This document shows positions 1 to 64,000 of a DNA stretch of 64,000 bases, piece after piece. Below the pieces are notes generated by a model. That model was not told the origin of the DNA, did no database searches, and saw only the letters and a program-made list of their open reading frames with translations. The stretch lies in NCBI GenBank assembly GCA_964247055.1, contig OZ176057.1, forward strand, positions 248,001 through 312,000, given 5' to 3'. How positions within the stretch are numbered: the first letter of the stretch is position 1; each line of letters begins with the position of its first letter. This DNA is from Paragordius varius. Its lineage: Eukaryota; Animalia; Nematomorpha. The position numbers and the translations under genes are program-made.

Positions 1-610
1 ATGGTATATATGGAGTAATTCCATACCCACTGTCACCCAATAGTGCCGCATTGGTATTGGCTAAAAAGGAACGTTTATACTTTTGCGGAAAATCCGGCTA
101 TCATGAACGCTTCCCGGCATTTTAACGTTTAAACTCGTTATAAATTCATCACCGTCACAGTTAAATTGACAATTAAGGCTATAACGGCCTTTTCGGTTGA
201 TATATTCGTCACCAAATTCCTTAGGCCTCATGATGTCAATGTGAGTACAGTCTATGACACCGATAACTGTTGGCATCTTATGATTCTTCTGTCAACGTTG
301 TTTAGCGTCTTCTAGTTGGAACTGGTCAGATGGAAATCTGATCCATTTACTAGCACTGTCACAAAATTTTTCCGCTACTTTAGATACTTTTTTAGTAACG
401 GTTGATCGTTCTACACCAAAGAAAAAATCCCCACACAACATCTAGGTGAAAGTGCGCCACCTCTTTTTTCAATAATATCATTAGGGAAATTTGTGAAGAA
501 ATCAATGCTTTCATCATTAAATCTTAACAAACGTTCCATATGTTGCAATATTTTTTGCGCTCCGATTTGTTTTTGAAATGGTTCATGTACATTTCTGTAA
601 TCAGAAAAAA
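1..610 (-). mobile_element. PIF/Harbinger (HARBI1-like, DDE_Tnp_4) transposase remnant, disrupted and truncated at the window start
   Basis: ORF 61..276 has GVIDCTHI, YINRKGRYSLNCQ and PGSVHDSRIF. The reverse complement of 1-60 gives LLGDSGYG. Upstream, FGVERSTV..WIRFP is the typical HTH region. Stops and frameshifts lie between the pieces. Confidence 0.8.
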
Positions 611-1749
611 ATAGAAGGATATTTTAAAAGGTTATATATGTATTTTTAAAATAAATTAACCTTAATTTATAGATATACAGGATTAATGACAAAAGTTGTT
701 CGGGGTGCGTTCTATTAAAGTAGATACGTTTATTAACGTTTAACAATCTATATAAATATACAAATTTACTTGAATTTAAATTGTATTTTTACAGATATCA
801 CCTGCCCTCAAATATACCTTTGTTAAATTTTTTAAGCGAAATTGTTATTTAGTGAGACTAATGTTGCTTAAAATAAATAATTAAGATATAATCTAAAATT
901 ATATATGTATTATACCTGTATTATGTTAAACTTGTAGTAAAAAAATATAAGAGTGTTTGAAGGGCGAATGGTTTCTTAAAAGCTATAGGTATACGGTGGA
1001 ATATTTAAAAATTTTAATATTTATTATATTTTAACATACCTAATTTTGAGTTTAAATAAATGCATATTGTATTGGGTGGTTATTCTTTGTTGCCTTAATC
1101 AATAAATTTTCGTTGTAAAATTTTAAAATATTCCCAGCATAATTTGAATTATAATAGTTTTTAACATTCAGAGTAGCGTATAAAAATTAATAAAACTTAG
1201 ATCGTGTAAAATTAAATATTCAATTTAGCTATGAAAATACAACATAGCAATAAAGTTAACTATTAATTTCATCATAGTAGTTTTATTTGAGTTTTAACGA
1301 TTTTTAATCAAGAATTTATAATTAAATTAAAATTTAACTTCATAATTGCTCGTTGTAGACAAGCTTAAAAAGTAAAGTTATCAAAATATTGATTTTAAAT
1401 TGTATCAAATTTATGTTTATATTGTCATATACTAAATGATGTATATATGACGTGTTATAATTGATTGTTGATTATTTAGTTAAATTTGAAAAAATGCATA
1501 AAATAAATCATTCAATATTAAAAAATCAGCAAGAAACTTTAACGATCACCTCTATTGTTACCCCAATTGAAGAAATATTCTCTCTTTTGAGAAAAATGAT
1601 ATACGTCAAAAGAAATATAGATAATCCAATGCTAGCTTTTAAATTAAGAAATCATAATCCTTTAGTTTGGTACAATAGATACAGATCTATAGCCAGTCGT
1701 ATGACATCCCGTATATGATGTGAAAAGAAAACTCAAAACATTGGTTTAA

Positions 1750-2640
1750 TTCCGGGGGCTTCGGAACTCGCCGCCACGAGTTTTTGGGCCCCCGCGAATA
1801 ATTTGAAAAAATACTCTACATATGCAATTCAATTAAAGCATCGAATGAGGATCGAGATTGCGCTTTATACTTCATATCAGGGGTGTCCACAAGTCGCCGC
1901 CACGACTTTCTGGGCACTCCGTGAAAACAATGGAAAAATAAACCAAATATAATAACCATATTATCCGCAATAAATAATATACGTAGAAAAATAAATAGAA
2001 TTCAAACCAATTCATTAAATTATTTTTTTATTTTTTCTGATCTCTCAGATATAATTGAACATGCTAGAAAAATTGATTGTCTTTTGCAGAAAACCATATG
2101 TCTATTTAACGTCTTTATTATTTAAGCACTTCTCTGCGAGGGTTTGTTTCATTGATACGTATATATATTAATCAGATGGCGTTAGGTAAGAAGAATGCGA
2201 CACATCCAATCAATTTACGATATCTTTCACTTGTTTAACTGTTGGCTTAGATCTCAAAATCGCTTTGCGTTGTCTTCTGGCCCATTATTGAATTGATGGT
2301 CGAAAACAATCAGTGTTTAACAGCATTTGTATTTAGGCTTCTAGCGGGATTTTAAAGTTATTACCAGACATAGACCAGCATTTATAGATAACTTATTTTT
2401 TTTCTAATAAGATTTATTACACCCGTCATAATTTGCTGCTATAATAATAGGTTGAAGAATAATTTTACTAGTCATTTTGTAGTTTCCGAGTGTTAGAGTT
2501 AATGTTTTTTCTATTCTCGTAGATTACATATTGTTTGTGATATATGTAATCATTCTACCAATTATATCAAAGTTGAGTTGGGACATCATCCAGTAACTCT
2601 TGCACTTGAGCTGTTTGATATAGCTAAGTTCGAACTTGAC
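1750..2640 (-). mobile_element. Possible hAT-like element remnant (terminal motif CAGGGGTGTCC at 1878, a related degenerate copy at about 1753)
   Basis: CAGGGGT termini are typical of hAT/Charlie elements. Two related GC-rich blocks (..tcgccgccacga..) lie 125 bp apart. The adjacent minus-strand sequence reads as a stop-riddled protein, with only weak resemblance to a hAT C-terminus. Confidence 0.3.
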
Positions 2641-2654
2641 ATTTAAAAACTTAT

Positions 2655-3193
2655 GTTTTATCCCAGACTAAATTTAAATTTATTTTAAAAAATTCCTGAA
2701 GGAAACGGTCTTAATTTAAATTTATGAATATATCCTGATAAAAGTATAATATGCCAAAATATCCTGATAAAATTTTGTTTTGAAAAAAAAGTTCCATCTT
2801 AAACTACTTCGACGCCATTTTTATTTAAAAAATTTTGCAAAATATCGCCTTCATTTAATTTTAAGGGTAAAACTAAAGGTAATTTTTTATATAAATCATA
2901 TCTAATATTGAATGAAATAAAAAAAACGGCTTATTATGTATTATTTTTTTAATTTTACAATTTGACACATGTCACGTTGGCGAAAGTTTTACCTTTCGGT
3001 TTTATTTTAAAATAAATATCAAGTATTTTTGAATAAAATTTTTTTATATATTTCGGTGTATTAATGGTATATTAATGCAAAATATTGCCATGGTTTTGAT
3101 TCCTTTCATACCTTTTAAAGTATTTGAATTTAAACAGGCCTGGGGTATCCAACTACCCCAATTTTAATCGAAGGACTAAAATGAATCCAAGTG
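2655..3193. mobile_element. Left-truncated copy of a non-autonomous TTAA-flanked (piggyBac-like) element
   Basis: Clear similarity to 53720-54050 plus 54975-55207. It ends ...ccaagtg|TTAA at 3193/3194. Confidence 0.55.
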
Positions 3194-3574
3194 TTAATCA
3201 TATACTTTAAGATTATAAAATTTATATACTATAGACAAATTTTCAATACGGAGTTTCACATTTTAATTAGTGATTATAGGATGTTAATCCTAATACGATG
3301 TGGATCCTAAAATTCCGTTATAACTTCTAACTTTTATAAATTGGCGAAGATGTGTTTTCCTATTTAAAAACTGCAGTTCAAATATTTTTAACTATTTCAA
3401 CATCAGTCACCAGTTGTAAAAGGTCATTTACCAAATTGAAGTTAATTTTAACATATGTGCCGACGATGAGTTAGTTTATCTGAATCACTTAACATGGTTG
3501 AGTGAGAAAAAAATTTGATATGATAGGTTCATGATATAATTGATTTTGCAATATCAAAAACCAGAAAAAAAATC

Positions 3575-3781
3575 CATAAAAGATATTGTTTTTAGTAAAA
3601 AACAATTAATTAAATAAATTTTTACAGAAATAAAGAAAAACAATGCATCACTTAATAGGGACGATGGCCTTATACTGTCTCCTATTTGGAATTATGTATT
3701 AATAGAATAACAATATCACTTTAATCAATCCATTATAATTATCCCACATCCATACCACTTATCAATATTTATGTCTTTTAT
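3575..3781. repeat. About 205-bp direct repeat, copy 1 (copy 2 at 5167-5371)
   Basis: cataaaagatatt...atcaatatttatgtcttttat is present twice with a handful of mismatches and flanks the LTR-element fragment. Confidence 0.9.
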
Positions 3782-4055
3782 GGTGATAGATTAGAATACA
3801 TCAACTTAGTTAACCTTAGACGAAACCAAATATATTAGATTTGAATACATTTTGATGACCTTTTATATATGAGTTAAACTATCAATTTAGTATTTAACCT
3901 GCACACGTTATTTTACCTTGGCTTAACATGTAAATATTGTATTCACAAAAAGTATATAAACATCGCAAACTGTATGTAGTTTAGTTTTTGCATTTTATCT
4001 TAATAAATCTTATTGTTTTACGCTTTCTTAATTTACTACATTTGGCGCGGTCGAA
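3781..4055 (+). mobile_element. Putative 5' LTR (TG...CA, 3781-4040) followed by a PBS-like motif TGGCGCGGTCGAA (4043-4055)
   Basis: It starts TG and ends ..ctaCA, contains TATATAAA and AATAAA, and is immediately followed by ttTGGCGC and the gag ATG at 4082. Confidence 0.6.
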
Positions 4056-4118
4056 TTTTTTTTACCTCATTACATTCGCGCATGGAGAAATTAAGTCTGG
4101 AAGCCTATGATCCCGCAA

Positions 4119-5167
4119 CTAGCTTTGATGACTGCATTCAAAACTTTTCATCCATGGTAACCCAAAAATGTTACCCCAATCTTCCCTAGTAACCATACAT
4201 TCCAACTGTTTGACCATACCATTCCATTTCACATCTACATCACATTGTCCCATCACCTCTACACCTTGCTGGTTGAATCCAAATATTGGACCCGCGGGAG
4301 CTAAGGTCGGCCTCCCAATCTCCATCCACGTGCTCTTCCCAATCAATGATATTTGAGCTCCGGTATCGTACAACATCCTTACCCAATGGCCATTCAGACT
4401 TGCTTGCGTTCGGGCTTCCTTATTATTATTGTTACCATTCAGTATATTAACGCGCCGGGAACACCTGCCAAAATGACTACGTCCTTTGCATCGGTAACAC
4501 TCCTTGTTTGAAGCGGGACACCAGATCGCATGCACGTATCCACATTTTCCACATTTTTTTCTTATCATCATAACCTGTCTATTTTCGGGACCCTGATCAA
4601 TCAAACAGCTGTCAGCCTTTTCGTACGCCATTGCCATTACTACCACCATCTCCAACGTAACCGGTTTCCCATCAACCATTGCATCTGGAAATTTTGTAAA
4701 CAGATCTATTTCCAATCTTTTGAGTTGTAACCCTCCAACAAACCCATTTCTGATTCTTAGCATTGCATCTGGCCCAAAGTTGCACCGGGCAGCATATTCC
4801 TTTACTCGAATCAAAAAAATCCATCACTGATTCCGTGGCTTCCCTTCGGAGTTGCGTAAACTGGAACCTGGCTGCAAACACATTGTATGTCGGAGCAAAT
4901 ATTTTTTTCCCAGCTGCTACCAAAGCATCCCAGCCCACTTCCTCTAACAGTACAGGATAAAAGAATTTCTTCAACTTTGGAATATGGGATAGACCAATGT
5001 AGGCCATTAGTAAGTTTTTTTTTTCGTCATCTTCTGGAATAAATTTCACTTTTAACATTCTCTTTATATAATCGATGTAATCATCAAAGCTAGTTGCGGG
5101 ATCATAGGCTTCCAGACTTAATTTTTCCATGCGCGAATGTAATGAGGTAAAAAAAATTCGACCGCGC
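4119..5167 (-). mobile_element. Ty3/gypsy (K02A2.6-like) gag-protease fragment, inverted relative to its LTR, with a frameshift
   Basis: ORF 4672..5169 is the gag N-terminus. ORF 4119..4814 has zinc-knuckle motifs (CGKCGYVH, CYRCKGRSHF) and an aspartic protease motif (LYDTGAQISLI). RT and integrase are absent. Confidence 0.85.
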
Positions 5168-5371
5168 ATAAAAGATATTTTTTTAGTAAAAAAAATTAAT
5201 TAAATAAATTTTAACAGAAATAAAGAAAAACAATGCATCACTTAATATGGACGATGGTCTTATACTGTCTCCTATTTGGAATTATGTATTAATAGAATAA
5301 CAATATCACTTTAATCAATCCATTATAATTATCCCACATCCATACCACTTATCAATATTTATGTCTTTTAT
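5167..5371. repeat. About 205-bp direct repeat, copy 2
   Basis: Matches 3575-3781. Confidence 0.9.
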
Positions 5372-5559
5372 AATGTTGTAAAGGTAATTAATTTTTTCGA
5401 TATACAAGAATTTTTGCTCTTACTGGTTTTTTTCATCAACTACCTATATCACACTATATAAGGCATCTTATTACGTTACAATTCATTTAATATTTTTTTT
5501 CGATACAGACTTTACTATAAAAGTCGAAAATTAAAATATATATTTTTTATATTTATACG

Positions 5560-7510
5560 CATTTCAGCTTATATTCTTTAATAAAGTAAAATGGCTTTTA
5601 ATAAAATCGAAAGTGTTTGGTTTCAGGTGGCAAAAAAATAAGAGAGGCGGGAATTAAGATGTGCCGAATGAAAGGTGACAGAAATCAGGTTTATAGAGAG
5701 GCATGGATGAAAGACGAAAAAATAATTCTGAAATCGAGAGAGAAAAGAAAAGCTTTTAAAATGTGGAGGTTCCCACCAAGCAGAAGACAAGAAAAAATAT
5801 AAAAGGATTAATAAGGAACTCAAAAGGCTTGTAAGATTGGTCAAAAAAGAAAAGACGGCATCATTATATGAAGAGTTAAACAGTAAGCAAGGTCTAAACA
5901 AAGTTTTTAAAATTGCTCGACAAAGACACAGAAGAAAGCTGGACTCGCCCCCTTACGCGACCGCTATTTAAGATAAAAACGGCAAATTACTCGTTGAGGA
6001 AGCGATAATATTGAAAAGGTGGAAAGAATATTTCCAGGACCTTAAATTGGGCGTCAGTGAAACAAGTTTACTTGAAACACCAGATTATATATCTGCGCAT
6101 ATTGAAAGTATAACAAAAGAGGAAGTCCAAGCTGGTTTAGAAGAGATGTCAATAAATAAGGCTGCATGTCCAGACGATATTAACATAAATTGTTGGAGAA
6201 TAATGTCAGAGAAAGGTATTAAATTTTTGACGGATATTTTTAATAATGTAGTTACTACAGGTATGATACCAGCCGAATGGAAGGAGAGTTTCATTGTTCC
6301 CAGTTTCAAGGGTAAAGGAGATATTAATAATTGTAATAATTACAGAGGGATAAGATTGATGTCGCATACAATGAAGTTATTTGAGAAAGTACTAGAGAAA
6401 AGAATAAGAAAAATGGTTAGTATAGAGGGTAATCAATTTGGTTCTTTTGATCCGATTCACGCAGTAAGAAGGCTAATCGTGAAGCATATATAAATGAAAA
6501 AGGAGTTGCATGGTGTTTGTGTTGATATGGAAGAGGCATTTGATAGAATAACCCGGAGCACAATATGGGGCTTAAAACGGAAAAAGGTCCCTATTCACAC
6601 CAAACCAACATTACACCAGGGAATATCAGGTCCGATTAAAATAAACGAAGGGGTCAATCATGGGTCTGCAATCAGCCCGTTATCATTTATAATATGCATG
6701 GACAAAATTTCAAAAGTAGGGCAACATGATGGCTGGTATTTTCTTTATGCAAACGACCTAATAGTGCTGTCCGACGAGCTGCATGAATTAAGAGAATTGA
6801 TGGGTAAATGAATTTATGTGTTACGACGATGCGGATTAAAAGTTAATAAAAAGAAAACGGAACTGATAAATTTTGGCGGGAAAAAACGTGAAACAGAATT
6901 AGAAGAAGAATGGGTATTAAAAGGTCCGGAGGAATGCAAATATTTCGGAGCGATATTAGCAGCAGATTGTTCTTTAACACTTGATATTAATTTAAGAATG
7001 CGAAATAGTTGGGCAAATAAAAAGATCTCAAGTGTTTTCTGCGACAAAAATATTAATCCAGAAGTAAAGGGTAAGATTTACAGTGCTGTTGTACAACCAA
7101 AATGATGTACTCACAGACATAGGCAATAAAGAAATCAGAAGAGAGGCACTTTGAGGTTACTGAAATGAGAATGCTTAGATTGATGTGCGGTGTAACGAGG
7201 AATGACAAGGTGAGGAATGTCTACACAAGAGGAAGTATGGAAATCAAACCGGTAACGCAAAAGTGGTGGTAAATCGTTTAAAATGGTTCGGACACGTTGA
7301 AAGAAGAAATAATAATTACATTGGTAAAAAGATTGATGATTATATTGTGAAAGGAGGGGAAAAGGCGCCCTAAAACGCGATGGATAGATACAGTTAAGAG
7401 GGACATGGCAAAACTGAACAAACGCGAAGACGCCTTACACAGGGTTCTATGGCGAAATAGTTTACGGATATGACCGCTCGAAAGAGTGATATCATATAAT
7501 GTAATTATTA
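5560..7510 (+). mobile_element. RTE-clade non-LTR retrotransposon, 5'-truncated and degenerate
   Basis: RT motifs KGDINNCNNYRGIRLMSHTMKLFEKV, GVNHGSAISPLSF and LYANDL (degenerate YADD). The C-terminal EMRMLR..GVTR and WFGHVERR-type motifs lie across several frameshifts, followed by a TAA-rich tail. The 5' boundary is approximate. Confidence 0.9.
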
Positions 7511-7879
7511 TAATTATTATTATTAATTATTTCATCAAATTCAATAATACAAAATTTTAATTTTTTCACCCTCAACAACCTCAAATCAAACCGTGTTGTC
7601 CTATCGTCGATCGCGTGCTCATATGCCAAAATTAGTTTCTAGTTGCTGGAACGTCACAACTAGCGAGTGGCACTGAGCACCCCTTAAATTCCGAAAATCA
7701 CCGTATGAAATTATAAAGGTTAGAAGTGCGAACGGTTGGGTTCTATATCTTTTCGACTTAAGAGTAACATCCCTCAAGCATAAATTATATACAAAAGTTC
7801 TGTTTTGTTAAAATCTAATTTGAAACTTATAGATATATTATTATTTTTTAAACTGTTGTTATTTTAGTTCAATTAATTT

Positions 7880-10500
7880 TCAACAGAAATCATTAGTATT
7901 ATCTTTCAACCTAGATCGGCTTCCCGATTCATGTTGCAACCCACCAATACGTCTTTTAACCCAATAAATTTCCGTTTCTGCTGAAAGAATCCCTATTACT
8001 CTTTCTTCTGAGAATATTTTTATCTGTTTAGCTAGGGGTTGATATAGAAACATCCAAGTTATCACATAAATTAGCGTTTATGCATCCTCGCAAAGTTGAT
8101 CCGAATATCTAATAATTATAAAGTTAATAATTAAATGTCCTTAAATTTTTTATTAATATTTGTTTTGGGATCTATAAAATTATGTTGACCCCTATCGATT
8201 CTTACAATTTGATACTGAAAAAAAAGTATTTTATAAATAATATAAAACACTCCGAAGTAAATATTTAGATTTAAATCTTCTATTAGCTCTATCAAATCAA
8301 CATCCCACAACAATGGCATTAACAACTTTAATCGCTCCATTTGGTTTTAAACTCACGTTTAACAGTTTTTTTAGTTTTTAATAGGCCCATATAATAGGTG
8401 CAAGTGAAAAATAAAGGAATTATTCCAAAACAGGTCTACAATAACATATTACTTTCTAGTGACTCCTACTGCAATGAATCACAACATTACAGATACATTG
8501 TTATCCATTAAGATTGATTTGATATATGATTTATCAGTTGATTATATTATTTTTAACTGTATGTTAAAAGTTGCTATCCAAATGAATGGCACAGTCTAGG
8601 CAAACAATAAATAAAAGTGTTCGAATTATATTTTATATATATTTCCGAAAAATTTATTATTTCCAATATTTATTTTATCACTGAGTCTAGCATAGGAACT
8701 TGCCGGTATTTATTAAGATTGCTCTTTGGACAATAATCTTTAGGATCTAACAAAAATGAAGGTAAAAAATTAAGTTTTAAAATTTACCTGACTCCATGTG
8801 TTTTGACGGGCGTGATTCATAGCCCCCAATTGTTCAAAAAGCATTATTATTTGATATAGTAGCGGCTATTGCCATAGGCGCATTCAGAAAAAAATAAAAG
8901 TAAAGTATTCAAATATTTAAACTAGAAAATTTATGAGCTTAGATTATTACAAAACCAATTCTGAGGGACTAATTCAAAAATAGGGTCTAGTCCCTGTCGG
9001 CGCATTAATCTATGATTAAATATTTTTTTTGGAATCAGAAACTTTTCATTTCCATTAAACAAAGCATCTTTATATTCATAAATATAAAGGAAGCCAAACA
9101 CATGTAAAATTACCCTTATTCTATACATTCCTAAGGTGTTTTAGGTAAATTATATTTTGCCATTCCAGGTTGTAGGTTATTTTAACCTAGAGGAAATCTT
9201 GAAATTAACCATATTTTCAGTATATACATAACTATATCTATATAACTGGAAATGATGTTTAAAATACCCATGTTAGTGACTTGTTGCATTTGCATTATTA
9301 ATCCTTAGGAAATGTTTTATTTTTGAACGGGAAATGAAAATATTTATTTAACCGAAACCAAAGTGATAAATACCGTAATTTAAACGGAAAATATACCAGG
9401 TAAAAAAAGTTACATTCATAAGCAAAAAACTTCTTAAGTGTTTTTTTACACCGATTTTTAAGCGTACACTTACTGGCTTAAGTAATCTTGTTCGACTTGC
9501 CACGCTTGGTTTACAAGTCAAGTGCGACTTTTTTATCACCCCACCCATAATTGGATAAATTGTCATTCGATAATTGTGTTTTTATAGATATTTCCTTAAT
9601 ATTAAGCTGATAATGGTTATTTTTGATTGAGAAACTGTTTTTATTGAATGGGAAAAGGTTTCGATTGACTGGGATGTTTCAATTGATTGGGAAAACGTTT
9701 TTGACTGGGAAATGGTAAATATAATAATATAACAATTGTTTATTAAAAATATACTAGCAACGTGCCTAACAAACTTTTAATACTTTATGACCTTTGTTGT
9801 CCGCATTGACATATTGGGTAGTTTTATATACAATCTTGTAAACTACATAGTTAAATATAATTATTAAAGTTTGTTTTATAAAAAAAAGTCTATATCTCTA
9901 ACATTTTTGTAATTTCTAGAGTCTAAAATTTGGCAGTTTTAAAACATGACTGAAAAAAACAGCTAATTTAACAATCAATAAATATCAAGTATTTTCTGGT
10001 AAAATATTTTTACTGATGTTTAGAGTTAATTAATTTTTTACCTCAATATACATCTATTCGCCCATTGTATTACGGATTTCAAAATAAGGAAAAATGGCAG
10101 CAAAAGGTTTATGAAGATGTTTTACAATTTTACATATTAAAATTTTTTTTTGAAACATGAGTATATTAAACTAGCCCAAAAGTTTATGAAGTGTCGAGAA
10201 CACTATATTTGAATATTTGTCCAAAAATGCTATGGTTTAAAAAACGCGTGAATATTGATCCATTTTCTATCAGAGAATTTTATATCTGCATTTTTTGTGC
10301 GTGTTTGGCGTCCGTACAATATTTCGATGTATATACTATTATATGTAGTATTAACCTTCTTAAATCCTGAAACCAAAGGCATTATTATAATTTTAATTAT
10401 TTCCAATTTTTACAGCAAAATATATAATATATGCTACACTCAAACCAGCCAAATATTTAAAAATATTAATTTAAACGTTTGATACATATTTGGTTTGCAA
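7880..10500 (-). CDS. Putative multi-exon protein-coding gene of unknown function (exon chain only partly resolved)
   Basis: Several GC-richer blocks bounded by GT/AG give open, joinable frames, e.g. SKTFSQSIETSQSIETFSHSIKT|LNIKEISIKTQLSNDNLSNYGW|AWQVEQDYLS and PLLYQIIMLFEQLGAMNHARQNTWSQ. I recognise no family, and the ends are uncertain. Confidence 0.4.
9648..9715. repeat. Short imperfect tandem repeat (gattgactggga-like), encoding SQSIET-like units on the minus strand
   Basis: Three to four related units are visible directly in the sequence. Confidence 0.6.
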
Positions 10501-10642
10501 AGAAAATATTGCATTGATATTTAACTTTATTAATCTATATTAGTTTAATACAATAAGACAACTAAGCTAGAGCTAATGTATATTGTAAAATTTCAAATAA
10601 CGAAGATTCCTATACGCGTACATTCGTTTAATCACCTTACTT

Positions 10643-11271
10643 ATGAGCCGTCTTACACGCTTTCGTCATGATTGGGATAAATTGGGGAAATTGATATCGA
10701 AGGATAAGATATCTCAATATCAAGCTTTTAAAGCACAGTCAGAAATGAATTTGACCAGGTAGCTTGTTTTTACTAATTTTAGAGTGTTATCATTGCCAGC
10801 CGAGTTACCACGTATCGATTGGTCTCAGTATTCAAAAAATTTAGATCGCGCGTATTTAGAAAAGATGCAAAAAATGGTTTGTTATAAATATATGTAGTAT
10901 GAAAATGCGAAAAGTCAAATTCCTTACCCAAAGGAAAACCTTACTTCAGAAATCAATAAATTAGAAAATGAGAGAGTTTAATTTATTTTTAATATTTAGA
11001 TGGAACAGAGCAAACGTTTTTGCATCGAATCAGAAGCCAGGATAGAGAATGATAAAAAAGAGGTTCAATTCATATGTACATTTAATTTTAGCTTGCGAAA
11101 TGGCAAGATATAATTCCGCTCGAAGATATGTTTGTGGAGGAAGTCTACGACGCTTTTCCTGACCGAACTTATAATGCTTTCGAGCGTCCGACAGTTATTC
11201 CCCACGATTATGGATTTAAACGGCATTTAGCAGACGTTAAACATTTGCATCCAGAACCGTCTGATCACTAA
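10643..11271 (+). CDS. ATP5PD: Mitochondrial ATP synthase subunit d, 5 exons (10643-10758, 10783-10876, 10898-10975, 11000-11062, 11092-11271), 176 aa
   Basis: The spliced product MSRLTRFRHDWDKLGKLIS...LPAELPRIDWSQY...IPYPKE...EARIENDKKELAKWQDIIPLEDMFVEEVYDAFPD matches the conserved subunit-d pattern (DW..., LP..PP.IDW..Y, IP.P, IP...M..E...AFP). The four GT-AG introns are 24, 21, 24 and 29 nt. Confidence 0.92.
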
Positions 11272-11349
11272 ACTTTTATATAGTGAATTTCGGCTTTTAG
11301 TACAAAATAAACTGTGTTTAAAAAATTTATTTTGCTATTCGTAATTCAA

Positions 11350-14300
11350 TCAATTTTTTAATTGGAAAAATTCGTTCAAGTTTGTTAAAATATCATCCAT
11401 CAATTCCGTGTTGGCTAAAATGTTGACAAAAAATATAAATTATGCAGACATATAAAAGACATTCGAATTTATTGATTTTTTAAAATGAATCATTTTTTCG
11501 GGTTGCAAAATTAAGTGTGAATCACTAATAATTATAAAATATTGTTCATATAATTTTAAGGAAATCTCATTAAAAAGCATGGTTATGTTTTGTTTTCTAT
11601 AATTATATTCCAAAAATAATATAAACTATTTTAAAATAAATAAGTTAAAAAAATTAAGTTTGTTTATTTAACTAGTTCTTAATTGTAAAAATTCTTTTAT
11701 CGGTAGTTATATTTAAAATACTGACTCATAACAAATTTTAGTATAAAATAAAATATGTAATTTTTTGTGCTTTAATTTACATAAATACCCAATATTTCTT
11801 GAATGTTATCGGCTATAAATATTTACAATATATATATTTACCACCAAGATGCCCACTTAATTCTAAAATTTAATATATTATTAGATACAATCATTAATAT
11901 TTAAAATTATACGGGCGAAACATAAAAATATAAATACAAAATGTTTTTGTTAAAACAAACATTAATTTTTTTGATATACAGGAAAATCTGAAATTATACG
12001 GACAAAACGTAAAAATATAAAGACAAAAATTTTTTTTCATAAAGACAGTCATATTTAAATCTAGAATCACTCATTGTTTTAAATGGCATGAAATAAAGTT
12101 ATATAATACTAACACAATTCTATATTATACAATTGTAAGATAATTAAGGTTTAAAAAAGTGTGGTTGTCTTTTTATTACAAACATTTGATTTTATATTTT
12201 TAGGTTTTAACCATATAATTTTAATTTTTACTGTAAATATTACAATTTACATCGATTGTGTTGTCAATATACATTTCTTTTTCCTACTTTAAAATTTAAA
12301 CAATAAATCATATATAATGCAGCAGAGATCTTTTGATCCAAAGATTTGTCTTTATATTTTATGTTTTGTCTGTATAATTTTTATTTTACTGGTTATAAAT
12401 TTTTTGTACTTAAAAACTATCATACCCTCAATGACGTTGAGTGGGCCTTAATAGACATTATGAAATATGTAATTATACTATTTATGAATCCATCAGTAAG
12501 AATGTTTAAAACTCGATTGATGCCTAAGTATTGTAAGTTAACAAAATAATGAAACTTCTTAAAGTTCGTTTTAGTCCTAAGGCGTTGATTACACATAATT
12601 TATGAATAAAGCATACTTTGGAATAAATTTTGAAATTCTAAAATATATATATATATATAATATCATTTACAATTCAAATTCTCTCTTGAACTATTTAAAT
12701 TCACCCTGAAAATAAATTATGTTTTTTTCGGGCAGCTAATATAACTCATTGATATGAAATATATCTTTTGTAAAAACATAGTTTATTATATCTTCCGGTT
12801 TTATATATTAATTTTAAACAGAATTGAATTCATATTTTAAAAATATTATAAAATAAAGGTGCTTTTCTTAAAAAACATAATATCTTTTATGGTAAATTTG
12901 AATTGTTCGAGAGGGTGAATTTGAACTGTAAATGGTATAAAAATATAGTTTGATGGGAAAAAGCTACCTCGTATCCTTGTTCCTGTTTCCACTTTTTAAA
13001 AAAGTTAAAAAAATTTCTTACAATCACCACCTAAAACATATAATGCTATATAATACTTTGTGTCCATATTCTTAACTCTGTTAATATTCAACGTAATTAA
13101 CCTTGTAAAAGGGGCTGAATTTGATTATCCAAAACTTCTAGACCTTTAGTTTATATGAGAAATCCCACAATACAGTAAAAACGTAAAAATATAAAGACAA
13201 TTACTTTATAAAAGACAATCATATTTTTACAAACCTTAATTTATCCTCTTAATTAATTAATTAACAACGATCTTAAAATATGTAATTAATTGTGGTACCA
13301 ATATCTATTCTATACCTTGGAGTTTAAAAAATGAGTTATATATAAAAAAATTATAAAAAAAGTATAGTTGTATTTAAGAAAAAAATAGTTGTCTTTGTAT
13401 TTTTACGTTTTGTCCGAATAATTTCAACTTTTTACTGTATTTACTTGTAATTAAGCCTTGATTTACTGTGTACATAAATTAGAAAATAACTTACCATTTT
13501 CAACGTAGTTTATAGCTTTTATCAAATAACCAAATAATATAAACCTCGAAATATATAAGCCCTTTGTCCTGTTTTTCGTGAAATATTAATAATTTAAGAA
13601 TATACGGTTAAATATTTCTTCACTCAACTCTATTTAAATAGTTATTGCATATTAAATTCGATACCTTCGTCACCTATTTTATGTTAATAGAGGTTATTAC
13701 TGGATTCTTGGATATTTTCGCCTGTATATATAATATATTTTATTAAATTTTACTTGAAGAACTTGAGATCTTTGATTCTGGAAAGGTTAAAAGTCAAGAT
13801 AATACCCTTAGGAATATTCCCTTTATTAAAATATATATACCATTTACAGTTCAAATTCACCCTTGAATAATTCAAATTTAACCCTAAAATTAACTATCTG
13901 TTCTTTTAGGATTAAAAATTACCTATATTTTTTATATAATGAAAATTTCTTTTTTAATTGATATAATACTGAAAAAATAATAAAATATGACATAAGAATA
14001 TATTTCTTATTATTGATGAGTTTTATTAGCCCGAAAACAAACAATTTATTTTTAGGGTGAATTGAATTGTAAATGGTATATATTTATTTACAATGTTCAC
14101 TAATACAGTAAATATTTAATTTATACAGACAAAATGTAAAAGCATTTTAGATAATTAAAAAAAACCATACTTTCTAAAAAGTTTAATTATATAATCGAGT
14201 GTACTATCAATTTTTCCTAATAACCTTCATTTCACAGCCTAAAAAGATGAATTATTAAAAAAATCAAGGTTTATAAAAGAATGGTTGTTTTTTGGAAACA

Positions 14301-16480
14301 AATATTTGTCTGTATAATTTAACATTCTGTCGTGTCCCAATCTAAAATTCTATTATTTTAGTTTTTTTAAGTACCATTATTTTCTATTTGTCCATGAGTT
14401 GAGGTGGATGGACCATTTAGACGAGGAGAATTGCTCATTTCAGGGAGAGAAGAGGACGAGGAAATACTCGCCGCCGAAGACGAGGTCGAACTCGCAATGG
14501 CAACAACAGCTGATGCACCACCCACTCCAGCACCAATAGCAACAGCAGCTGGCACCGTAGAAACAGACAGGGCTGATGCTTCGCCCCCTTCCGTTGCCAT
14601 GGCAACCAAGGACTCTAACGATTCTGCTTGTGAAGAATCACTCATTCTCCACAGATTCAAGCGAGCATTCCTCGTTGGGTTCAACGACGGAGGGTTCGGG
14701 TCCAATTCGATGGAATCGAGATTTTTCATGTTTAACAAATTGTTGTTTGTGGATCGAGGAGTAGATTGAAAACTTTGCTCAACTGCCCTACTACTTAATT
14801 CCCCATTTCGTGGTAGTGAGATTGAAGGCTCGGAAGGATTTGCATGAATTTCTGCTTGTGTAACAATTTGCCCTCCCAAAGTATTCGCTGACGATTGTTC
14901 TCCCGCAAAATCTATTTTTGGTATTTGTTCAAAGTTTGAATTTTCTATGGCAGGCAGATCTGATGATTCAATAGTGTTGGGTTTTATAACGGCTTCTTCA
15001 GTGTTGATTGGTTTCATTTCCAAATACTCGGACGCGATAGATTTTGTCGGTTGACCTTTCAGAGTTTTCGTTAAAATTAGGGCACCAGTTCCGGCTAATT
15101 AATATTTTAAAACGTAAATACCTGCGATTCCCCCAACTAAAATTACATAATTTTATTGTATCTAACGGGTTATTGGTCCAACAATATAGACTTTTGAATT
15201 CGTTGCCAAGGGTTTTTTTATTTCTACAATCTTTTTGTTGACCGTATATCGGAAATTTAGCGATACCCAGTTTACGTCAATATCGAAGTTAATATCTTGT
15301 AAGTTTACAGTAAAAATTATGATTATATAGACAAAAAATAAAATCACAAAGACAAATATTTTTTTTCAAAGTATAACCACGTACTATTTAAAACTTTAAT
15401 TTTTCCTATATACATAAAAAAAATTATTGCGATCTTTGAAAAAAGTTATTTGTCTTTATGTTTTTAATTTTTGTCTGAATATTTCATTTTACTAACCATT
15501 CATGATACTTAAAATCATTTTGCATGTCGTTCTCACTAAACATTATTATCTTTTTTGATAACTTTCCCAGAAAAATTCTATATAAAAAAATAGCAGAGAA
15601 TATATTTACAGTAAAAACTAAAATTATACGAACAAAACGTAAAATACATATTTTTTTCTAAAAGACAACCATACTTTTTTAAAATTTTTCTCATATAGAT
15701 AATTTATTTGCAACCATAATATATATATAACTGATTGTGTTACCAATATACATAAAAATTTTGTATTTTTGTTTTTACGTTTTGTTTATATATTCAAGGT
15801 TTACTGTACCTTTTCGATACTTCGCATCTACATATACATTTATATTTAGTTTAAAAAATATACCAACTAACTGCATTATATACGTTTTAACGGGTATAAT
15901 TACTGTTTTATTAGCATACATATCTATATAAATAAGAAAATTATTAAACCCGCGATTGTTGGAAGTAAAATGAATGTAAAATCAGTTTCATTGTTTAATG
16001 TATGTTGGCCTGTATATATTTACAATAAATGAAATTATACGGACAAAACGTAAAAAATATAAAGACAAAAGTTTTTTTCAAAAGATAACCGTACTTTTTC
16101 AAACCTTAATTTATCCTATTAAAAGCATTAGTTAACAATCGTATAATATGTCATTGATTGTGTGACCAATATATATTCTATTTTACACTTTGCTGTTTAA
16201 AACAATGAGTTATATTAATAACAATTATGGTTTTAAATAGTATAATTGTCTTTTGAAAAAAAAGTGTCTTTATATTTTTACATTTTGTCCGTAAAATTTT
16301 AATTTTTACTATAGTTCATATAAAATTATACTTTCCGTTGGTGTTAAACTTTGGTCCCAATCAGAGGTGTTTTTATTAAGTTCAGCCAAAACTACAGTAA
16401 AAAATTATAAATACAAATCCCAAAAACTCCATGACAAATATATTTATTGTAAACACAGCATTACCTTTTATATATGCCAT
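11350..16480 (-). CDS. Uncharacterised micro-exon gene (about 489 aa, 25 exons): possible FN3-like domain, S/T/P-rich stalk with a G/A-rich hydrophobic stretch, then a helical tail encoded by 19 micro-exons
   Basis: Exons on the minus strand: 16480-16465, 16391-16332, 16009-15950, 15295-15167, 15094-14375, 14341-14324, 13820-13806, 13777-13754, 13721-13701, 13673-13665, 13629-13606, 13568-13545, 13515-13495, 13465-13445, 13137-13102, 13077-13057, 13030-13022, 12991-12968, 12637-12617, 12576-12556, 12523-12479, 12446-12426, 11862-11842, 11812-11789, 11414-11350. All introns are GT-AG and phase 1, all internal exons are multiples of 3, and the frame stays open to TGA. The start exon is uncertain. 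Confidence 0.8.
12664..12935. mobile_element. MITE family 2 (TIR CCATTTACAGTTCAAATTCACCC, TA-flanked, Tc1/mariner-like)
   Basis: Terminal inverted repeats are visible. Other copies lie at 13840-14076, about 27530-27870, 29560-29765, 31490-31725 and 62061-62293. Confidence 0.75.
13173..13438. mobile_element. MITE family 1 (TIR CAGTAAAAATTGAAATTATACGGACAAAAC, TA-flanked, Tc1/mariner-like)
   Basis: TA|CAGTAAAA...TTTTACTG|TA. About 20 related copies occur in the window, e.g. about 11980-12236, 15608-15808, 16021-16312, 25660-25897, 26940-27197, 30962-31230, 40630-40909, 47230-47511, 48571-48825, 49200-49476, 56950-57225 and 61205-61460. Confidence 0.8.
13840..14076. mobile_element. MITE family 2 copy
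   Basis: TA|CCATTTACAGTTCAAATTCACCC...GGGTGAATTGAATTGTAAATGG|TA. Confidence 0.8.
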
Positions 16481-16499
16481 TTTTCAGTCAAAAGAAACA

Positions 16500-19480
16500 T
16501 TTTTTAAGCAAAGCAACATTTTTTTAGCAAAGACAATATTTTTAGTTCCGTTGGAATAAATGGGTTTGCTTAAAAGTGTTGCTTTTGACTTAAAAATGGT
16601 TATAAAACCATTAAGATTACTGTTGCGGAATTATGAGTGTGTAATCAATTGACATCGTTATTCCTTATTTGCCAAGCAAAATGATGAACTAAATTCAAAT
16701 AATCAAGATTTTAAAAATATTGTCTTTTTAAAGCATATTTGTCAATTAATTTAAACATATTATCTGTATAATGTTGTTTTCATCGTAATAATAAAGAATA
16801 AGAGTACTACCTTTTTGACATAAGTCTGGCATGGAAAATTTTTTAAATATAATATTTCGTGAATATACCAATTTGTTTTGCTTGAATTTTTTTGACTAAA
16901 ATCAAAATATATACAGTATTGATATTATACGGACAAAAAGTGAAAATATAAAGACAATATTTTTTGAAATTTTGATTTTTATATAACTCATTGTTTACTA
17001 TAAATTATAGTTTAGAAATATCAATTGACAATTAATTATGAATTATTTGTAATTAAATGTTCTTGATAGGATAAATTAAGGTTAAAAAATGTGTGTCTTT
17101 AGAAAAAAATTTGTCTTTATATTTTACATTATGTCCGTATAATTTTAATTTTCGACGTATATATGTTAAAAATAATTTATTAAAAAAAGATATTACAATC
17201 TTGAAGAGACATTATTCCATTCGCGGATTCGTGGGTAGTCGGAAAACTTTTTAAAGGAATAGTATATGACAGCATAAGAAATATTAACCACATTGAAAAT
17301 TATCAGTTTTAAATAATTAATTTTTAAATTAAATTATCTATAATGGCTTATAAATTAATTAGCCTCATACTTTATAAGGTCAATTGAAAATCCAAGGATA
17401 TCATTTTTTTAATGAAAAATAAATTTTATCAATGTAATATTAACAATAATATTTTCTATAAATAGCAATACACCTTAACTTTTTTGATTAAAATTTAAAT
17501 AAATTAAAGTAGCATTTTTAATTAGATACTTAACAGATTGATGTATTTAAGCAAAAAAGAGCTATACTATGGATAATTGCGAGATACGGTTTATTATTAT
17601 TATAACATTACATTCTCAATATAAAATTCTTCGCTGAATTTTTATTTACAGTAAATTAAAATTATACGGACCAAAACACTAAATTTAAAAACAAAAATTT
17701 TGTTAAAAGACAACCATACTTTTAACACTTTAATTTATGCCATATTGTAATTACAATTGTAGAATACATTAAATGTGTTACCAATTTGCTTATTCCAATT
17801 TATGTTGTGCAGTTTATAATAATCCGTTGTTATATTGAAAAAATCAAGATTTGGTTGTCGTTTATGGGAAAATATTTGTCATTTTTTACTTTTTGTCCGT
17901 ATAATTTTATATTTTACTGTAACTTTATTTTATCGATCTTACAGAAAACCTTGCGCTAATTTTTACATGTAAAAAACAATAAACCAAAGCGCTTTGGTTA
18001 TTTAAATATTGAAGCTTTATTAAGTGTTTTAATTTTTAATTATTAAAAAATGTGCAAAGTTAAAACTAATTTTATTAACCTATGGGCCCATTTAAATCTA
18101 TTAAAATATTTTTTTATATAAAACATAAATACGCGCCGCACAGGTGGAGTTAAGTTAGATTCCCTATGTAGCGCCCCCCGTGTAAAAAGTGCCCAAAAAT
18201 AATTTATTCAATTTACAGAAAAAATATGAGACTATATTAACTTATTGATAATTTTCCTTTCAAAACATAATATATCTAAACACATTTGGGTAGACCCGTT
18301 AAAAAATATATAAAACACAAACACCCCTTATTCACCTTATGAGCCATTGAGCTCATTAATAATTTACATTTTCATTACTTTGCAACCTTAATTGATGATT
18401 TTTTTTTTGAAAAAAATAATATTTTTGTCTGTATATTATAATTTTTTACTGCAGAGCTCTAAAGGTTAAAAATTATTTGGCTAATACTAAGTAAGGCGCA
18501 TCTTTGAATTGAAGGTCTGTGGTGAAAAGAAAAGTTAGTCATTATCGAACAATAATTAAAATGTATGATATCATTATGCGTTTTTATACCGTTTTCACCA
18601 GGAATGTCCAAAACTCGACCTGGAAAATCGTAAATCCAAAACTTAAAAAATTATGCTCATTAAATCATAGTCAAATAAATATTTATTAAACAAATTTTTT
18701 TAGTAAGTTACTTAAAAGGTAGGGAACATAATACATATGCATTTTACATTTTTATGTATAAAATCTAAGAAATTTATGAATGCTCGCACATATATTTATG
18801 CGGCCTGTCAGTTTTTAGGTTCTGAAATTACAGCCAGAGAAGTTATTTGTGTTGGAGACCTCTAGACCATGCTTAGAAATACCATTAATTACGCTTCAAC
18901 AAAATTTAGAAATGCATGAATTTTTCAAAAATATATTTTTTTTAAAGCATATAAAAAATTTTCGCGTTATCTCGGCATATTTCCGTTTATTTTAAAATTG
19001 GATCATTTTAGAATTGTCCGAAAATTTGCGACTCTTAAAATTTAAAACTAAAATATTTCATTTATAATACGTATTTTTCGAATATGTTATATTAATTAAT
19101 TATATTTACAAAATTTTTCAAAATTTATTTGATAAAGGCTAATTTTGCAGTTTTTTCATACGACAATTGAATATATTTTTAATTTACTCGTATGGCTAAA
19201 ATATAATTGTAATTCAACAGGATTTTACTTATTTCTCCGCTTATTTTATTATTTATATTTTTATCACATATATTTAGTAAATTATATCTGTTTTCAGCTA
19301 TAGAATTTTATATTTTCTTATACTAATTGCATTTTTGTAGACAGCGAGGGCCAGTTTTTCTTCCATAGTTTTAATATTTATTGTTATAGAATAAGAGAAA
19401 TTACATTTGTTTATTCTATACAGGACAAAATATATAGACATAAACAAATATTTTATATTTTATTTAATTTAACCTTTTTC
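16500..19480 (-). CDS. Possible further multi-exon coding region (a separate gene or the 5' part of the micro-exon gene), unresolved
   Basis: Joinable exon-like blocks include KFWIYDFPGRVLDIPGEN|DLQFKDAPYL (about 18490-18630) and FKKFSDYPRIREWNNVSSR|FQKNSSKTNWYIHEILYLKNFPCQTYVKK (about 16820-17270). I obtained no complete chain and recognise no family. Confidence 0.35.
17649..17919. mobile_element. MITE family 1 copy
   Basis: TA|CAGTAAATTAAAATTATACGGAC...GTCCGTATAATTTTATATTTTACTG|TA. Confidence 0.8.
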
Positions 19481-20007
19481 GCCAGTTCATTGCGAAATTA
19501 GGGAAAAAATATGAAAATTTCAATAATAGTTTCCTAAAATATTTTATTCAAAATTATCGCTTCAGTAATATTTTGACCCCGTTGTAGAGTTAAAAATCAG
19601 GCTCAAAGAATTTGTCATTAATGTGTAACAGTTAAAAGTAGGCTTTATATTAATTATATACTTTTTAACAATTATAATAAAATTTTTCTCGAAATATATA
19701 AAATAAAAGATAAAATGACAATTAGATAAGTTATTAATTTTTATAATTTTTTAAATCCTGGCAGAAGGCTTAATTTATTAATTTTATAACTTTAATACTT
19801 ATAAAGAAAATTAGGATAAACATTCCTAAAAATAAAGTGTTTAATCTGCTTAAAATATATATTTAAATGTTTTTGACTATCGTAAAATTGATAAAACTAT
19901 GATAAAAAATCCGTAATCAAAATCTAAATCAAAGGTATTATCTTCCGTCCAGATATTTTCGCGCATTCATGTAATCTTCTGTAACTCGGTTTGCGGTTGT
20001 TCAAGAT

Positions 20008-23000
20008 ATGGCAACCCAGAAGTTTATTTATATAACCACTTTTTATGAACAAATTTTTAAAGTATATCTAAATACAAAGTCAAAAACATTATATTCAGAA
20101 GATGTTTGCAACCACATTTCCCGAGCGCTTGGATTCAAAACAAAATCATTTATTATGTTTGCTCTTTATCTCCCATCTAAAAACATTTTTCTTCCACCCT
20201 CCTTCAATCTAGTCAATAGCAATAATAATTTAAAATTAGACTTCAATGTGAAAATTAATTATAGATTGCGATTTTTACCAGCATCTATTCCACAACTTAT
20301 GGAAAATGATTCATCCGCTTTTAATTATTTGTTCCATCAAATACGATGTGACTTTATTAATTCTCGTATTCCAAATATAAATCTTTTAAAATTATCTGAT
20401 AGCCTTGGTCTGGTTGTTGCCGATATTTGCCGCATGACATTAAACCAATCCTCCAATAATTTTATTGAGAGCATTGATTCAACACAAAAAGATTTTCCTA
20501 AAAATTCACCATTATTACATGATGACATTGCAAATGTTCCAGTTTCCAACAATTCTAATCAGTTATTACGATGTAAACTTAAATCGTCTGCCCTTTTACT
20601 CAATCATCTGGAGACTTATGTGCCAAACGATTATTTAAATTCAGCAAGAGACCGAATCAGATTTGCGGTCTCAGGTCGCCGTGCTTTACGAAGGGCTGTT
20701 AAAGAAAGTTTGCTAGCCCCCAAGATGCCTTCCAAATTCTTTTATGAAGTATTTGATTTATTCCTTCTTATAATATTTCATAGCGGTAATATCTTATTTT
20801 AACATTTATTGCAGACAATTACATTTTAGGGTGATTTTGTGCTCCAGAGCTTTTTAACCACAGTTTTGAAGGTTGTTTTAGTAAAATTTTTATTAGTAAA
20901 CATTGTTCTATGGTATAATATAAAACATTTTTGAAAAAACATGACATTATTAGTGAACGCAAGTGTCCTGCGAACATTATTTATACAATCCAATACCGCA
21001 TGATATGTACCTAAGTAAAAAGTGGTCATGACCACGTTGATGATAATTGTCTGACTGAATCTGACCGGACTTTTTGGAAACAGCAGTCAACACAACCCTA
21101 GTTGGGGGCAATTCGCTACACAGGAGTGTATGCAAAAAAGAAAGGAATCATTGATTACACTAGACAACAAATTTTTCTGCCACTCGAGTTTTTTGCATTT
21201 TTTGATATTTATATCATTTTAACAGTGAATCTGAAATAAAAATTATAACTCGTTGGAAGAATTTTGTATAATTTGATTTTTTAGTTATGCGCCCTCTTTA
21301 TCAAAATTTTACTAAAAAGTGTTTTTCTTTGAAAATATACAAGTAATGCCCATTTGTAATATATCATTCGAAAGAGTATTTAAAACTCTATAAAATGTAT
21401 ACTAATATGTATTACATCGACAGTTAATATTGGACACAAAGAGCGACAAACGCGCGAAGCGAGAGCATTTTTCTTAATTATTATATTTTTAAAACTAATG
21501 GATGAAAATAGCTCAAACTTTGTTTAGATGGAGATGAATGTCTAAAAAAGATAACACAAGAAAGTTTTTTTTATTTAAACATTTTTTATTGCTTTTATGT
21601 CATTCAAAACAGCCTTTTTAAGTTTTTTGTTTTTTAAAAATTACCATCTCATTAATATTAATTAATTTTTTTTACAAGGCTGAGAATTTCGGAAATTTAA
21701 AGATAAAAACAAAGTTTAAGGTATTTTTGATCTTTTATAGCCATTATGTAATAAATTCACAGTTTTAACTATGCATTTTAGTATCCACTAGGTAAAATAT
21801 TTATGATAATAATAATTTTTATTAAAAAAGCAAACCAAAAGCTTTTCCAAACATTTTTAAAATTAAATACTAATATAACCCTAATAATTATATTAAAATA
21901 ATTTATATGATTTTCAAATTAGTTTGTCTGTGAAAAATTTGACTTATTTAAGGATTGAAAATTTTGACCATTTAAATCCAAATAACTTTTACATCCGATT
22001 GATTTAAATGACTTATTACCATTTAAAAGATGCAATTTTTTGCGCTCTTTCGAATGATATAAAATACATGGATTCATATCTAAAACTTTAAATTTTTGAA
22101 ATTTCGAGTTTAATGTTAAATCGGGGCCAGAAATTATCGATAAACTCTAATATAAAAAAATTCTTCCATGTAAGACCAATTTTCTTTTCAGATATACTAA
22201 TTATATACTTTAATGAAATAAATTACAAGAATGGCAGTTAAAAAAAGTTAAAATTTGTTGTCTAGTGTTATTCAACATTTTATTATATCTTACTATACAC
22301 TGCTGTTGAATTGCATATTTCCCTACTATAGTGTCAAATTCTATCCTTGTAAAAAGTTCAAATATATAAAGGATATTTCTTTTAATGCCCCAAGCTCGGT
22401 ACCTAGTTTGAAATGGGGAAATTATTATGATTAAATACAAATATTTTTTAATCAATAAAAAACGTAATATTTAGTTACTTCATTTTATAACACATTTAAC
22501 CAAAGTCTTTTATTTCAACTTAAATAATTTATAATGCACAATTATCTCCAAGTATAAGGTGTATTTTATTTAACACAAGTATAGATGTAAATATATATAT
22601 ATATATATATATGAACCTTAAATATTGGATTTTAACACGTTAAGATTTACAAAATTACAAAAGCGGTTGTATTCAAAATTTTAATCTTGAAGTTACGTTC
22701 AACTGTTTTGATTTTTAAAGTTTCTTATAATATACCATTTTTCAACCAAACGCAACTTTTTTTTATTTGTTTTTGAAAACTTTGCGTTTGACCGAAAAAT
22801 GGTAAAGTACAAACTATGGGAAAACGTTATAGCCAAATAAAAAACACCTGTTATTTATTTCCATTTATTTCTTTGGTTGGCAATATTTTTCGTATTCTGA
22901 ATATTGACTCTTTTTAAATTACTGTATTAAAGAAAAAGCAAAGATAGCGCCAAGTTTTGACACGCTATAAATCGATTTCCATAAAAAATTGATTTCAATT

Positions 23001-26000
23001 TTATATTCCTCTAAAAGAGATTTATATAACATTTAACTTATATTCCATTTACGAGGCTTAATTTATTCTTGAGCCTTCGAATTCACCACCATAAAATAGA
23101 TTGTGTGTTTTTGTTCACTTTAAGATGAAATATTTGGAAACATTGTTGCCACTCCCGACCTATAACAATGAATCATATGATTGCTCAATATCTGGTCATG
23201 CTCTTTTGCAGATGTCACGTGATATCACAGGGTCGCCCTTTGTTGGCCAATCAACGATGGAACGAACTGTTGCAAACAGTTGTGTGCCTGGTCGAATATG
23301 CTTAAACTTACCCACTCCTCCTATAGCACAGTAAAAATTAAAAATTATACAAAGAAAATCTGAAAACTTAAAGATAAATATTATATACAAAAAAAAGGAT
23401 ATTTTAATAGGAATATAACTTTTAACCTAATTATATATAATTTAAAATTAAAAAATGGGAAAAATCTAGTTTGTCTGTTTAATATATTTGCTCCTAAATT
23501 TATACGTTTTATTTTTCGATATAGTGGTAATCGCAATAGCAAGGAATCAAAATACGAATATTGCTTAATGTTTCAACCATTATCATCCGCTTTGAAATCT
23601 GGAACGAGCTTAAGAAGACGTCGAGTGCCTAAAAGAAAGTCTTTGCGGGTAAGTTTATAAATTTTTTAAACTTTGTAGAGTTTTTTCAAGATTTTACATT
23701 TTATTTTATTTCCTTATTTATATAAAACAGCATTATGTTTTTAAATATACCATTTACACCTTAAGTTCCAGCTTCACAATCCAAATTGATCCTAAAAACA
23801 GAATCTGGGCCAAATTTATGGCTATTTTAAACTAATTCATTTTACAAAATATCCAAAGATAGAGATAATTCATGATATTCGAAACTTAATTTATTTTAGC
23901 GTGATTTGCGAATATCGACCCTTCCATATAATAAAAACTATTTTATATAAACTTTATTATATTGAATCAATAGAAACAAAATTTTGTTCTGAATCGCAAA
24001 AAGGCCAGTTCTCAAAGCAAATCAATATTACGTGCCACCAACTCTAAAGGCCTTAGTAATGATGCTAAAAATATCTGTGAGAAGAATGGCATTCTGATTT
24101 GTGCCCTATCTGAGCTTTCTTTCATATCTATTCACAGCGAAACGGTGGCCGAAATTTCGAGAAAAACTGGAATTCCTTTGGTAAACCCAAGATTTAATTT
24201 CAATATTATTTGTTAAGGGTAATAATAATCGTGTAAAATAAATGTATAGTTTTATATCAACAGTCAATCTAATGTAAAATCGATTTGCTTATAAAACCTT
24301 TTCATAGTTTGTAGATTTAAACTCCATTATTCACATCCTAAATTTTTAAGTTTTATCTTTTAATAATATTTCATACACTGCCTAAAATCGGGTAGTATAA
24401 AATGATTTTATCAGGATTTTTTTGGTGTTTTTGCTTTTGAATAACGAGTGATATAAATTTACATTTTTGTGGCAATTGGTCCATATCAAAAAATCGCAAA
24501 ATTAAGGTACTTGCTAATTAAATTTTTTATGGAGAAAGTTAAAATCTTCATATATTAAAATATCTAATAAAACCTAATTCCATTTGATTTTCTTGTATTA
24601 AATTAAATTTGATATAGACCCCTCTAGTCCTAAAATAATCGAAAAAATACTGAGATCAGATCGCACGATAACAATTTGTAATATGTACATTATGATATCA
24701 AACAAGTTATTGTTTGAAATAAGCATAATTTGTTCCAAATTTAATAATTACCTTAAAGCATATTTGATGGTATCTAAGTAATAGTACTTTTTTATATATA
24801 TGATGATGCTGAATATTTAAATTAACTCATGTTTTAAAGATTTGCTCGTTAGTAAAAATTAAGTTTAAAATATATACTTATATTAAAGCAGTTATATTTT
24901 AATTAAAAGAGTTTCTTCCATGCTTTAAAAAATTTCGGGATTTTGCTAAAATATTTATCCAAAATCAAAAATATTTTTTTTGATGTCATAATCTTGTTTC
25001 ACTACAGCGCAATCTCGGCATATATGCATTTTTTAAGAAGTCTAAAGGGCATAAAAATTTGAGACTTTTTTTTCAATTCAACAATATTATTTGATCATAA
25101 CTCATCAGTTCTATGTAATTAATAACCTAGAAAATTTGTATTTCTTAATTATACATTTCTGAATAATTTAAAGTTGATAATGTTATAAAAGTTTGGTTAA
25201 TCAAGAGAATAGGTTAAAAATGATAAAAGAAATGGATGATACACGGTTTGATTGATAAAAAACAAATTAAAAAAGTCGAAGGACCAACTTCAATTGTTCA
25301 ACTCTTTAAATGCAAATGTATACTTTTTTTGTGGATTGTATGTGGTTAATACATCTCTTTAGCACCAAAAAAATTTATTTATTCGAATGTGCGCTAATTT
25401 TGAATTTTTTTATATGGATTAATCATTATAAAGTGTAAATATTTGTTTTAGTAGAATTGAAAGCACTATGCAAATTCTGATACATTTATCCATTCATATT
25501 ATAATTATTTCATTAGATCATTTTTTATGTTCACTCTATATATTTGAAACTTTAAAGTGACATGATGAAAGGATATTAGATTTCAAAAGTGTTATTTTGC
25601 GTCAAACTCACTTTCTCGCTTAGCGTTTGAATTTATCCTGATTGAAATTATTAGGATACAACGTAAATATATAAAGACAAATTTCTTTTTCTAAAAGACA
25701 AAAACCTTAATTTTTAAATTACAGTATGATACATTTATTGCTTGAGTTATCAATTATATCTTTATTTCCTATACTATACTTTGAAACAATAATTTATCGT
25801 TATAAAAATTAAAATTCAAAAAGTATGGTTGTCTTGAAAAAAAATTTGACCTTATTATATTTTTAGGTTTTGTCCGTATAATTTTAATGTTTATTGTACT
25901 TATCTTTTAGTATTTTGGAAAGAGCTCCCCTCGTATGTTTTAACAATAGCTAACTTACTATTAATTGATTCCAAATATATTGGTTAATCTTTTTGTATGT

Positions 26001-29000
26001 AGACTGTCACGTTCAATACAAATCTAGCCATGTTATCGTTCATAAGTCTATTAGATGGATATTATCGATTAAGTCAACGATTTTCTTTCAATCTTTGCAC
26101 GCTAGTTTATTCTCCTACTCTGCTCAAACTCAAATCTCTGGCTTCTCACGGACCTGTTGGGTAAAAATTCATTTTTTCAGCAATTAAAAAATTAACAATA
26201 ATAAAACAACCTTAACGTTTCTGCATAAACTATCAAATAACAATCTTAAACTATATAATTAGGTTTATTAACAATTTTTATCGCTATTCCCTGTTTCTTT
26301 GCGACCCAAAAAGATGTTATAAATAAGAAACATGGAATTTTTGCATTCTTCAAAACTAAAGTTATTTAATCATTATTTAAATGGCGCTTCAAATTATTTA
26401 CATATATTATAATTTTGACAGTTACTGTTAAAATAGAAATTATCTTAATAAATCTTAAAATCATAAAGGCAGGTATTTTTTAAAACACAACCAACCATAT
26501 CCAAAAAGTCCAAAAAAACTATTTAATTGAATTACCAATTTACATTCCCCTTACTTTTGTAATCCATAATAACGATATGAAAAATCAAGTTTTATAATAA
26601 TAAGGATGATAATATTTGTCTTTTTTCCCTTGTGGTGTAATTTCAATTTTTATTGTTAATAACGGAATGATTAAAAATTTAACAGTGATGAATTCGTGGA
26701 ATTGAAATTTCGTGAAAAGTTACAACAAGCCATGGCACAAACTGGCTGTCAAATCAAATCACTCACCGGTTCCTACCTATTGAGGCAATCGGCTTATTCT
26801 TACAATCGATTTCTACTCGATGTCCTATTCATTGAGGACCGAGGTTTAATTAATAATTATTCGAAATACAATAAAAATTATACAGAAATACAATTAAACA
26901 CCGCTATATCTGGGCATATCAAAATCTTTAAAAAAAATTTAAATTATACGGATAAAACATTAAAATATGACATATTTATTAAAACCATACTTTTTTAATC
27001 TTAATTTTTCTAAATATAACTTATGGTTTTAAATTATTTAGTATAATATAAAAAAAATTTGTGACACAAGCAATTATGCATTATATGATTGTAATAAAAT
27101 GTTTTTTATAAGATAAAGTAAGGTATGGTTGTCTTTTAGAAAAAAATATTTGTCTTATATTTTTAATTTTTTTTTCGTATAATTTCAATTTTTACTGTAT
27201 TTTTCTTATCACAATTTCCATGTTATAAAAAATATATATCTATATTCTTTATTTGCAACTCAAATTCATAAGTCATATATAAGAAATTATCATTTGAAAT
27301 ACAGTAACAATAGAAATTATCACATAAACAATTAAAAAACTCTTGAAACTATTTAATTACAATTTTTAACCATATAATTGATTGATAAATTTACATCTGC
27401 ATTTTAAATTTGCTCCTCAAAACAAATTAAGTATATCTAAATAATAAGAAAAATATATTGGTTTTTTGAAAAAAAATATTTTTTTATATTTATAAGTGTT
27501 GTATGTATAATTTTATTTAGAAAATATACCATTTTCAAACTCAGTCTTAAACAATACAGATCACCCTTAAATAATTCAGATCTACCCTTGAACAATTCAA
27601 ATTCACCCTAAAAATAAATTATATGTTTTCTATATCTCATAATTAATATAATATATCTTTGTGTCATAGTTTATTATTTCGTATTAATTTACTTTTAAAC
27701 GAAATTTCATTTTTACAAAATATAAAAAAATAAATGTAATTTTTAATTTCAAGAAACATAAGTATTTTTAGGGTTAAAATGTGCAAGGGTAATATTGAAT
27801 TGTCCGGAGATAAATTTTATTTGTACAAGGGTGATTTGAATTGATTGGTGAATTATAAGTGTAAATGGTATGCATATTATATTATATTTCAAGATCAAAC
27901 TGCGCATCATGATATTCAATACAGGATTCAAACATTTGTCATTCAAGGTAAACTCTATATACATTTTAGTTTATTGACGTATGGCAATAGTTGAATATAA
28001 ATATAAAATATTTTTTATGCTTGGTTTTTGATTTAGACAGTTTTTTATGCCTAAAAGCAAATAGCTAAAATGGCGCTTAAAATATTTAAAATCACAACTT
28101 TCGGACAAAAAAACTTGCTAAATTAAAGAAACATGCGCCTTTTTCTTACAAATTATCAAAAAATGTCTTTTAAGGCTTAAACCATTTAATGCGATATACA
28201 TGGATATGATTTATATAAATATTACTTTCATTGTTTTAAATTGCCAAGTAGAGATAAATGAGATGTAAATTGGTAAATACACACAACTATATATTCTTAC
28301 GATTGTGTAGTTAAAAAGTTTATTAAGGCAAAAAATATAGGTTTGGAAATATGTGGTTGTTCTTTAAATAAAATATTTGCTTTCGTCTTATACTTTAATA
28401 CAAAAATAATATATCTCGTATATATGATAATTATATTGGCCTACCAAAACACGTAATTAATATTTAGGTTAATATTAGGTATTAATGATATATATTTTAT
28501 TTATGTTTTATTGTTTAGAAAATTATAATGACGAACCCATACAACTCTTAAATAGCATCGAAACGTCAACGTATGTTATTAAAACAAACCAAACAGATTT
28601 TAACTATCCTTCCTCGCCCCAAAACCCTATGATTAAATTATTACAAATACCACAATCTAATGCCTATTGGACATTTCTTGGTGAGAAACATGATAATGTC
28701 AATGATAATAAGTTTTTACCATACCAACAACATATGAGCATCAGATATGCCAACTTACGAGCCCTGTTGAAGGCTTACTCGAATGATGGGGGGGAGGAGG
28801 AGGGAATTCCTTTCACTTATCCTGCCAAATGTATTCCGCCCTCTGATTATGATTTAGCTCCTGAACTCTTGCTGTGTAATCGATACTTGTTTGACTTGAG
28901 TGAAAAAACGAATTATCGAACGAAAAGTTTAACATTCAACAGTGATGAAAGATTGGCTCAATATGCCACGTTGCAAATTGCTCTTAAACAAATACTCGAT

Positions 29001-32000
29001 CCAGCTGGTCTCATTGGAAATAATTCGTTTTCGGCCGGAAATTCCTTAAACCATTCTGGAAATGGAAATGAAAATAATGAGTTTGAACCATCCATCATCA
29101 ACCAATCCCACAAAAACTCTCTAGTAGGCTGCGATAATTATCAACAATACCAACTCATAAAAGCGGCCCCTCTACTCTTTATAGCTTTTGCGGATTTGGA
29201 ATTATTTTTTTCTTTTTCCTCTCATGATAATAAACATAAACAAAAGTTTTGCAATAAGCCACAACAACATTTGGTGGAAACGAAGCCACCAATAACTATG
29301 CAAAACTCCCATTTAAATGATAAAACAGGGCATTCCAATTTTAATGATAAATCCGATAAAGTTTTGGAAACTCTAAATCCAAATCCTGACCTAAACAACA
29401 AAGTTGAATATCATGATGTTTTAAGTAGTGAAGAAATGTATAATTCTCTGAGCTCCCGTCCAACTATCAATCGAACACCAAATTTATTTTCTGGACAAAC
29501 CTTAATGACCAAAAAATTAAGTTTTTCTTTATTTAAATATATGTGAATTATTTTCATATTCACCCTTGAACAATTCAAATTCACCCTTAAAAAATCAATT
29601 ATGTGTTTTCATATAATATAACTCATATTAATATAAAATAATCTTTATGGGATAGTTTATTATTATTTTAGTTTTAAAAAATTTCATTTTGAGAAATATA
29701 TTAAAATACAGGTATTTTAATTATAAAAAAAATTTATATGAGGGTGAATTTAAATTGTAAAATGTTATAAAAACCATTAATACTCTAAGAGTGTCCCTTA
29801 ACACTTCCAGTTATCCTTTAACATTTCAAGTGGGTCCTTTATATTTGTTAAGTATGCTATAATTATCTATTTTTTTTATTTTATTTGTTTTTTTCTTCCA
29901 TGAATAACATTTTTCATTTTTTAAAAAAATCTATTTTTGTTTCGAATTTATTTTTTTCCAATTAGTCAATATAAACATGATATATTAAATAAAATTTGTA
30001 ATAGATAACCACCTTATATTTTTAATTAATTAAAACTATAATATTAAATAAAAAATTTAAATATTATTGAAAAAGTATTAAATACGGTTTTTGAATGAAA
30101 AGTTGGTATATTTTAAAAATTTAGGTTAATTAAAGAAAATAGGTTAATATTTGGGAAATGAATTAATCCATGGTAATTAATATGACTTAGAATCAAAATA
30201 TAAATTTAAAAGACAAAGGACATTTTTGATGTCCAAATGGTATATATTTTATTTAAAAACCATTTATATTAGTTAGGAAACAAAAAACTAAAAGACAAAT
30301 AATTTTTTCTAAAGATTTTTAAATTCGATTCTAAATGTTTTTTAAACTCCTCAATTTGTGTCGCAAAATATATGGAATAAGGATGTAATTTCCTCACTTA
30401 ATTATATAATTCAAATTTCTTAATTGTATTATAAAAAAATAAGGTTGGAAAAGGTACTGTTGTCTTTTTTTGAAAAAGTTTTTATGTTAATAAATTATAT
30501 TTTTACTAATTTTTCTCTTACACTCTAAGGATTAATTGATGGAGAATTCAATACTTGTAATACTTTGAATGGGCGATCCTCACTTATGGCTAGTGGGATT
30601 TGGCACCGAGATAAATATTACAAAATCCCTATTTCGTTTAAAACCATAATCACTTCTTCTTTAAATAAAACAAGGTAGCTATTTTAAACTCATTTCAATA
30701 TTTTGAATAAAAGCTGTTTTTTTGAATAATTAGAAACCCTTAAAGTCTTACTTTGACAGCGTTTTATCACAGTAAAATTTGGAAATATTGTAAAAAGTAA
30801 AAACTCATAGATACATATTTCAAGACACCCCCATACTTTTTTAAACTTTGATTTTTTTCGTACATAAACATTATAAATACACTATTATAGAATATAATTC
30901 AGTGTTCAATACCAATTTACATGTCTTGTCCTTATTTTACAATCCAAAACGATAACTAATACAGTAAAAATTGAAATTATACTGACAAAATGTAAAAATA
31001 TAAATACATTTTTTTAAAAAACAATCATACTTTTAAACCTTCATTTATCCTATAAAAAACATTTTACAACCTTAAAATGCATATTTGATTGTGTTATCAA
31101 TTTACGTTTCTATTTAAATTTGTAGTTTGAAACAATTAGTTATATATAAATAAATCAACATTAAAAAGTATGGTTTGTTTTTTGAAAAAAAAAATTTGTA
31201 TTTATATAAGTTTTGTCCATATATTACCGTATATAAACAAGTTTTTAAGAGTGGTTGTTTTTTATTGAAACATACTTGTCTCTATCTTTTTATATATAAA
31301 CTATACCTAGACCTATTGATTCGGAAGAAATGACGACTGTAACATTCTTGAAAGCATTAAACAAATTTGCATTTATTTCGGATCCCACTCTTGTCAAAAT
31401 ATATGGCGTATGCTTGGATCCATTGTTGGTAAAAATACACTTTGTATTAAGCTTTACTATTTTATTAGTTTTAATGTATTTATAAAAATTGCTATTCACC
31501 CTCGAACAATAAATAAATTATATGTTTTTTAGATTGAAATTTTCCTATATTTTTATATATTTTTGAAAAATAAAATTTTGTTTTTAATAAAAAAATAATT
31601 TTGAAAATATAATAAACTATGCCATAAAGATATATTTCATAATAATGATTTATATTAGTTCAAATACACATAATTTATTTTTAGGGTGAATTGAATTGTT
31701 CAAGGGCGAATTTGAACTGTAAATGTATACAAAAAAATTATAAAAAAAATATTTTTTGAAAAGACAATAATATTAATTGAATTTTTATAAAAAAATATAA
31801 CTCATCACATGGGGATTTATAGAATTATACTTTTACAATATAATAATTGTGTATTTTATAATAATCAAGGTTCGATAAAATAATAGCAATCTTTTAAAGA
31901 GTATTTTTAATTGATGTTTATGTTTTATCTGAAATTTTAAATTTTAAATTTACTTAATTATTAAAAGTATTAAAAAAAAAGGAATAACTTCGTTTGATTG

Positions 32001-32218
32001 ATAGATTATAACAGAAGAGTTGGAACTTGGTTCTTGGGCAACATTTTTGCGTTCATCTGCAGCAGCTGTTAAGGAAGAAAGAGTTGATGTGTGTTGTATA
32101 TTGGAGGCCGGGGCGACCATTTCACGAGCCCTGTGGTTTTTGCATGAGAAAGCTCTCACACACAATCGCATTGGAGCTGTCAATGTTTACGTCAAACTAA
32201 AAAGTTTAACAATATTCC

Positions 32219-32259
<41 letters not shown>

Positions 32260-35200
32260 TATTTGTTGAACTTAATTTTTATAGTAAAGGATAATAAGGT
32301 CTTAACTATATATTCGACAATACCATCATTCATTAGTAAATCAAAAATGTTAATGTTTTTTCCTGCAGTATTGAGCCCAGATACGATTTTGTATTTAATT
32401 AGATGCGCTTATTTCAAAAGATTTATTGACTTAAATTAAGCAACTAATTAATAGATATAATGAGACTATAAGAAGATTCGCTTTAGAGCCACATTATTTT
32501 TATAATTATTAATGCTTACTTTGAAAGTTGACCAATTTGCCTTAAAAATAGTTAATATACATCCATAGAATAACTTATAACATAACTTCATAGCCACCTA
32601 ACTTTAAAATGGTGGCGAATAAAACATCCTACTTTTAAATTTTCTCTCTTTATACATGACTTTATACATGTTTTTTTTTAAAAAGGTTTCAAGTTGCCCA
32701 TTTTTATATGGTAAATTTTGAAGAAGATGGTATTTTAATCAGCAGCCATTATTTAAAAAAAGTATTAGGCTAATACACTGCCTTCAGATGAGAAATTGGT
32801 AAACCCTTACTAAGTGATTCACTGGTAATTAGGTTTGAAACAATATTTTGTATGGTGGTTACCATTGTAAAATAGCGATCAACAAAATTGCCTTTATACG
32901 GGAATAACTTAAACTATTGAATGATTTTAAACAGTCGCTAATAGTTGAAAATGTTTCAAAAATTTTCTTATGTTTTACTGCAAAAAATGGCATTTTATGC
33001 GGGTTGGCGATACAGGGGCCGAGAATTTACATTAGGTAATCAATTTTATTACTGAATTTGTATGGGCTCATTCATTAATTTGAAATCATAATGGTTTTTT
33101 TGGGGCATTTTTTGTATTTTTTTTAGAGCCAACATTTAATTTTTATAATTTAATTTTTTTCCTGATTTAAATATTATTTATCAATCAATTTTACTAGAAC
33201 GGACGCCTACAGAACCAAATCATAAATTTGAAGATAACTGCCACCAAGGTTTGTTTGTCTCTTTTTATCACTTTAATATTAGTAATTTTGATATATACGG
33301 CTTGTTACAAGCGGGCAGTATATTGATTGTTAAAAAATTTTTTCTTTATATAATTTATTTATGACGGATGATTTTAAATGCACAAAAACAACACTAAAAT
33401 TATTGATGATTTTAGATTTAGAGAGGGCATTCCCGGAAAATTGGACTGTCAAACTTTGTGATCCAGTTCTTTCGATAAATCCGTTTGAGGCTTATTGTAC
33501 AAATTTTACTTCTCAACCTGCTAACCTCACCAATGGTTTTGGAAGCCTAGATGAAGGCCTCAATAAATTATACGCAATCTGCCCACATCACGCCTTATTC
33601 AAGTTTGTTTTCTCTATTAATTTACATATAGTTTAAAATTTTAACAAATACAGCATTGAAACATACAAAATGTAAAACATAAAGACAATAAAAAAACCTC
33701 CCGATACTTTTTTAACCATGTTATTTTTAAAAATATAACTAGCTGATTTAAACTGCAATGTATAAGTTGATAACAGAATCAATTATAAATTTTAAAATTG
33801 ATTGGTAATGATTTTTATGGGAAGAAATAGGATTAAATGCATAATTTTGTCTTTTATAATTTTATTTTATACAATATAATTTAATCTCCGTTTTAAATCA
33901 TTCATGTCAGATTACCTTGGTTAAGTCCCGAACTCTTTTGCTGCAGCGAGAATGATGGAGGAACCGCTACAAAGCACAACCAATATTTAACCGATAAACT
34001 TCCCTCATTATTAAAAAATTCAATTATTAATAAACAGATCAATCCAATCTCAATCTTAGACTCAATAAGTAATGATGAAGGGTATGATATTTGGTCTTTC
34101 GGTACATTCTTGTGGGAAAGTCTTATGTATGCTTCGGTTAACCCATTGAGTGCTTTATGCTTATCTGGCAGCTCTCAGTTTTCCATTAAATCCGCTTATC
34201 GAAATTTACTAAACTCGTTACAAAAAACCACTGATGATAATAGTATTATAAATCCAAAGGATAATCCTGGAGTTTCTGATGATGTTGTTAATATCTCACT
34301 TGGTGGGACGGAAAATAATAGCTCAAAAAATGTTTTTGAAACCAAAATTGAAAAAGAAGCCAACATGTTATTGTCAGTTTTATTATCAAACATTATTCAT
34401 CATGGTAATATATTTCATAGTTTTTATAAGAAAAAAATTAAAATTATCCTTCTAACCGTCATAATTTAAAATAAAAAGTTAAAATATACAGTATATATAT
34501 TATTGTTCAAATTTTTAAAACTTTATAATCTTTTTTTTAACTCTCAAAGTATTACAGTAAAAAATAAAATTATATGGACAAAACGTTAAAAAATAAAGAC
34601 AAATTTTTTTTTCAATCTATACTTTTTAAGATTCATTTTTGTAAAGATACTTCGATTGCATTATTGAATTGATATCTATGTTGGTGACACAATAAATTAT
34701 ATACTTTATAATATACTTTATATGAAAATAATTAAGGTTTAAAAAAGTATGGTAGTCTTTTAGAAAAAATATTTGTGTTTAAATTTTTTTTGTCGTATAA
34801 ATTATTTTACTGTAATGATGGAAATTGGTAACTCTCAATTATATATTTCAAAATTGTAATTATATGTTTTATGTAGGAAATATGAGGGATGATTATATCG
34901 CTGTCATTTGATGAAAAAGATTCTTAAATTTTTTTTTATGTTTTGTCCGTATATGTTTTATTGCATATTTAACTATTCTATCTTTTAACCATCAGAAGTT
35001 AGATTACCCAAACCCACAAATTGTCCTGATCGCTTATATTCTCTCCTTTTGCAATGTTGGCAACGCGACAAAGATCACAGAATACGCATTCATGAATTGG
35101 TAATTGCTTATAATTTATAAATCATTATTTACAAAAGTGTTGGAAATATATATAGATAAAATACAAATCAGTAAAAATTTTAACTATTACCAGAACGGTT

Positions 35201-38200
35201 TTTGGACTCGGTTATCGTTGAAAAACAGTTCTTTTTTAAAATCGACCGCCTTTTTATATTTTATCCGGAATCGGGTAGAATATATTTGGTTCAACTTTTT
35301 CGAAAAATAATTAGTTTTTTACATTAGTCAATCTAAAACTGTCTGCGTAGAAATATTTTTAGGCTAATGTAAATGGGCGAAAAGTGAAATAAATATATAT
35401 ATACTATATTAAATATTCATTATATAATAAATTGTTTTCGTTTTTGATATTCAAGGTTCGAGATACACATCAAATTTTCTATTCTCTCTTGCATACGCGC
35501 GAAAAACGAAAACAATTTTCTCAACTCCAGCTAAAAACTAAAGCTCAACATAGCGATCAAACAAATCCTCCTACTTTAGAAAAAACTCTTTTCAAGAGTA
35601 ATACTATTAGCAATGGTCAAATCTCTCATCCGTCTAATTTTAGAGTTCCCCAACACGTTAGAATCAATCATCATTGTTTCTCTAACAATTCTAAGTCAAA
35701 ACTACCCAATGTGAACAAATCTGAACATACAATTTTAGATTCTGCTGTTCCTGCTTTAAAACCCTTAAATGAAAACTCTTCAGTTAAGCAAACCCCTTTT
35801 AAGAACCAGGCTTCTGAGATTGGGATTGGGTCAGATGGATATGTGGATCATGAAACATTAAAATCCCCCCTTTCTACTTTTCATGAATGCCGCCTTAATG
35901 AAAGTTTATACTTGCCCACTGATGTTGAAAGTCTTTATAGTATTACATTGAACGAGGATATCAATGATACTGATAAACCAAATGATATGGTCGTGAATTC
36001 AAACACGAAAACTAAACCGACTCTTAACAATTTTAATGGTAAGAGTTTCGATTGTATTAACACACACTCGTATTTTAAAAATGTTTTTACTGGAATCTAT
36101 TCTTTAATCATAAAATGTTTCCAAATTGTATAAAGTATTTAAATGGGTCGATATGATAAAAATGGTTTCAGTATTTAATAGTCATATCTCTTAAGCATTA
36201 ATTTGATAGGGTCGAATCGAAAATAAATAGATTAAACATTATTATAATAAAGGTTTTTATATTTTATAGTCGATTCATATAAAATTTTAAGTATTTTTTT
36301 CCTTTTTTAGATACCCTGAAAAGGCGCCCTTTCGATCCCCAGTCTCTGCAATACGATATGAGTTGTACGAACACCAATTCGCCTAACATCGATACTAAGT
36401 AATCAATTGCTAATTTTTATTGATATTTCTCATTGTTCACGTGAAATCTTTTTATTGCTATAAATAAATGCTTTTTTATTAATTTTAAAATTGAGTATTA
36501 GAAACCTATGTAAAAAAATTATCAATAATACAACACTCCATGTCTCTATTTGGGGCCTTAAATGCTAATAGATAAATATTTGATTATTATTTAAACATTT
36601 ATATATCTAATAATTTATAGAAACGTAACCCATGAATCCGCCTCCCTGAGACAGTTAGAAAATAAAGAAAAAAACGATTTTTCCACCATTGCACCGCATG
36701 TCAACGGTCATATCTATTCAATGACAATGAATAATCTAGTCTCTGTTGAGGAGGAGGGACGATTAAATAAAGATTCATTCGAACTCAAAAGTCATATCAC
36801 ACGAACGCCCTTACCTCCTGTACCTCAAAAGATGCGTAAAATTCCTGCACCTCTCAAAAAAAACCCACGATTCCCAAGGTCCAACAAAATTTGGCGACAA
36901 TTTAGACAACACATTTTATCTACCATTTTGAAAAGACATAGTCAGCGCGACACATCGTCGCAACGAAAAAATGTTTTAATGGCGTCTGATGGAAAATCTT
37001 ACATTAGGCTTTTGCCACAAGACGCCTCTTCTCCTTCGTCTACTTTGGGCGATATTAAGGAAACCACAAAACCAAAATGGTTGTTAAGAAAAAAATTTCG
37101 TTTTCGTTCAAATTCTTACTCCGGACTTACGTGTATCGGTCATCCACATTCGCAAACCTATTTGCTTGGAAATAGCAATTACAACAATAATCCTTATTAT
37201 TATTCATATAACAATTTTGGCAATTGTTTTGAACATGTTCCAATGATACCCCAGATTTCTGCAACTATAGGTAATGATTCTCACATGAATGGACTGAGAC
37301 GAAGTTCTTCCTCTTATACTATTTCATTGTCTATCAACAACCAACAAAATGACAAAAACTCAGCCTATGCTTTTACCATTTCAGAAACCCAAATTCGCTA
37401 CATTAAATCCTTGGGGGAGATGGTAAGAATAATTTTTATTTTCCTTATTAATTTGCTTGTTTTAATTTATTTGCTTTTTCGAACACTTTATTCAATTTTA
37501 TAATATATTTATTTATTATATACCGGTTTTATGAATATTTAAAAGTGTTTTAAAAGGATCCTTATGTTGACGTCCTGGTTATATTAGGATTAAAATACGC
37601 TAGAATATCATTATAAAAATATTATTATATAATCTATTATCTAAATACCTCATAATTAGAGCGATTTAAGAAAATATATAACAAAAAACTGGAACGTAAT
37701 CAAAGGATTATATTGTTGGATATAATTTTATTTAATACTTGGTAGAACAAAAATGGAGATGATACTTGGTTAGCTATCTGGACGAAATTCAATGATCTTT
37801 TTTGTCAAAAAGTAGTTATTAAACAATTCAACATACAACAATCCCCTCCATTCGTTAATAATTTTAACGATAATAATCGAGAAATTACATCTTTCAAATC
37901 ACAATCAATTCAAAAAAATTATGCATTACTTTCACCTTTATTTCAAGTTATTTTACCAAAACTCATTCTGAATCCACATCCAAACATTGCACACATTAAG
38001 GTTATATTTATAATTTGGTTATATAAAAAAAAATTGAACTTATACAGATAAAATGTAAAAACTTATAAATAAATTGTTTAATAAGGGAGCCATGATTTTT
38101 TCCACTTTAAATATTTATTTCATTACATTTTTGATATAAAATTAAGATTAATATTTAAGGGCTTATTTTGGACTTAAAAACGATTTTAAAAAAAAGCTTT

Positions 38201-39998
38201 ATTGATTTTAAAAAATATTTCTTTATGGTTTTAGATCTTGTCTGTAAAATATTACTGCATGTTTCTTTATTTCGCATTCAAAAATCTAGTCCTCGTCGAA
38301 AATCAATGTATAAAATTTTGTTGTTTTCGATCTTCTCTAATATTTATATTTACCTCGCTCTGGATATTTTATATTATTCACCCTTAAAATTTCATAATTT
38401 ATAAATTTTTATTTTTGAAAATTATTTTTAAACAAATATAATATAGGAAAAATTAACGTGTCGTAAATATCTCATATCTTTATTGATAACTTAAATTGGT
38501 TTTCCAGAAAGATTTTTTCAGGGTTAATCGAAGTGTAAATAATTTTCCAGTATATGTTACATTAAATTCATTTTTTATGCACCCCACAGGGCATTTTATC
38601 GTTCCATGATGAAAATGATGTCTTACCTTCAGATTCTTATAAAAAGGAGGAAAGAATGCCTATATCATATACAACTAGTAACAACATGTTAAATAATGCT
38701 AACAATTTGGTTACAATCAAACAAAAATATGTTATGGAGTATTTGGAGATGGGAACTTTGTCCAATTATTTGCAAATGAATGGGCCTGACATAACTTTGC
38801 GACAAAAAATGATTTACATGAAAGATATTGCCAGAGTATAATCCTTTCTTTACATATTTGTTAAATTATTTTACGCGCGTTTCTTCTCTCTTTAAAGTTC
38901 AGTAAAGACAAATTTAAAAGACAATCATACTCAGCGGTTTTTTTGAAAAAGAATATTTGTCTATGTTTTTACCTTTTGTTTATCTATAATTTCACTTTTT
39001 ACTGTAATTTACACCGCGTATATTCATTACATTTATTATGAAAATAGGGCATGGCCTTCTTATACGATGAATTGGGAATAGTTCATGGAGATCTGAAGGC
39101 TTGTCACATACTTATGACGAATGAAGGCAAGACAGTTAAAATTGCTCATTTTGGGAGAAAGTGTCGAAATGCTATGCAGAGCAACGATTGTATAGACAAA
39201 TCAAATAAGGGCCAACCCAACGATGAAAATGACATTGTGTTATCCGATTTGGCTTGGATGGCACCCGAATTATTTAAAGTAAGGGGTACTATAATCAATA
39301 ATTTTTATTTTTTAGGATTCGTAAAACTAAATAAAACCGCTTAATTAGGACAGGAACGCAATCAGTACAAAATCGGATGTATGGTCTTTTGGGAGCGTTT
39401 GTTGGGAAATTTTAACAAATTCTAGCATATCTCTTTCACAAGCCATGTTTTCCATCTTACAAAGCTCTCTCGAAATGCAGAATTCGAAATCATCGAGAAC
39501 GTTAAACGATAAACCCCGCCATTCATATATCAATGAGGAAATCTTAACACCCTCACAAACTAAATCAATCATTTCTCAATATTATAATGATTTAATCAAC
39601 GGGAGTGATCATAATAACCCCAAAATACGTAAGTTTACATTCTACAGAGTTTAATATATAATCCTTCTAAATATTTACTATATTTGGTTTTTCAATTATT
39701 AGAATCTGCTCTTCCTTTATCCAACAAGGAACAAGTGATCGTACTAATGGAACAACTAGTAATAACTTTTATTTAACGCAATTTAATTACATATAACATT
39801 AAATATTTATCTTGTTAAAATGTTTGATTTCTGTAATCATAGATAAAGGATGGTTGGAGATTACCACTCCCCGAGTTTTGTCCCTCATATCTAGGCGAGT
39901 ATATTAAAGATACATTGTGGACTTTCAACCAACATTCTCGTCCTTTCTTTCACCAAATTTTACAAAAATTTTCTCTCCTTTTGCAACCTAATATTTAA
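20008..39998 (+). CDS. JAK: Janus kinase-like protein (FERM-SH2-JH2 pseudokinase-JH1), multi-exon
   Basis: FERM: YRLRFLP, FNYLFHQIRCDF, MLSFISLLDGYYRLS..LC..HGP. SH2: GSYLLRQS, KCIPP..LLLC. JH2: LVKIYGVC, LHEKALTHNR, VKLCDP, LPWLSPE, DIWSFGTFLWE. JH1: VVIKQ, HPNI, VMEYLEMGTL..YL, HGDLKACHIL, KIAHFG, WMAPE, SDVWSFG, RLPLPEFCP. Stop at 39996-39998. Exon phases were consistent where checked. Confidence 0.9.
21160..22010. repeat. Dispersed repeat of about 0.6-0.9 kb (probable non-autonomous DNA transposon) in a JAK intron; second copy at about 51530-52120
   Basis: Shared blocks include tttttctgcca...gttttttgcatttt and attggacac...gcgacaaacgcgcgaagcgagagc. Boundaries are approximate. Confidence 0.7.
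22591..22612. repeat. (TA)n microsatellite
   Basis: Direct reading of the sequence. Confidence 0.9.
32220..32254. repeat. (TA)n microsatellite in a JAK intron
   Basis: Direct reading of the sequence. Confidence 0.9.
34555..34812. mobile_element. MITE family 1 copy
   Basis: TA|CAGTAAAAAATAAAATTATATGGAC...TTATTTTACTG|TA. Confidence 0.8.
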
Positions 39999-41727
39999 AT
40001 TTTGCTACGATTATTCTACATCTATGCACATTTTATTTTTTAAACTTAAATGCAATGAATGGAAATTGCTCAATCAACCCTTAAACAAAAACCGTTTAAT
40101 TTTTTATCATAGTCATATTTATGAAAAATATATCAATAATTTTATATAAAATTTTTATTATAGATTGCGATTATATATATTTTAATTATTATATAATAAA
40201 TTAACGATATAAGATTTATGGGTTTTAGTTCAGTATTTTTAAAATTATAATTCGTGGCTTCCTAACTAACATGTTGATGTTACAGTTATTGAAATCGAAA
40301 ACGTAAAAGCAAAAGTTTTTTAAAAATTCCATATTTTTTTAAACCTTAATATGTTTCACATCAACTATTTAGTTACAACTTTGAATTATAAAATTGGGTT
40401 TATTATTAGTCAATTTGTATCTTTAGTCCCCGTTTCGTAACCTGAAACGATAATTTAAATTAAAAATATGGTTTTAAAAAATATTTGTCGTATATTTTAT
40501 ACTTTTATCTGGGAAATTTTAATATTGGTTGATTTGGTTTGGATATAAGTGTAAGAATTTAGAGTGTTGAGACTTGCGCAAGCGTTTATTATAGTCAGTA
40601 AATATTTTAAAATTATTATTTTATTAAATACATTAAAAATTAAAATTATACAGACAAAATGTAAGCATATAAAGACAAATATTTTGTATTAAAAATAATC
40701 TTACTTTTTTATATCATGATTTATTTAAATAGAACTTAATATTGAAAAATATGAAGGTGACATCTATATTGGTTTGATTGATTATATATTCTTCAATTGT
40801 AATTATATAATTTATATAAGAAAAATAAAGGTTTATAAAAATATGGTTTTTATAAAAAAATATTCTTTATATTTTTACGTTTTGTCCTTATATTTTCAGT
40901 TTTTACTGTTTTTGCGACCGATTAAAATTTTTAGTGGGTACAACTGCTCCATATGTTGCTTATGATTTCCGATTTTTTAAAAATATTAATCATTGTTGTA
41001 TATAACAAAATATGAACAGAAAATCGTAATCAATTATTTTATATATTTTATAATTTTTAAATATATGTGGGAAAAATCAGGATTCCATTATATCTTTACG
41101 TTTTGTCTCTATACTTTCGATTCTACTATTTTATTTGACACTATTTAGTGTTATAAGGAAATGTATTAACCTTGTCGAAATGTAATTAATATCCTCTATA
41201 AACCTGCTATATAAGAATATTGTCTTATCCAATATGTTTTAAATTTTAAATAAATCGATTCATATCTCCTAAAGTTGTTGACTTAAGACACCAGAATCAG
41301 TGCTAAAATGGCTTTTGAGAAAGTGATGCTTAAAATAAGCCATATCATGAATATTTATTTAATTTTTGTTTAGACGATTTAATATATCGATGAATTTTAT
41401 CATTAACTATAGATTTAAAAAAGGTAAAAATTTTATATAAAGAATGTTTTGGACCTAAAATGACTTTAACTATCAATAAGAAAAATATAAAATAGTAAAA
41501 AATATATAAAAAGTAATTATGAAGCCGATATTTTATTGGGCATATAATGACTCATGCGCTGTTGAATATTGGATCGATATGAAAACATCAAAAGACTAGG
41601 TATACAAATCAATAATTTTATAATAATATTTCAGTCTACAACCGTTTCCACAGCAAATAAAGATGGCGAATCTTTCAACAAAACTTTTGGATTATTTATT
41701 TGGTTGAGTTAATTTAAAGCTGATAAT

Positions 41728-42941
41728 TTACGCATGAATTTGTAAATTAAGTTTTTTGAAATGGCGAAAGATAGGATCATTGGGATAAAATAACTCAAAA
41801 TCAGACTTATAATATGAAATTATATTCCATAAAACTTTTTTTGGGATTGATGAAAGCATAATTATATCTCTTTCATATAGTTTTTTGCGGTTATGCAAAA
41901 ACGTTTCAATGTTCGTGAAACGCTTAAAAGCATCAAATCTCAGATGATTCCAACCCGCCAAGGCGAGCAATGCATTGTAATCTTGCAAAAATGTCTCATG
42001 TTTTCCAATATAATCATACTGAATGCGGCAAACATCACAAAGATCCGAATATGGCGCCCAATGTTCGTTAGTTAAGAGTTCATATTGATAATGTTTGTTT
42101 GAACAAGCTTTGAACAATTTTAAATGAGAAACGTAAGTGGCGAATTCGACAAAAGATATATTTGGAGGCGTTTTAAGCTGCTGTGAAGGTTTTTTATACA
42201 GTAAAGACCTCATATTTAAGGCACATCGTTTTCTGTGTGGTAACAAACTAATTTTCTCCCCATACAAGTGTAGAAATTTTATGACAGAGGCATAGTGTCT
42301 GGAGATATCGAACGATCTTCTGCTTCCTGTGCCAAATTTACTTCTGTAAGCCGAAAGAAATCGCGTTAAAGGGTTTCTAACCATTATGAAATGAAAATAT
42401 GAATTGTTGGACATCCTCGTATCCTTTTGTAAAGGATGACCATTTTTAAATGAATGATTATTATGGGACAATGTTATATATTTAGCTGAAGATATAGCAC
42501 TTCCCACACTAATGTTACGTTTCAGACTTTGTTGAATGAGAGGGATGTACTTGGGTTCATTTGCGATTAATACGTAAGCCTTTAACAAAGTCGACGAGCT
42601 TTTTGGAACGTAACAAAATATATTTTTGTATTTTTCATCGACAATCAAATGATTTTTGGATGTAGATGAACTGAAGTTTTCCATAACCAAATTATTATTA
42701 TTACTCTGACATTTTACAGCAAGTTGATTCAATCTAATTCTGTTGTTATCTTTTAAATATTCTTTTGTGCGAGAATAATCTAGATTACAATAAATACAAT
42801 GTATATCGCTCTAAATAAGACCAATGTGATTGAAAAAATACTACTTCTAGAATGCACGATAAAAACAAAAGCCACGATTCCGTATCCCAATAAAATAATT
42901 ACAGTTTTGATGGTTTGTTTTAAAGGATTACAAAACAACAT
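41728..42941 (-). CDS. Carbohydrate sulfotransferase (Sulfotransfer_2 / CHST8-14, HNK-1ST family), type II membrane protein
   Basis: 5'-PSB CYVPKSSST, 3'-PB VRNPLTRFLSAYRSKF, HWAPY..LC.VC.I.YDYIGKHET and C-terminal YKSDFELF. A short upstream exon from ATG 42941 encodes MLFCNPLKQTIKTVIILLGYGIVAFVFIV (signal anchor). The exact first-intron donor is uncertain. Confidence 0.9.
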
Positions 42942-45178
42942 TTATCTAAATTTACGGGTATATCACGCAACACAACATATTTACTAAGACTGAGCTGTGT
43001 GATGAAATTCGATACCATACTTTCTAAATATGACTATCTTATTATTTTATTTTTTAAATAAGTATTTATATTACCAAGAGACATTTAAAAATAGATACCT
43101 TACTATTTATAAAAAATTTTATGAATATTTGGATTTTATCAGGTGTTAAATGAAAAGGAAGTTTCGGCTAAAAAATGCTTAATATAACACATTTTGGTAT
43201 AAAAAAATTATTTACGTATAATATTTTAAAAAAATTTATATTTTTTTTTAAAAAATTTTTAAAGGCGTTTTAAACCGCCCCAAATTGACCCTCAATTTGA
43301 GTACAAACTCTTATGATGGCTAGATAATAATTCAATATTATTTTTTAAAATATCTCGGTGTACTATGGGCTATTTAAAAATTTGGTAGAATAAATGTTTG
43401 GTGAAACTTTTTTAATTTTGACAGACCACCTATTCCTACCTATTCAAACTATTAAATTTTTGATTTGATAACAAACACCTGTAATGATAATCAAAAAAGT
43501 TAAGCAGAAAAGAATGTTTTTCATTTATTTATATCAACCATTATTATCCAACGATTTTTATGTTATCAGAAAAGCGCTATATTGAAGCCAATTAGCGCTA
43601 CAATAAAATCAAACCAGTGGCGCCTAACATACAAGTTTCCAATACTTGATCCGGAAAAATTTGGAATTTCATAACTTGAGAAATTCGTTCTAATATTAGT
43701 AAAATTGATATTTCTTAAACAAGTCACTCAATTGACGAAAACTGGTAAAAAATGTTATATAGTGTTGGTATTATGTAATCTTTCGTTTAATACCAAATAA
43801 ACTATTAAAGAATGCCAGCATACATATTTTGAGGCGGCCCGCAAAATTGCTGTTGACCACCCTAAAATTAAAATTGGCTAGTGAAAACGTATCGGAAATC
43901 ATGTATCATCAAAGATACAATTATTTCATTAGAAAAGATTTGCTACATATTTATAGGGTGGTTCTAAAATATAACAGTTCCGAAACCGGTTCCATTTTAG
44001 TTTCTAACTTTGATTATACATAATTAATATATAATAAACCAAATTATTAAATAAATCAAACCATAATATTAGATTAAAGCATTTAAAGGATTTTTTTAAC
44101 TTAAATAATAATTACACTAAGCATTTCGGTCGTCAAACTAAATCTCATAAAGTGCGTGATAAGTATTTCTGTAGTGAGTGGCAATATGTACAGCTAATGT
44201 AGGCTTAGATATAATAATGATGGATAAATAGGTTTGACGGCATGCGCCGGTGAGCCGCGGTTTAAATACAAAAATTATATATTGTGACTCAATATTTATG
44301 ATTTATACAAGATTGGGCTATTTTTTACCAAAATTATCTCATCAATATATTATGAGCACACAAACAAATTTTTTTTAGCCTTTTAAGCGCATGATGCAAA
44401 AGAAATTTAAACTACAAAAACCGACTCATTTTTCCCTCCATTTCTTAAATTTTTTTATTAATGAGCTAAATTACTTTGGAAAGCTAAATTTCAACGAAAA
44501 ATTTTTTTTATTTAATACAGGATAAGAGGGATGTTTATATTTTAACTAAAACAACTTTTAAAGCATTAATTTGTTTCATAAACTCTGGGCCTAAAAATCA
44601 TGTCCAAATGATACTGCATACAACAAAGGAAAATGTAATAAATCATCAAACATTTAACACCCAATTTGAAATTATTTCCAGTCATTTGTGGTGGATAACT
44701 TGGACTTATAAATGTCATTTCAGTAAAAATAAAATTTTACGGATCACGTGAAATCATATAAATTTTATTTCCGAACAATTTTTTTATTCTAAATCGACAC
44801 ACATTTTTTTACAAAGTACTTTATTTTCGGAATCATAATAAAAGAAAAACAAAATGTTTAAACTTTTATCTACAATTCAATTAAAATCAAACATAGACTT
44901 GCACCGTTTTGAGCCCCTATATAGAAGGGACTAACATCTTAATATTTCATAATTATATTATTAAGTAGGAGATATTAAGGCTTCATAAAGTATGTATTAA
45001 ACCCAGAGGAAAATATTTTATTTAATCTTTACAAATTTATTCAAAATCCATTATGTTCTTTTCACTAACAACATTTAGTCGAATTAAAGGAACATAGGGA
45101 TTGAATCAACTATATATATTCACAGCAAAAATGCACAATATCATATTGCCTCATGACTGATTTGGTCTCTCATATGTT

Positions 45179-48100
45179 ATGCAATTTAACCAGAAAATAT
45201 TTTATGCTTGTGGGCATTTTTATAACGATTTATGTGCCTGCATGTGGTTTTCATATCTTTTGGTCTATTTCCAATACGTAATTATGATGAACAATATAAA
45301 TGCTGGTTATGCCTTGATGATTGGACAAGTAGCAGATGGATTATCCACTATATTTGTTGGAATTGAATTCGATAAATGCTTCAAAAAATGCAAACATTGG
45401 CACCTTTTAGGAACTTTTTGTGTTTGTATTGCATTTTTATTGATATTTTGTCCACCATTACCCTTTTACATTAACTTGTTTAATATCAATAAAATAAATG
45501 CCCTGTCAAACAATATTTATGTTGAAACCCTAAAAATTTTACCGCAATATATTAAATTGTTATATTACGCGCCCTATATAATTATTTTTCAATTTGGTTG
45601 GGCATGTGTTCAAATTTCTCATTTGTCGCTCATTCCCAAACTCACACCCGTGTCAAGCACTCGAATTGAAATCACATCATATAGGTTTAATTCAAAAACT
45701 TAATATATATTCTAGATATGCATTTACTGTTCTCTCTTACATAACAATCTATATGGTTTCATGGTATTTCTTGCATAACAGTATTTCCGATGATAATTTT
45801 AATTCAATTTCACCAAATGATATCTATAATTTTCAGGTATACTTTCAATGATTATATTATCATAGGATATAGTAGTAGTTCTTACCATTTTGGGAATATT
45901 TACAACTGGAGTTTTTCAAATTTTTACAATGGAAGACGAATGTTCAATTCCAACTGAAACTCAGCCTTTAATTGAACATACCGATCCACCGATCAGTAAT
46001 TGGACAAATTGGTTTTTCAAAACTGTCTTTTATCAAGTAATTAAGATAACTTGTTCAAATTTTTTTCTAATTTTCAAATCCATATAAAGAAAGCCAATCA
46101 GTTAATGTTGAATTTACCTTTTAGATCGGAATGCTTCAGTTTTTGATGTCTACTATATTTTTTAGGTTGAAAACTATTTATTTAAATATTTTCTATTTAC
46201 ATTATGTAAAATATAAATCACACCAAAGATAATTTTCGAAAACTTAACATCGTGGCATCGTCAGAGATAAAAATCCTACGATATCAATAAAATCATTGGA
46301 TTTTGGGTGAAATTCTACTTATTTCAAACAAATTTATTAGAATAGTTGGATTATTCGTGGTCAACACATATTTTGTGTTTTAAAATCTAAATATTTCCAA
46401 TCTATTAACGCGGTAAAATCTAAAAAAGGCCTATTTTACAAATTTTAACTAATAATTGTGAAATGAAACAAGAAAAGCTTTGGCCTCTAAAAGATGGAGT
46501 CTTATTAAAACGTTTTTTTTTTGTAAATAAAAATTATATTTGATTAGGATATGCCAGTTTAATGAAACAAAGCTTTCAAACATATTAAATTATGTAGATA
46601 GACTTGTTTGATAAACGCCTTTTACCTATTGATTAAACAAAATGGAAATTTGGGATTTACGTTTAATTCTCAATTTATGTGTCAATTACAGTAACTGAAA
46701 TTATAATATGGACAAAACGTCAAAATATACAGACAAATATTTTTTTCTAAATGACAACCCCCTACTTTTTCAGTCTTAATTCATTTCAATATAATTCATT
46801 GTTTTAAATGGCAAAGTGTATTTTATATTTTACAATGGTAATTATGTTTATATGGAAAACATTAAGGTTTTTAAGAAAGGATATTTGTCTTTATATTTTT
46901 ACATTTCCGTATAATTTTTATTTTAACTGTAAAATTTTCGTGTTTATAAAATCTTGTTGGTTATAGACATTACAGTAACCACTTTTTTATTGGCCATTGG
47001 TAATTCAGTAGCGTATGATAGATAACAAATTTTGTTTAAAATTTCATGTTTTAAGTTAGGTAAGAATTGTTTATTTTCACATTATTGTTGTCTTTTACTC
47101 ACACGTTACTGTATTTCTCTAATTGACCAATAATAAAGTGGGTACAGTAGTTGATCGATTGAAGGAAATGGCATTTTCGTGCTCAATAGTGTTGGCTCAG
47201 TATGGAATTTAGTTTAAATTAATATACATGAAAAAATTGGAGTTATACGGACAAAATGTATAAATAAGACAAATTCTTTTATAAAAGAAAACCATACTTC
47301 CAAATCTTGATTCATATCATTCTAACTCATTGTTTTAAATGTCAAAGTGTGAAATAGACATATATATTACTAACACAATCAATTTAGTATATAACAATGT
47401 AAATTAGCTTATATTGAAAAAATTAAAGTTTAAAAAAATATGGTTGGTTGTTTTATAGAGTAAAAAATGTTTGTTTACGTTTTGTCCTTTCGTATAATTT
47501 CAGTTTTTACCGTGATTGAACGAAATAGAATTGCGCCATCTTCGTGCTAACTAAAGCGAGTTAGCCCAGCATGGAATTAGTTTAAACTTCTAATCTGCTA
47601 AATTTTTTTTATAAATTAATTTAAAAGTCTTGTCTTTAAAATCTTTTTACTGTGATTAACGAAATAGAATTGCGCCATCTACGTGCTAACTCGAGTGTCG
47701 AGCAATGTGGGGATGGTTTATCTCCCTCTTTTCTTGCTGGAAACGTTGAAACTCGATCGAACAGCCATCGCACTTGTCCCGCTGGTTGTCTGCATTTCAG
47801 GGTTAATTCTTTCCCTCTTCATAAAACGATTCACGGCGCGTCTTGGATATACGCACACATATCTCCTGGGTGCCCTTGCTACGGTCTTTTCTTGCCTGGG
47901 CTTTTTTCTCATAACCACTTTTGCAACAAAGTATATCTCATTTTGTTTCGTTAAAAAATTAATTACACAAATAAAACGTAAAAAGTAAAGGACAAATATT
48001 TTTTAGATTAAAAGACAACCAAACTGTTTTAAACTTTGTTTTACTTTTTTCCATAACCTATCTAAATATATATTTCTAAAAATATGTAATTAAATGTGTG

Positions 48101-50184
48101 AACATTCTACATATCTTTTCCTTTTGTCAAAAATTAGTACTAATAAAAAAATTAAGATTTGTTCTTTTTAAAGACTTTATGTTTTGCCTGAGTGTAACTT
48201 AAATTTTTACTGTAAAATTAGGATGCTTGGGATTATAAACAACAGCGCAGAAAAACAAACCTTTAAGTTTTAAAATTTTATCCTTTAATTAATTTTTCAT
48301 TGTATTATATTTATTATAAGCCATTTACGATTTCAACCTTCATCAATTCTTTTGAATATGAAAAACTGCGTTTATTTTTATATAATGAAGTTTTGTTTAT
48401 TAACATAACTCTGAACAAATATTAGGCGATACCATAAAGATTCATATTAATGACCATTTTTACCCAAAAATTGATAATTTATTTTAACTGTGAATTTGTA
48501 TTTGAATTTTGCTATATATTCATTACAAAAAATAATAATGAAATATCAAATATAACACAAAATTATATTACAGTAAAAATTGAGATTATACGGACAAAAC
48601 GTTGAAATATAAAGACAGATTTATATAAGACAACTCGATACTTTTTCAAACCTTTATAAACCATTTAATTACATTTGTAAAATATATAATTTATGTTATT
48701 TTTAATATATATCTCTATTTTCCCATTTTTACATATTAAACAATGAGGGATATTCAAAAATAAAAATCTAAATTAAGGTGTGATTTTTAGAAAAATCTTT
48801 ATATTTTTACGTTTTGTCTGTATAATACTCTATATAAATATTCGGTTATGTTTTAAATAACTAAGTAACTTTAGTTTTGACTAAAAATTGTTCATAATGT
48901 CAAGAAGCATAAAAAATTTCCTCAAAATTAGTTATTAAAAGTTTAATAGATTCATTCTCAGAGAATAATAGATGAAAGATGAAAAAATTTAAAAGCAATA
49001 TTGATAAGGTGGAATAATTTGTATAAATTATATTATTTTTATAATTTATTATGATAGTCAGTCCATAAAAAAGGCTTTGGTTTACTTGATGGCGATTTTC
49101 ATGGGATTCGGGAATTCGACTCTCGTCATTCTTTCGCTTGGTCTAACTGCTGACTTGATTGGAAATAATTTGGTTTCTTTTTACAATACACAACACATGC
49201 ACTAAAAATTGAAATTATACTAACAAAACGCAGAGACAAATATTTCTCCATCAAAAGACAACTATACTTTTTATAATTTTATTTTTAATATAACTCATTA
49301 TATTTAAACTGCAGAATATAAAATAGAAATTTAAATTCGTAACACAATCTGTTTTCTTCGATTGTAATTGAATGATATAGGATAATTTAAAGTTTTATTA
49401 CCATATGGGTGTCCTTTGAAAAAAAATTTGTCCTAATATATTTGCGTTTAGTTAGTATATTTTCAGATTTTACTGTAATTTTTCCAATTGCACTGCTCAA
49501 CAACATATAAAATGTTTTTTTTTCAATGAAAAAAGTTTGAAATATTTATTTTTATAATGAATAGAATACAAGTTCTTTCGTGTATGGAAGTATGAGCCTT
49601 TTTGACAAAGTCGCAAACGGGATTGTCATTTTACTAATTCAAAGATTTTACCCTTCCAGGTTAGTTATTAAATTTATCTTACAGAACGCAAAAACTTCGG
49701 AACAAATATTTTTTGTTTAAAGACAACCTTAATTAATTATTCCTTGGTTTTAATATTTGGTGACAATTGTAAACTTCACCATATTCTATTTAAATTCACC
49801 CTTGAACACAATATTAACCTAAAAATAATTAATTTTTTGGAAAATAACTTTAAATAAGAATGATATTTATATGGCATAATATATTTTGCCGCATTATATA
49901 AATTTTAAAAACAAAAAATATAAGTATTTGAATCTCTCGTGGGCCCCAGTTTTTGTGGACGCATATTGAGCACCCCTGGTCTAGACTCTTTATGAACGTT
50001 TTTCTATCATTTTAACATAATTATGAACACAATATAATTTTTACATATGTTTATGTTGTTTATTAGAAATTTAAGTTTATGCGGTTCATATTTCAAGTAC
50101 GTTCTATGCCTCGTGCCAAGTATAAGTACCATTTTCGCTCAAATCATATTATACTTCACACCAACAACACCTATTCAAAATTAA
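45179..50184 (+). CDS. MFSD12: Major facilitator superfamily domain-containing protein 12, 7 exons (45179-45684, 45716-45836, 45866-46036, 47668-47930, 49058-49172, 49565-49659, 50067-50184)
   Basis: YACGHFYNDLCACMWFSYLL, GQVADG, WHLLGT, YYAPYIIIFQFGWACVQISHLSLIP, RYAFTV, LTADLIG and FVYGSMSLFDKVANG all match MFSD12 as I recall it. Exon phases are consistent, and the first two introns are 31 and 29 nt. Confidence 0.92.
46689..46929. mobile_element. MITE family 1 copy in an MFSD12 intron
   Basis: TA|CAGTAACTGAAATT...TTTTAACTG|TA. Confidence 0.75.
49945..49978 (-). mobile_element. hAT-like terminal motif (CACCCCTG end) in the last MFSD12 intron
   Basis: The reverse complement CAGGGGTGCTC resembles the terminus at 1878. 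No partner end was found. Confidence 0.3.
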
Positions 50185-50814
50185 CAGTATCTCATTGTTA
50201 AATTGTATAAATACTCATTTAATAAATATATTTATTTATTTATGTTGAAACATTTACAATAATTTAATTTGTTTGGACAAACCATAAAAATATTACGAAA
50301 AATATTTTTTCATATTTCTAAACCTTAATTTTTTGCATAAAATATTAAATTCAATGCAAAATATAAATTGATTGGGCCAGTATACATATTTCATACTTTG
50401 CAATTAACTGAGTTATATTTAATAAAATTTTTTAAATATTATGAGTGCCTTTTCAAAAAAAATGTTTTATATTGTTTTGTCCGTATAATTACAAGTGTTG
50501 CCTCAATATGTATGGAATGACATGTTAACTCTCAAAAATAGGTGTGTCGTATTTTTAAAAGCTTGAAAGCCATAAATTATACAATTACTATTTATGAGCG
50601 CATATCTTTTGTTTTCGTTAAAATGCTATTATTAATATGATACTAACTTACAGATATTTGTAATATTCCAGATGTATTTTAAAACTAATTTCAATTTGTT
50701 TATTTCTCTCTGTTTGTTTCAGTCAGTCGTAATATTTACAAAAACTATATTAGTCATACGCGATTGTATATATTATTAATTTGCTAAAGCAGTAACTTTT
50801 AAATATAACAGGAT

Positions 50815-51290
50815 TTGGATGTCAACTGCAAACCAAAATCAGATTAATCAAAGCTACAGTTTTCCCCACATTCATGTATGGGGGGTAAGCTGGACACTGA
50901 AAAAATATGACGAACGTTTAATAAACTCTTTCGAATTATGGGTTTGGAGGAAACTTCTTCAAACAAAATGGACAGATAAAGTTTCAAACACCACCATTCT
51001 AAATAAAATTAAGCCAGAAATGTCACTTCTAGGCAGCTTAACTCGGCAAAAACTCTCCTTCTTCGGTCACATTATGAGATCCAGCTCACTTGAAAAATCA
51101 CTGATGCTGAGGAAAGTGAGTGGTGCCCGAAAAAGAGGGAGAAGACGAACTCGTTGGATGGATAACATTCTCAAAGAAACCAACCAATCATTATCCGACC
51201 TAAGCACCAAAACCGGAAATCGCAGTGAATGGAGAATCTTTATTTTCAATGTTGCAGTTAGTCGGAATCAACTTTAGCAAACAACAAATG
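50815..51290 (+). mobile_element. 3' fragment of a second RTE (BovB-like) LINE with a frameshift
   Basis: TKIRLIKATVFPTFMYG / SWTLKK..INSFELWVWRKLL..W..KVSN..FFGHIMR..G.R.RGR.R.RWMD is the typical RTE C-terminus, followed by a short caa-rich tail. Confidence 0.85.
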
Positions 51291-51529
51291 GCATATAACT
51301 ATACCGAATGCATTTACAGTTTTGTTGTTCCAGAGACGATATTTGTAACATAACAAATAGTTTTAGATCAATAATGGTTGTAAAGATTAGAAAATAAATT
51401 TATTTTTGAACAACTAGTTAAACCACGATCGCAAAGCGTAAAAAGCAAAGATTCAATTGGATTTCAGAAAAAGGTTTAGAGTTCAGAAAAGCGGAGAAAA
51501 ACTAAATTAAAGGGGCATATTTTACACTA

Positions 51530-52120
51530 GAAAACAATTTTTTTCTGCCATCCCAGTTTTTTGCATTTTATGATATTTATATTTTAACAGTTAATCTGAG
51601 AAATAAAATTATACTTAAACCTAGGAATTTTTTATAATTATGTCTCTTTATCAAAAAAATGTAAATCTGCAACAAATGCATATTTGTAATATATTTGGAA
51701 GAGTAATGAAAACTCTAAAATGCTACTACATCGATAATACATATTGGACATAGGAGGCGACAAACGCGCGAAGCGAGAGCGTTTATCATAATTATATATT
51801 TTTTACTACTAATGTATGAAAATAGCTCAAACTTTGTGTAAATGAATGTCCTAAAAAGATAATGCAAGAAAGTTTTTTTATTTATAACTTTTATCCAAAC
51901 ATTATGTAATTTAAAGCGGCTGCTATTTTTAGTTTTTTATTAAAAAAATTACCATTTCATCAATATTAATTGATTTTCTTTAGAAAGCTTATAATATCCA
52001 AATTTTGAACACTAAAAATATTTGTTTAAAGTATCCTGATCTTTTATAACCATTAAATTAAAAATTTACAGTTAAACCATGCATTTTTGTATCCACTAGG
52101 GAAAATAATTTTGATAATAT
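51530..52120. repeat. Second copy of the dispersed repeat at 21160-22010
   Basis: Collinear similarity by eye. Boundaries are approximate. Confidence 0.7.
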
Positions 52121-54127
52121 TACATTGTATAATATATATAAATTAATAATCACGCCATCTCTTTATATTAAATACCATGTTATGGATATTATTTTCTTAG
52201 CCTACCTTGCAAACAGAAGTCATAGTACTCCCTATCCAGGAATAGGTGGCTTGAAAATTAATAGTATTATGGTTAAAATATATAACAAAGTATTTCATCA
52301 ACAAACAATCAATAATTACGAAAAGTTTTTAATAAAATGTCTGGAAGCGTAAAAAAATAAAAGGATTGATAAAGAAAACATTTAGGAGACTGAAGCAAAT
52401 TACTCTATAGAATAAAATAAAAAATGACATTACAAAAGCTATATCAAGCCCCTTAAACAAAAGGTTTACTATTAAAAGTGGAGAAACATGATTCAAATAT
52501 ACCAAAGAGGAGATTAAAATTGCTTTACATCCTAACATTAAGATGGGATTAAACATATATACCCATAATCATAATAATGATGTACCATTTGCAAAAATTC
52601 ACCCTTGAACGATACCATTTAACGGGCCTTGAAATTAAAAAATTGCTATTAAATTTTAACTAATATATCTAACAGGTTTCCTTTCAGTAGTCAATAAGGG
52701 TAAATAATTTAAAATCAATATGAATAAACCTAAAAATTTATTAATTTAAATCGTATAGCAGATATAAATAAATGCAAGAATGGAATGTGCAACGGATTAA
52801 AATCTAAATAAAAAAATTTGTTTTTGTGCTAAACTATTAAAAGATTAAAAATTTGTATCTACTACATGTATAATTTTTTATAAATAAGTGTCACTATATA
52901 AAATAATGAGTGTGCCGATTAGCATTAAATGCCAAAAAATAATGAGACATATATCAAGCAAAATAAAAAATTTTATTAGCGCAATCAAACTTCTTGCATA
53001 TTGAAGGAGCCTGTTACCATAGATTGAGGGATTGAATCCAATTCATCTAGATGGGTTAATATTCTTATAAATAAAAATATACATGATAAAAAACAAATTA
53101 AAATTAATCTTTGTAATTGGAAGGCAGCGATCTTAAGAAAATTTTTATAAATTATTTAATACAAAATTAACATTATAACCAATCAGGTTTTCATCCAGCT
53201 TTGCAAATAATAGTTTGTTCTCGGTTTGAGTCTCGTGGCTTTTAGATTTCAATGATATTCGTCTAATTTCCTTTGGGTTGTGCATGTAATATCCATGTCC
53301 ACAATTCAAAATACACGCAGAATGTATTCCACTATTAGGAGATATTAAGGTTGAATTAATGAACATTAAATTCTTCAGTGTTATGCTTAATAGATAAAAC
53401 AATATGGAGTTATTTACGTTTATACTTAGCAAAAAACACGCTTATAATTATATAAAACCATATATACAAATCTCTTTATGCCCTTATGGTGCTTCCATTC
53501 AATCTTAAACACTGTTTAAATAAAGACGAATATATAATTGTTTTTAAAAACACAACTTGAAAATGCCATATTTAAAAAAATGATGTAAAAGGCTAAAGTT
53601 TAAGTTGTCAGAAAAATACTGTCCATAGAAAGTAATCTATATAGTACAACTTTTAAACTATCTGATTTTTTATAGCCAAATTATAATTAACACTTCGATT
53701 CAAATTGGGGTATCTAAATACCCCAGACCAAATTTAAATTGAATATTTTAAAAAACTACTAAAGGAAAAGGTCCCATTTTAAATTTATGCTTCCATCCTG
53801 ATAAAAAATATGTAAAAATGCCAAAATACCTTGATAAAATTTTGTTTTGTAAAAAAAGTTTCATCTCAAACTGCTACGACGCCAGTTTTATTTTAGAAAA
53901 TTTTTGCAAAATATCGTCTACATTTAATTTTAAGGGTAAAATTAAAGCTAATTTTTAATATAAATTACATTTAACATTGATAGAAAAAGAAAGAGCTGTT
54001 TATTTTGTATTATTTTTTAATTTTACCATTTGACACATGTTACGTTGAAGAATATAAATTACTTTCGACACGTGAATAGTATAAAAATATAGATATTTAT
54101 TTAAAACGTATCATAGAATAAATAAAA

Positions 54128-54177
54128 TTCGCGAACGGTTTCGGACATTATAACGTGTGTCCGTCCTCAGCGTAAAA
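54128..54177 (-). ncRNA. Minimal type I hammerhead-ribozyme-like motif (inverted copy)
   Basis: The reverse complement reads CTGAGGA C GGACA-loop-TGTCC GAAA CCGTT CGCGAA. Confidence 0.5.
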
Positions 54178-54874
54178 AAATATATAAAAATTAGTATGGA
54201 TAAATACCATATATACAGAACATCACCGATCGCATAGCTCACACTTTAAAGCAATTTGACATTGGTGTGGGGTTTAAACCAGGTCTTAAATTAAAAACTT
54301 TTTTCTCAAATAATAATAAATCCAAATTAAATTATCCAGGGGTGTATAAAGTTCCATGCGAGTGTGGCAAGGTAGATATCGGCCAAACCGCAAGGAAAGT
54401 CAAAACACGCCTGAATGAACACAAGTATAACATAAAGAATGGAGATTTTAAGAGTTGTATTGCGGAACATTGTTGGAAGAAAATCATAATGTTTCCTTTG
54501 ACAATGTCAGTTGCATTACAATTTTCAATAATAATCAAAGGCTTACGCGGGAATCATTAGAGATTCTCAAAGGAAACAACTTTAACCGAGAAGAGGGACA
54601 AAAGATGAGTGATATATGGAAAGTCATGCTTCTTGATGATTGATCCCATATGGACTCTTTTGTTTTCCACTTAAAGTTGTTGTCCATTTATTCTTTGTGT
54701 CTTTTTTTTAGTATATGGTTATAAAATTAATTTATTGTTTGTTGACATGGTTTAAACCACTCGCAATGACAAATGGTTTTACTTATCATTTGTTAAGAGA
54801 AAAGAAACAACAATAAACGTTTTTAAAAATTGTATATAAAGCACCATTTTATCCATACTAATTTTTATATATTT

Positions 54875-54924
54875 TTTTACGCTGAGGACGGACACACGTT
54901 AAAATGTCCGAAACCGTTCGCGAA
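54875..54924 (+). ncRNA. Minimal type I hammerhead-ribozyme-like motif in the Penelope pseudo-LTR
   Basis: Core CTGAGGA (54882-54888), stem II GGACA/TGTCC, GAAA (54910-54913), near-palindromic ACCGT helix III with a GTT triplet, and weak stem I tttacg/cgcgaa. PLE pseudo-LTRs are known to carry such motifs. Confidence 0.55.
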
Positions 54925-56582
54925 TTATATTTATTCTATGATACGTTTTAAATAAATATCTATATTTTTATACATGTTACGTTGACGAAATTTTTACCAT
55001 TCGGCTTTAGCCTAAAATAAGTGATATCAAGTATTTTTGAATAAAATTTTTAATTATTTCGGTTTATTAATGTTAGATAAGTGCAAAATTTTCCCATAAA
55101 TTCGATCCTTCTATATTTTTTTAAGAATTTAATTTCAAACAGGCCTGGGGTATCCAACTACCCCAATTTGAATCGAAGGACTAAAATGATTGTGTTGTAT
55201 CCAAGTGTTAAATTTAATATTTTTTATTGAATAAAAGCCAGTCTCAAAATAAATATTATCAAAAAAAGCAAATGATCAGTTTGGAAGGAATCATCAAAGT
55301 TTCAGTAGCAGAACTGGTTATTTTTCATCACTTATTCAGGTCACGATAAAAAGTAATTTAATATTAATTTAATTTATGATATATCTAAAAACAGAAGGTT
55401 TAATATAATTAAAAATCATTTAATATTAAGGTAAAAAATAAATTTTTATAAAGCCTTAAATATCACAAACTTAATATTTAATAGAGCAAAACTACGCCAT
55501 CTATTTATAAATATTAGTCTTGAATATATGAATTGTGTTTTAGGGATTCTAACCGGGTAAAAAATTAGATCCGGAACCCGATTGGTTCCTTCTATATAAT
55601 TAGCGGTTTCATATTGTTCCCTAACTCTTCCTTAAATGATTTTCATACAACATTTTTTATATACTAAAAATTAATAAAGATAAATATTTTTTCTAAAGGA
55701 CAACAGCATTATCTTTTCTTGATTTATTTTCAAATGGAGTGTATATTAGTAATACAATCTATTATATATTTTACGATTGTTATTAAATGATTGTGGTGGG
55801 CTAAATTAAAGTTGGAAAAGCATGGTTTTAAAAAAATTGTACAAATTCATTTTTTACTGTATAATTAATCAATCGTAAATTAAAACATATTTTAGAAAAA
55901 TTAAGCCATGGCATCAAATTCATACATAATTAATATATTATGTTGTGAGTCGGTATTTATATCACTTCGCTATTCTAATCTTCCATGATTAAGTTTTAAT
56001 ATCTTTGCAAAACTTATGGTCAAAAAATTTTTATCAAACGATACACATTTAATCCTTTACTATTTTATCAAAAATATCAGTCCAAAGGCATCATGGATCT
56101 GGTAATTCCCGGTTTAATTACCACTACTATGTAACATGCCTCATTTTTTCCGTTATGGGTAATTAATTATAGACGCTCTATAGTTTGTGGTTTTGAAACT
56201 TAAGAATTCTAAAATTATTTATTAACTTTTAGATGTAATAAGTATTGACATATTTAAATTTATCGTATTTACTCTTTCATAAGCCATGAATATATAGTTT
56301 ATGGCGTTTGACCAAATTTCATTTATAAATAAAATAAATGAGATAGGACAATAATATTTTCTTTATAAAAATTAGAGTGGTACACACTTAATAACAATTA
56401 TATACAACTCGGTGCTTATAGATTTAACTTTTTAATTTTTCTCAGCAACCAAAATGAAACCGGTTGCGGAACCGTTAAAATTTTGGGCAGCTAACTCGGC
56501 TGCGGTTCTTTTTTCAAGCCGTCACTTGTTAACAGTAAGGTTTGAAATTAAGTTAATCGGTTCTATTACTGTTTTTTGATCA

Positions 56583-59500
56583 AATTGTAACGCAAAAAAT
56601 TAGCACATACTTGACATCCTCTTTTCGGAGACATTCAGGGAACCAAGCAAGCCGACGCAAACTATAATCATAATCTATGATGATATCAATTGCTTTATTC
56701 AACAATTTAGTAGTCGATGAAGGCTTTACAGGTGTCGAGATCAATTTAAAAATCCCGAATTCCCCGTGATTACTCAAGATGACAATCATAGAATCTTTGA
56801 GGATATGATCATAACCATTCCTGAGGAGGATTGGGAAAAATGCTTTCCGCATAAGGGAGCCCTCTTGGGCTGTTAAACGATATTTCGTTAGAGCTTTCAG
56901 TGCTGGCCATGTGAATAGCTAAAATATTTCAATGAACATAGAGTTTTAATACTACTGGAAAAACTGAAATTATACGGACAAAACGTAAATAAAGAATTTT
57001 TGTATAAAATTCAACCATACTTTTTTAAACCTTGATTTATTTCAATAAAAATCATCGTTTTAATTGTCAAAGTCTGAAAATATATTACTAAAACAATCAA
57101 TATTTTATTTTATAACTGTAACTAAATATCTTAAAAATTAAGGTTTTGTAAAATATGGTTATCTTTTAAATAAAAATATTTTTCTTTATATTTTTACGTT
57201 TTCGCCGTATAATTTCAATTTTAAAGTATATTTTGCATAGTGTTGTAAAATAAATATGACCTTAATTTGTTCCTCCGAAATAATCAACAATTTTAAATGC
57301 ATTTTTTTGACGAGAGAGATCAGTTGTTGTTGAGAATTTAAATTGGCATCTATATTCAATGGTAAATATTAATAAGTAACTAAAAATTGACTCTTTTGAA
57401 AAAAATAAAACAAAATTTTTACTTAATTCGCATTTTCTATATACGACATGGGAATTGGAGTGATAATAACCAGTCGAAAAAATGTTTGCTTTTAAAAATG
57501 AATCAAAAATATTGAAGTTTTCTCTATTTCCATTAACTTCATCAGGTGAGAAGAAAATATTTGTCGGAAATTCGCAAATACTTGAAAGAGCAATAACCGG
57601 GGCCCCGTGTTTTAAATGAAGTTCTTTGACAAATTTATAGTTGAGTGGTTCTGCTTGAATCACTTCCACTTGACTATATGTATGCAAAACAAAATAACAT
57701 ATTATTACCTACTTATATGATGCCATGTTAAAAAATATAATTCCCAAAAATGATTGGCACTGCATTCATTTATTGAAAACTTATTAAAGAGTAGAAAAAA
57801 TGAAATTGGGTTTAACATTTTTTAAAAAACGGCTTTATACCTAAATTTTAAGCTTTAATGATTGTTTTTTGCAAATTTTACTGTTTTAAATCTCAAAAAA
57901 TAACTCAAAAATGAAACTTACTCAATATCACAATTCTGAAGGTTAGAATCATTTATACCGGAATGATGTTTGCTCAAAACCTGGAATGCAAAAATTTTGC
58001 TCCCAGCAGTCCCGAACCAAACCCAGCTAAATGAAGTGGTATGTTTAAGCGTGTCTTTCATACTACCAGGTGGAGATGCCATCACAATTGAATTACAAGT
58101 AAAAATGTGAATGGATTTCACAAGAGCCGTATTAATTTCTGACAACTGGATATTATTATTTTTCTTTGGTGAAACTGCATTATTAATAGCTTCTACATTA
58201 CCGTTGATATTCAACTCTTGGGAACAACCATTAGTAGTAGTTTGAGGTGTCAAGTTATTGAGTTTATTTAGCGTTGGTCGAGCTTCGATAGCCCTCTCCT
58301 CAGACATGGAAGCAATCATTGTTTTGTTCAATTGATTTATCCTTCTTTGGCCATTAACACAAACTGGTTGTTGTTGAGTTAGACAGGGATTAATATTATT
58401 ACGTAAATTTCTTCGGAATGAACGATTCACATTGCTGTGGGAGAATGGTTGATAATTACCCCCTTTATTGCTAATTGAGGAGAATATAAATAAAGAAAAA
58501 TAATTTTTAAAATAAATATCGAAATCATAAAAAGTAAACGAATAGTCATATAATCCAGTGGTCGGCAACCTAGAGCTCGCATTATTATAATTGATGGATT
58601 ACTAATATTTAAAGTGGATAATGAAATTTGCCATTAAATGGTAGGACATCCTTGAAGCATTTGCCAATCGTTTTGTGCTATTTGGCTATTTTTAGATTTA
58701 ATTTAGTTATGAAAAGATATTTTGCTGTCGGATTGAGTCCCGAGTCTGGCTGAGTTCTATTGAATAATATTTTATTATATAAACGTGTCTTAACATCTCT
58801 TAACCGGACCTCCCCATTATAATCAAAATTTTTTGATTTGTTTAGGAATTGAGTTTATGGTATGGGTTTGTTTGAAATTAGATGGACGGTTTGCGAATAA
58901 TATTGTTTTCAGTAATTGGATTCAGCGTAGAATCTTGATTTTAACATCAGCCATTGTAATTTGACGAATTTATCGTTTGTTTTATATTTTTCATTATAGA
59001 TATTTATATCGCTGTTTATAAGGTTAGATTTTTATAGACTATAAGAAGTCAGAGTCACTTTTTAAGTTTGATTAAATAAAAGAGCGTTTCTGCCGCAAAT
59101 ATAAATATCTTGGCCGAGAGAAGTGCCTTATCGGTAATAATGCCGCCCCGTTAGCGAAACCCAGGATGCCCTGCGAGGAATCAGTATTATCCTTCCTTAT
59201 ATTTTCTACATAATTTAAGTTTTTATCGTAAATAAAAAACTTTTTCCTTTGAAAAATTAAAATATTACTGATTGTTTGCAGGATCATGAGAGTAAGGATT
59301 ATTGTTGATTAAATGTAAAACATCCAAATTGCCTTGAATCAGATCCATTTTAAGTTTCCGAAGACGTCGGAACGATTGTCGCAAAGTTTTTTTCAGCGAT
59401 TTTTTCATACTGAGGCCCGTGTCCCCACCCGTTATGGTTTCTGTGGAATAAATGTAAAAAAATTTATGTAAAAAGCACAATAGAAATCAATGTAATGTAA

Positions 59501-62500
59501 ATTTAATTACCTGTGGCATTAGGGTTAAGGGTGCATTTGCTAAAGATTATTTTAGCGGATCCTTTTATGTAACTTTTGGCTTCCATCAAACAAGAGGAAT
59601 CAATAGGACAAAGTAGTTGTTTAAGGATGAATGCAAATGAGAAACAAACGAATCCATGCGCTGTACCCAAAGCTACAAAAGCCGAACCGCTAAATTGAGG
59701 CGGGCTAATAGCCAGGGCAGTTATAGCGGATGGTGGCCATACTTGCAAAATCGTTATATTTGCGCTATTATTGATAATCCCATCATCACTTTTATCAATC
59801 GCAGTAGAACAGTTTTTGAGTGGAGTCAAACTTTTTGGACCTTTCCACACAAATTTTTTTGCTCTAACAAAAATTGAATAAAACAATATATTTTGATTGT
59901 ATAACATCAAAAATCTAGGAAAAATAAAATTAAAAAATTTTGACAAGTATGAATCCTTTTTATTTAGTAAGGTTTTTTCTATTTATTCATATATCTGTAA
60001 TTAAGACACCTATAAAAATTCAAAACCTAAAAGCTAATGTGCTAATAAATTAAACAAAATATCTTACACTTCTTTAACCAAATCTTGGTGAAGCCAATCT
60101 ACTTTGTGAGCACATTCATTATGGAAAGATTCCGAATCATTATTACAATCAGATAAATGTGTAATTAGTGAACTTAAATGTTCAAATTCAGTTTGAAGAA
60201 ATTGTTTCAAATCAGAGATAACAATACATTGTCCTGAGGCACCGGCTAATGTTAATGTCCATTGTGTGCCGAAATTCGGATTCTCTCCTTTAAAACAAAA
60301 AAATAGATTAAAAAATTATGAACAAACGAATAAGAATCCATCCAAAAGACTAAATTTCTATCAACTGAGGAAAATAATATTTTATTAACCTGGAACTGTT
60401 TTCAAATGTTATCAAATTTTTCTTCGAACAAAGTATATAAAATTGGTGATTTATTGCCAAAAAATATCATAAATGTAATGTGGTATATCTTTCCTATTTG
60501 TAAAAATAAGTTCTAAACGGCGTTTATAAAGCTATAAGTTATACTTGATGATATGGCTAATAATGTATATCGTTTCGAAGAAAGTATAATTAATAATTAA
60601 ATTGTCTTAATCGAAAAATGGAATAAATTTTGACCAGAATGGTTAATATACTTAAAAAATTTGGGTGCCTATATTCAACCCTGATTTTCTAAAGCGATAC
60701 AGACAATATTTTTTCATTATTATTATGAAAAATTGATTAGCTTAATTTTCTGTTAAAGAGGCATATAATAAATTTATAATGCTCCATTATTTTGTATTCA
60801 TAGTCATATAATCGAAATATCCTAAATTTTATAACCAAAATTAAAACTATTTGGAAAAATGTAATATGAATATCTTATTATTTACCGAAAAACAGTTTAC
60901 TGATACTCTACTATTGATATATAACAATAAAAGAAAAAAATATCTAAAATTTAAACAAGTTTAACCAGAGAATCCAAATTTAAATTAAAAAATATTAATA
61001 AAAAGGTATTGTATTACCTTGGTCGTTAATAGGTCCATTTATGTAATAATAAGGCGTGATTTCAGTTTTATGAATTGCAAAGCGTGGATCATCGGAATAA
61101 GGATCGAAATGTCCGCATTTCAAAATCATTTTGTAAGGAATCATAATTTTCCCATCTTATATGTGTATGAAATAGTTAAAATTTAAATAAATTAAAAATC
61201 TAGAGTAAATGCAATTATACGGACAAAACGTAAAATATAAAGACACATTTTTTTTCTAAAAGACATACTACAAACCTTAATTTATCCAATAAAAATCATT
61301 TAAATACGATTAAATACATAGATTGTGTTGTCATTATATACTTTTATTTCATATTTTACAGTTTTAAACAATTATAAAATCAAAAAAAACCTAGAAAGAA
61401 AAGTATGGTTATCTTTAAGAAAAAATATTTGTCTATATATTTTTACGTTTTGTCCGCATAAAAATTTTACCATAAAAGGACATAACATATGATGTTTAAA
61501 ATGATATTTTTGAAAATTTAAGATGACTTTTTTAAATCCTTTTAGGGTTTATACTTTACAAATTAGAGCCAGAATAGTAAGACAAATTAGTTTAAATAAT
61601 TTTATTTTATGAAATATATTAGTATGTTAGTTTTTATATTCCGTATTTATTTCGAGATATACCTTGTAAAGTTACAGACAAATTTTGTTCATAATCATCA
61701 CTAGTATTTTCTTCAAAGTGAAAATCTTGAATGTTATAATTGTTTTTCAACAAAAGAGATATTTGAGTTTTTGTGTTGTCTCTATGTTGATGTGGAAACG
61801 AGCCTTCACAAAAAAATTGACTTGTCGATATACTATACAGGAGATAAGCTTTGCTAACATTTTCGCCCTCCTCTGGGAAATACCAAAATTTTGCAGTTCC
61901 ATTTTCATGGCTAAATTTTGTATGAATATTGAATAAATATTAAAAAGGAATCTCTCATAATTAATTATCTATGTAATTAATTGCTAAAAATAGTCAATAA
62001 TGTTAAACAAGGAGCGTTTACAATTTCATATTTCCTATTAAAACATCGTTATTATATATACCATTTGGAATTCAAATTCACCCTCAAATAAATATTTTTT
62101 TAATAGAAAAACTACCAATATTTTTATATATTTTTAAAAAACAAAAACTTTGTTGAAATTAAAATAACAATGAAAAATAAGAAACTATACCATAAAAATA
62201 TATTCTATATTAATAATGAGTTATATTTCGAAAACATATAATTTATTTTGGGGTGAATTTAAATCCTTCAAGGGTGAATTTGAACTGTAATGGTATATAT
62301 AAGTAAGTTGGTCAATTATAAAAATAATTATCCCTTACCTTTTATTATGGCTTGGAAAATTTTTCTCTAATGCATATTTTGTAAATAATTTGATTAAAGT
62401 TAAAATCTTTTACGATCCTTAGTATCTACTGTATATAATTCATACCCAGTAATACAGATATCTCCATGGTATCCAACATTGTTAATCAAATCAAGTTCAG

Positions 62501-63670
62501 AATCATTATTTAAGCAATCATTTATATAATTTTGTTGGTTTAGTAGTTGGATAACTTTGCGTTTATGTTCCGTAAAGGTATTTATTAATCCCTCATTCAA
62601 ACCCTTTAAAGAAATGTATTGCGTTGACGTGATAGCACTTGAATGCAAACAAGGCAGGTTAGCATTTTGAGATTCGCGAATAGCAAAACCTAAGTAAAAA
62701 TTAACATTGAAATGGCAAAATAAAATTATTAATAATAAAACTTATCTCCCTTGTTTATAGATTAATTTCGAAAAATTTGCGCAAAACTAGATAAGAGATT
62801 AAAGCACAAATAATAAAATTTTAAAGTCTAAAGTTAATATAGAACTGTAATATAAAAATTATATAAGGTTGTCAATTTTAGTTATGAGATTAGCCAAATT
62901 CATTTGCCCTTATTTGATTTAGCAAATTACTGACTCTAAACAAAAAATAATTTTGGGATAATGCAATCTATTATGCTTTAAATTAAGGATGTATGATTAA
63001 ACATAATTTTCCCTTTACTATATTTTAAGCCTTAGCTCTCCAAATTTTACTTTAAAACGATTAATTTTAATATGTTAGGTTGAAAATTATAACCAAAATA
63101 AAATAATCAATAATACAGGTAAAATACTTTTTGCAGTTTCATAATGCGAATCTTGGATATGAATAGAAACGTTATAACACAAATATTCTTCTTCCGTTAA
63201 AATAGATAATTTAAAGTTGTGTCGTTTGTCTGTAAAAAAAAACATTCAACAAAATGAAATCATCGTAAAGTAAAGACATTATATATAAAAATTGTCTATT
63301 AAATAACTTTTTTAAAATGTCAAAAAATTTATTTTAATCATATCAAAATTATTTAATTTATATTATTATAATTAAATTTTATACCTGATATAGCATTTTT
63401 GTCTCGAGAAGACTGTTGAATCATAATAGGTGACAATTTATAATCCAAAATTTTGGATGACACGTCCAAAATTTTTAAAATTTTTATGGCACCTGTCGAT
63501 TTTTGCAATTCACGGGGCGCATACGTTAAATAAGCGATCGTAAGGGTGTATTTATCATTAAAGCCCTCATCTTCGATATGTGAATTACTATCTTTGAATC
63601 CAATATTTTTGGGTAAGCCCCCGACAAAAGTTAAAAGACACCTTGAACAATCAGTTTCTTCTAATGGCCT
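56583..63670 (-). CDS. lgl: Lethal(2) giant larvae homolog (Lgl/LLGL, WD40), partial: 5' exons lie beyond the window end and the last exons are unresolved
   Basis: FVGGLP, HSSAIT, ITG|HENGTAKFW, GHFDPYSDDPRFAI, LTLAGASGQCIVI, WKG, PPSAITALA, VALGTAHGF, KCTLNP, the aPKC-site stretch LSMKKSLKKTLRQSFRRLRK, WFGTAG, ELHLKHGAPV and CLRKEDV are all collinear with Lgl. Confidence 0.9.
58556..58575 (+). mobile_element. hAT/Charlie-like terminus CAGTGGTCGGCAACC in an lgl intron
   Basis: Motif resemblance only. No partner end was found. Confidence 0.3.
62061..62293. mobile_element. MITE family 2 copy in an lgl intron
   Basis: TA|CCATTTGGAATTCAAATTCACCC...GGGTGAATTTGAACTGTAATGG|TA. Confidence 0.75.
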
Positions 63671-64000
63671 ATAAGTAATAAAAATGATATAAATAAAATT
63701 AAATTAAGCGCAGAGTTAACATAAAAGGTAGAGTAAATACAAAATTATAAATAATAGAAATAAAAAACTACTTATATTTTATTATAAAACAATATTTTTG
63801 ACATAAAAATTTTCCTATATAACATGGCAAACAATTTACATCTTTATTGTTTTAGCAATTCAAATTAGAGATCGTAGAAGGCTGTCTAAAAAAATAGAAA
63901 AATCCTTTAATTTTTATGTTTTGTCCTTAAAATAAAAAGGCAATATTGTTTAAACCCTTTTTCGGGTATATGTCTAGAATCAAATTACACGCCTTATATC

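Follow-up and report, generated by a model that had tools for sequence, protein, structure and literature searches.

The question raised by this locus is whether an array of very small exons, none of which is visible in the list of open reading frames, belongs to a real gene on the minus strand, and whether such a gene diversifies its product as the micro-exon genes (MEGs) of flatworms do. The window, i.e. the whole stretch of DNA that was analysed, is 64,000 nucleotides long. An earlier note had described 19 minus-strand islands between 14341 and 11789, and their coordinates, lengths (18, 15, 24, 21, 9, 24, 24, 21, 21, 36, 21, 9, 24, 21, 21, 45, 21, 21 and 24 nt), AG/GT borders, phase 1, open joined frame and peptides all agree with our reading, as does its count of 24-40 nt introns (15 of the 20 flanking ones). 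The islands are also richer in GC than their surroundings, as had been claimed: 0.345 in the micro-exons versus 0.194 in the short introns. The product length had to be corrected, as rebuilding that model yields 493 aa rather than 489 aa.

The proposed hidden gene of symmetric phase-1 micro-exons is supported and reaches further 5' than had been described, as three additional phase-1 micro-exons (2b, 2c and 3b) were exposed upstream by removal of MITEs. Exon/intron anatomy, splice-site signals, helical periodicity and MITE history are read directly at the locus. The revised model comprises 30 exons and 29 introns on the minus strand, every intron being in phase 1, with a product of 538 aa; 26 of the 30 exons count as frame-neutral micro-exons, their sizes being 9-60 nt, and 21 introns of the current locus are still in the 24-43 nt class. 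The features are as follows.

16465-16480, minus strand: candidate exon 1, 16 nt, with ATG; the weakest exon of the model
16332-16391, minus strand: exon 2, 60 nt, phase 1
15950-16009, minus strand: exon 2b, 60 nt, phase 1; new relative to the earlier note
15864-15923, minus strand: exon 2c, 60 nt, phase 1; new; 26-nt intron before, 36-nt intron after
15810-15827, minus strand: exon 3, 18 nt, phase 1
15563-15577, minus strand: exon 3b, 15 nt, phase 1; new; 27-nt intron after
15497-15535, minus strand: exon 4, 39 nt, phase 1
15167-15295, minus strand: exon 5, 129 nt, phase 1; start of hydrophobic segment 1
15122-15136, minus strand: exon 6, 15 nt, phase 1; middle of hydrophobic segment 1
14375-15094, minus strand: exon 7, 720 nt; end of hydrophobic segment 1, acidic Ser-rich linker, hydrophobic segment 2
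14324-14341, minus strand: doubtful exon 8, 18 nt, inside a MITE copy; first micro-exon of the earlier note
13445-13820, minus strand: micro-exons 9-16, eight exons with seven short introns (exons 9-12 at 13820-13806, 13777-13754, 13721-13701, 13673-13665; exons 13-16 at 13629-13606, 13568-13545, 13515-13495, 13465-13445)
12968-13137, minus strand: micro-exons 17-20 (13137-13102, 13077-13057, 13030-13022, 12991-12968)
12426-12637, minus strand: micro-exons 21-24 (12637-12617, 12576-12556, 12523-12479, 12446-12426)
11789-11862, minus strand: micro-exons 25-26 (11862-11842, 11812-11789)
11350-11414, minus strand: terminal exon 27, 65 nt including the stop
11326-11331, minus strand: AATAAA, likely poly(A) signal, 18 nt past the stop

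Introns within the array measure 28, 32, 27, 35, 37, 29 and 29 nt (exons 9-16), 24, 26 and 30 nt (exons 17-20), 40, 32 and 32 nt (exons 21-24) and 29 nt (between exons 25 and 26), and 13 of the 19 micro-exons are 21 nt (eight) or 24 nt (five) long. Exon 6 lies between introns of 30 and 27 nt, and a unique, repeat-free intron of 374 nt precedes exon 27. The convergent neighbour gene has its own AATAAA at 11306 on the plus strand. At the 5' end, the start codon in exon 1 is uncertain, and an in-frame ATG at 15921, inside exon 2c, offers an alternative start. The 36-nt intron between exons 2c and 3 is itself in frame and stop-free, so that the two may form one continuous exon. Likewise, the joint of exons 4 and 5 is provisional because intron 4 is nearly all MITE: its 201 nt consist of a 5'-truncated element and only ~12-16 nt more.

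Repeats occupy 2048 of the 5131 nt of the locus (40%), in the following copies.

15301-16316, minus strand: MITE-A copies in the 5' introns (about 16316-16015, 15807-15599 and 15490-15301)
14101-14373, minus strand: MITE-A copy beginning exactly past the G of the exon 7 donor; read depth 1e4-1e6
13831-14093, minus strand: MITE-B copy, in the same ancestral intron as the MITE-A copy at the exon 7 donor
13173-13439, minus strand: MITE-A copy in intron 16, now 307 nt, ~33-40 nt without the MITE
12643-12939, minus strand: MITE-B copy in intron 20, now 330 nt, ~33 nt without the MITE
11892-12399, minus strand: several MITE-A copies or fragments in intron 24, now 563 nt, ~55-85 nt without them

When the MITEs are subtracted, most affected introns return to about 31-43 nt with correct GT/AG. 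The same operation predicted three further exons, all of them open, in phase 1 and divisible by 3: exon 2b was found in a 504-nt intron, of which ~31 nt of non-MITE intron is left before the exon, and the intron before exon 3b shrinks to ~32 nt. MITE ends are used as the acceptor of exon 2 (TACTGTA+G, family D1) and as the donors of exons 3, 4, 7 and 8, that of exon 3 being G plus the MITE end TACAGTAAACC. MITEs and exons overlap by only 8 nt, all in the doubtful exon 8, and the other insertions are intronic. Ancestrally, most introns would have belonged to the 24-43 nt class of this genome, and seven of them would later have received MITE insertions, none within an exon. The donors of introns 3, 4, 7 and 8 are now provided by MITE ends, and a small exon may derive from one of the elements. 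The candidate for this is exon 8, which sits within the MITE-A copy 14373-14101: its acceptor and first 10 nt come from a 17-nt insertion missing in five other MITE-A copies, while its last 8 nt and donor are the MITE terminal repeat. Across the whole window, GATTGGGAC is present in exons 2 and 8 only. As an exon this MITE-borne stretch is doubtful; it may be an exonised element, and the frame is preserved if it is skipped.

The product, ~530 aa, would be composed of an N-terminal region, a Gly/Ala-rich transmembrane-like segment, a probably disordered, acidic Ser-rich stretch containing the second hydrophobic segment, and a C-terminal acidic region of ~130 aa of amphipathic helices. With the 5' end provisional, the predicted N-terminal region of ~120 aa has no evident signal peptide; none was found in the model, and the one 5' ORF that is hydrophobic turned out to be a degenerate piece of MITE. 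Two Gly/Ala-rich hydrophobic segments, the second at residues 320-338, are defined by the hydropathy scale only (KD 1.79 and 1.99). The amphipathic periodicity of the spliced tail amounts to 40.9, versus 16.5±4.3 in residue shuffles and 18.8±5.0 in exon-interior shuffles, 0 of 1000 of which reach 40.9; shuffling the exon order leaves it unchanged, and it is locally strongest in exons 21-24. With its peak periods of 3.2 and 3.7 and its interruptions by Gly/Pro, the tail is better described by short amphipathic helices than by one long coiled coil. Together with the acidic Ser clusters, the scarcity of cysteine (one in 538 aa, with the CYC motif absent) suggests an intracellular tail. Each micro-exon, mostly of 21 or 24 nt, would encode about one heptad-sized, register-neutral module, and with one module per exon and all introns in phase 1 the tail could grow, shrink or be alternatively spliced with the frame intact. 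Most likely, the protein would act as a membrane-anchored scaffold or adaptor, with a helical tail that bundles or pairs with partners.

Could the array be no functional one at all, but a chance path in AT-rich DNA or a decaying remnant, with at most the 720-nt ORF expressed? Under loose limits, block-shuffled copies of the window yield stop-free symmetric AG/GT chains of 5-15 exons, and the bare micro-exon pattern is therefore not beyond chance. By codon usage the micro-exons cannot be told from decoys (z 1.2), a frame-blind composition model failed to recover the exons, and several splice sites are mere MITE ends. Furthermore, a search with the 720-nt exon returned zero relatives among 1.84 billion proteins, not even a self-hit, Pfam gave only a low-complexity, sub-threshold match, and the sequencing runs containing the locus (X1-X5) are DNA in every case. 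Against this stand the splice-context features, tested on properties that had not been used in selecting the exons. The donor +3 base is A in 20 of 26 sites and never G or C (decoys 0.275, p 2e-7), the last exon base is G in 14 of 26 (p 2e-4), and the acceptor -3 base is T in 16 of 26 and never G. The bias persists, with p between 1e-4 and 1e-7, when MITE-supplied sites are left out: donor +3 is A in 19 of 25 (p 6e-7) and never G or C, the last exon base is G in 13 of 25 (p 4e-4), and acceptor -3 is a pyrimidine in 22 of 27 (p 8e-5) and never G. In exons 9-16 the fraction with A at +3 reaches 0.88 and the GC contrast is 0.13, whereas shuffled decoys have no GC contrast and a splice context at background level. 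Almost no alternative frame-keeping GT/AG pairs occur within 9 nt of the chosen sites, and at the observed size ranges the rest of the window holds no decoy chain of at least six exons. Among the 40 natural variants listed, none falls on GT/AG and none creates a stop; 8 of the 19 exonic ones are synonymous (22% expected), the one indel in exon 7 is of 3 nt, and a T>C change at acceptor -3 (13033) in exons 17-20 retains a pyrimidine. Helical periodicity 4-6 sd above shuffles, the exclusion of MITEs from exons and the three exons correctly foretold by MITE removal argue in the same direction. The micro-exon chain is thus far from chance on unselected features, and we regard a chance or decaying array as quite unlikely. 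Nor are phase-1 micro-exons general to genes here, since the conserved convergent neighbour has similarly tiny introns (21-29 nt) but larger exons (63-180 nt) and other phases (2, 0, 0, 0). It is very unlikely, too, that the locus holds two transcription units, one gene being closed by a stop in the intron, three codons beyond the 720-nt exon, with the micro-exons forming a separate transcript. Read-through past the exon 7 donor does give only two more codons (...NNGT) before a stop, 554 nt of MITE separate exons 7 and 9, and exon 8 is doubtful; with both MITEs subtracted, however, a good donor (G|GTATTA) lies ~43 nt from the exon 9 acceptor in the same phase. This spacing, like that of the other ancestral introns of the gene, links the 720-nt exon with the array of micro-exons, and a non-systematic look between exons 7 and 9 revealed no ATG-initiated first exon.

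The earlier note had gone further, proposing that regulated skipping of micro-exons generates protein variants at a host or self/non-self interface, as in MEGs. By the operational definition, a MEG comprises seven or more exons, of which no fewer than half are micro-exons (<70 nt, divisible by 3), four or more of them in a row (10.1101/2020.04.08.031872); here 26 of 30 exons qualify and the run is 18, or 19 with the doubtful exon 8. As had also been noted, some skips create stops, namely 11 of 190 joints, all after an exon ending in T (exon 8 or 19). The other 179 keep the frame, so that variant tails are possible, and the helical register is undisturbed by the order or omission of exons. The host genome may also be a parasite's, its GC content agreeing with that of a published horsehair-worm genome. 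On the other side, no signal peptide was found in the model, the micro-exons follow the transmembrane-like segment and the 720-nt exon, the single cysteine and the acidic Ser clusters suggest an intracellular tail, the amphipathic tail has the layout of chicken BG cytoplasmic tails (PMC4046983), and a search of the window revealed no paralogue or family of the gene. While the symmetric phase-1 micro-exon gene stands, diversification at an interface receives no support from the features examined, and we consider it unlikely. The reading that we prefer is that the minus strand carries, at ~16480-11350, a protein-coding gene that is intact and lineage-specific and that probably encodes a membrane-anchored product with a helical tail; transcription, splicing, membrane topology and function are predicted from the DNA.

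Parasitic flatworms, aphids and chicken BG genes already provide examples of frame-neutral micro-exon runs, which are overlooked by ORF finders and most gene predictors. Should splicing of the present gene follow the prediction, this architecture evolved once more in a further animal lineage, where it would serve a membrane-anchored helical tail rather than a secreted effector, and annotations of AT-rich genomes with tiny introns would lack a whole gene class. The locus also provides a natural experiment, in which MITEs make up 40% of the DNA, every solid exon was avoided and four donors are now MITE ends; this pattern bears on intron lengthening and the possible origin of new micro-exons. It is conceivable, though unlikely, that the locus belongs to a class of micro-exon genes, all in phase 1, that evolved independently and extends across the genome of an ecdysozoan, probably a horsehair worm, with MITE ends recruited as splice sites or exons and modules tuning tail length. 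In that case, exon 8, in which the 17-nt insertion and the MITE terminal repeat give exactly 18 nt, would be a new frame-neutral exon, micro-exon arrays would grow via MITE exonisation, and alternative module use would tune the helical-tail length of a membrane protein.

Among known systems, the MEGs of Schistosoma, Echinococcus and Hymenolepis are described as small secreted proteins with demonstrated splice variants, their micro-exons being flanked by a signal-peptide exon on one side and a 3' exon on the other (DeMarco 2010, as related in 10.1101/2020.04.08.031872). The present gene resembles them in its long divisible-by-3 runs, overlooked by ORF finding and gene finders, and in its predicted frame-preserving exon skipping, but differs in that transmembrane-like segments are present, no signal peptide was found and the micro-exons form a predicted C-terminal helical tail. 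Aphid bicycle/megacycle genes are rich in micro-exons, nearly all of which begin at the second codon position (intron phase 1); exon number sets protein length, and the sequences are too divergent for similarity searches (10.1101/2021.09.24.461719). All 29 introns here are likewise in phase 1. Bicycle proteins, however, bear paired CYC motifs as well as a signal peptide and serve as secreted salivary effectors (10.1101/2021.09.24.461719); the present product has one cysteine and no CYC motif, and no signal peptide was found in it. In chicken BG genes and zipper protein (butyrophilin family), a membrane-anchored protein carries a long tail built from 13-36 small exons per gene; these measure 21 nt, in some cases 24 nt, and every one corresponds to a helical unit the size of a heptad (PMC4046983). 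The present gene differs in its invertebrate host genome, its introns of ~30 nt, the 240-aa Ser-rich exon and second hydrophobic segment that precede the tail, and the Gly/Pro residues that interrupt the helices and make a single long coiled coil unlikely; the Ig-like ectodomain and signal peptide of BG were not found here. The likeness is one of architecture, no sequence relationship being known: as in BG, exons of 21 or 24 nt make up much of the tail (here 13 of 19 micro-exons), each a predicted register-neutral amphipathic module in the present gene, and the predicted layout of the product appears closest to BG tails rather than to secreted schistosome MEGs.

On the minus strand, the 19 small islands that the earlier note had joined into a micro-exon gene were recovered as it described them, in their coordinates, lengths, AG before and GT after, phase-1 entry and joined peptides, and of the 20 introns next to micro-exons, 15 do measure 24-40 nt. 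When rebuilt, that model comprises 27 exons and 26 introns, every intron in phase 1, and yields 493 aa rather than the 489 aa claimed. The GC content is 0.345 in the micro-exons versus 0.194 in the short introns. Removal of the MITEs, two repeat families residing in the introns, exposes three further micro-exons (2b, 2c and 3b) which had been missed, with lengths divisible by 3 and joined via introns of 26, 36 and 27 nt. The model thus extended counts 30 exons separated by 29 introns, all phase 1, and encodes 538 aa with zero internal stops.

Features of the micro-exon gene and its repeats (window coordinates)
16009-15950, minus strand: exon 2b, 60 nt, phase 1, open, exposed by MITE removal
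15923-15864, minus strand: exon 2c, 60 nt, phase 1, open, exposed by MITE removal
15577-15563, minus strand: exon 3b, 15 nt, phase 1, open, exposed by MITE removal
15094-14375, minus strand: exon 7, 720 nt
11415-11788, minus strand: last intron, 374 nt, unique sequence without MITE
11414-11350, minus strand: terminal exon 27
11892-16316: span of the MITE-like copies in the gene
13173-13439: example of MITE-A, about 270 nt, ends TACAGTAAAAATTAAAATTATACGG..., probably with a TA target duplication
12643-12939: example of MITE-B, about 260-300 nt, ends ATACCATTTACAGTTCAAATTCACCCT

Of the 20 short introns, 19 would shift the frame or terminate the protein if retained. The 36-nt intron after exon 2c (15828-15863, minus strand) is the sole short intron whose length is divisible by 3 and which carries no in-frame stop, so that exons 2c and 3 could also be read as one 114-nt exon. 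At the other end of the gene, read-through of the exon 26 donor would end the protein after five extra residues, a possible alternative C-terminus as judged from the sequence.

Repeats occupy 2048 of the 5131 nt of the locus (40%) and belong to the two MITE-like families, which recur across the window; the overlap between exons and repeats amounts to 8 nt of one exon in total. Both families must be extremely abundant in the genome, because their read depth in DNA runs is 1e4-1e6 as compared with about 500-1000 for unique sequence. Upon MITE removal, intron 16 (307 nt) is reduced to about 33-40 nt, intron 20 (330 nt) to about 33 nt and intron 24 (563 nt) to about 55-85 nt, and about 31 and 32 nt remain of the two long 5' introns, properly bounded by GT...AG. 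All long introns between micro-exons upstream of exon 26 are MITE-filled, unlike the 374-nt last intron. The MITE-A end mimics a splice donor; MITE ends (TACAGTAAAA...) serve as the donors of exons 3 and 4 and as the exon 2 acceptor, and intron 4 is MITE nearly throughout. In an alignment of six MITE-A copies, one copy starts at the base directly following the G in the donor of exon 7. Once this copy and the adjacent MITE-B are removed, the exon 7 donor lies about 43 nt from the exon 9 acceptor with equal phase, which links the 720-nt exon with the run of micro-exons.

The same alignment places exon 8 (14341-14324), the first micro-exon of the earlier note, inside the MITE-A copy at the exon 7 donor. 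Its acceptor and first 10 nt are supplied by a 17-nt insertion missing from the other aligned copies, and its last 8 nt together with the donor GT are the MITE terminal repeat. Exon 8 may therefore have been picked by chance; otherwise it is a piece of transposon that became exonised. Skipping it keeps the frame. The 9-mer GATTGGGAC occurs twice in the 64-kb window with both strands counted, where about 0.1 occurrences are expected, and exon 2 may be the source from which the insertion behind exon 8 was copied.

Copies of GATTGGGAC
14342, minus strand: in exon 8, reading Asp-Trp-Asp
16362, minus strand: in exon 2, reading Asp-Trp-Asp

With loose limits (exons of 6-60 nt, introns of 20-45 nt), block-shuffled control copies of the window produce symmetric AG/GT chains that lack stops, contain 5-15 exons and are as long or longer, and the bare micro-exon pattern thus proves nothing. 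Frame-blind segmentation into exons and introns by composition did not recover the tiny exons, having no power at exons of 9-24 nt, and the codon-usage log-odds of the micro-exons against stop-free AG...GT segments of the window (training set of 777 codons) gave a non-significant z of 1.2. Splice context, scarcity of alternatives, uniqueness of the chain and helical periodicity, on none of which the earlier note had selected, do distinguish the micro-exons. In comparison with roughly 1,600 decoy segments, donor position +3 is A in 20 of 26 cases (expected 0.275, p 2e-7) and never G or C; the exon ends in G in 14/26 (p 2e-4), and acceptor position -3 carries T in 16/26 and G in none. These preferences persist when MITE-supplied sites are excluded, with A at donor +3 in 19/25 (p 6e-7), G as the last exon base in 13/25 (p 4e-4) and a pyrimidine at acceptor -3 in 22/27 (p 8e-5). 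Up to 9 nt away from the chosen sites, alternative frame-keeping GT/AG pairs are almost absent. Under strict limits, set to the observed sizes (exons 9-45 nt, introns 24-40 nt), neither strand of the window holds a further chain of at least 6 exons, and shuffled DNA gives few chains, with a mean of 6 exons, background splice context, zero GC contrast and a weak helical signal.

Helical periodicity, taken as the local power at 3.4-3.7 residues averaged over the spliced tail, comes to 40.9 versus 16.5±4.3 in residue shuffles and 18.8±5.0 when exon-interior residues alone are shuffled; 40.9 was reached in 0/1000 shuffles of either kind. Shuffling the order of the exons leaves it almost unchanged (40.5), implying that each exon is a register-neutral module. 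Judged on its sequence, the micro-exon gene is very probably real.

The predicted protein contains two hydrophobic Gly/Ala-rich segments, residues 127-145 (Kyte-Doolittle 1.79) and 320-338 (1.99), with acidic, Ser-rich, low-complexity sequence between and after them. The last ~130 aa are predicted to form amphipathic helices interrupted by Gly/Pro, and the tail is cysteine-free with a net charge of -11. Of the 19 micro-exons, 13 have a length of 21 or 24 nt, and most of these encode hydrophobic residues at exon positions 2 and 5/6. No signal peptide was found in the candidate N-terminal region of about 120 aa. The sole hydrophobic candidate for a signal-peptide first exon (16480-16396) is read from a degenerate MITE fragment, does not allow an in-frame join with exon 2, and is probably spurious.

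Run searches for the locus turned up DNA runs and no RNA run; the DNA nature is seen from flat depth over introns and unspliced contigs. Over 11350-16480, these five runs reveal a divergent haplotype with about 4% difference in some stretches; for instance, 11 differences and 3 gaps separate it from the window within the 280 nt of 12344-12623. Among the 40 variants listed of 244 differences, none hits a GT/AG or creates a new stop, the one at acceptor -3 is T>C, the exon 7 indel is 3 nt, and 8 of the 19 exonic changes are synonymous versus 22% expected. The listed variants fit constraint on the gene, a signal that is weak but consistent. A 1-nt deletion in the A7 stretch of exon 5 is present in one sequencing run, is absent from the other run of the same sample, and is probably an artefact. 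Over 14232-14382, exon 8 included, the run assigned to another organism matches the window exactly, which implies that this organism is conspecific or very closely related.

The micro-exon gene faces a convergent neighbour with ordinary exons.

10643-11271, plus strand: convergent neighbour gene, uninterrupted 176-aa protein

This neighbour has exons of 116, 94, 78, 63 and 180 nt, separated by introns of 24, 21, 24 and 29 nt in phases 2,0,0,0; the two stop codons are 78 nt apart, with an AATAAA for each gene inside the gap. The FERM/JAK-like and carbohydrate-sulfotransferase ORFs of the window are single exons of 800-1000 nt. Together, these genes imply that phase-1 micro-exons characterise this gene without being shared by every gene of the genome. 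The window is animal DNA with a GC content of about 27% and very short introns, and its GC and transposon load are in line with a published horsehair-worm genome (26.9% GC, 64% repeats, mostly DNA transposons). Elsewhere in the window, minus-strand ORFs at 4119-5169 give weak Pfam matches to aspartyl-protease and gag-protease, which suggests a retroelement remnant.

An exhaustive search of the 720-nt exon against 1.84 billion representative proteins returned 0 matches, self included. In Pfam the exon has no family and one sub-threshold low-complexity match, and its neighbours in the protein atlas score at most 0.70, below the useful threshold. Within the window, tblastn found no paralogue, and the Rfam scan gave no match. 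No similarity between exon-intron units, sought as a sign of recent tandem duplication, was detected. In the literature collection searched, we found no paper linking the horsehair-worm phylum with micro-exon genes.

The earlier note had proposed diversification by exon skipping, as in the flatworm micro-exon genes (MEGs). The gene does fall within the published operational definition of MEGs (10.1101/2020.04.08.031872), and 179 of 190 skip joints are frame-safe; stops arise after T-ending exons, as had been pointed out, at the other 11, all of them after exon 8 or 19. However, the MEG layout of a signal peptide and a small secreted protein is not seen in the predicted product, and we regard MEG-like diversification as unsupported and improbable. 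The aphid bicycle genes share the all-phase-1 rule (10.1101/2021.09.24.461719), but they carry cysteine-tyrosine-cysteine (CYC) motifs, which the predicted product lacks. By analogy, the closest functional counterpart is the cytoplasmic tail of the chicken BG proteins, encoded by a series of 13-36 exons that are 21 or 24 nt long and correspond to one heptad unit each (PMC4046983). Since the tail resembles that of BG proteins and the secreted layout of MEGs is not seen, we read the product as a membrane-anchored protein whose tail is helical and modular rather than as a secreted diversification system, a moderately supported assignment that we consider somewhat probable. Alternative tail lengths are possible for such a protein, and the in-frame 'read-through introns' described in BG genes resemble the possible fusion of exons 2c and 3 here.

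Follow-up and report, generated by a model that had tools for sequence, protein, structure and literature searches.

The 64-kb stretch of Paragordius varius DNA analysed here, hereafter the window, carries a JAK gene whose C-terminal kinase domain, JH1, would, judging by its sequence, have become a selected, non-catalytic pseudokinase in the P. varius lineage, a reading to which I assign a probability of roughly 0.58. What defines a JAK is the pairing of a dead kinase domain, JH2, with a live one, JH1. I know of no described JAK with a degenerate JH1, and keyword searches of open-access papers retrieved none; the P. varius JAK would apparently be the first with two seemingly dead kinase domains.

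Structure and ancestry of the P. varius JAK gene

The gene occupies positions 20008-39998 of the forward strand and encodes, in this order, a JAK-type FERM domain, an SH2-like domain, JH2, a long linker and JH1. Exon 1 (20008-20748, donor GAA/GTATTT at 20748/20749) contains the start codon and the FERM F1 and F2 lobes and is matched in tblastn by the JAK of Gordionus sp. m RMFG-2023 at 1e-25. In Pfam, FERM_F1 (PF18379) scored 8.3e-7, above the cut-off, and FERM_F2 (PF18377) 8.3e-4, below it; when the FERM exon was used as query in an exhaustive HMMER search, only JAK/hopscotch proteins were found among the ten matches looked up. The F3 exons lie within 23119-26161, with approximate boundaries given by HSPs at 23119-23196, 24025-24183 and 26012-26161 that are colinear with Gordionus residues 294-444, the last being 60% identical. 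The region 26720-28949 comprises the SH2-like exon (about 26720-26875) and a conserved SH2-JH2 linker block (28740-28949), with a tblastn match to Gordionus residues 688-752. The SH2_1 match of the exon is weak (0.0066, 17.3 bits versus a cut-off of 27; the Gordionus SH2 match is 4.3e-5), and MAFFT places the exon opposite the SH2 region of other JAKs. For exon 1, the only PDB matches are the FERM-SH2 structures of TYK2 and JAK2.

JH2 is encoded between 30580 and 35506 by exons at 30580-30648, 31348-31431, 32005-32211, about 33403-33501, about 33903-34157, 35001-35102 and 35456-35506, with colinear HSPs to Gordionus residues 849-1171 that reach 61% identity and weak PK_Tyr matches in Pfam (exons 32005-32436 and 33897-34466). 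The motifs THNRIGAVN (32158-32184) and KLCDPV (33451-33468), the latter with DPV at the DFG position, could be read in the DNA, in line with the HNR and DP by which the first-pass annotation regarded JH2 as an ordinary pseudokinase. A low-complexity linker of about 500 residues follows (35507-37365; open frames 35393-36130 and 36595-37500), in which no Pfam domain was matched.

JH1 is built from seven exons separated by six GT-AG introns, which join in frame into 1281 nt (426 codons) running to the TAA stop at 39996-39998. Beta1 and the first half of the Gly-rich loop (LGEM) are encoded at 37366-37422 (donor ATG/GTAAGA), while exon B (37746-38000) supplies the second half of the loop (NKNGDDT), the beta3 Lys, the alphaC Glu (REI) and HPNIAHIK, and ends at an intron after IK that is common to Gordionus. 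Exon C (38590-38835; PK_Tyr 0.0015, 43% identical to Gordionus residues 1783-1819) carries the beta4-beta5 insert, the hinge (VMEYLEMG) and alphaD-alphaE, up to an intron before GM(A/D) that Gordionus also has. The catalytic loop, HFG, the activation segment and WMAPE are on exon D (39048-39278; Pkinase 6e-6, PK_Tyr 4e-5), which is 50% identical to the Gordionus segment GMDYL..HRDLSARN..SDFG. Exon E (39349-39628; PK_Tyr 1.7e-6, donor AC/GTAAGT) holds SDVWSFG in alphaF and a variable insert, exon F (39703-39758, 56 nt) brings the frame back, and the last exon (39843-39998; PK_Tyr 0.009, 44% identical to Gordionus residues 2508-2546) contains the JAK-like LIKDGWRLPLPEFCP motif, the HSRP Arg and the stop codon. 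The C-terminal domain thus has the JAK-type JH1 fold, as indicated by the PK_Tyr/Pkinase matches on exons C-G, and it is alignable with 14 JAK JH1 domains over 289 columns, RLPxP motif included.

The best relatives of the P. varius protein are hopscotch/JAK2 proteins, and the nearest one, the top match of an exhaustive search, is the Gordionus product of LOC135923372 (XP_065314148.1 / CAK9291363.1). It is colinear with the P. varius gene from 20089 to 39959 in tblastn, and three of the JH1 introns, all in phase 0, have the same positions in both; the Gordionus phase-0 intron in the Gly-rich loop, LGE/GNFG, lies one codon upstream of the P. varius LGEM/NKNG intron. The two proteins are sisters in maximum-likelihood (ML) trees with 99-100% support (99% for the pairing of the JH1 domains). 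In the PDB, the N-terminal half of the Gordionus JH1 is matched by the JH1 chains of JAK1/2/3 with E values of 1e-20 to 3e-27, an EGFR chain coming slightly higher. The P. varius gene is an orthologue of invertebrate JAK, of the hopscotch/JAK2 type, in a fast-evolving AT-rich lineage; the identity initially proposed for it is borne out by the FERM_F1/F2 and SH2-like matches, the two kinase-like domains and these relatives.

The JH1 active site has lost its Mg2+ ligands and kept its fold residues

The catalytic loop at 39084-39107 reads CAT GGA GAT CTG AAG GCT TGT CAC (HGDLKACH) and the DFG motif at 39147-39155 reads CAT TTT GGG (HFG), codon 39147-39149 encoding His in place of Asp. Both Mg2+ ligands of JH1 are therefore replaced, the catalytic-loop Asn and the DFG Asp each by His; in addition, the HRD Arg is changed to Gly and the AAR signature of tyrosine kinases to KAC. 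The Gly-rich loop is interrupted by an intron (LGEM up to 37422, NKNG from 37746) and has GEMNKNG for GxGxxG: two of its three glycines are gone, the second being replaced by Met, residues are inserted, and two Asp follow the loop. These three degenerate motifs, which had been reported in the first-pass annotation, were confirmed when the codons were re-read, aligned and spliced in frame. The regulatory YY pair is changed to D-C, or to D-Y in a second allele. By the sequence definition given in PMC13519141 and PMC4718504, a pseudokinase is a domain that is missing one or more of three residues, the beta3 Lys, the HRD Asp and the DFG Asp; in P. varius, the DFG Asp is His. The set by which a catalytically competent JH1 would be recognized (GxGxxG, HRDLAARN, DFG and YY) is absent from the P. 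varius JAK.

The residues that hold the kinase fold together are all kept: beta3 Lys, alphaC Glu, the His and Asp of HxD, APE Glu, alphaF Asp, the Arg of alphaH-alphaI and the RLPxP motif of JAKs. The beta3 Lys (VVIKQ, 37812-37826), catalytic Asp, WMAPE (39255-39269) and SDVWSFG (39373-39393), previously listed as retained, were each located in the DNA. By contrast, the alphaC Glu, previously described as not evident, is present: it belongs to the REI of NNREITSFK (37872-37898), the segment that is aligned opposite FEREINIMK in other JAKs. The joint conservation of the alphaC Glu, the beta3 Lys and the catalytic Asp is the pattern of CASK, and as such it counts against an inactive pseudokinase.

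Orthologues were compared at the same positions. Gordionus and 13 other aligned JAKs have canonical GxGxxG, HRDLAxRN, DFG and YY motifs, including the catalytic-loop Asn and DFG Asp, without either His, and HRDL(A/S)xRN is found in 17 of 17 full-length relatives, Gordionus included. P. varius departs from the common residue at 22 near-invariant JH1 columns, whereas each of the other sequences does so at 0-8. Since the Gordionus orthologue and the 13 other JAKs are canonical, the degeneration is specific to the P. varius lineage and, Gordionus JH1 still being canonical, the change can be dated within Nematomorpha.

Public contigs confirm the motif codons

The motif codons were compared with public DNA contigs from three studies, among which X1 and X3 represent two samples of organism A. 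The X1 and X3 contigs are identical to the window over 38805-39089, and the X6 contig shows 0 differences over 39042-39192; no Asn or Asp codon appeared at the two positions. No variant among those listed falls within 38787-39176 (179 weaker variants exist besides), nor at the His codons of the loop and of HFG in either of the two sequence forms present in the reads. One codon of the activation loop is polymorphic: 39189-39191, where the alignment puts the second Tyr of the YY pair in JAKs (equivalent to JAK2 Y1008), is TGT (Cys) in the window and TAT (Tyr) in reads (G>A at 39190, X1, full depth). The original statement that the activation loop contains no Tyr thus holds for the allele of the window and fails for the reads.

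A canonical catalytic exon concealed by a sequencing or assembly error or by a wrong splice model is accordingly highly improbable and largely refuted. Searches of public RNA runs found none containing the P. varius JAK locus that could stand behind the splice model, which is a point in favour of such an artefact; but at the motif codons the window is matched by the contigs of the three studies, neither strand of the 64 kb offers another exon with a canonical catalytic loop (H.D....N), DFG, APE or SDVWSFG, exon boundaries agree with the Gordionus orthologue, and the degenerate motifs line up residue by residue with the canonical ones.

Distribution of the changes and selection on the reading frame

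Changes unique to the window outnumber those unique to Gordionus by about 5:1 in two parts of JH1, the N-lobe (13.3:2.7) and the segment from alphaE through the catalytic loop to the activation segment (14.8:2.7). The ratio is 3.8:3.6 for the hinge-alphaD-alphaE part and 12.1:5.6 from APE to the C-terminus, while outside JH1, P. varius:Gordionus changes number 30:19 in FERM, 13:10 in SH2 and 28:12 in JH2. The excess of change in JH1 therefore sits in the N-lobe and in the stretch from alphaE to the activation segment, the remainder of the domain evolving at the gene-wide rate. ML branch lengths for P. varius versus Gordionus are 1.76 versus 0.43 for JH1 and 1.09 versus 0.47 for FERM-SH2-JH2, P. 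varius being faster over the whole gene, JH1 included. This general acceleration is equally compatible with a gene on its way to being lost, which counts against a selected pseudokinase.

Although 5.6% of single-base changes in JH1 would give nonsense codons, its 426 codons are intact, in DNA of 27% GC. Between the two read forms, five listed exon indels are of 3 nt each and one further is a 2-nt insertion in a contig with a gap total of 6, whereas listed intron and UTR indels are of 1, 1, 2, 7 and 11 nt. The listed exon variants affect 12 codons synonymously and 18 non-synonymously, a rough omega of about 0.39 (p = 0.012 against neutrality); for JH1 alone, omega is about 0.46, a value that is marginal for purifying selection (p = 0.067) and comes from a partial variant list. 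In the conserved core of the C-lobe only synonymous variants are listed, many non-synonymous ones are placed in JH1 loops, and exon B differs between the two read forms by about 11%, as much as introns do. The earlier proposal that purifying selection keeps the frame open is thus supported for the gene by the intact frame, the in-frame indels and the overall omega, but only marginally for JH1 taken by itself.

Discussion

The most probable interpretation is that an active JH1 tyrosine kinase turned into a pseudokinase by alteration of the ATP-phosphate clamp, Mg2+ ligands, HRD Arg, AAR signature and YY pair, the fold residues being spared. Canonical Mg-ATP-dependent phosphorylation by JH1 would be gone, receptor docking through FERM-SH2 would still be in place, and dimerisation or scaffolding via JH2 and JH1 would persist; STAT or receptor tyrosine phosphorylation, if any, would be carried out by another kinase, as in JAK-less nematodes. 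That JH1 is catalytically inactive, that the protein acts as a scaffold and that the gene is expressed is what I infer; the first-pass annotation proposed a scaffold or a decoy, either of which the protein may be. An intact Gly-rich loop together with VAIK is the best sequence predictor of activity so far, CASK included (PMC4718504), and in P. varius the loop is broken.

It is also conceivable, if doubtful, that JAK catalysis is dispensable as in nematodes and that JH1 or the whole gene is relaxed and bound for loss, no stop or frameshift having appeared yet. The longer P. varius branch across the gene, the raised relative rate of JH2, the Tyr/Cys polymorphism and loop variants of JH1, the intron-like divergence of exon B, the nematodes with STAT-like genes and no JAK (PMC13203501), and the lack of the locus in the RNA runs searched would all fit such decay. 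They have to be set against a gene of some 20 kb whose checked JH1 splice sites and 426 JH1 codons are intact at 27% GC, exon indels that are in frame when intron indels are not, an overall omega below neutrality, a C-lobe core with synonymous variants only, fold-critical residues that are all kept, and a hinge and C-terminal lobe that do not exceed the gene-wide rate. An atypical JH1 that is still active or binds nucleotide is unlikely. Such a domain might bind the ATP phosphates without metal, like CASK or EphB6, or coordinate Zn2+ or Mn2+, the two His, the new catalytic-loop Lys and nearby Cys (KAC-H, HFGRKC) acting as ligands, with low or re-specified activity or as a metal- or pH-sensing switch. 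In its favour, JH1 retains the beta3 Lys and alphaC Glu along with the catalytic Asp, both Mg ligands became the same residue by single first-base changes (AAC in Gordionus to CAC, GAC to CAT), with no listed variant at either His codon in either read form, and HRDL(A/S) now has Lys at its Ala/Ser position, like Ser/Thr kinases and CASK; there are also precedents, CASK being active without cations despite having no DFG Asp (PMC4718504) and EphB6 binding nucleotide metal-free with both metal ligands replaced (PMC7586955). However, the Gly-rich loop is intact in CASK (PMC4718504) and disrupted in P. varius, the tyrosine-kinase-specific Arg of AAR is gone, and the N-lobe is the fastest-changing part of JH1 and very divergent between read forms, unlike a working ATP site. 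Loss of the Mg ligands and retention of the Lys are thus not joined by the intact loop of a CASK-like metal-independent kinase. That the paired His, new Lys and flanking Cys form a truly re-engineered site, for Mg2+-free nucleotide binding or for a structural or catalytic Zn2+/Mn2+ at the old Mg site, is distinctly improbable; were it so, a switch gated by metal or pH, or else a kinase that needs no cation, would have arisen on a tyrosine-kinase scaffold.

If the pseudokinase interpretation is right, P. varius provides a natural experiment on a JAK devoid of catalysis, in which receptor chaperoning, scaffolding and JH2-JH1 allostery could be considered on their own. It would also be a clean evolutionary case of conversion from kinase to pseudokinase, with the excess of change in the N-lobe and catalytic/activation segment and the gene-wide rate elsewhere in JH1. 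Nematoda is the sister phylum of Nematomorpha, and the P. varius JAK may be an intermediate on the way to full JAK loss. Nematodes have STAT-like genes and no JAK homologue (PMC13203501), whereas in P. varius the JAK gene is present and in frame and only its catalytic machinery is degenerate.

CASK lacks the catalytic-loop Asn. Its CaM-kinase domain resembles the P. varius JH1 in having no DFG Asp, a conserved beta3 Lys and a catalytic-loop Lys, and works without divalent cations (PMC4718504); the P. varius domain differs in its disrupted loop. Both Mg ligands are likewise lost in EphA10 (DFG Asp to Gly, Asn to His793) and in EphB6 (Asp to Arg, Asn to Ser), which binds nucleotide independently of metal (PMC7586955), but these are receptor tyrosine kinases with essentially intact Gly-rich loops and no beta3 Lys, whereas P. 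varius has a broken loop and keeps the Lys. The Gordionus JAK has the same FERM, SH2-like, JH2, linker (about 500 residues, 1171-1688) and JH1 order, in a locus and genome of about 27% GC; it differs in its LGEGNFGEV, VAVK, HRDLSARN, SDFG and Tyr-rich activation loop and in the very large inserts that it carries within the activation segment and beyond it, and protein identity is just 30-46% by domain. Finally, canonical JAKs (Drosophila hopscotch type; vertebrate JAK1-3 and TYK2) share with P. varius the architecture, the JAK-type FERM F1/F2, a JH2 with degenerate loop and DPx, and SDVWSFG and RLPxP in the JH1 C-lobe, but their JH2-JH1 linker is usually short where that of P. varius is long. 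Their JH1 carries GxGxxG, HRDLAARN, DFG and YY against GEMNKNG, HGDLKACH, HFG and D-C/D-Y in P. varius, so that its protein is a JAK in ancestry and domain architecture but not a typical JAK enzyme.

A JAK gene with an orthologue in Gordionus

The gene at 20008-39998 (+ strand) was identified as a JAK from its domains. Its first exon (20008-20748) matches the JAK-type Pfam families FERM_F1 (8.3e-7) and FERM_F2 (8.3e-4), SH2_1 gives a weak match at 26675-26995 (0.0066), and PK_Tyr matches fall on the exons of both JH2, the pseudokinase domain, and JH1, the C-terminal kinase domain. The only PDB sequences matched by the FERM exon were the FERM-SH2 modules of TYK2 and JAK2, and an exhaustive HMMER search with this exon against 1.84 billion representatives returned 59 matches, of which those looked up are hopscotch/JAK2 proteins (insects, mites, Lingula). 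The top match, at 86 bits with 42% identity, is a 2565-residue protein from the horsehair worm Gordionus sp. m RMFG-2023 (XP_065314148.1 / CAK9291363.1, hereafter P0001), which is colinear with the window over 20089-39959 and displays the same Pfam domains. The two genes also share phase-0 JH1 introns at matching places, namely LGE|G (LGEM|N in the window), IK|G and before GM(D/A). Base composition is similar as well, GC content being 27.2% in the window (which has zero Ns), 27.3% in the genomic locus of P0001 (L001) and 26.93% in the whole Gordionus genome (10.1101/2023.06.26.546503). All this makes a nematomorph, though one rather far from Gordionus, the most likely source of the window. A word search with the open reading frame of exon D gave no candidate in protein libraries that lack close relatives; against the PDB, exon D alone, being short and divergent, gave weak matches to generic kinases (HRI, KIT) and none to JAK.

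The window gene (35393-37365) and P0001 (1171-1688) both have JH2 and JH1 joined by a low-complexity linker some 500 aa long. Other JAKs have a short linker at this place, and a long one would change the geometry of JH2-JH1 autoinhibition. The Gordionus JH1 carries in addition giant inserts, one of about 140 aa within the activation loop and a further stretch of about 420 aa separating WFAPE from SDVWSFG (P0001 1856-2427), all within one uninterrupted exon of 653 codons in 27% GC DNA (L001 29801-31759); the window gene lacks giant JH1 inserts of this type.

Two further genes were recognized in the window: a single-exon carbohydrate sulfotransferase of 334 aa at 41728-42732 (- strand; Pfam Sulfotransfer_2, 1.6e-33), whose best database relatives, from scallops and a dragonfly, are only 27-28% identical and uninformative about the taxon, and the last exon of mitochondrial ATP synthase subunit d at 11092-11268 (+ strand; Pfam Mt_ATP-synt_D, 3.2e-6). 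A translated motif, …SLYF.FC.YNF.F…, recurs in many intronic open frames of the + strand (12337-12546, 17075-17251, 17726-17956, 25850-25984, 27112-27225, 31154-31330 and 40729-41145), which suggests a dispersed MITE-like repeat family across the JAK introns.

The JH1 domain has degenerate catalytic motifs

The 3' part of the gene, whose introns are spliceosomal, was assembled manually from GT-AG sites and frame continuity, exon boundaries 5' of 37366 being placed at the level of HSPs only. JH1 comprises seven pieces on the + strand (37366-37422, 37746-38000, 38590-38835, 39048-39278, 39349-39628, 39703-39758 and 39843-39998, the last ending in TAA), which together form one continuous frame of 1281 nt. 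The long linker and the inserts could conceal very short in-frame introns; in the motif-bearing stretches such introns are ruled out by the residue-by-residue alignment with Gordionus.

The first-pass annotation had described a JAK whose JH1 looks catalytically dead, and the DNA bears out the motifs on which this was based: 39084-39107 reads CAT GGA GAT CTG AAG GCT TGT CAC (HGDLKACH), 39147-39155 reads CAT TTT GGG (HFG), and the Gly-rich loop is LGEMNKNG, split by the first JH1 intron as LGEM|NKNGDDT. The β3 Lys (VVIKQ), the catalytic Asp, WMAPE and SDVWSFG are retained, as had been reported; a C-terminal LIKDGWRLPLPEFCP motif is also present. The αC Glu, by contrast, had been declared not evident, and this is wrong, since NNREITSFK aligns with FEREINIMK. 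No alternative exon carrying canonical motifs was found in the 64-kb window, either by tblastn with full-length JAK relatives (>900 aa) or with six-frame regular expressions.

The Gordionus JH1 has LGEGNFGEV, VAVKSLK, ENEINIMK, IVHRDLSARN, ISDFG and an activation loop rich in Tyr; its N-terminal half matches the JH1 domains of JAK1/2/3 in the PDB at 1e-20 to 3e-27, with one EGFR chain marginally higher. HRDL(A/S)xRN is present in 17/17 full-length relatives. In a MAFFT alignment of the window JH1 with 14 JAK JH1 domains, the former is an outlier at 22 invariant or nearly invariant columns, as against 0-8 for any other sequence; its departures include the loop glycines, HRD Arg to Gly, AAR to KAC, Asn to His, Asp to His, Tyr to Cys and CW to LW. 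Gordionus has AGG, AAC and GAC where the window has GGA, CAC and CAT, a single first-base change altering the residue in each case. The degeneration of JH1 is thus specific to this lineage, and it is targeted.

Changes unique to the window or to Gordionus were then counted in the manner of Tajima, as means over 13 outgroups. The ratio of window-unique to Gordionus-unique changes was about 46:16 for JH1 (p < 0.014 with each outgroup), 30:19 for FERM, 13:10 for SH2 and 28:12 for JH2. Within JH1 the excess lies in two segments, the N-lobe (13.3:2.7) and the stretch from αE through the catalytic loop to the activation segment (14.8:2.7), the counts being 3.8:3.6 for hinge-αD-αE and 12.1:5.6 from APE to the C-terminus. 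Maximum-likelihood trees (LG+G4) group the window with Gordionus (99-100% support), with branch lengths for window and Gordionus of 1.76 vs 0.43 for JH1 and 1.09 vs 0.47 for the N-terminal part.

Two forms of the locus in public reads

The window was compared with DNA contigs assembled from public runs. Contigs from two samples of one organism (X1 and X3) are identical to the window over 38805-39089, and a contig from a third study (X6) shows zero differences over 39042-39192. Among the best-supported variants listed (179 others fall outside this list), none lies at the His codons 39105 and 39147 or anywhere else in 38787-39176, so that support for these codons is good though incomplete. Words of the JAK locus were absent from five presumed RNA runs; no listed run is recorded as RNA. 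X5 and X6, runs labelled as two other organisms, contain low-depth contigs identical to the window, which suggests DNA of the window's species (through host-parasite material or labelling, for instance) rather than conserved relatives.

A second form of this locus is present in the runs as well. It diverges from the window by 6-11% in most of the pieces compared, is similar in depth to the window form, and could be a divergent haplotype or a second JAK copy. It is seen across 36600-40100 in X1, X3 and X5 and has introns of different length (219 nt are absent between 37428 and 37648, for example). Its listed exon indels (+3 at 36940, -3 at 36957, +3 at 37226, -3 at 37918 and +3 at 39566) are multiples of three, except for +2 at 37251, where the contig gaps sum to six; those listed in introns and UTRs measure 1, 1, 2, 7 and 11 nt. 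The activation loop, previously said to be devoid of Tyr, is so in the window, which has Cys, but not in the reads' variant, since G>A at 39190 converts this Cys codon to Tyr.

At 38004-38120 (core 38029-38074), in a JH1 intron, there is a 10- to 15-fold increase in read depth, and dozens of contigs with unrelated flanks terminate there, indicating a short, high-copy dispersed repeat.

Readings of the JH1 domain

By the usual sequence definition JH1 is a pseudokinase, because the DFG Asp is missing. The other Mg ligand, the glycines of the phosphate clamp, the RD Arg and the tyrosine-kinase signature are gone as well; the residues on which the integrity of the fold depends are still in place. 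The reading that I favour, with a probability of roughly 0.58, is that JH1 is maintained as a non-catalytic domain and that this JAK would act as a receptor-bound scaffold. Decay in progress, towards a pseudogene, appears unlikely and is retained only as a minority rival. The frame and all splice sites checked are intact, 5.6% of single-base changes in JH1 being ones that create a stop. The listed exon variants comprise 12 synonymous and 18 non-synonymous codons, from which omega is roughly estimated at 0.39 (p = 0.012), or at 0.46 for the JH1 exons alone (p = 0.067), values that are indicative only because the variant list is partial. Within the conserved core of the C-lobe every listed variant (38784, 38787, 39239, 39375, 39396 and 39420) is synonymous, and among those listed the non-synonymous ones cluster in the activation segment and in the insert after αF. 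One piece over exon B differs by about 11% between the two forms, which fits a weakly constrained N-lobe.

More doubtful still is that JH1 binds nucleotide or metal in an atypical way or keeps some residual activity. An intact Gly-rich loop together with VAIK is the best predictor of residual activity so far, CASK included, and nucleotide binding is not safely predictable from sequence (PMC4718504). An artefact is very improbable, and this explanation was largely rejected.

Keyword searches of the open-access literature brought up no relevant paper on nematomorph JAKs or on any JAK whose JH1 is dead; nematodes have STAT-like genes and no JAK (PMC13203501). Precedents for a paired loss of Mg ligands like that of the window JH1 are found among tyrosine-kinase folds: in EphA10 the Asp is replaced by Gly and the Asn by His, and in EphB6, whose nucleotide binding is metal-independent, they are replaced by Arg and Ser, respectively (PMC7586955).
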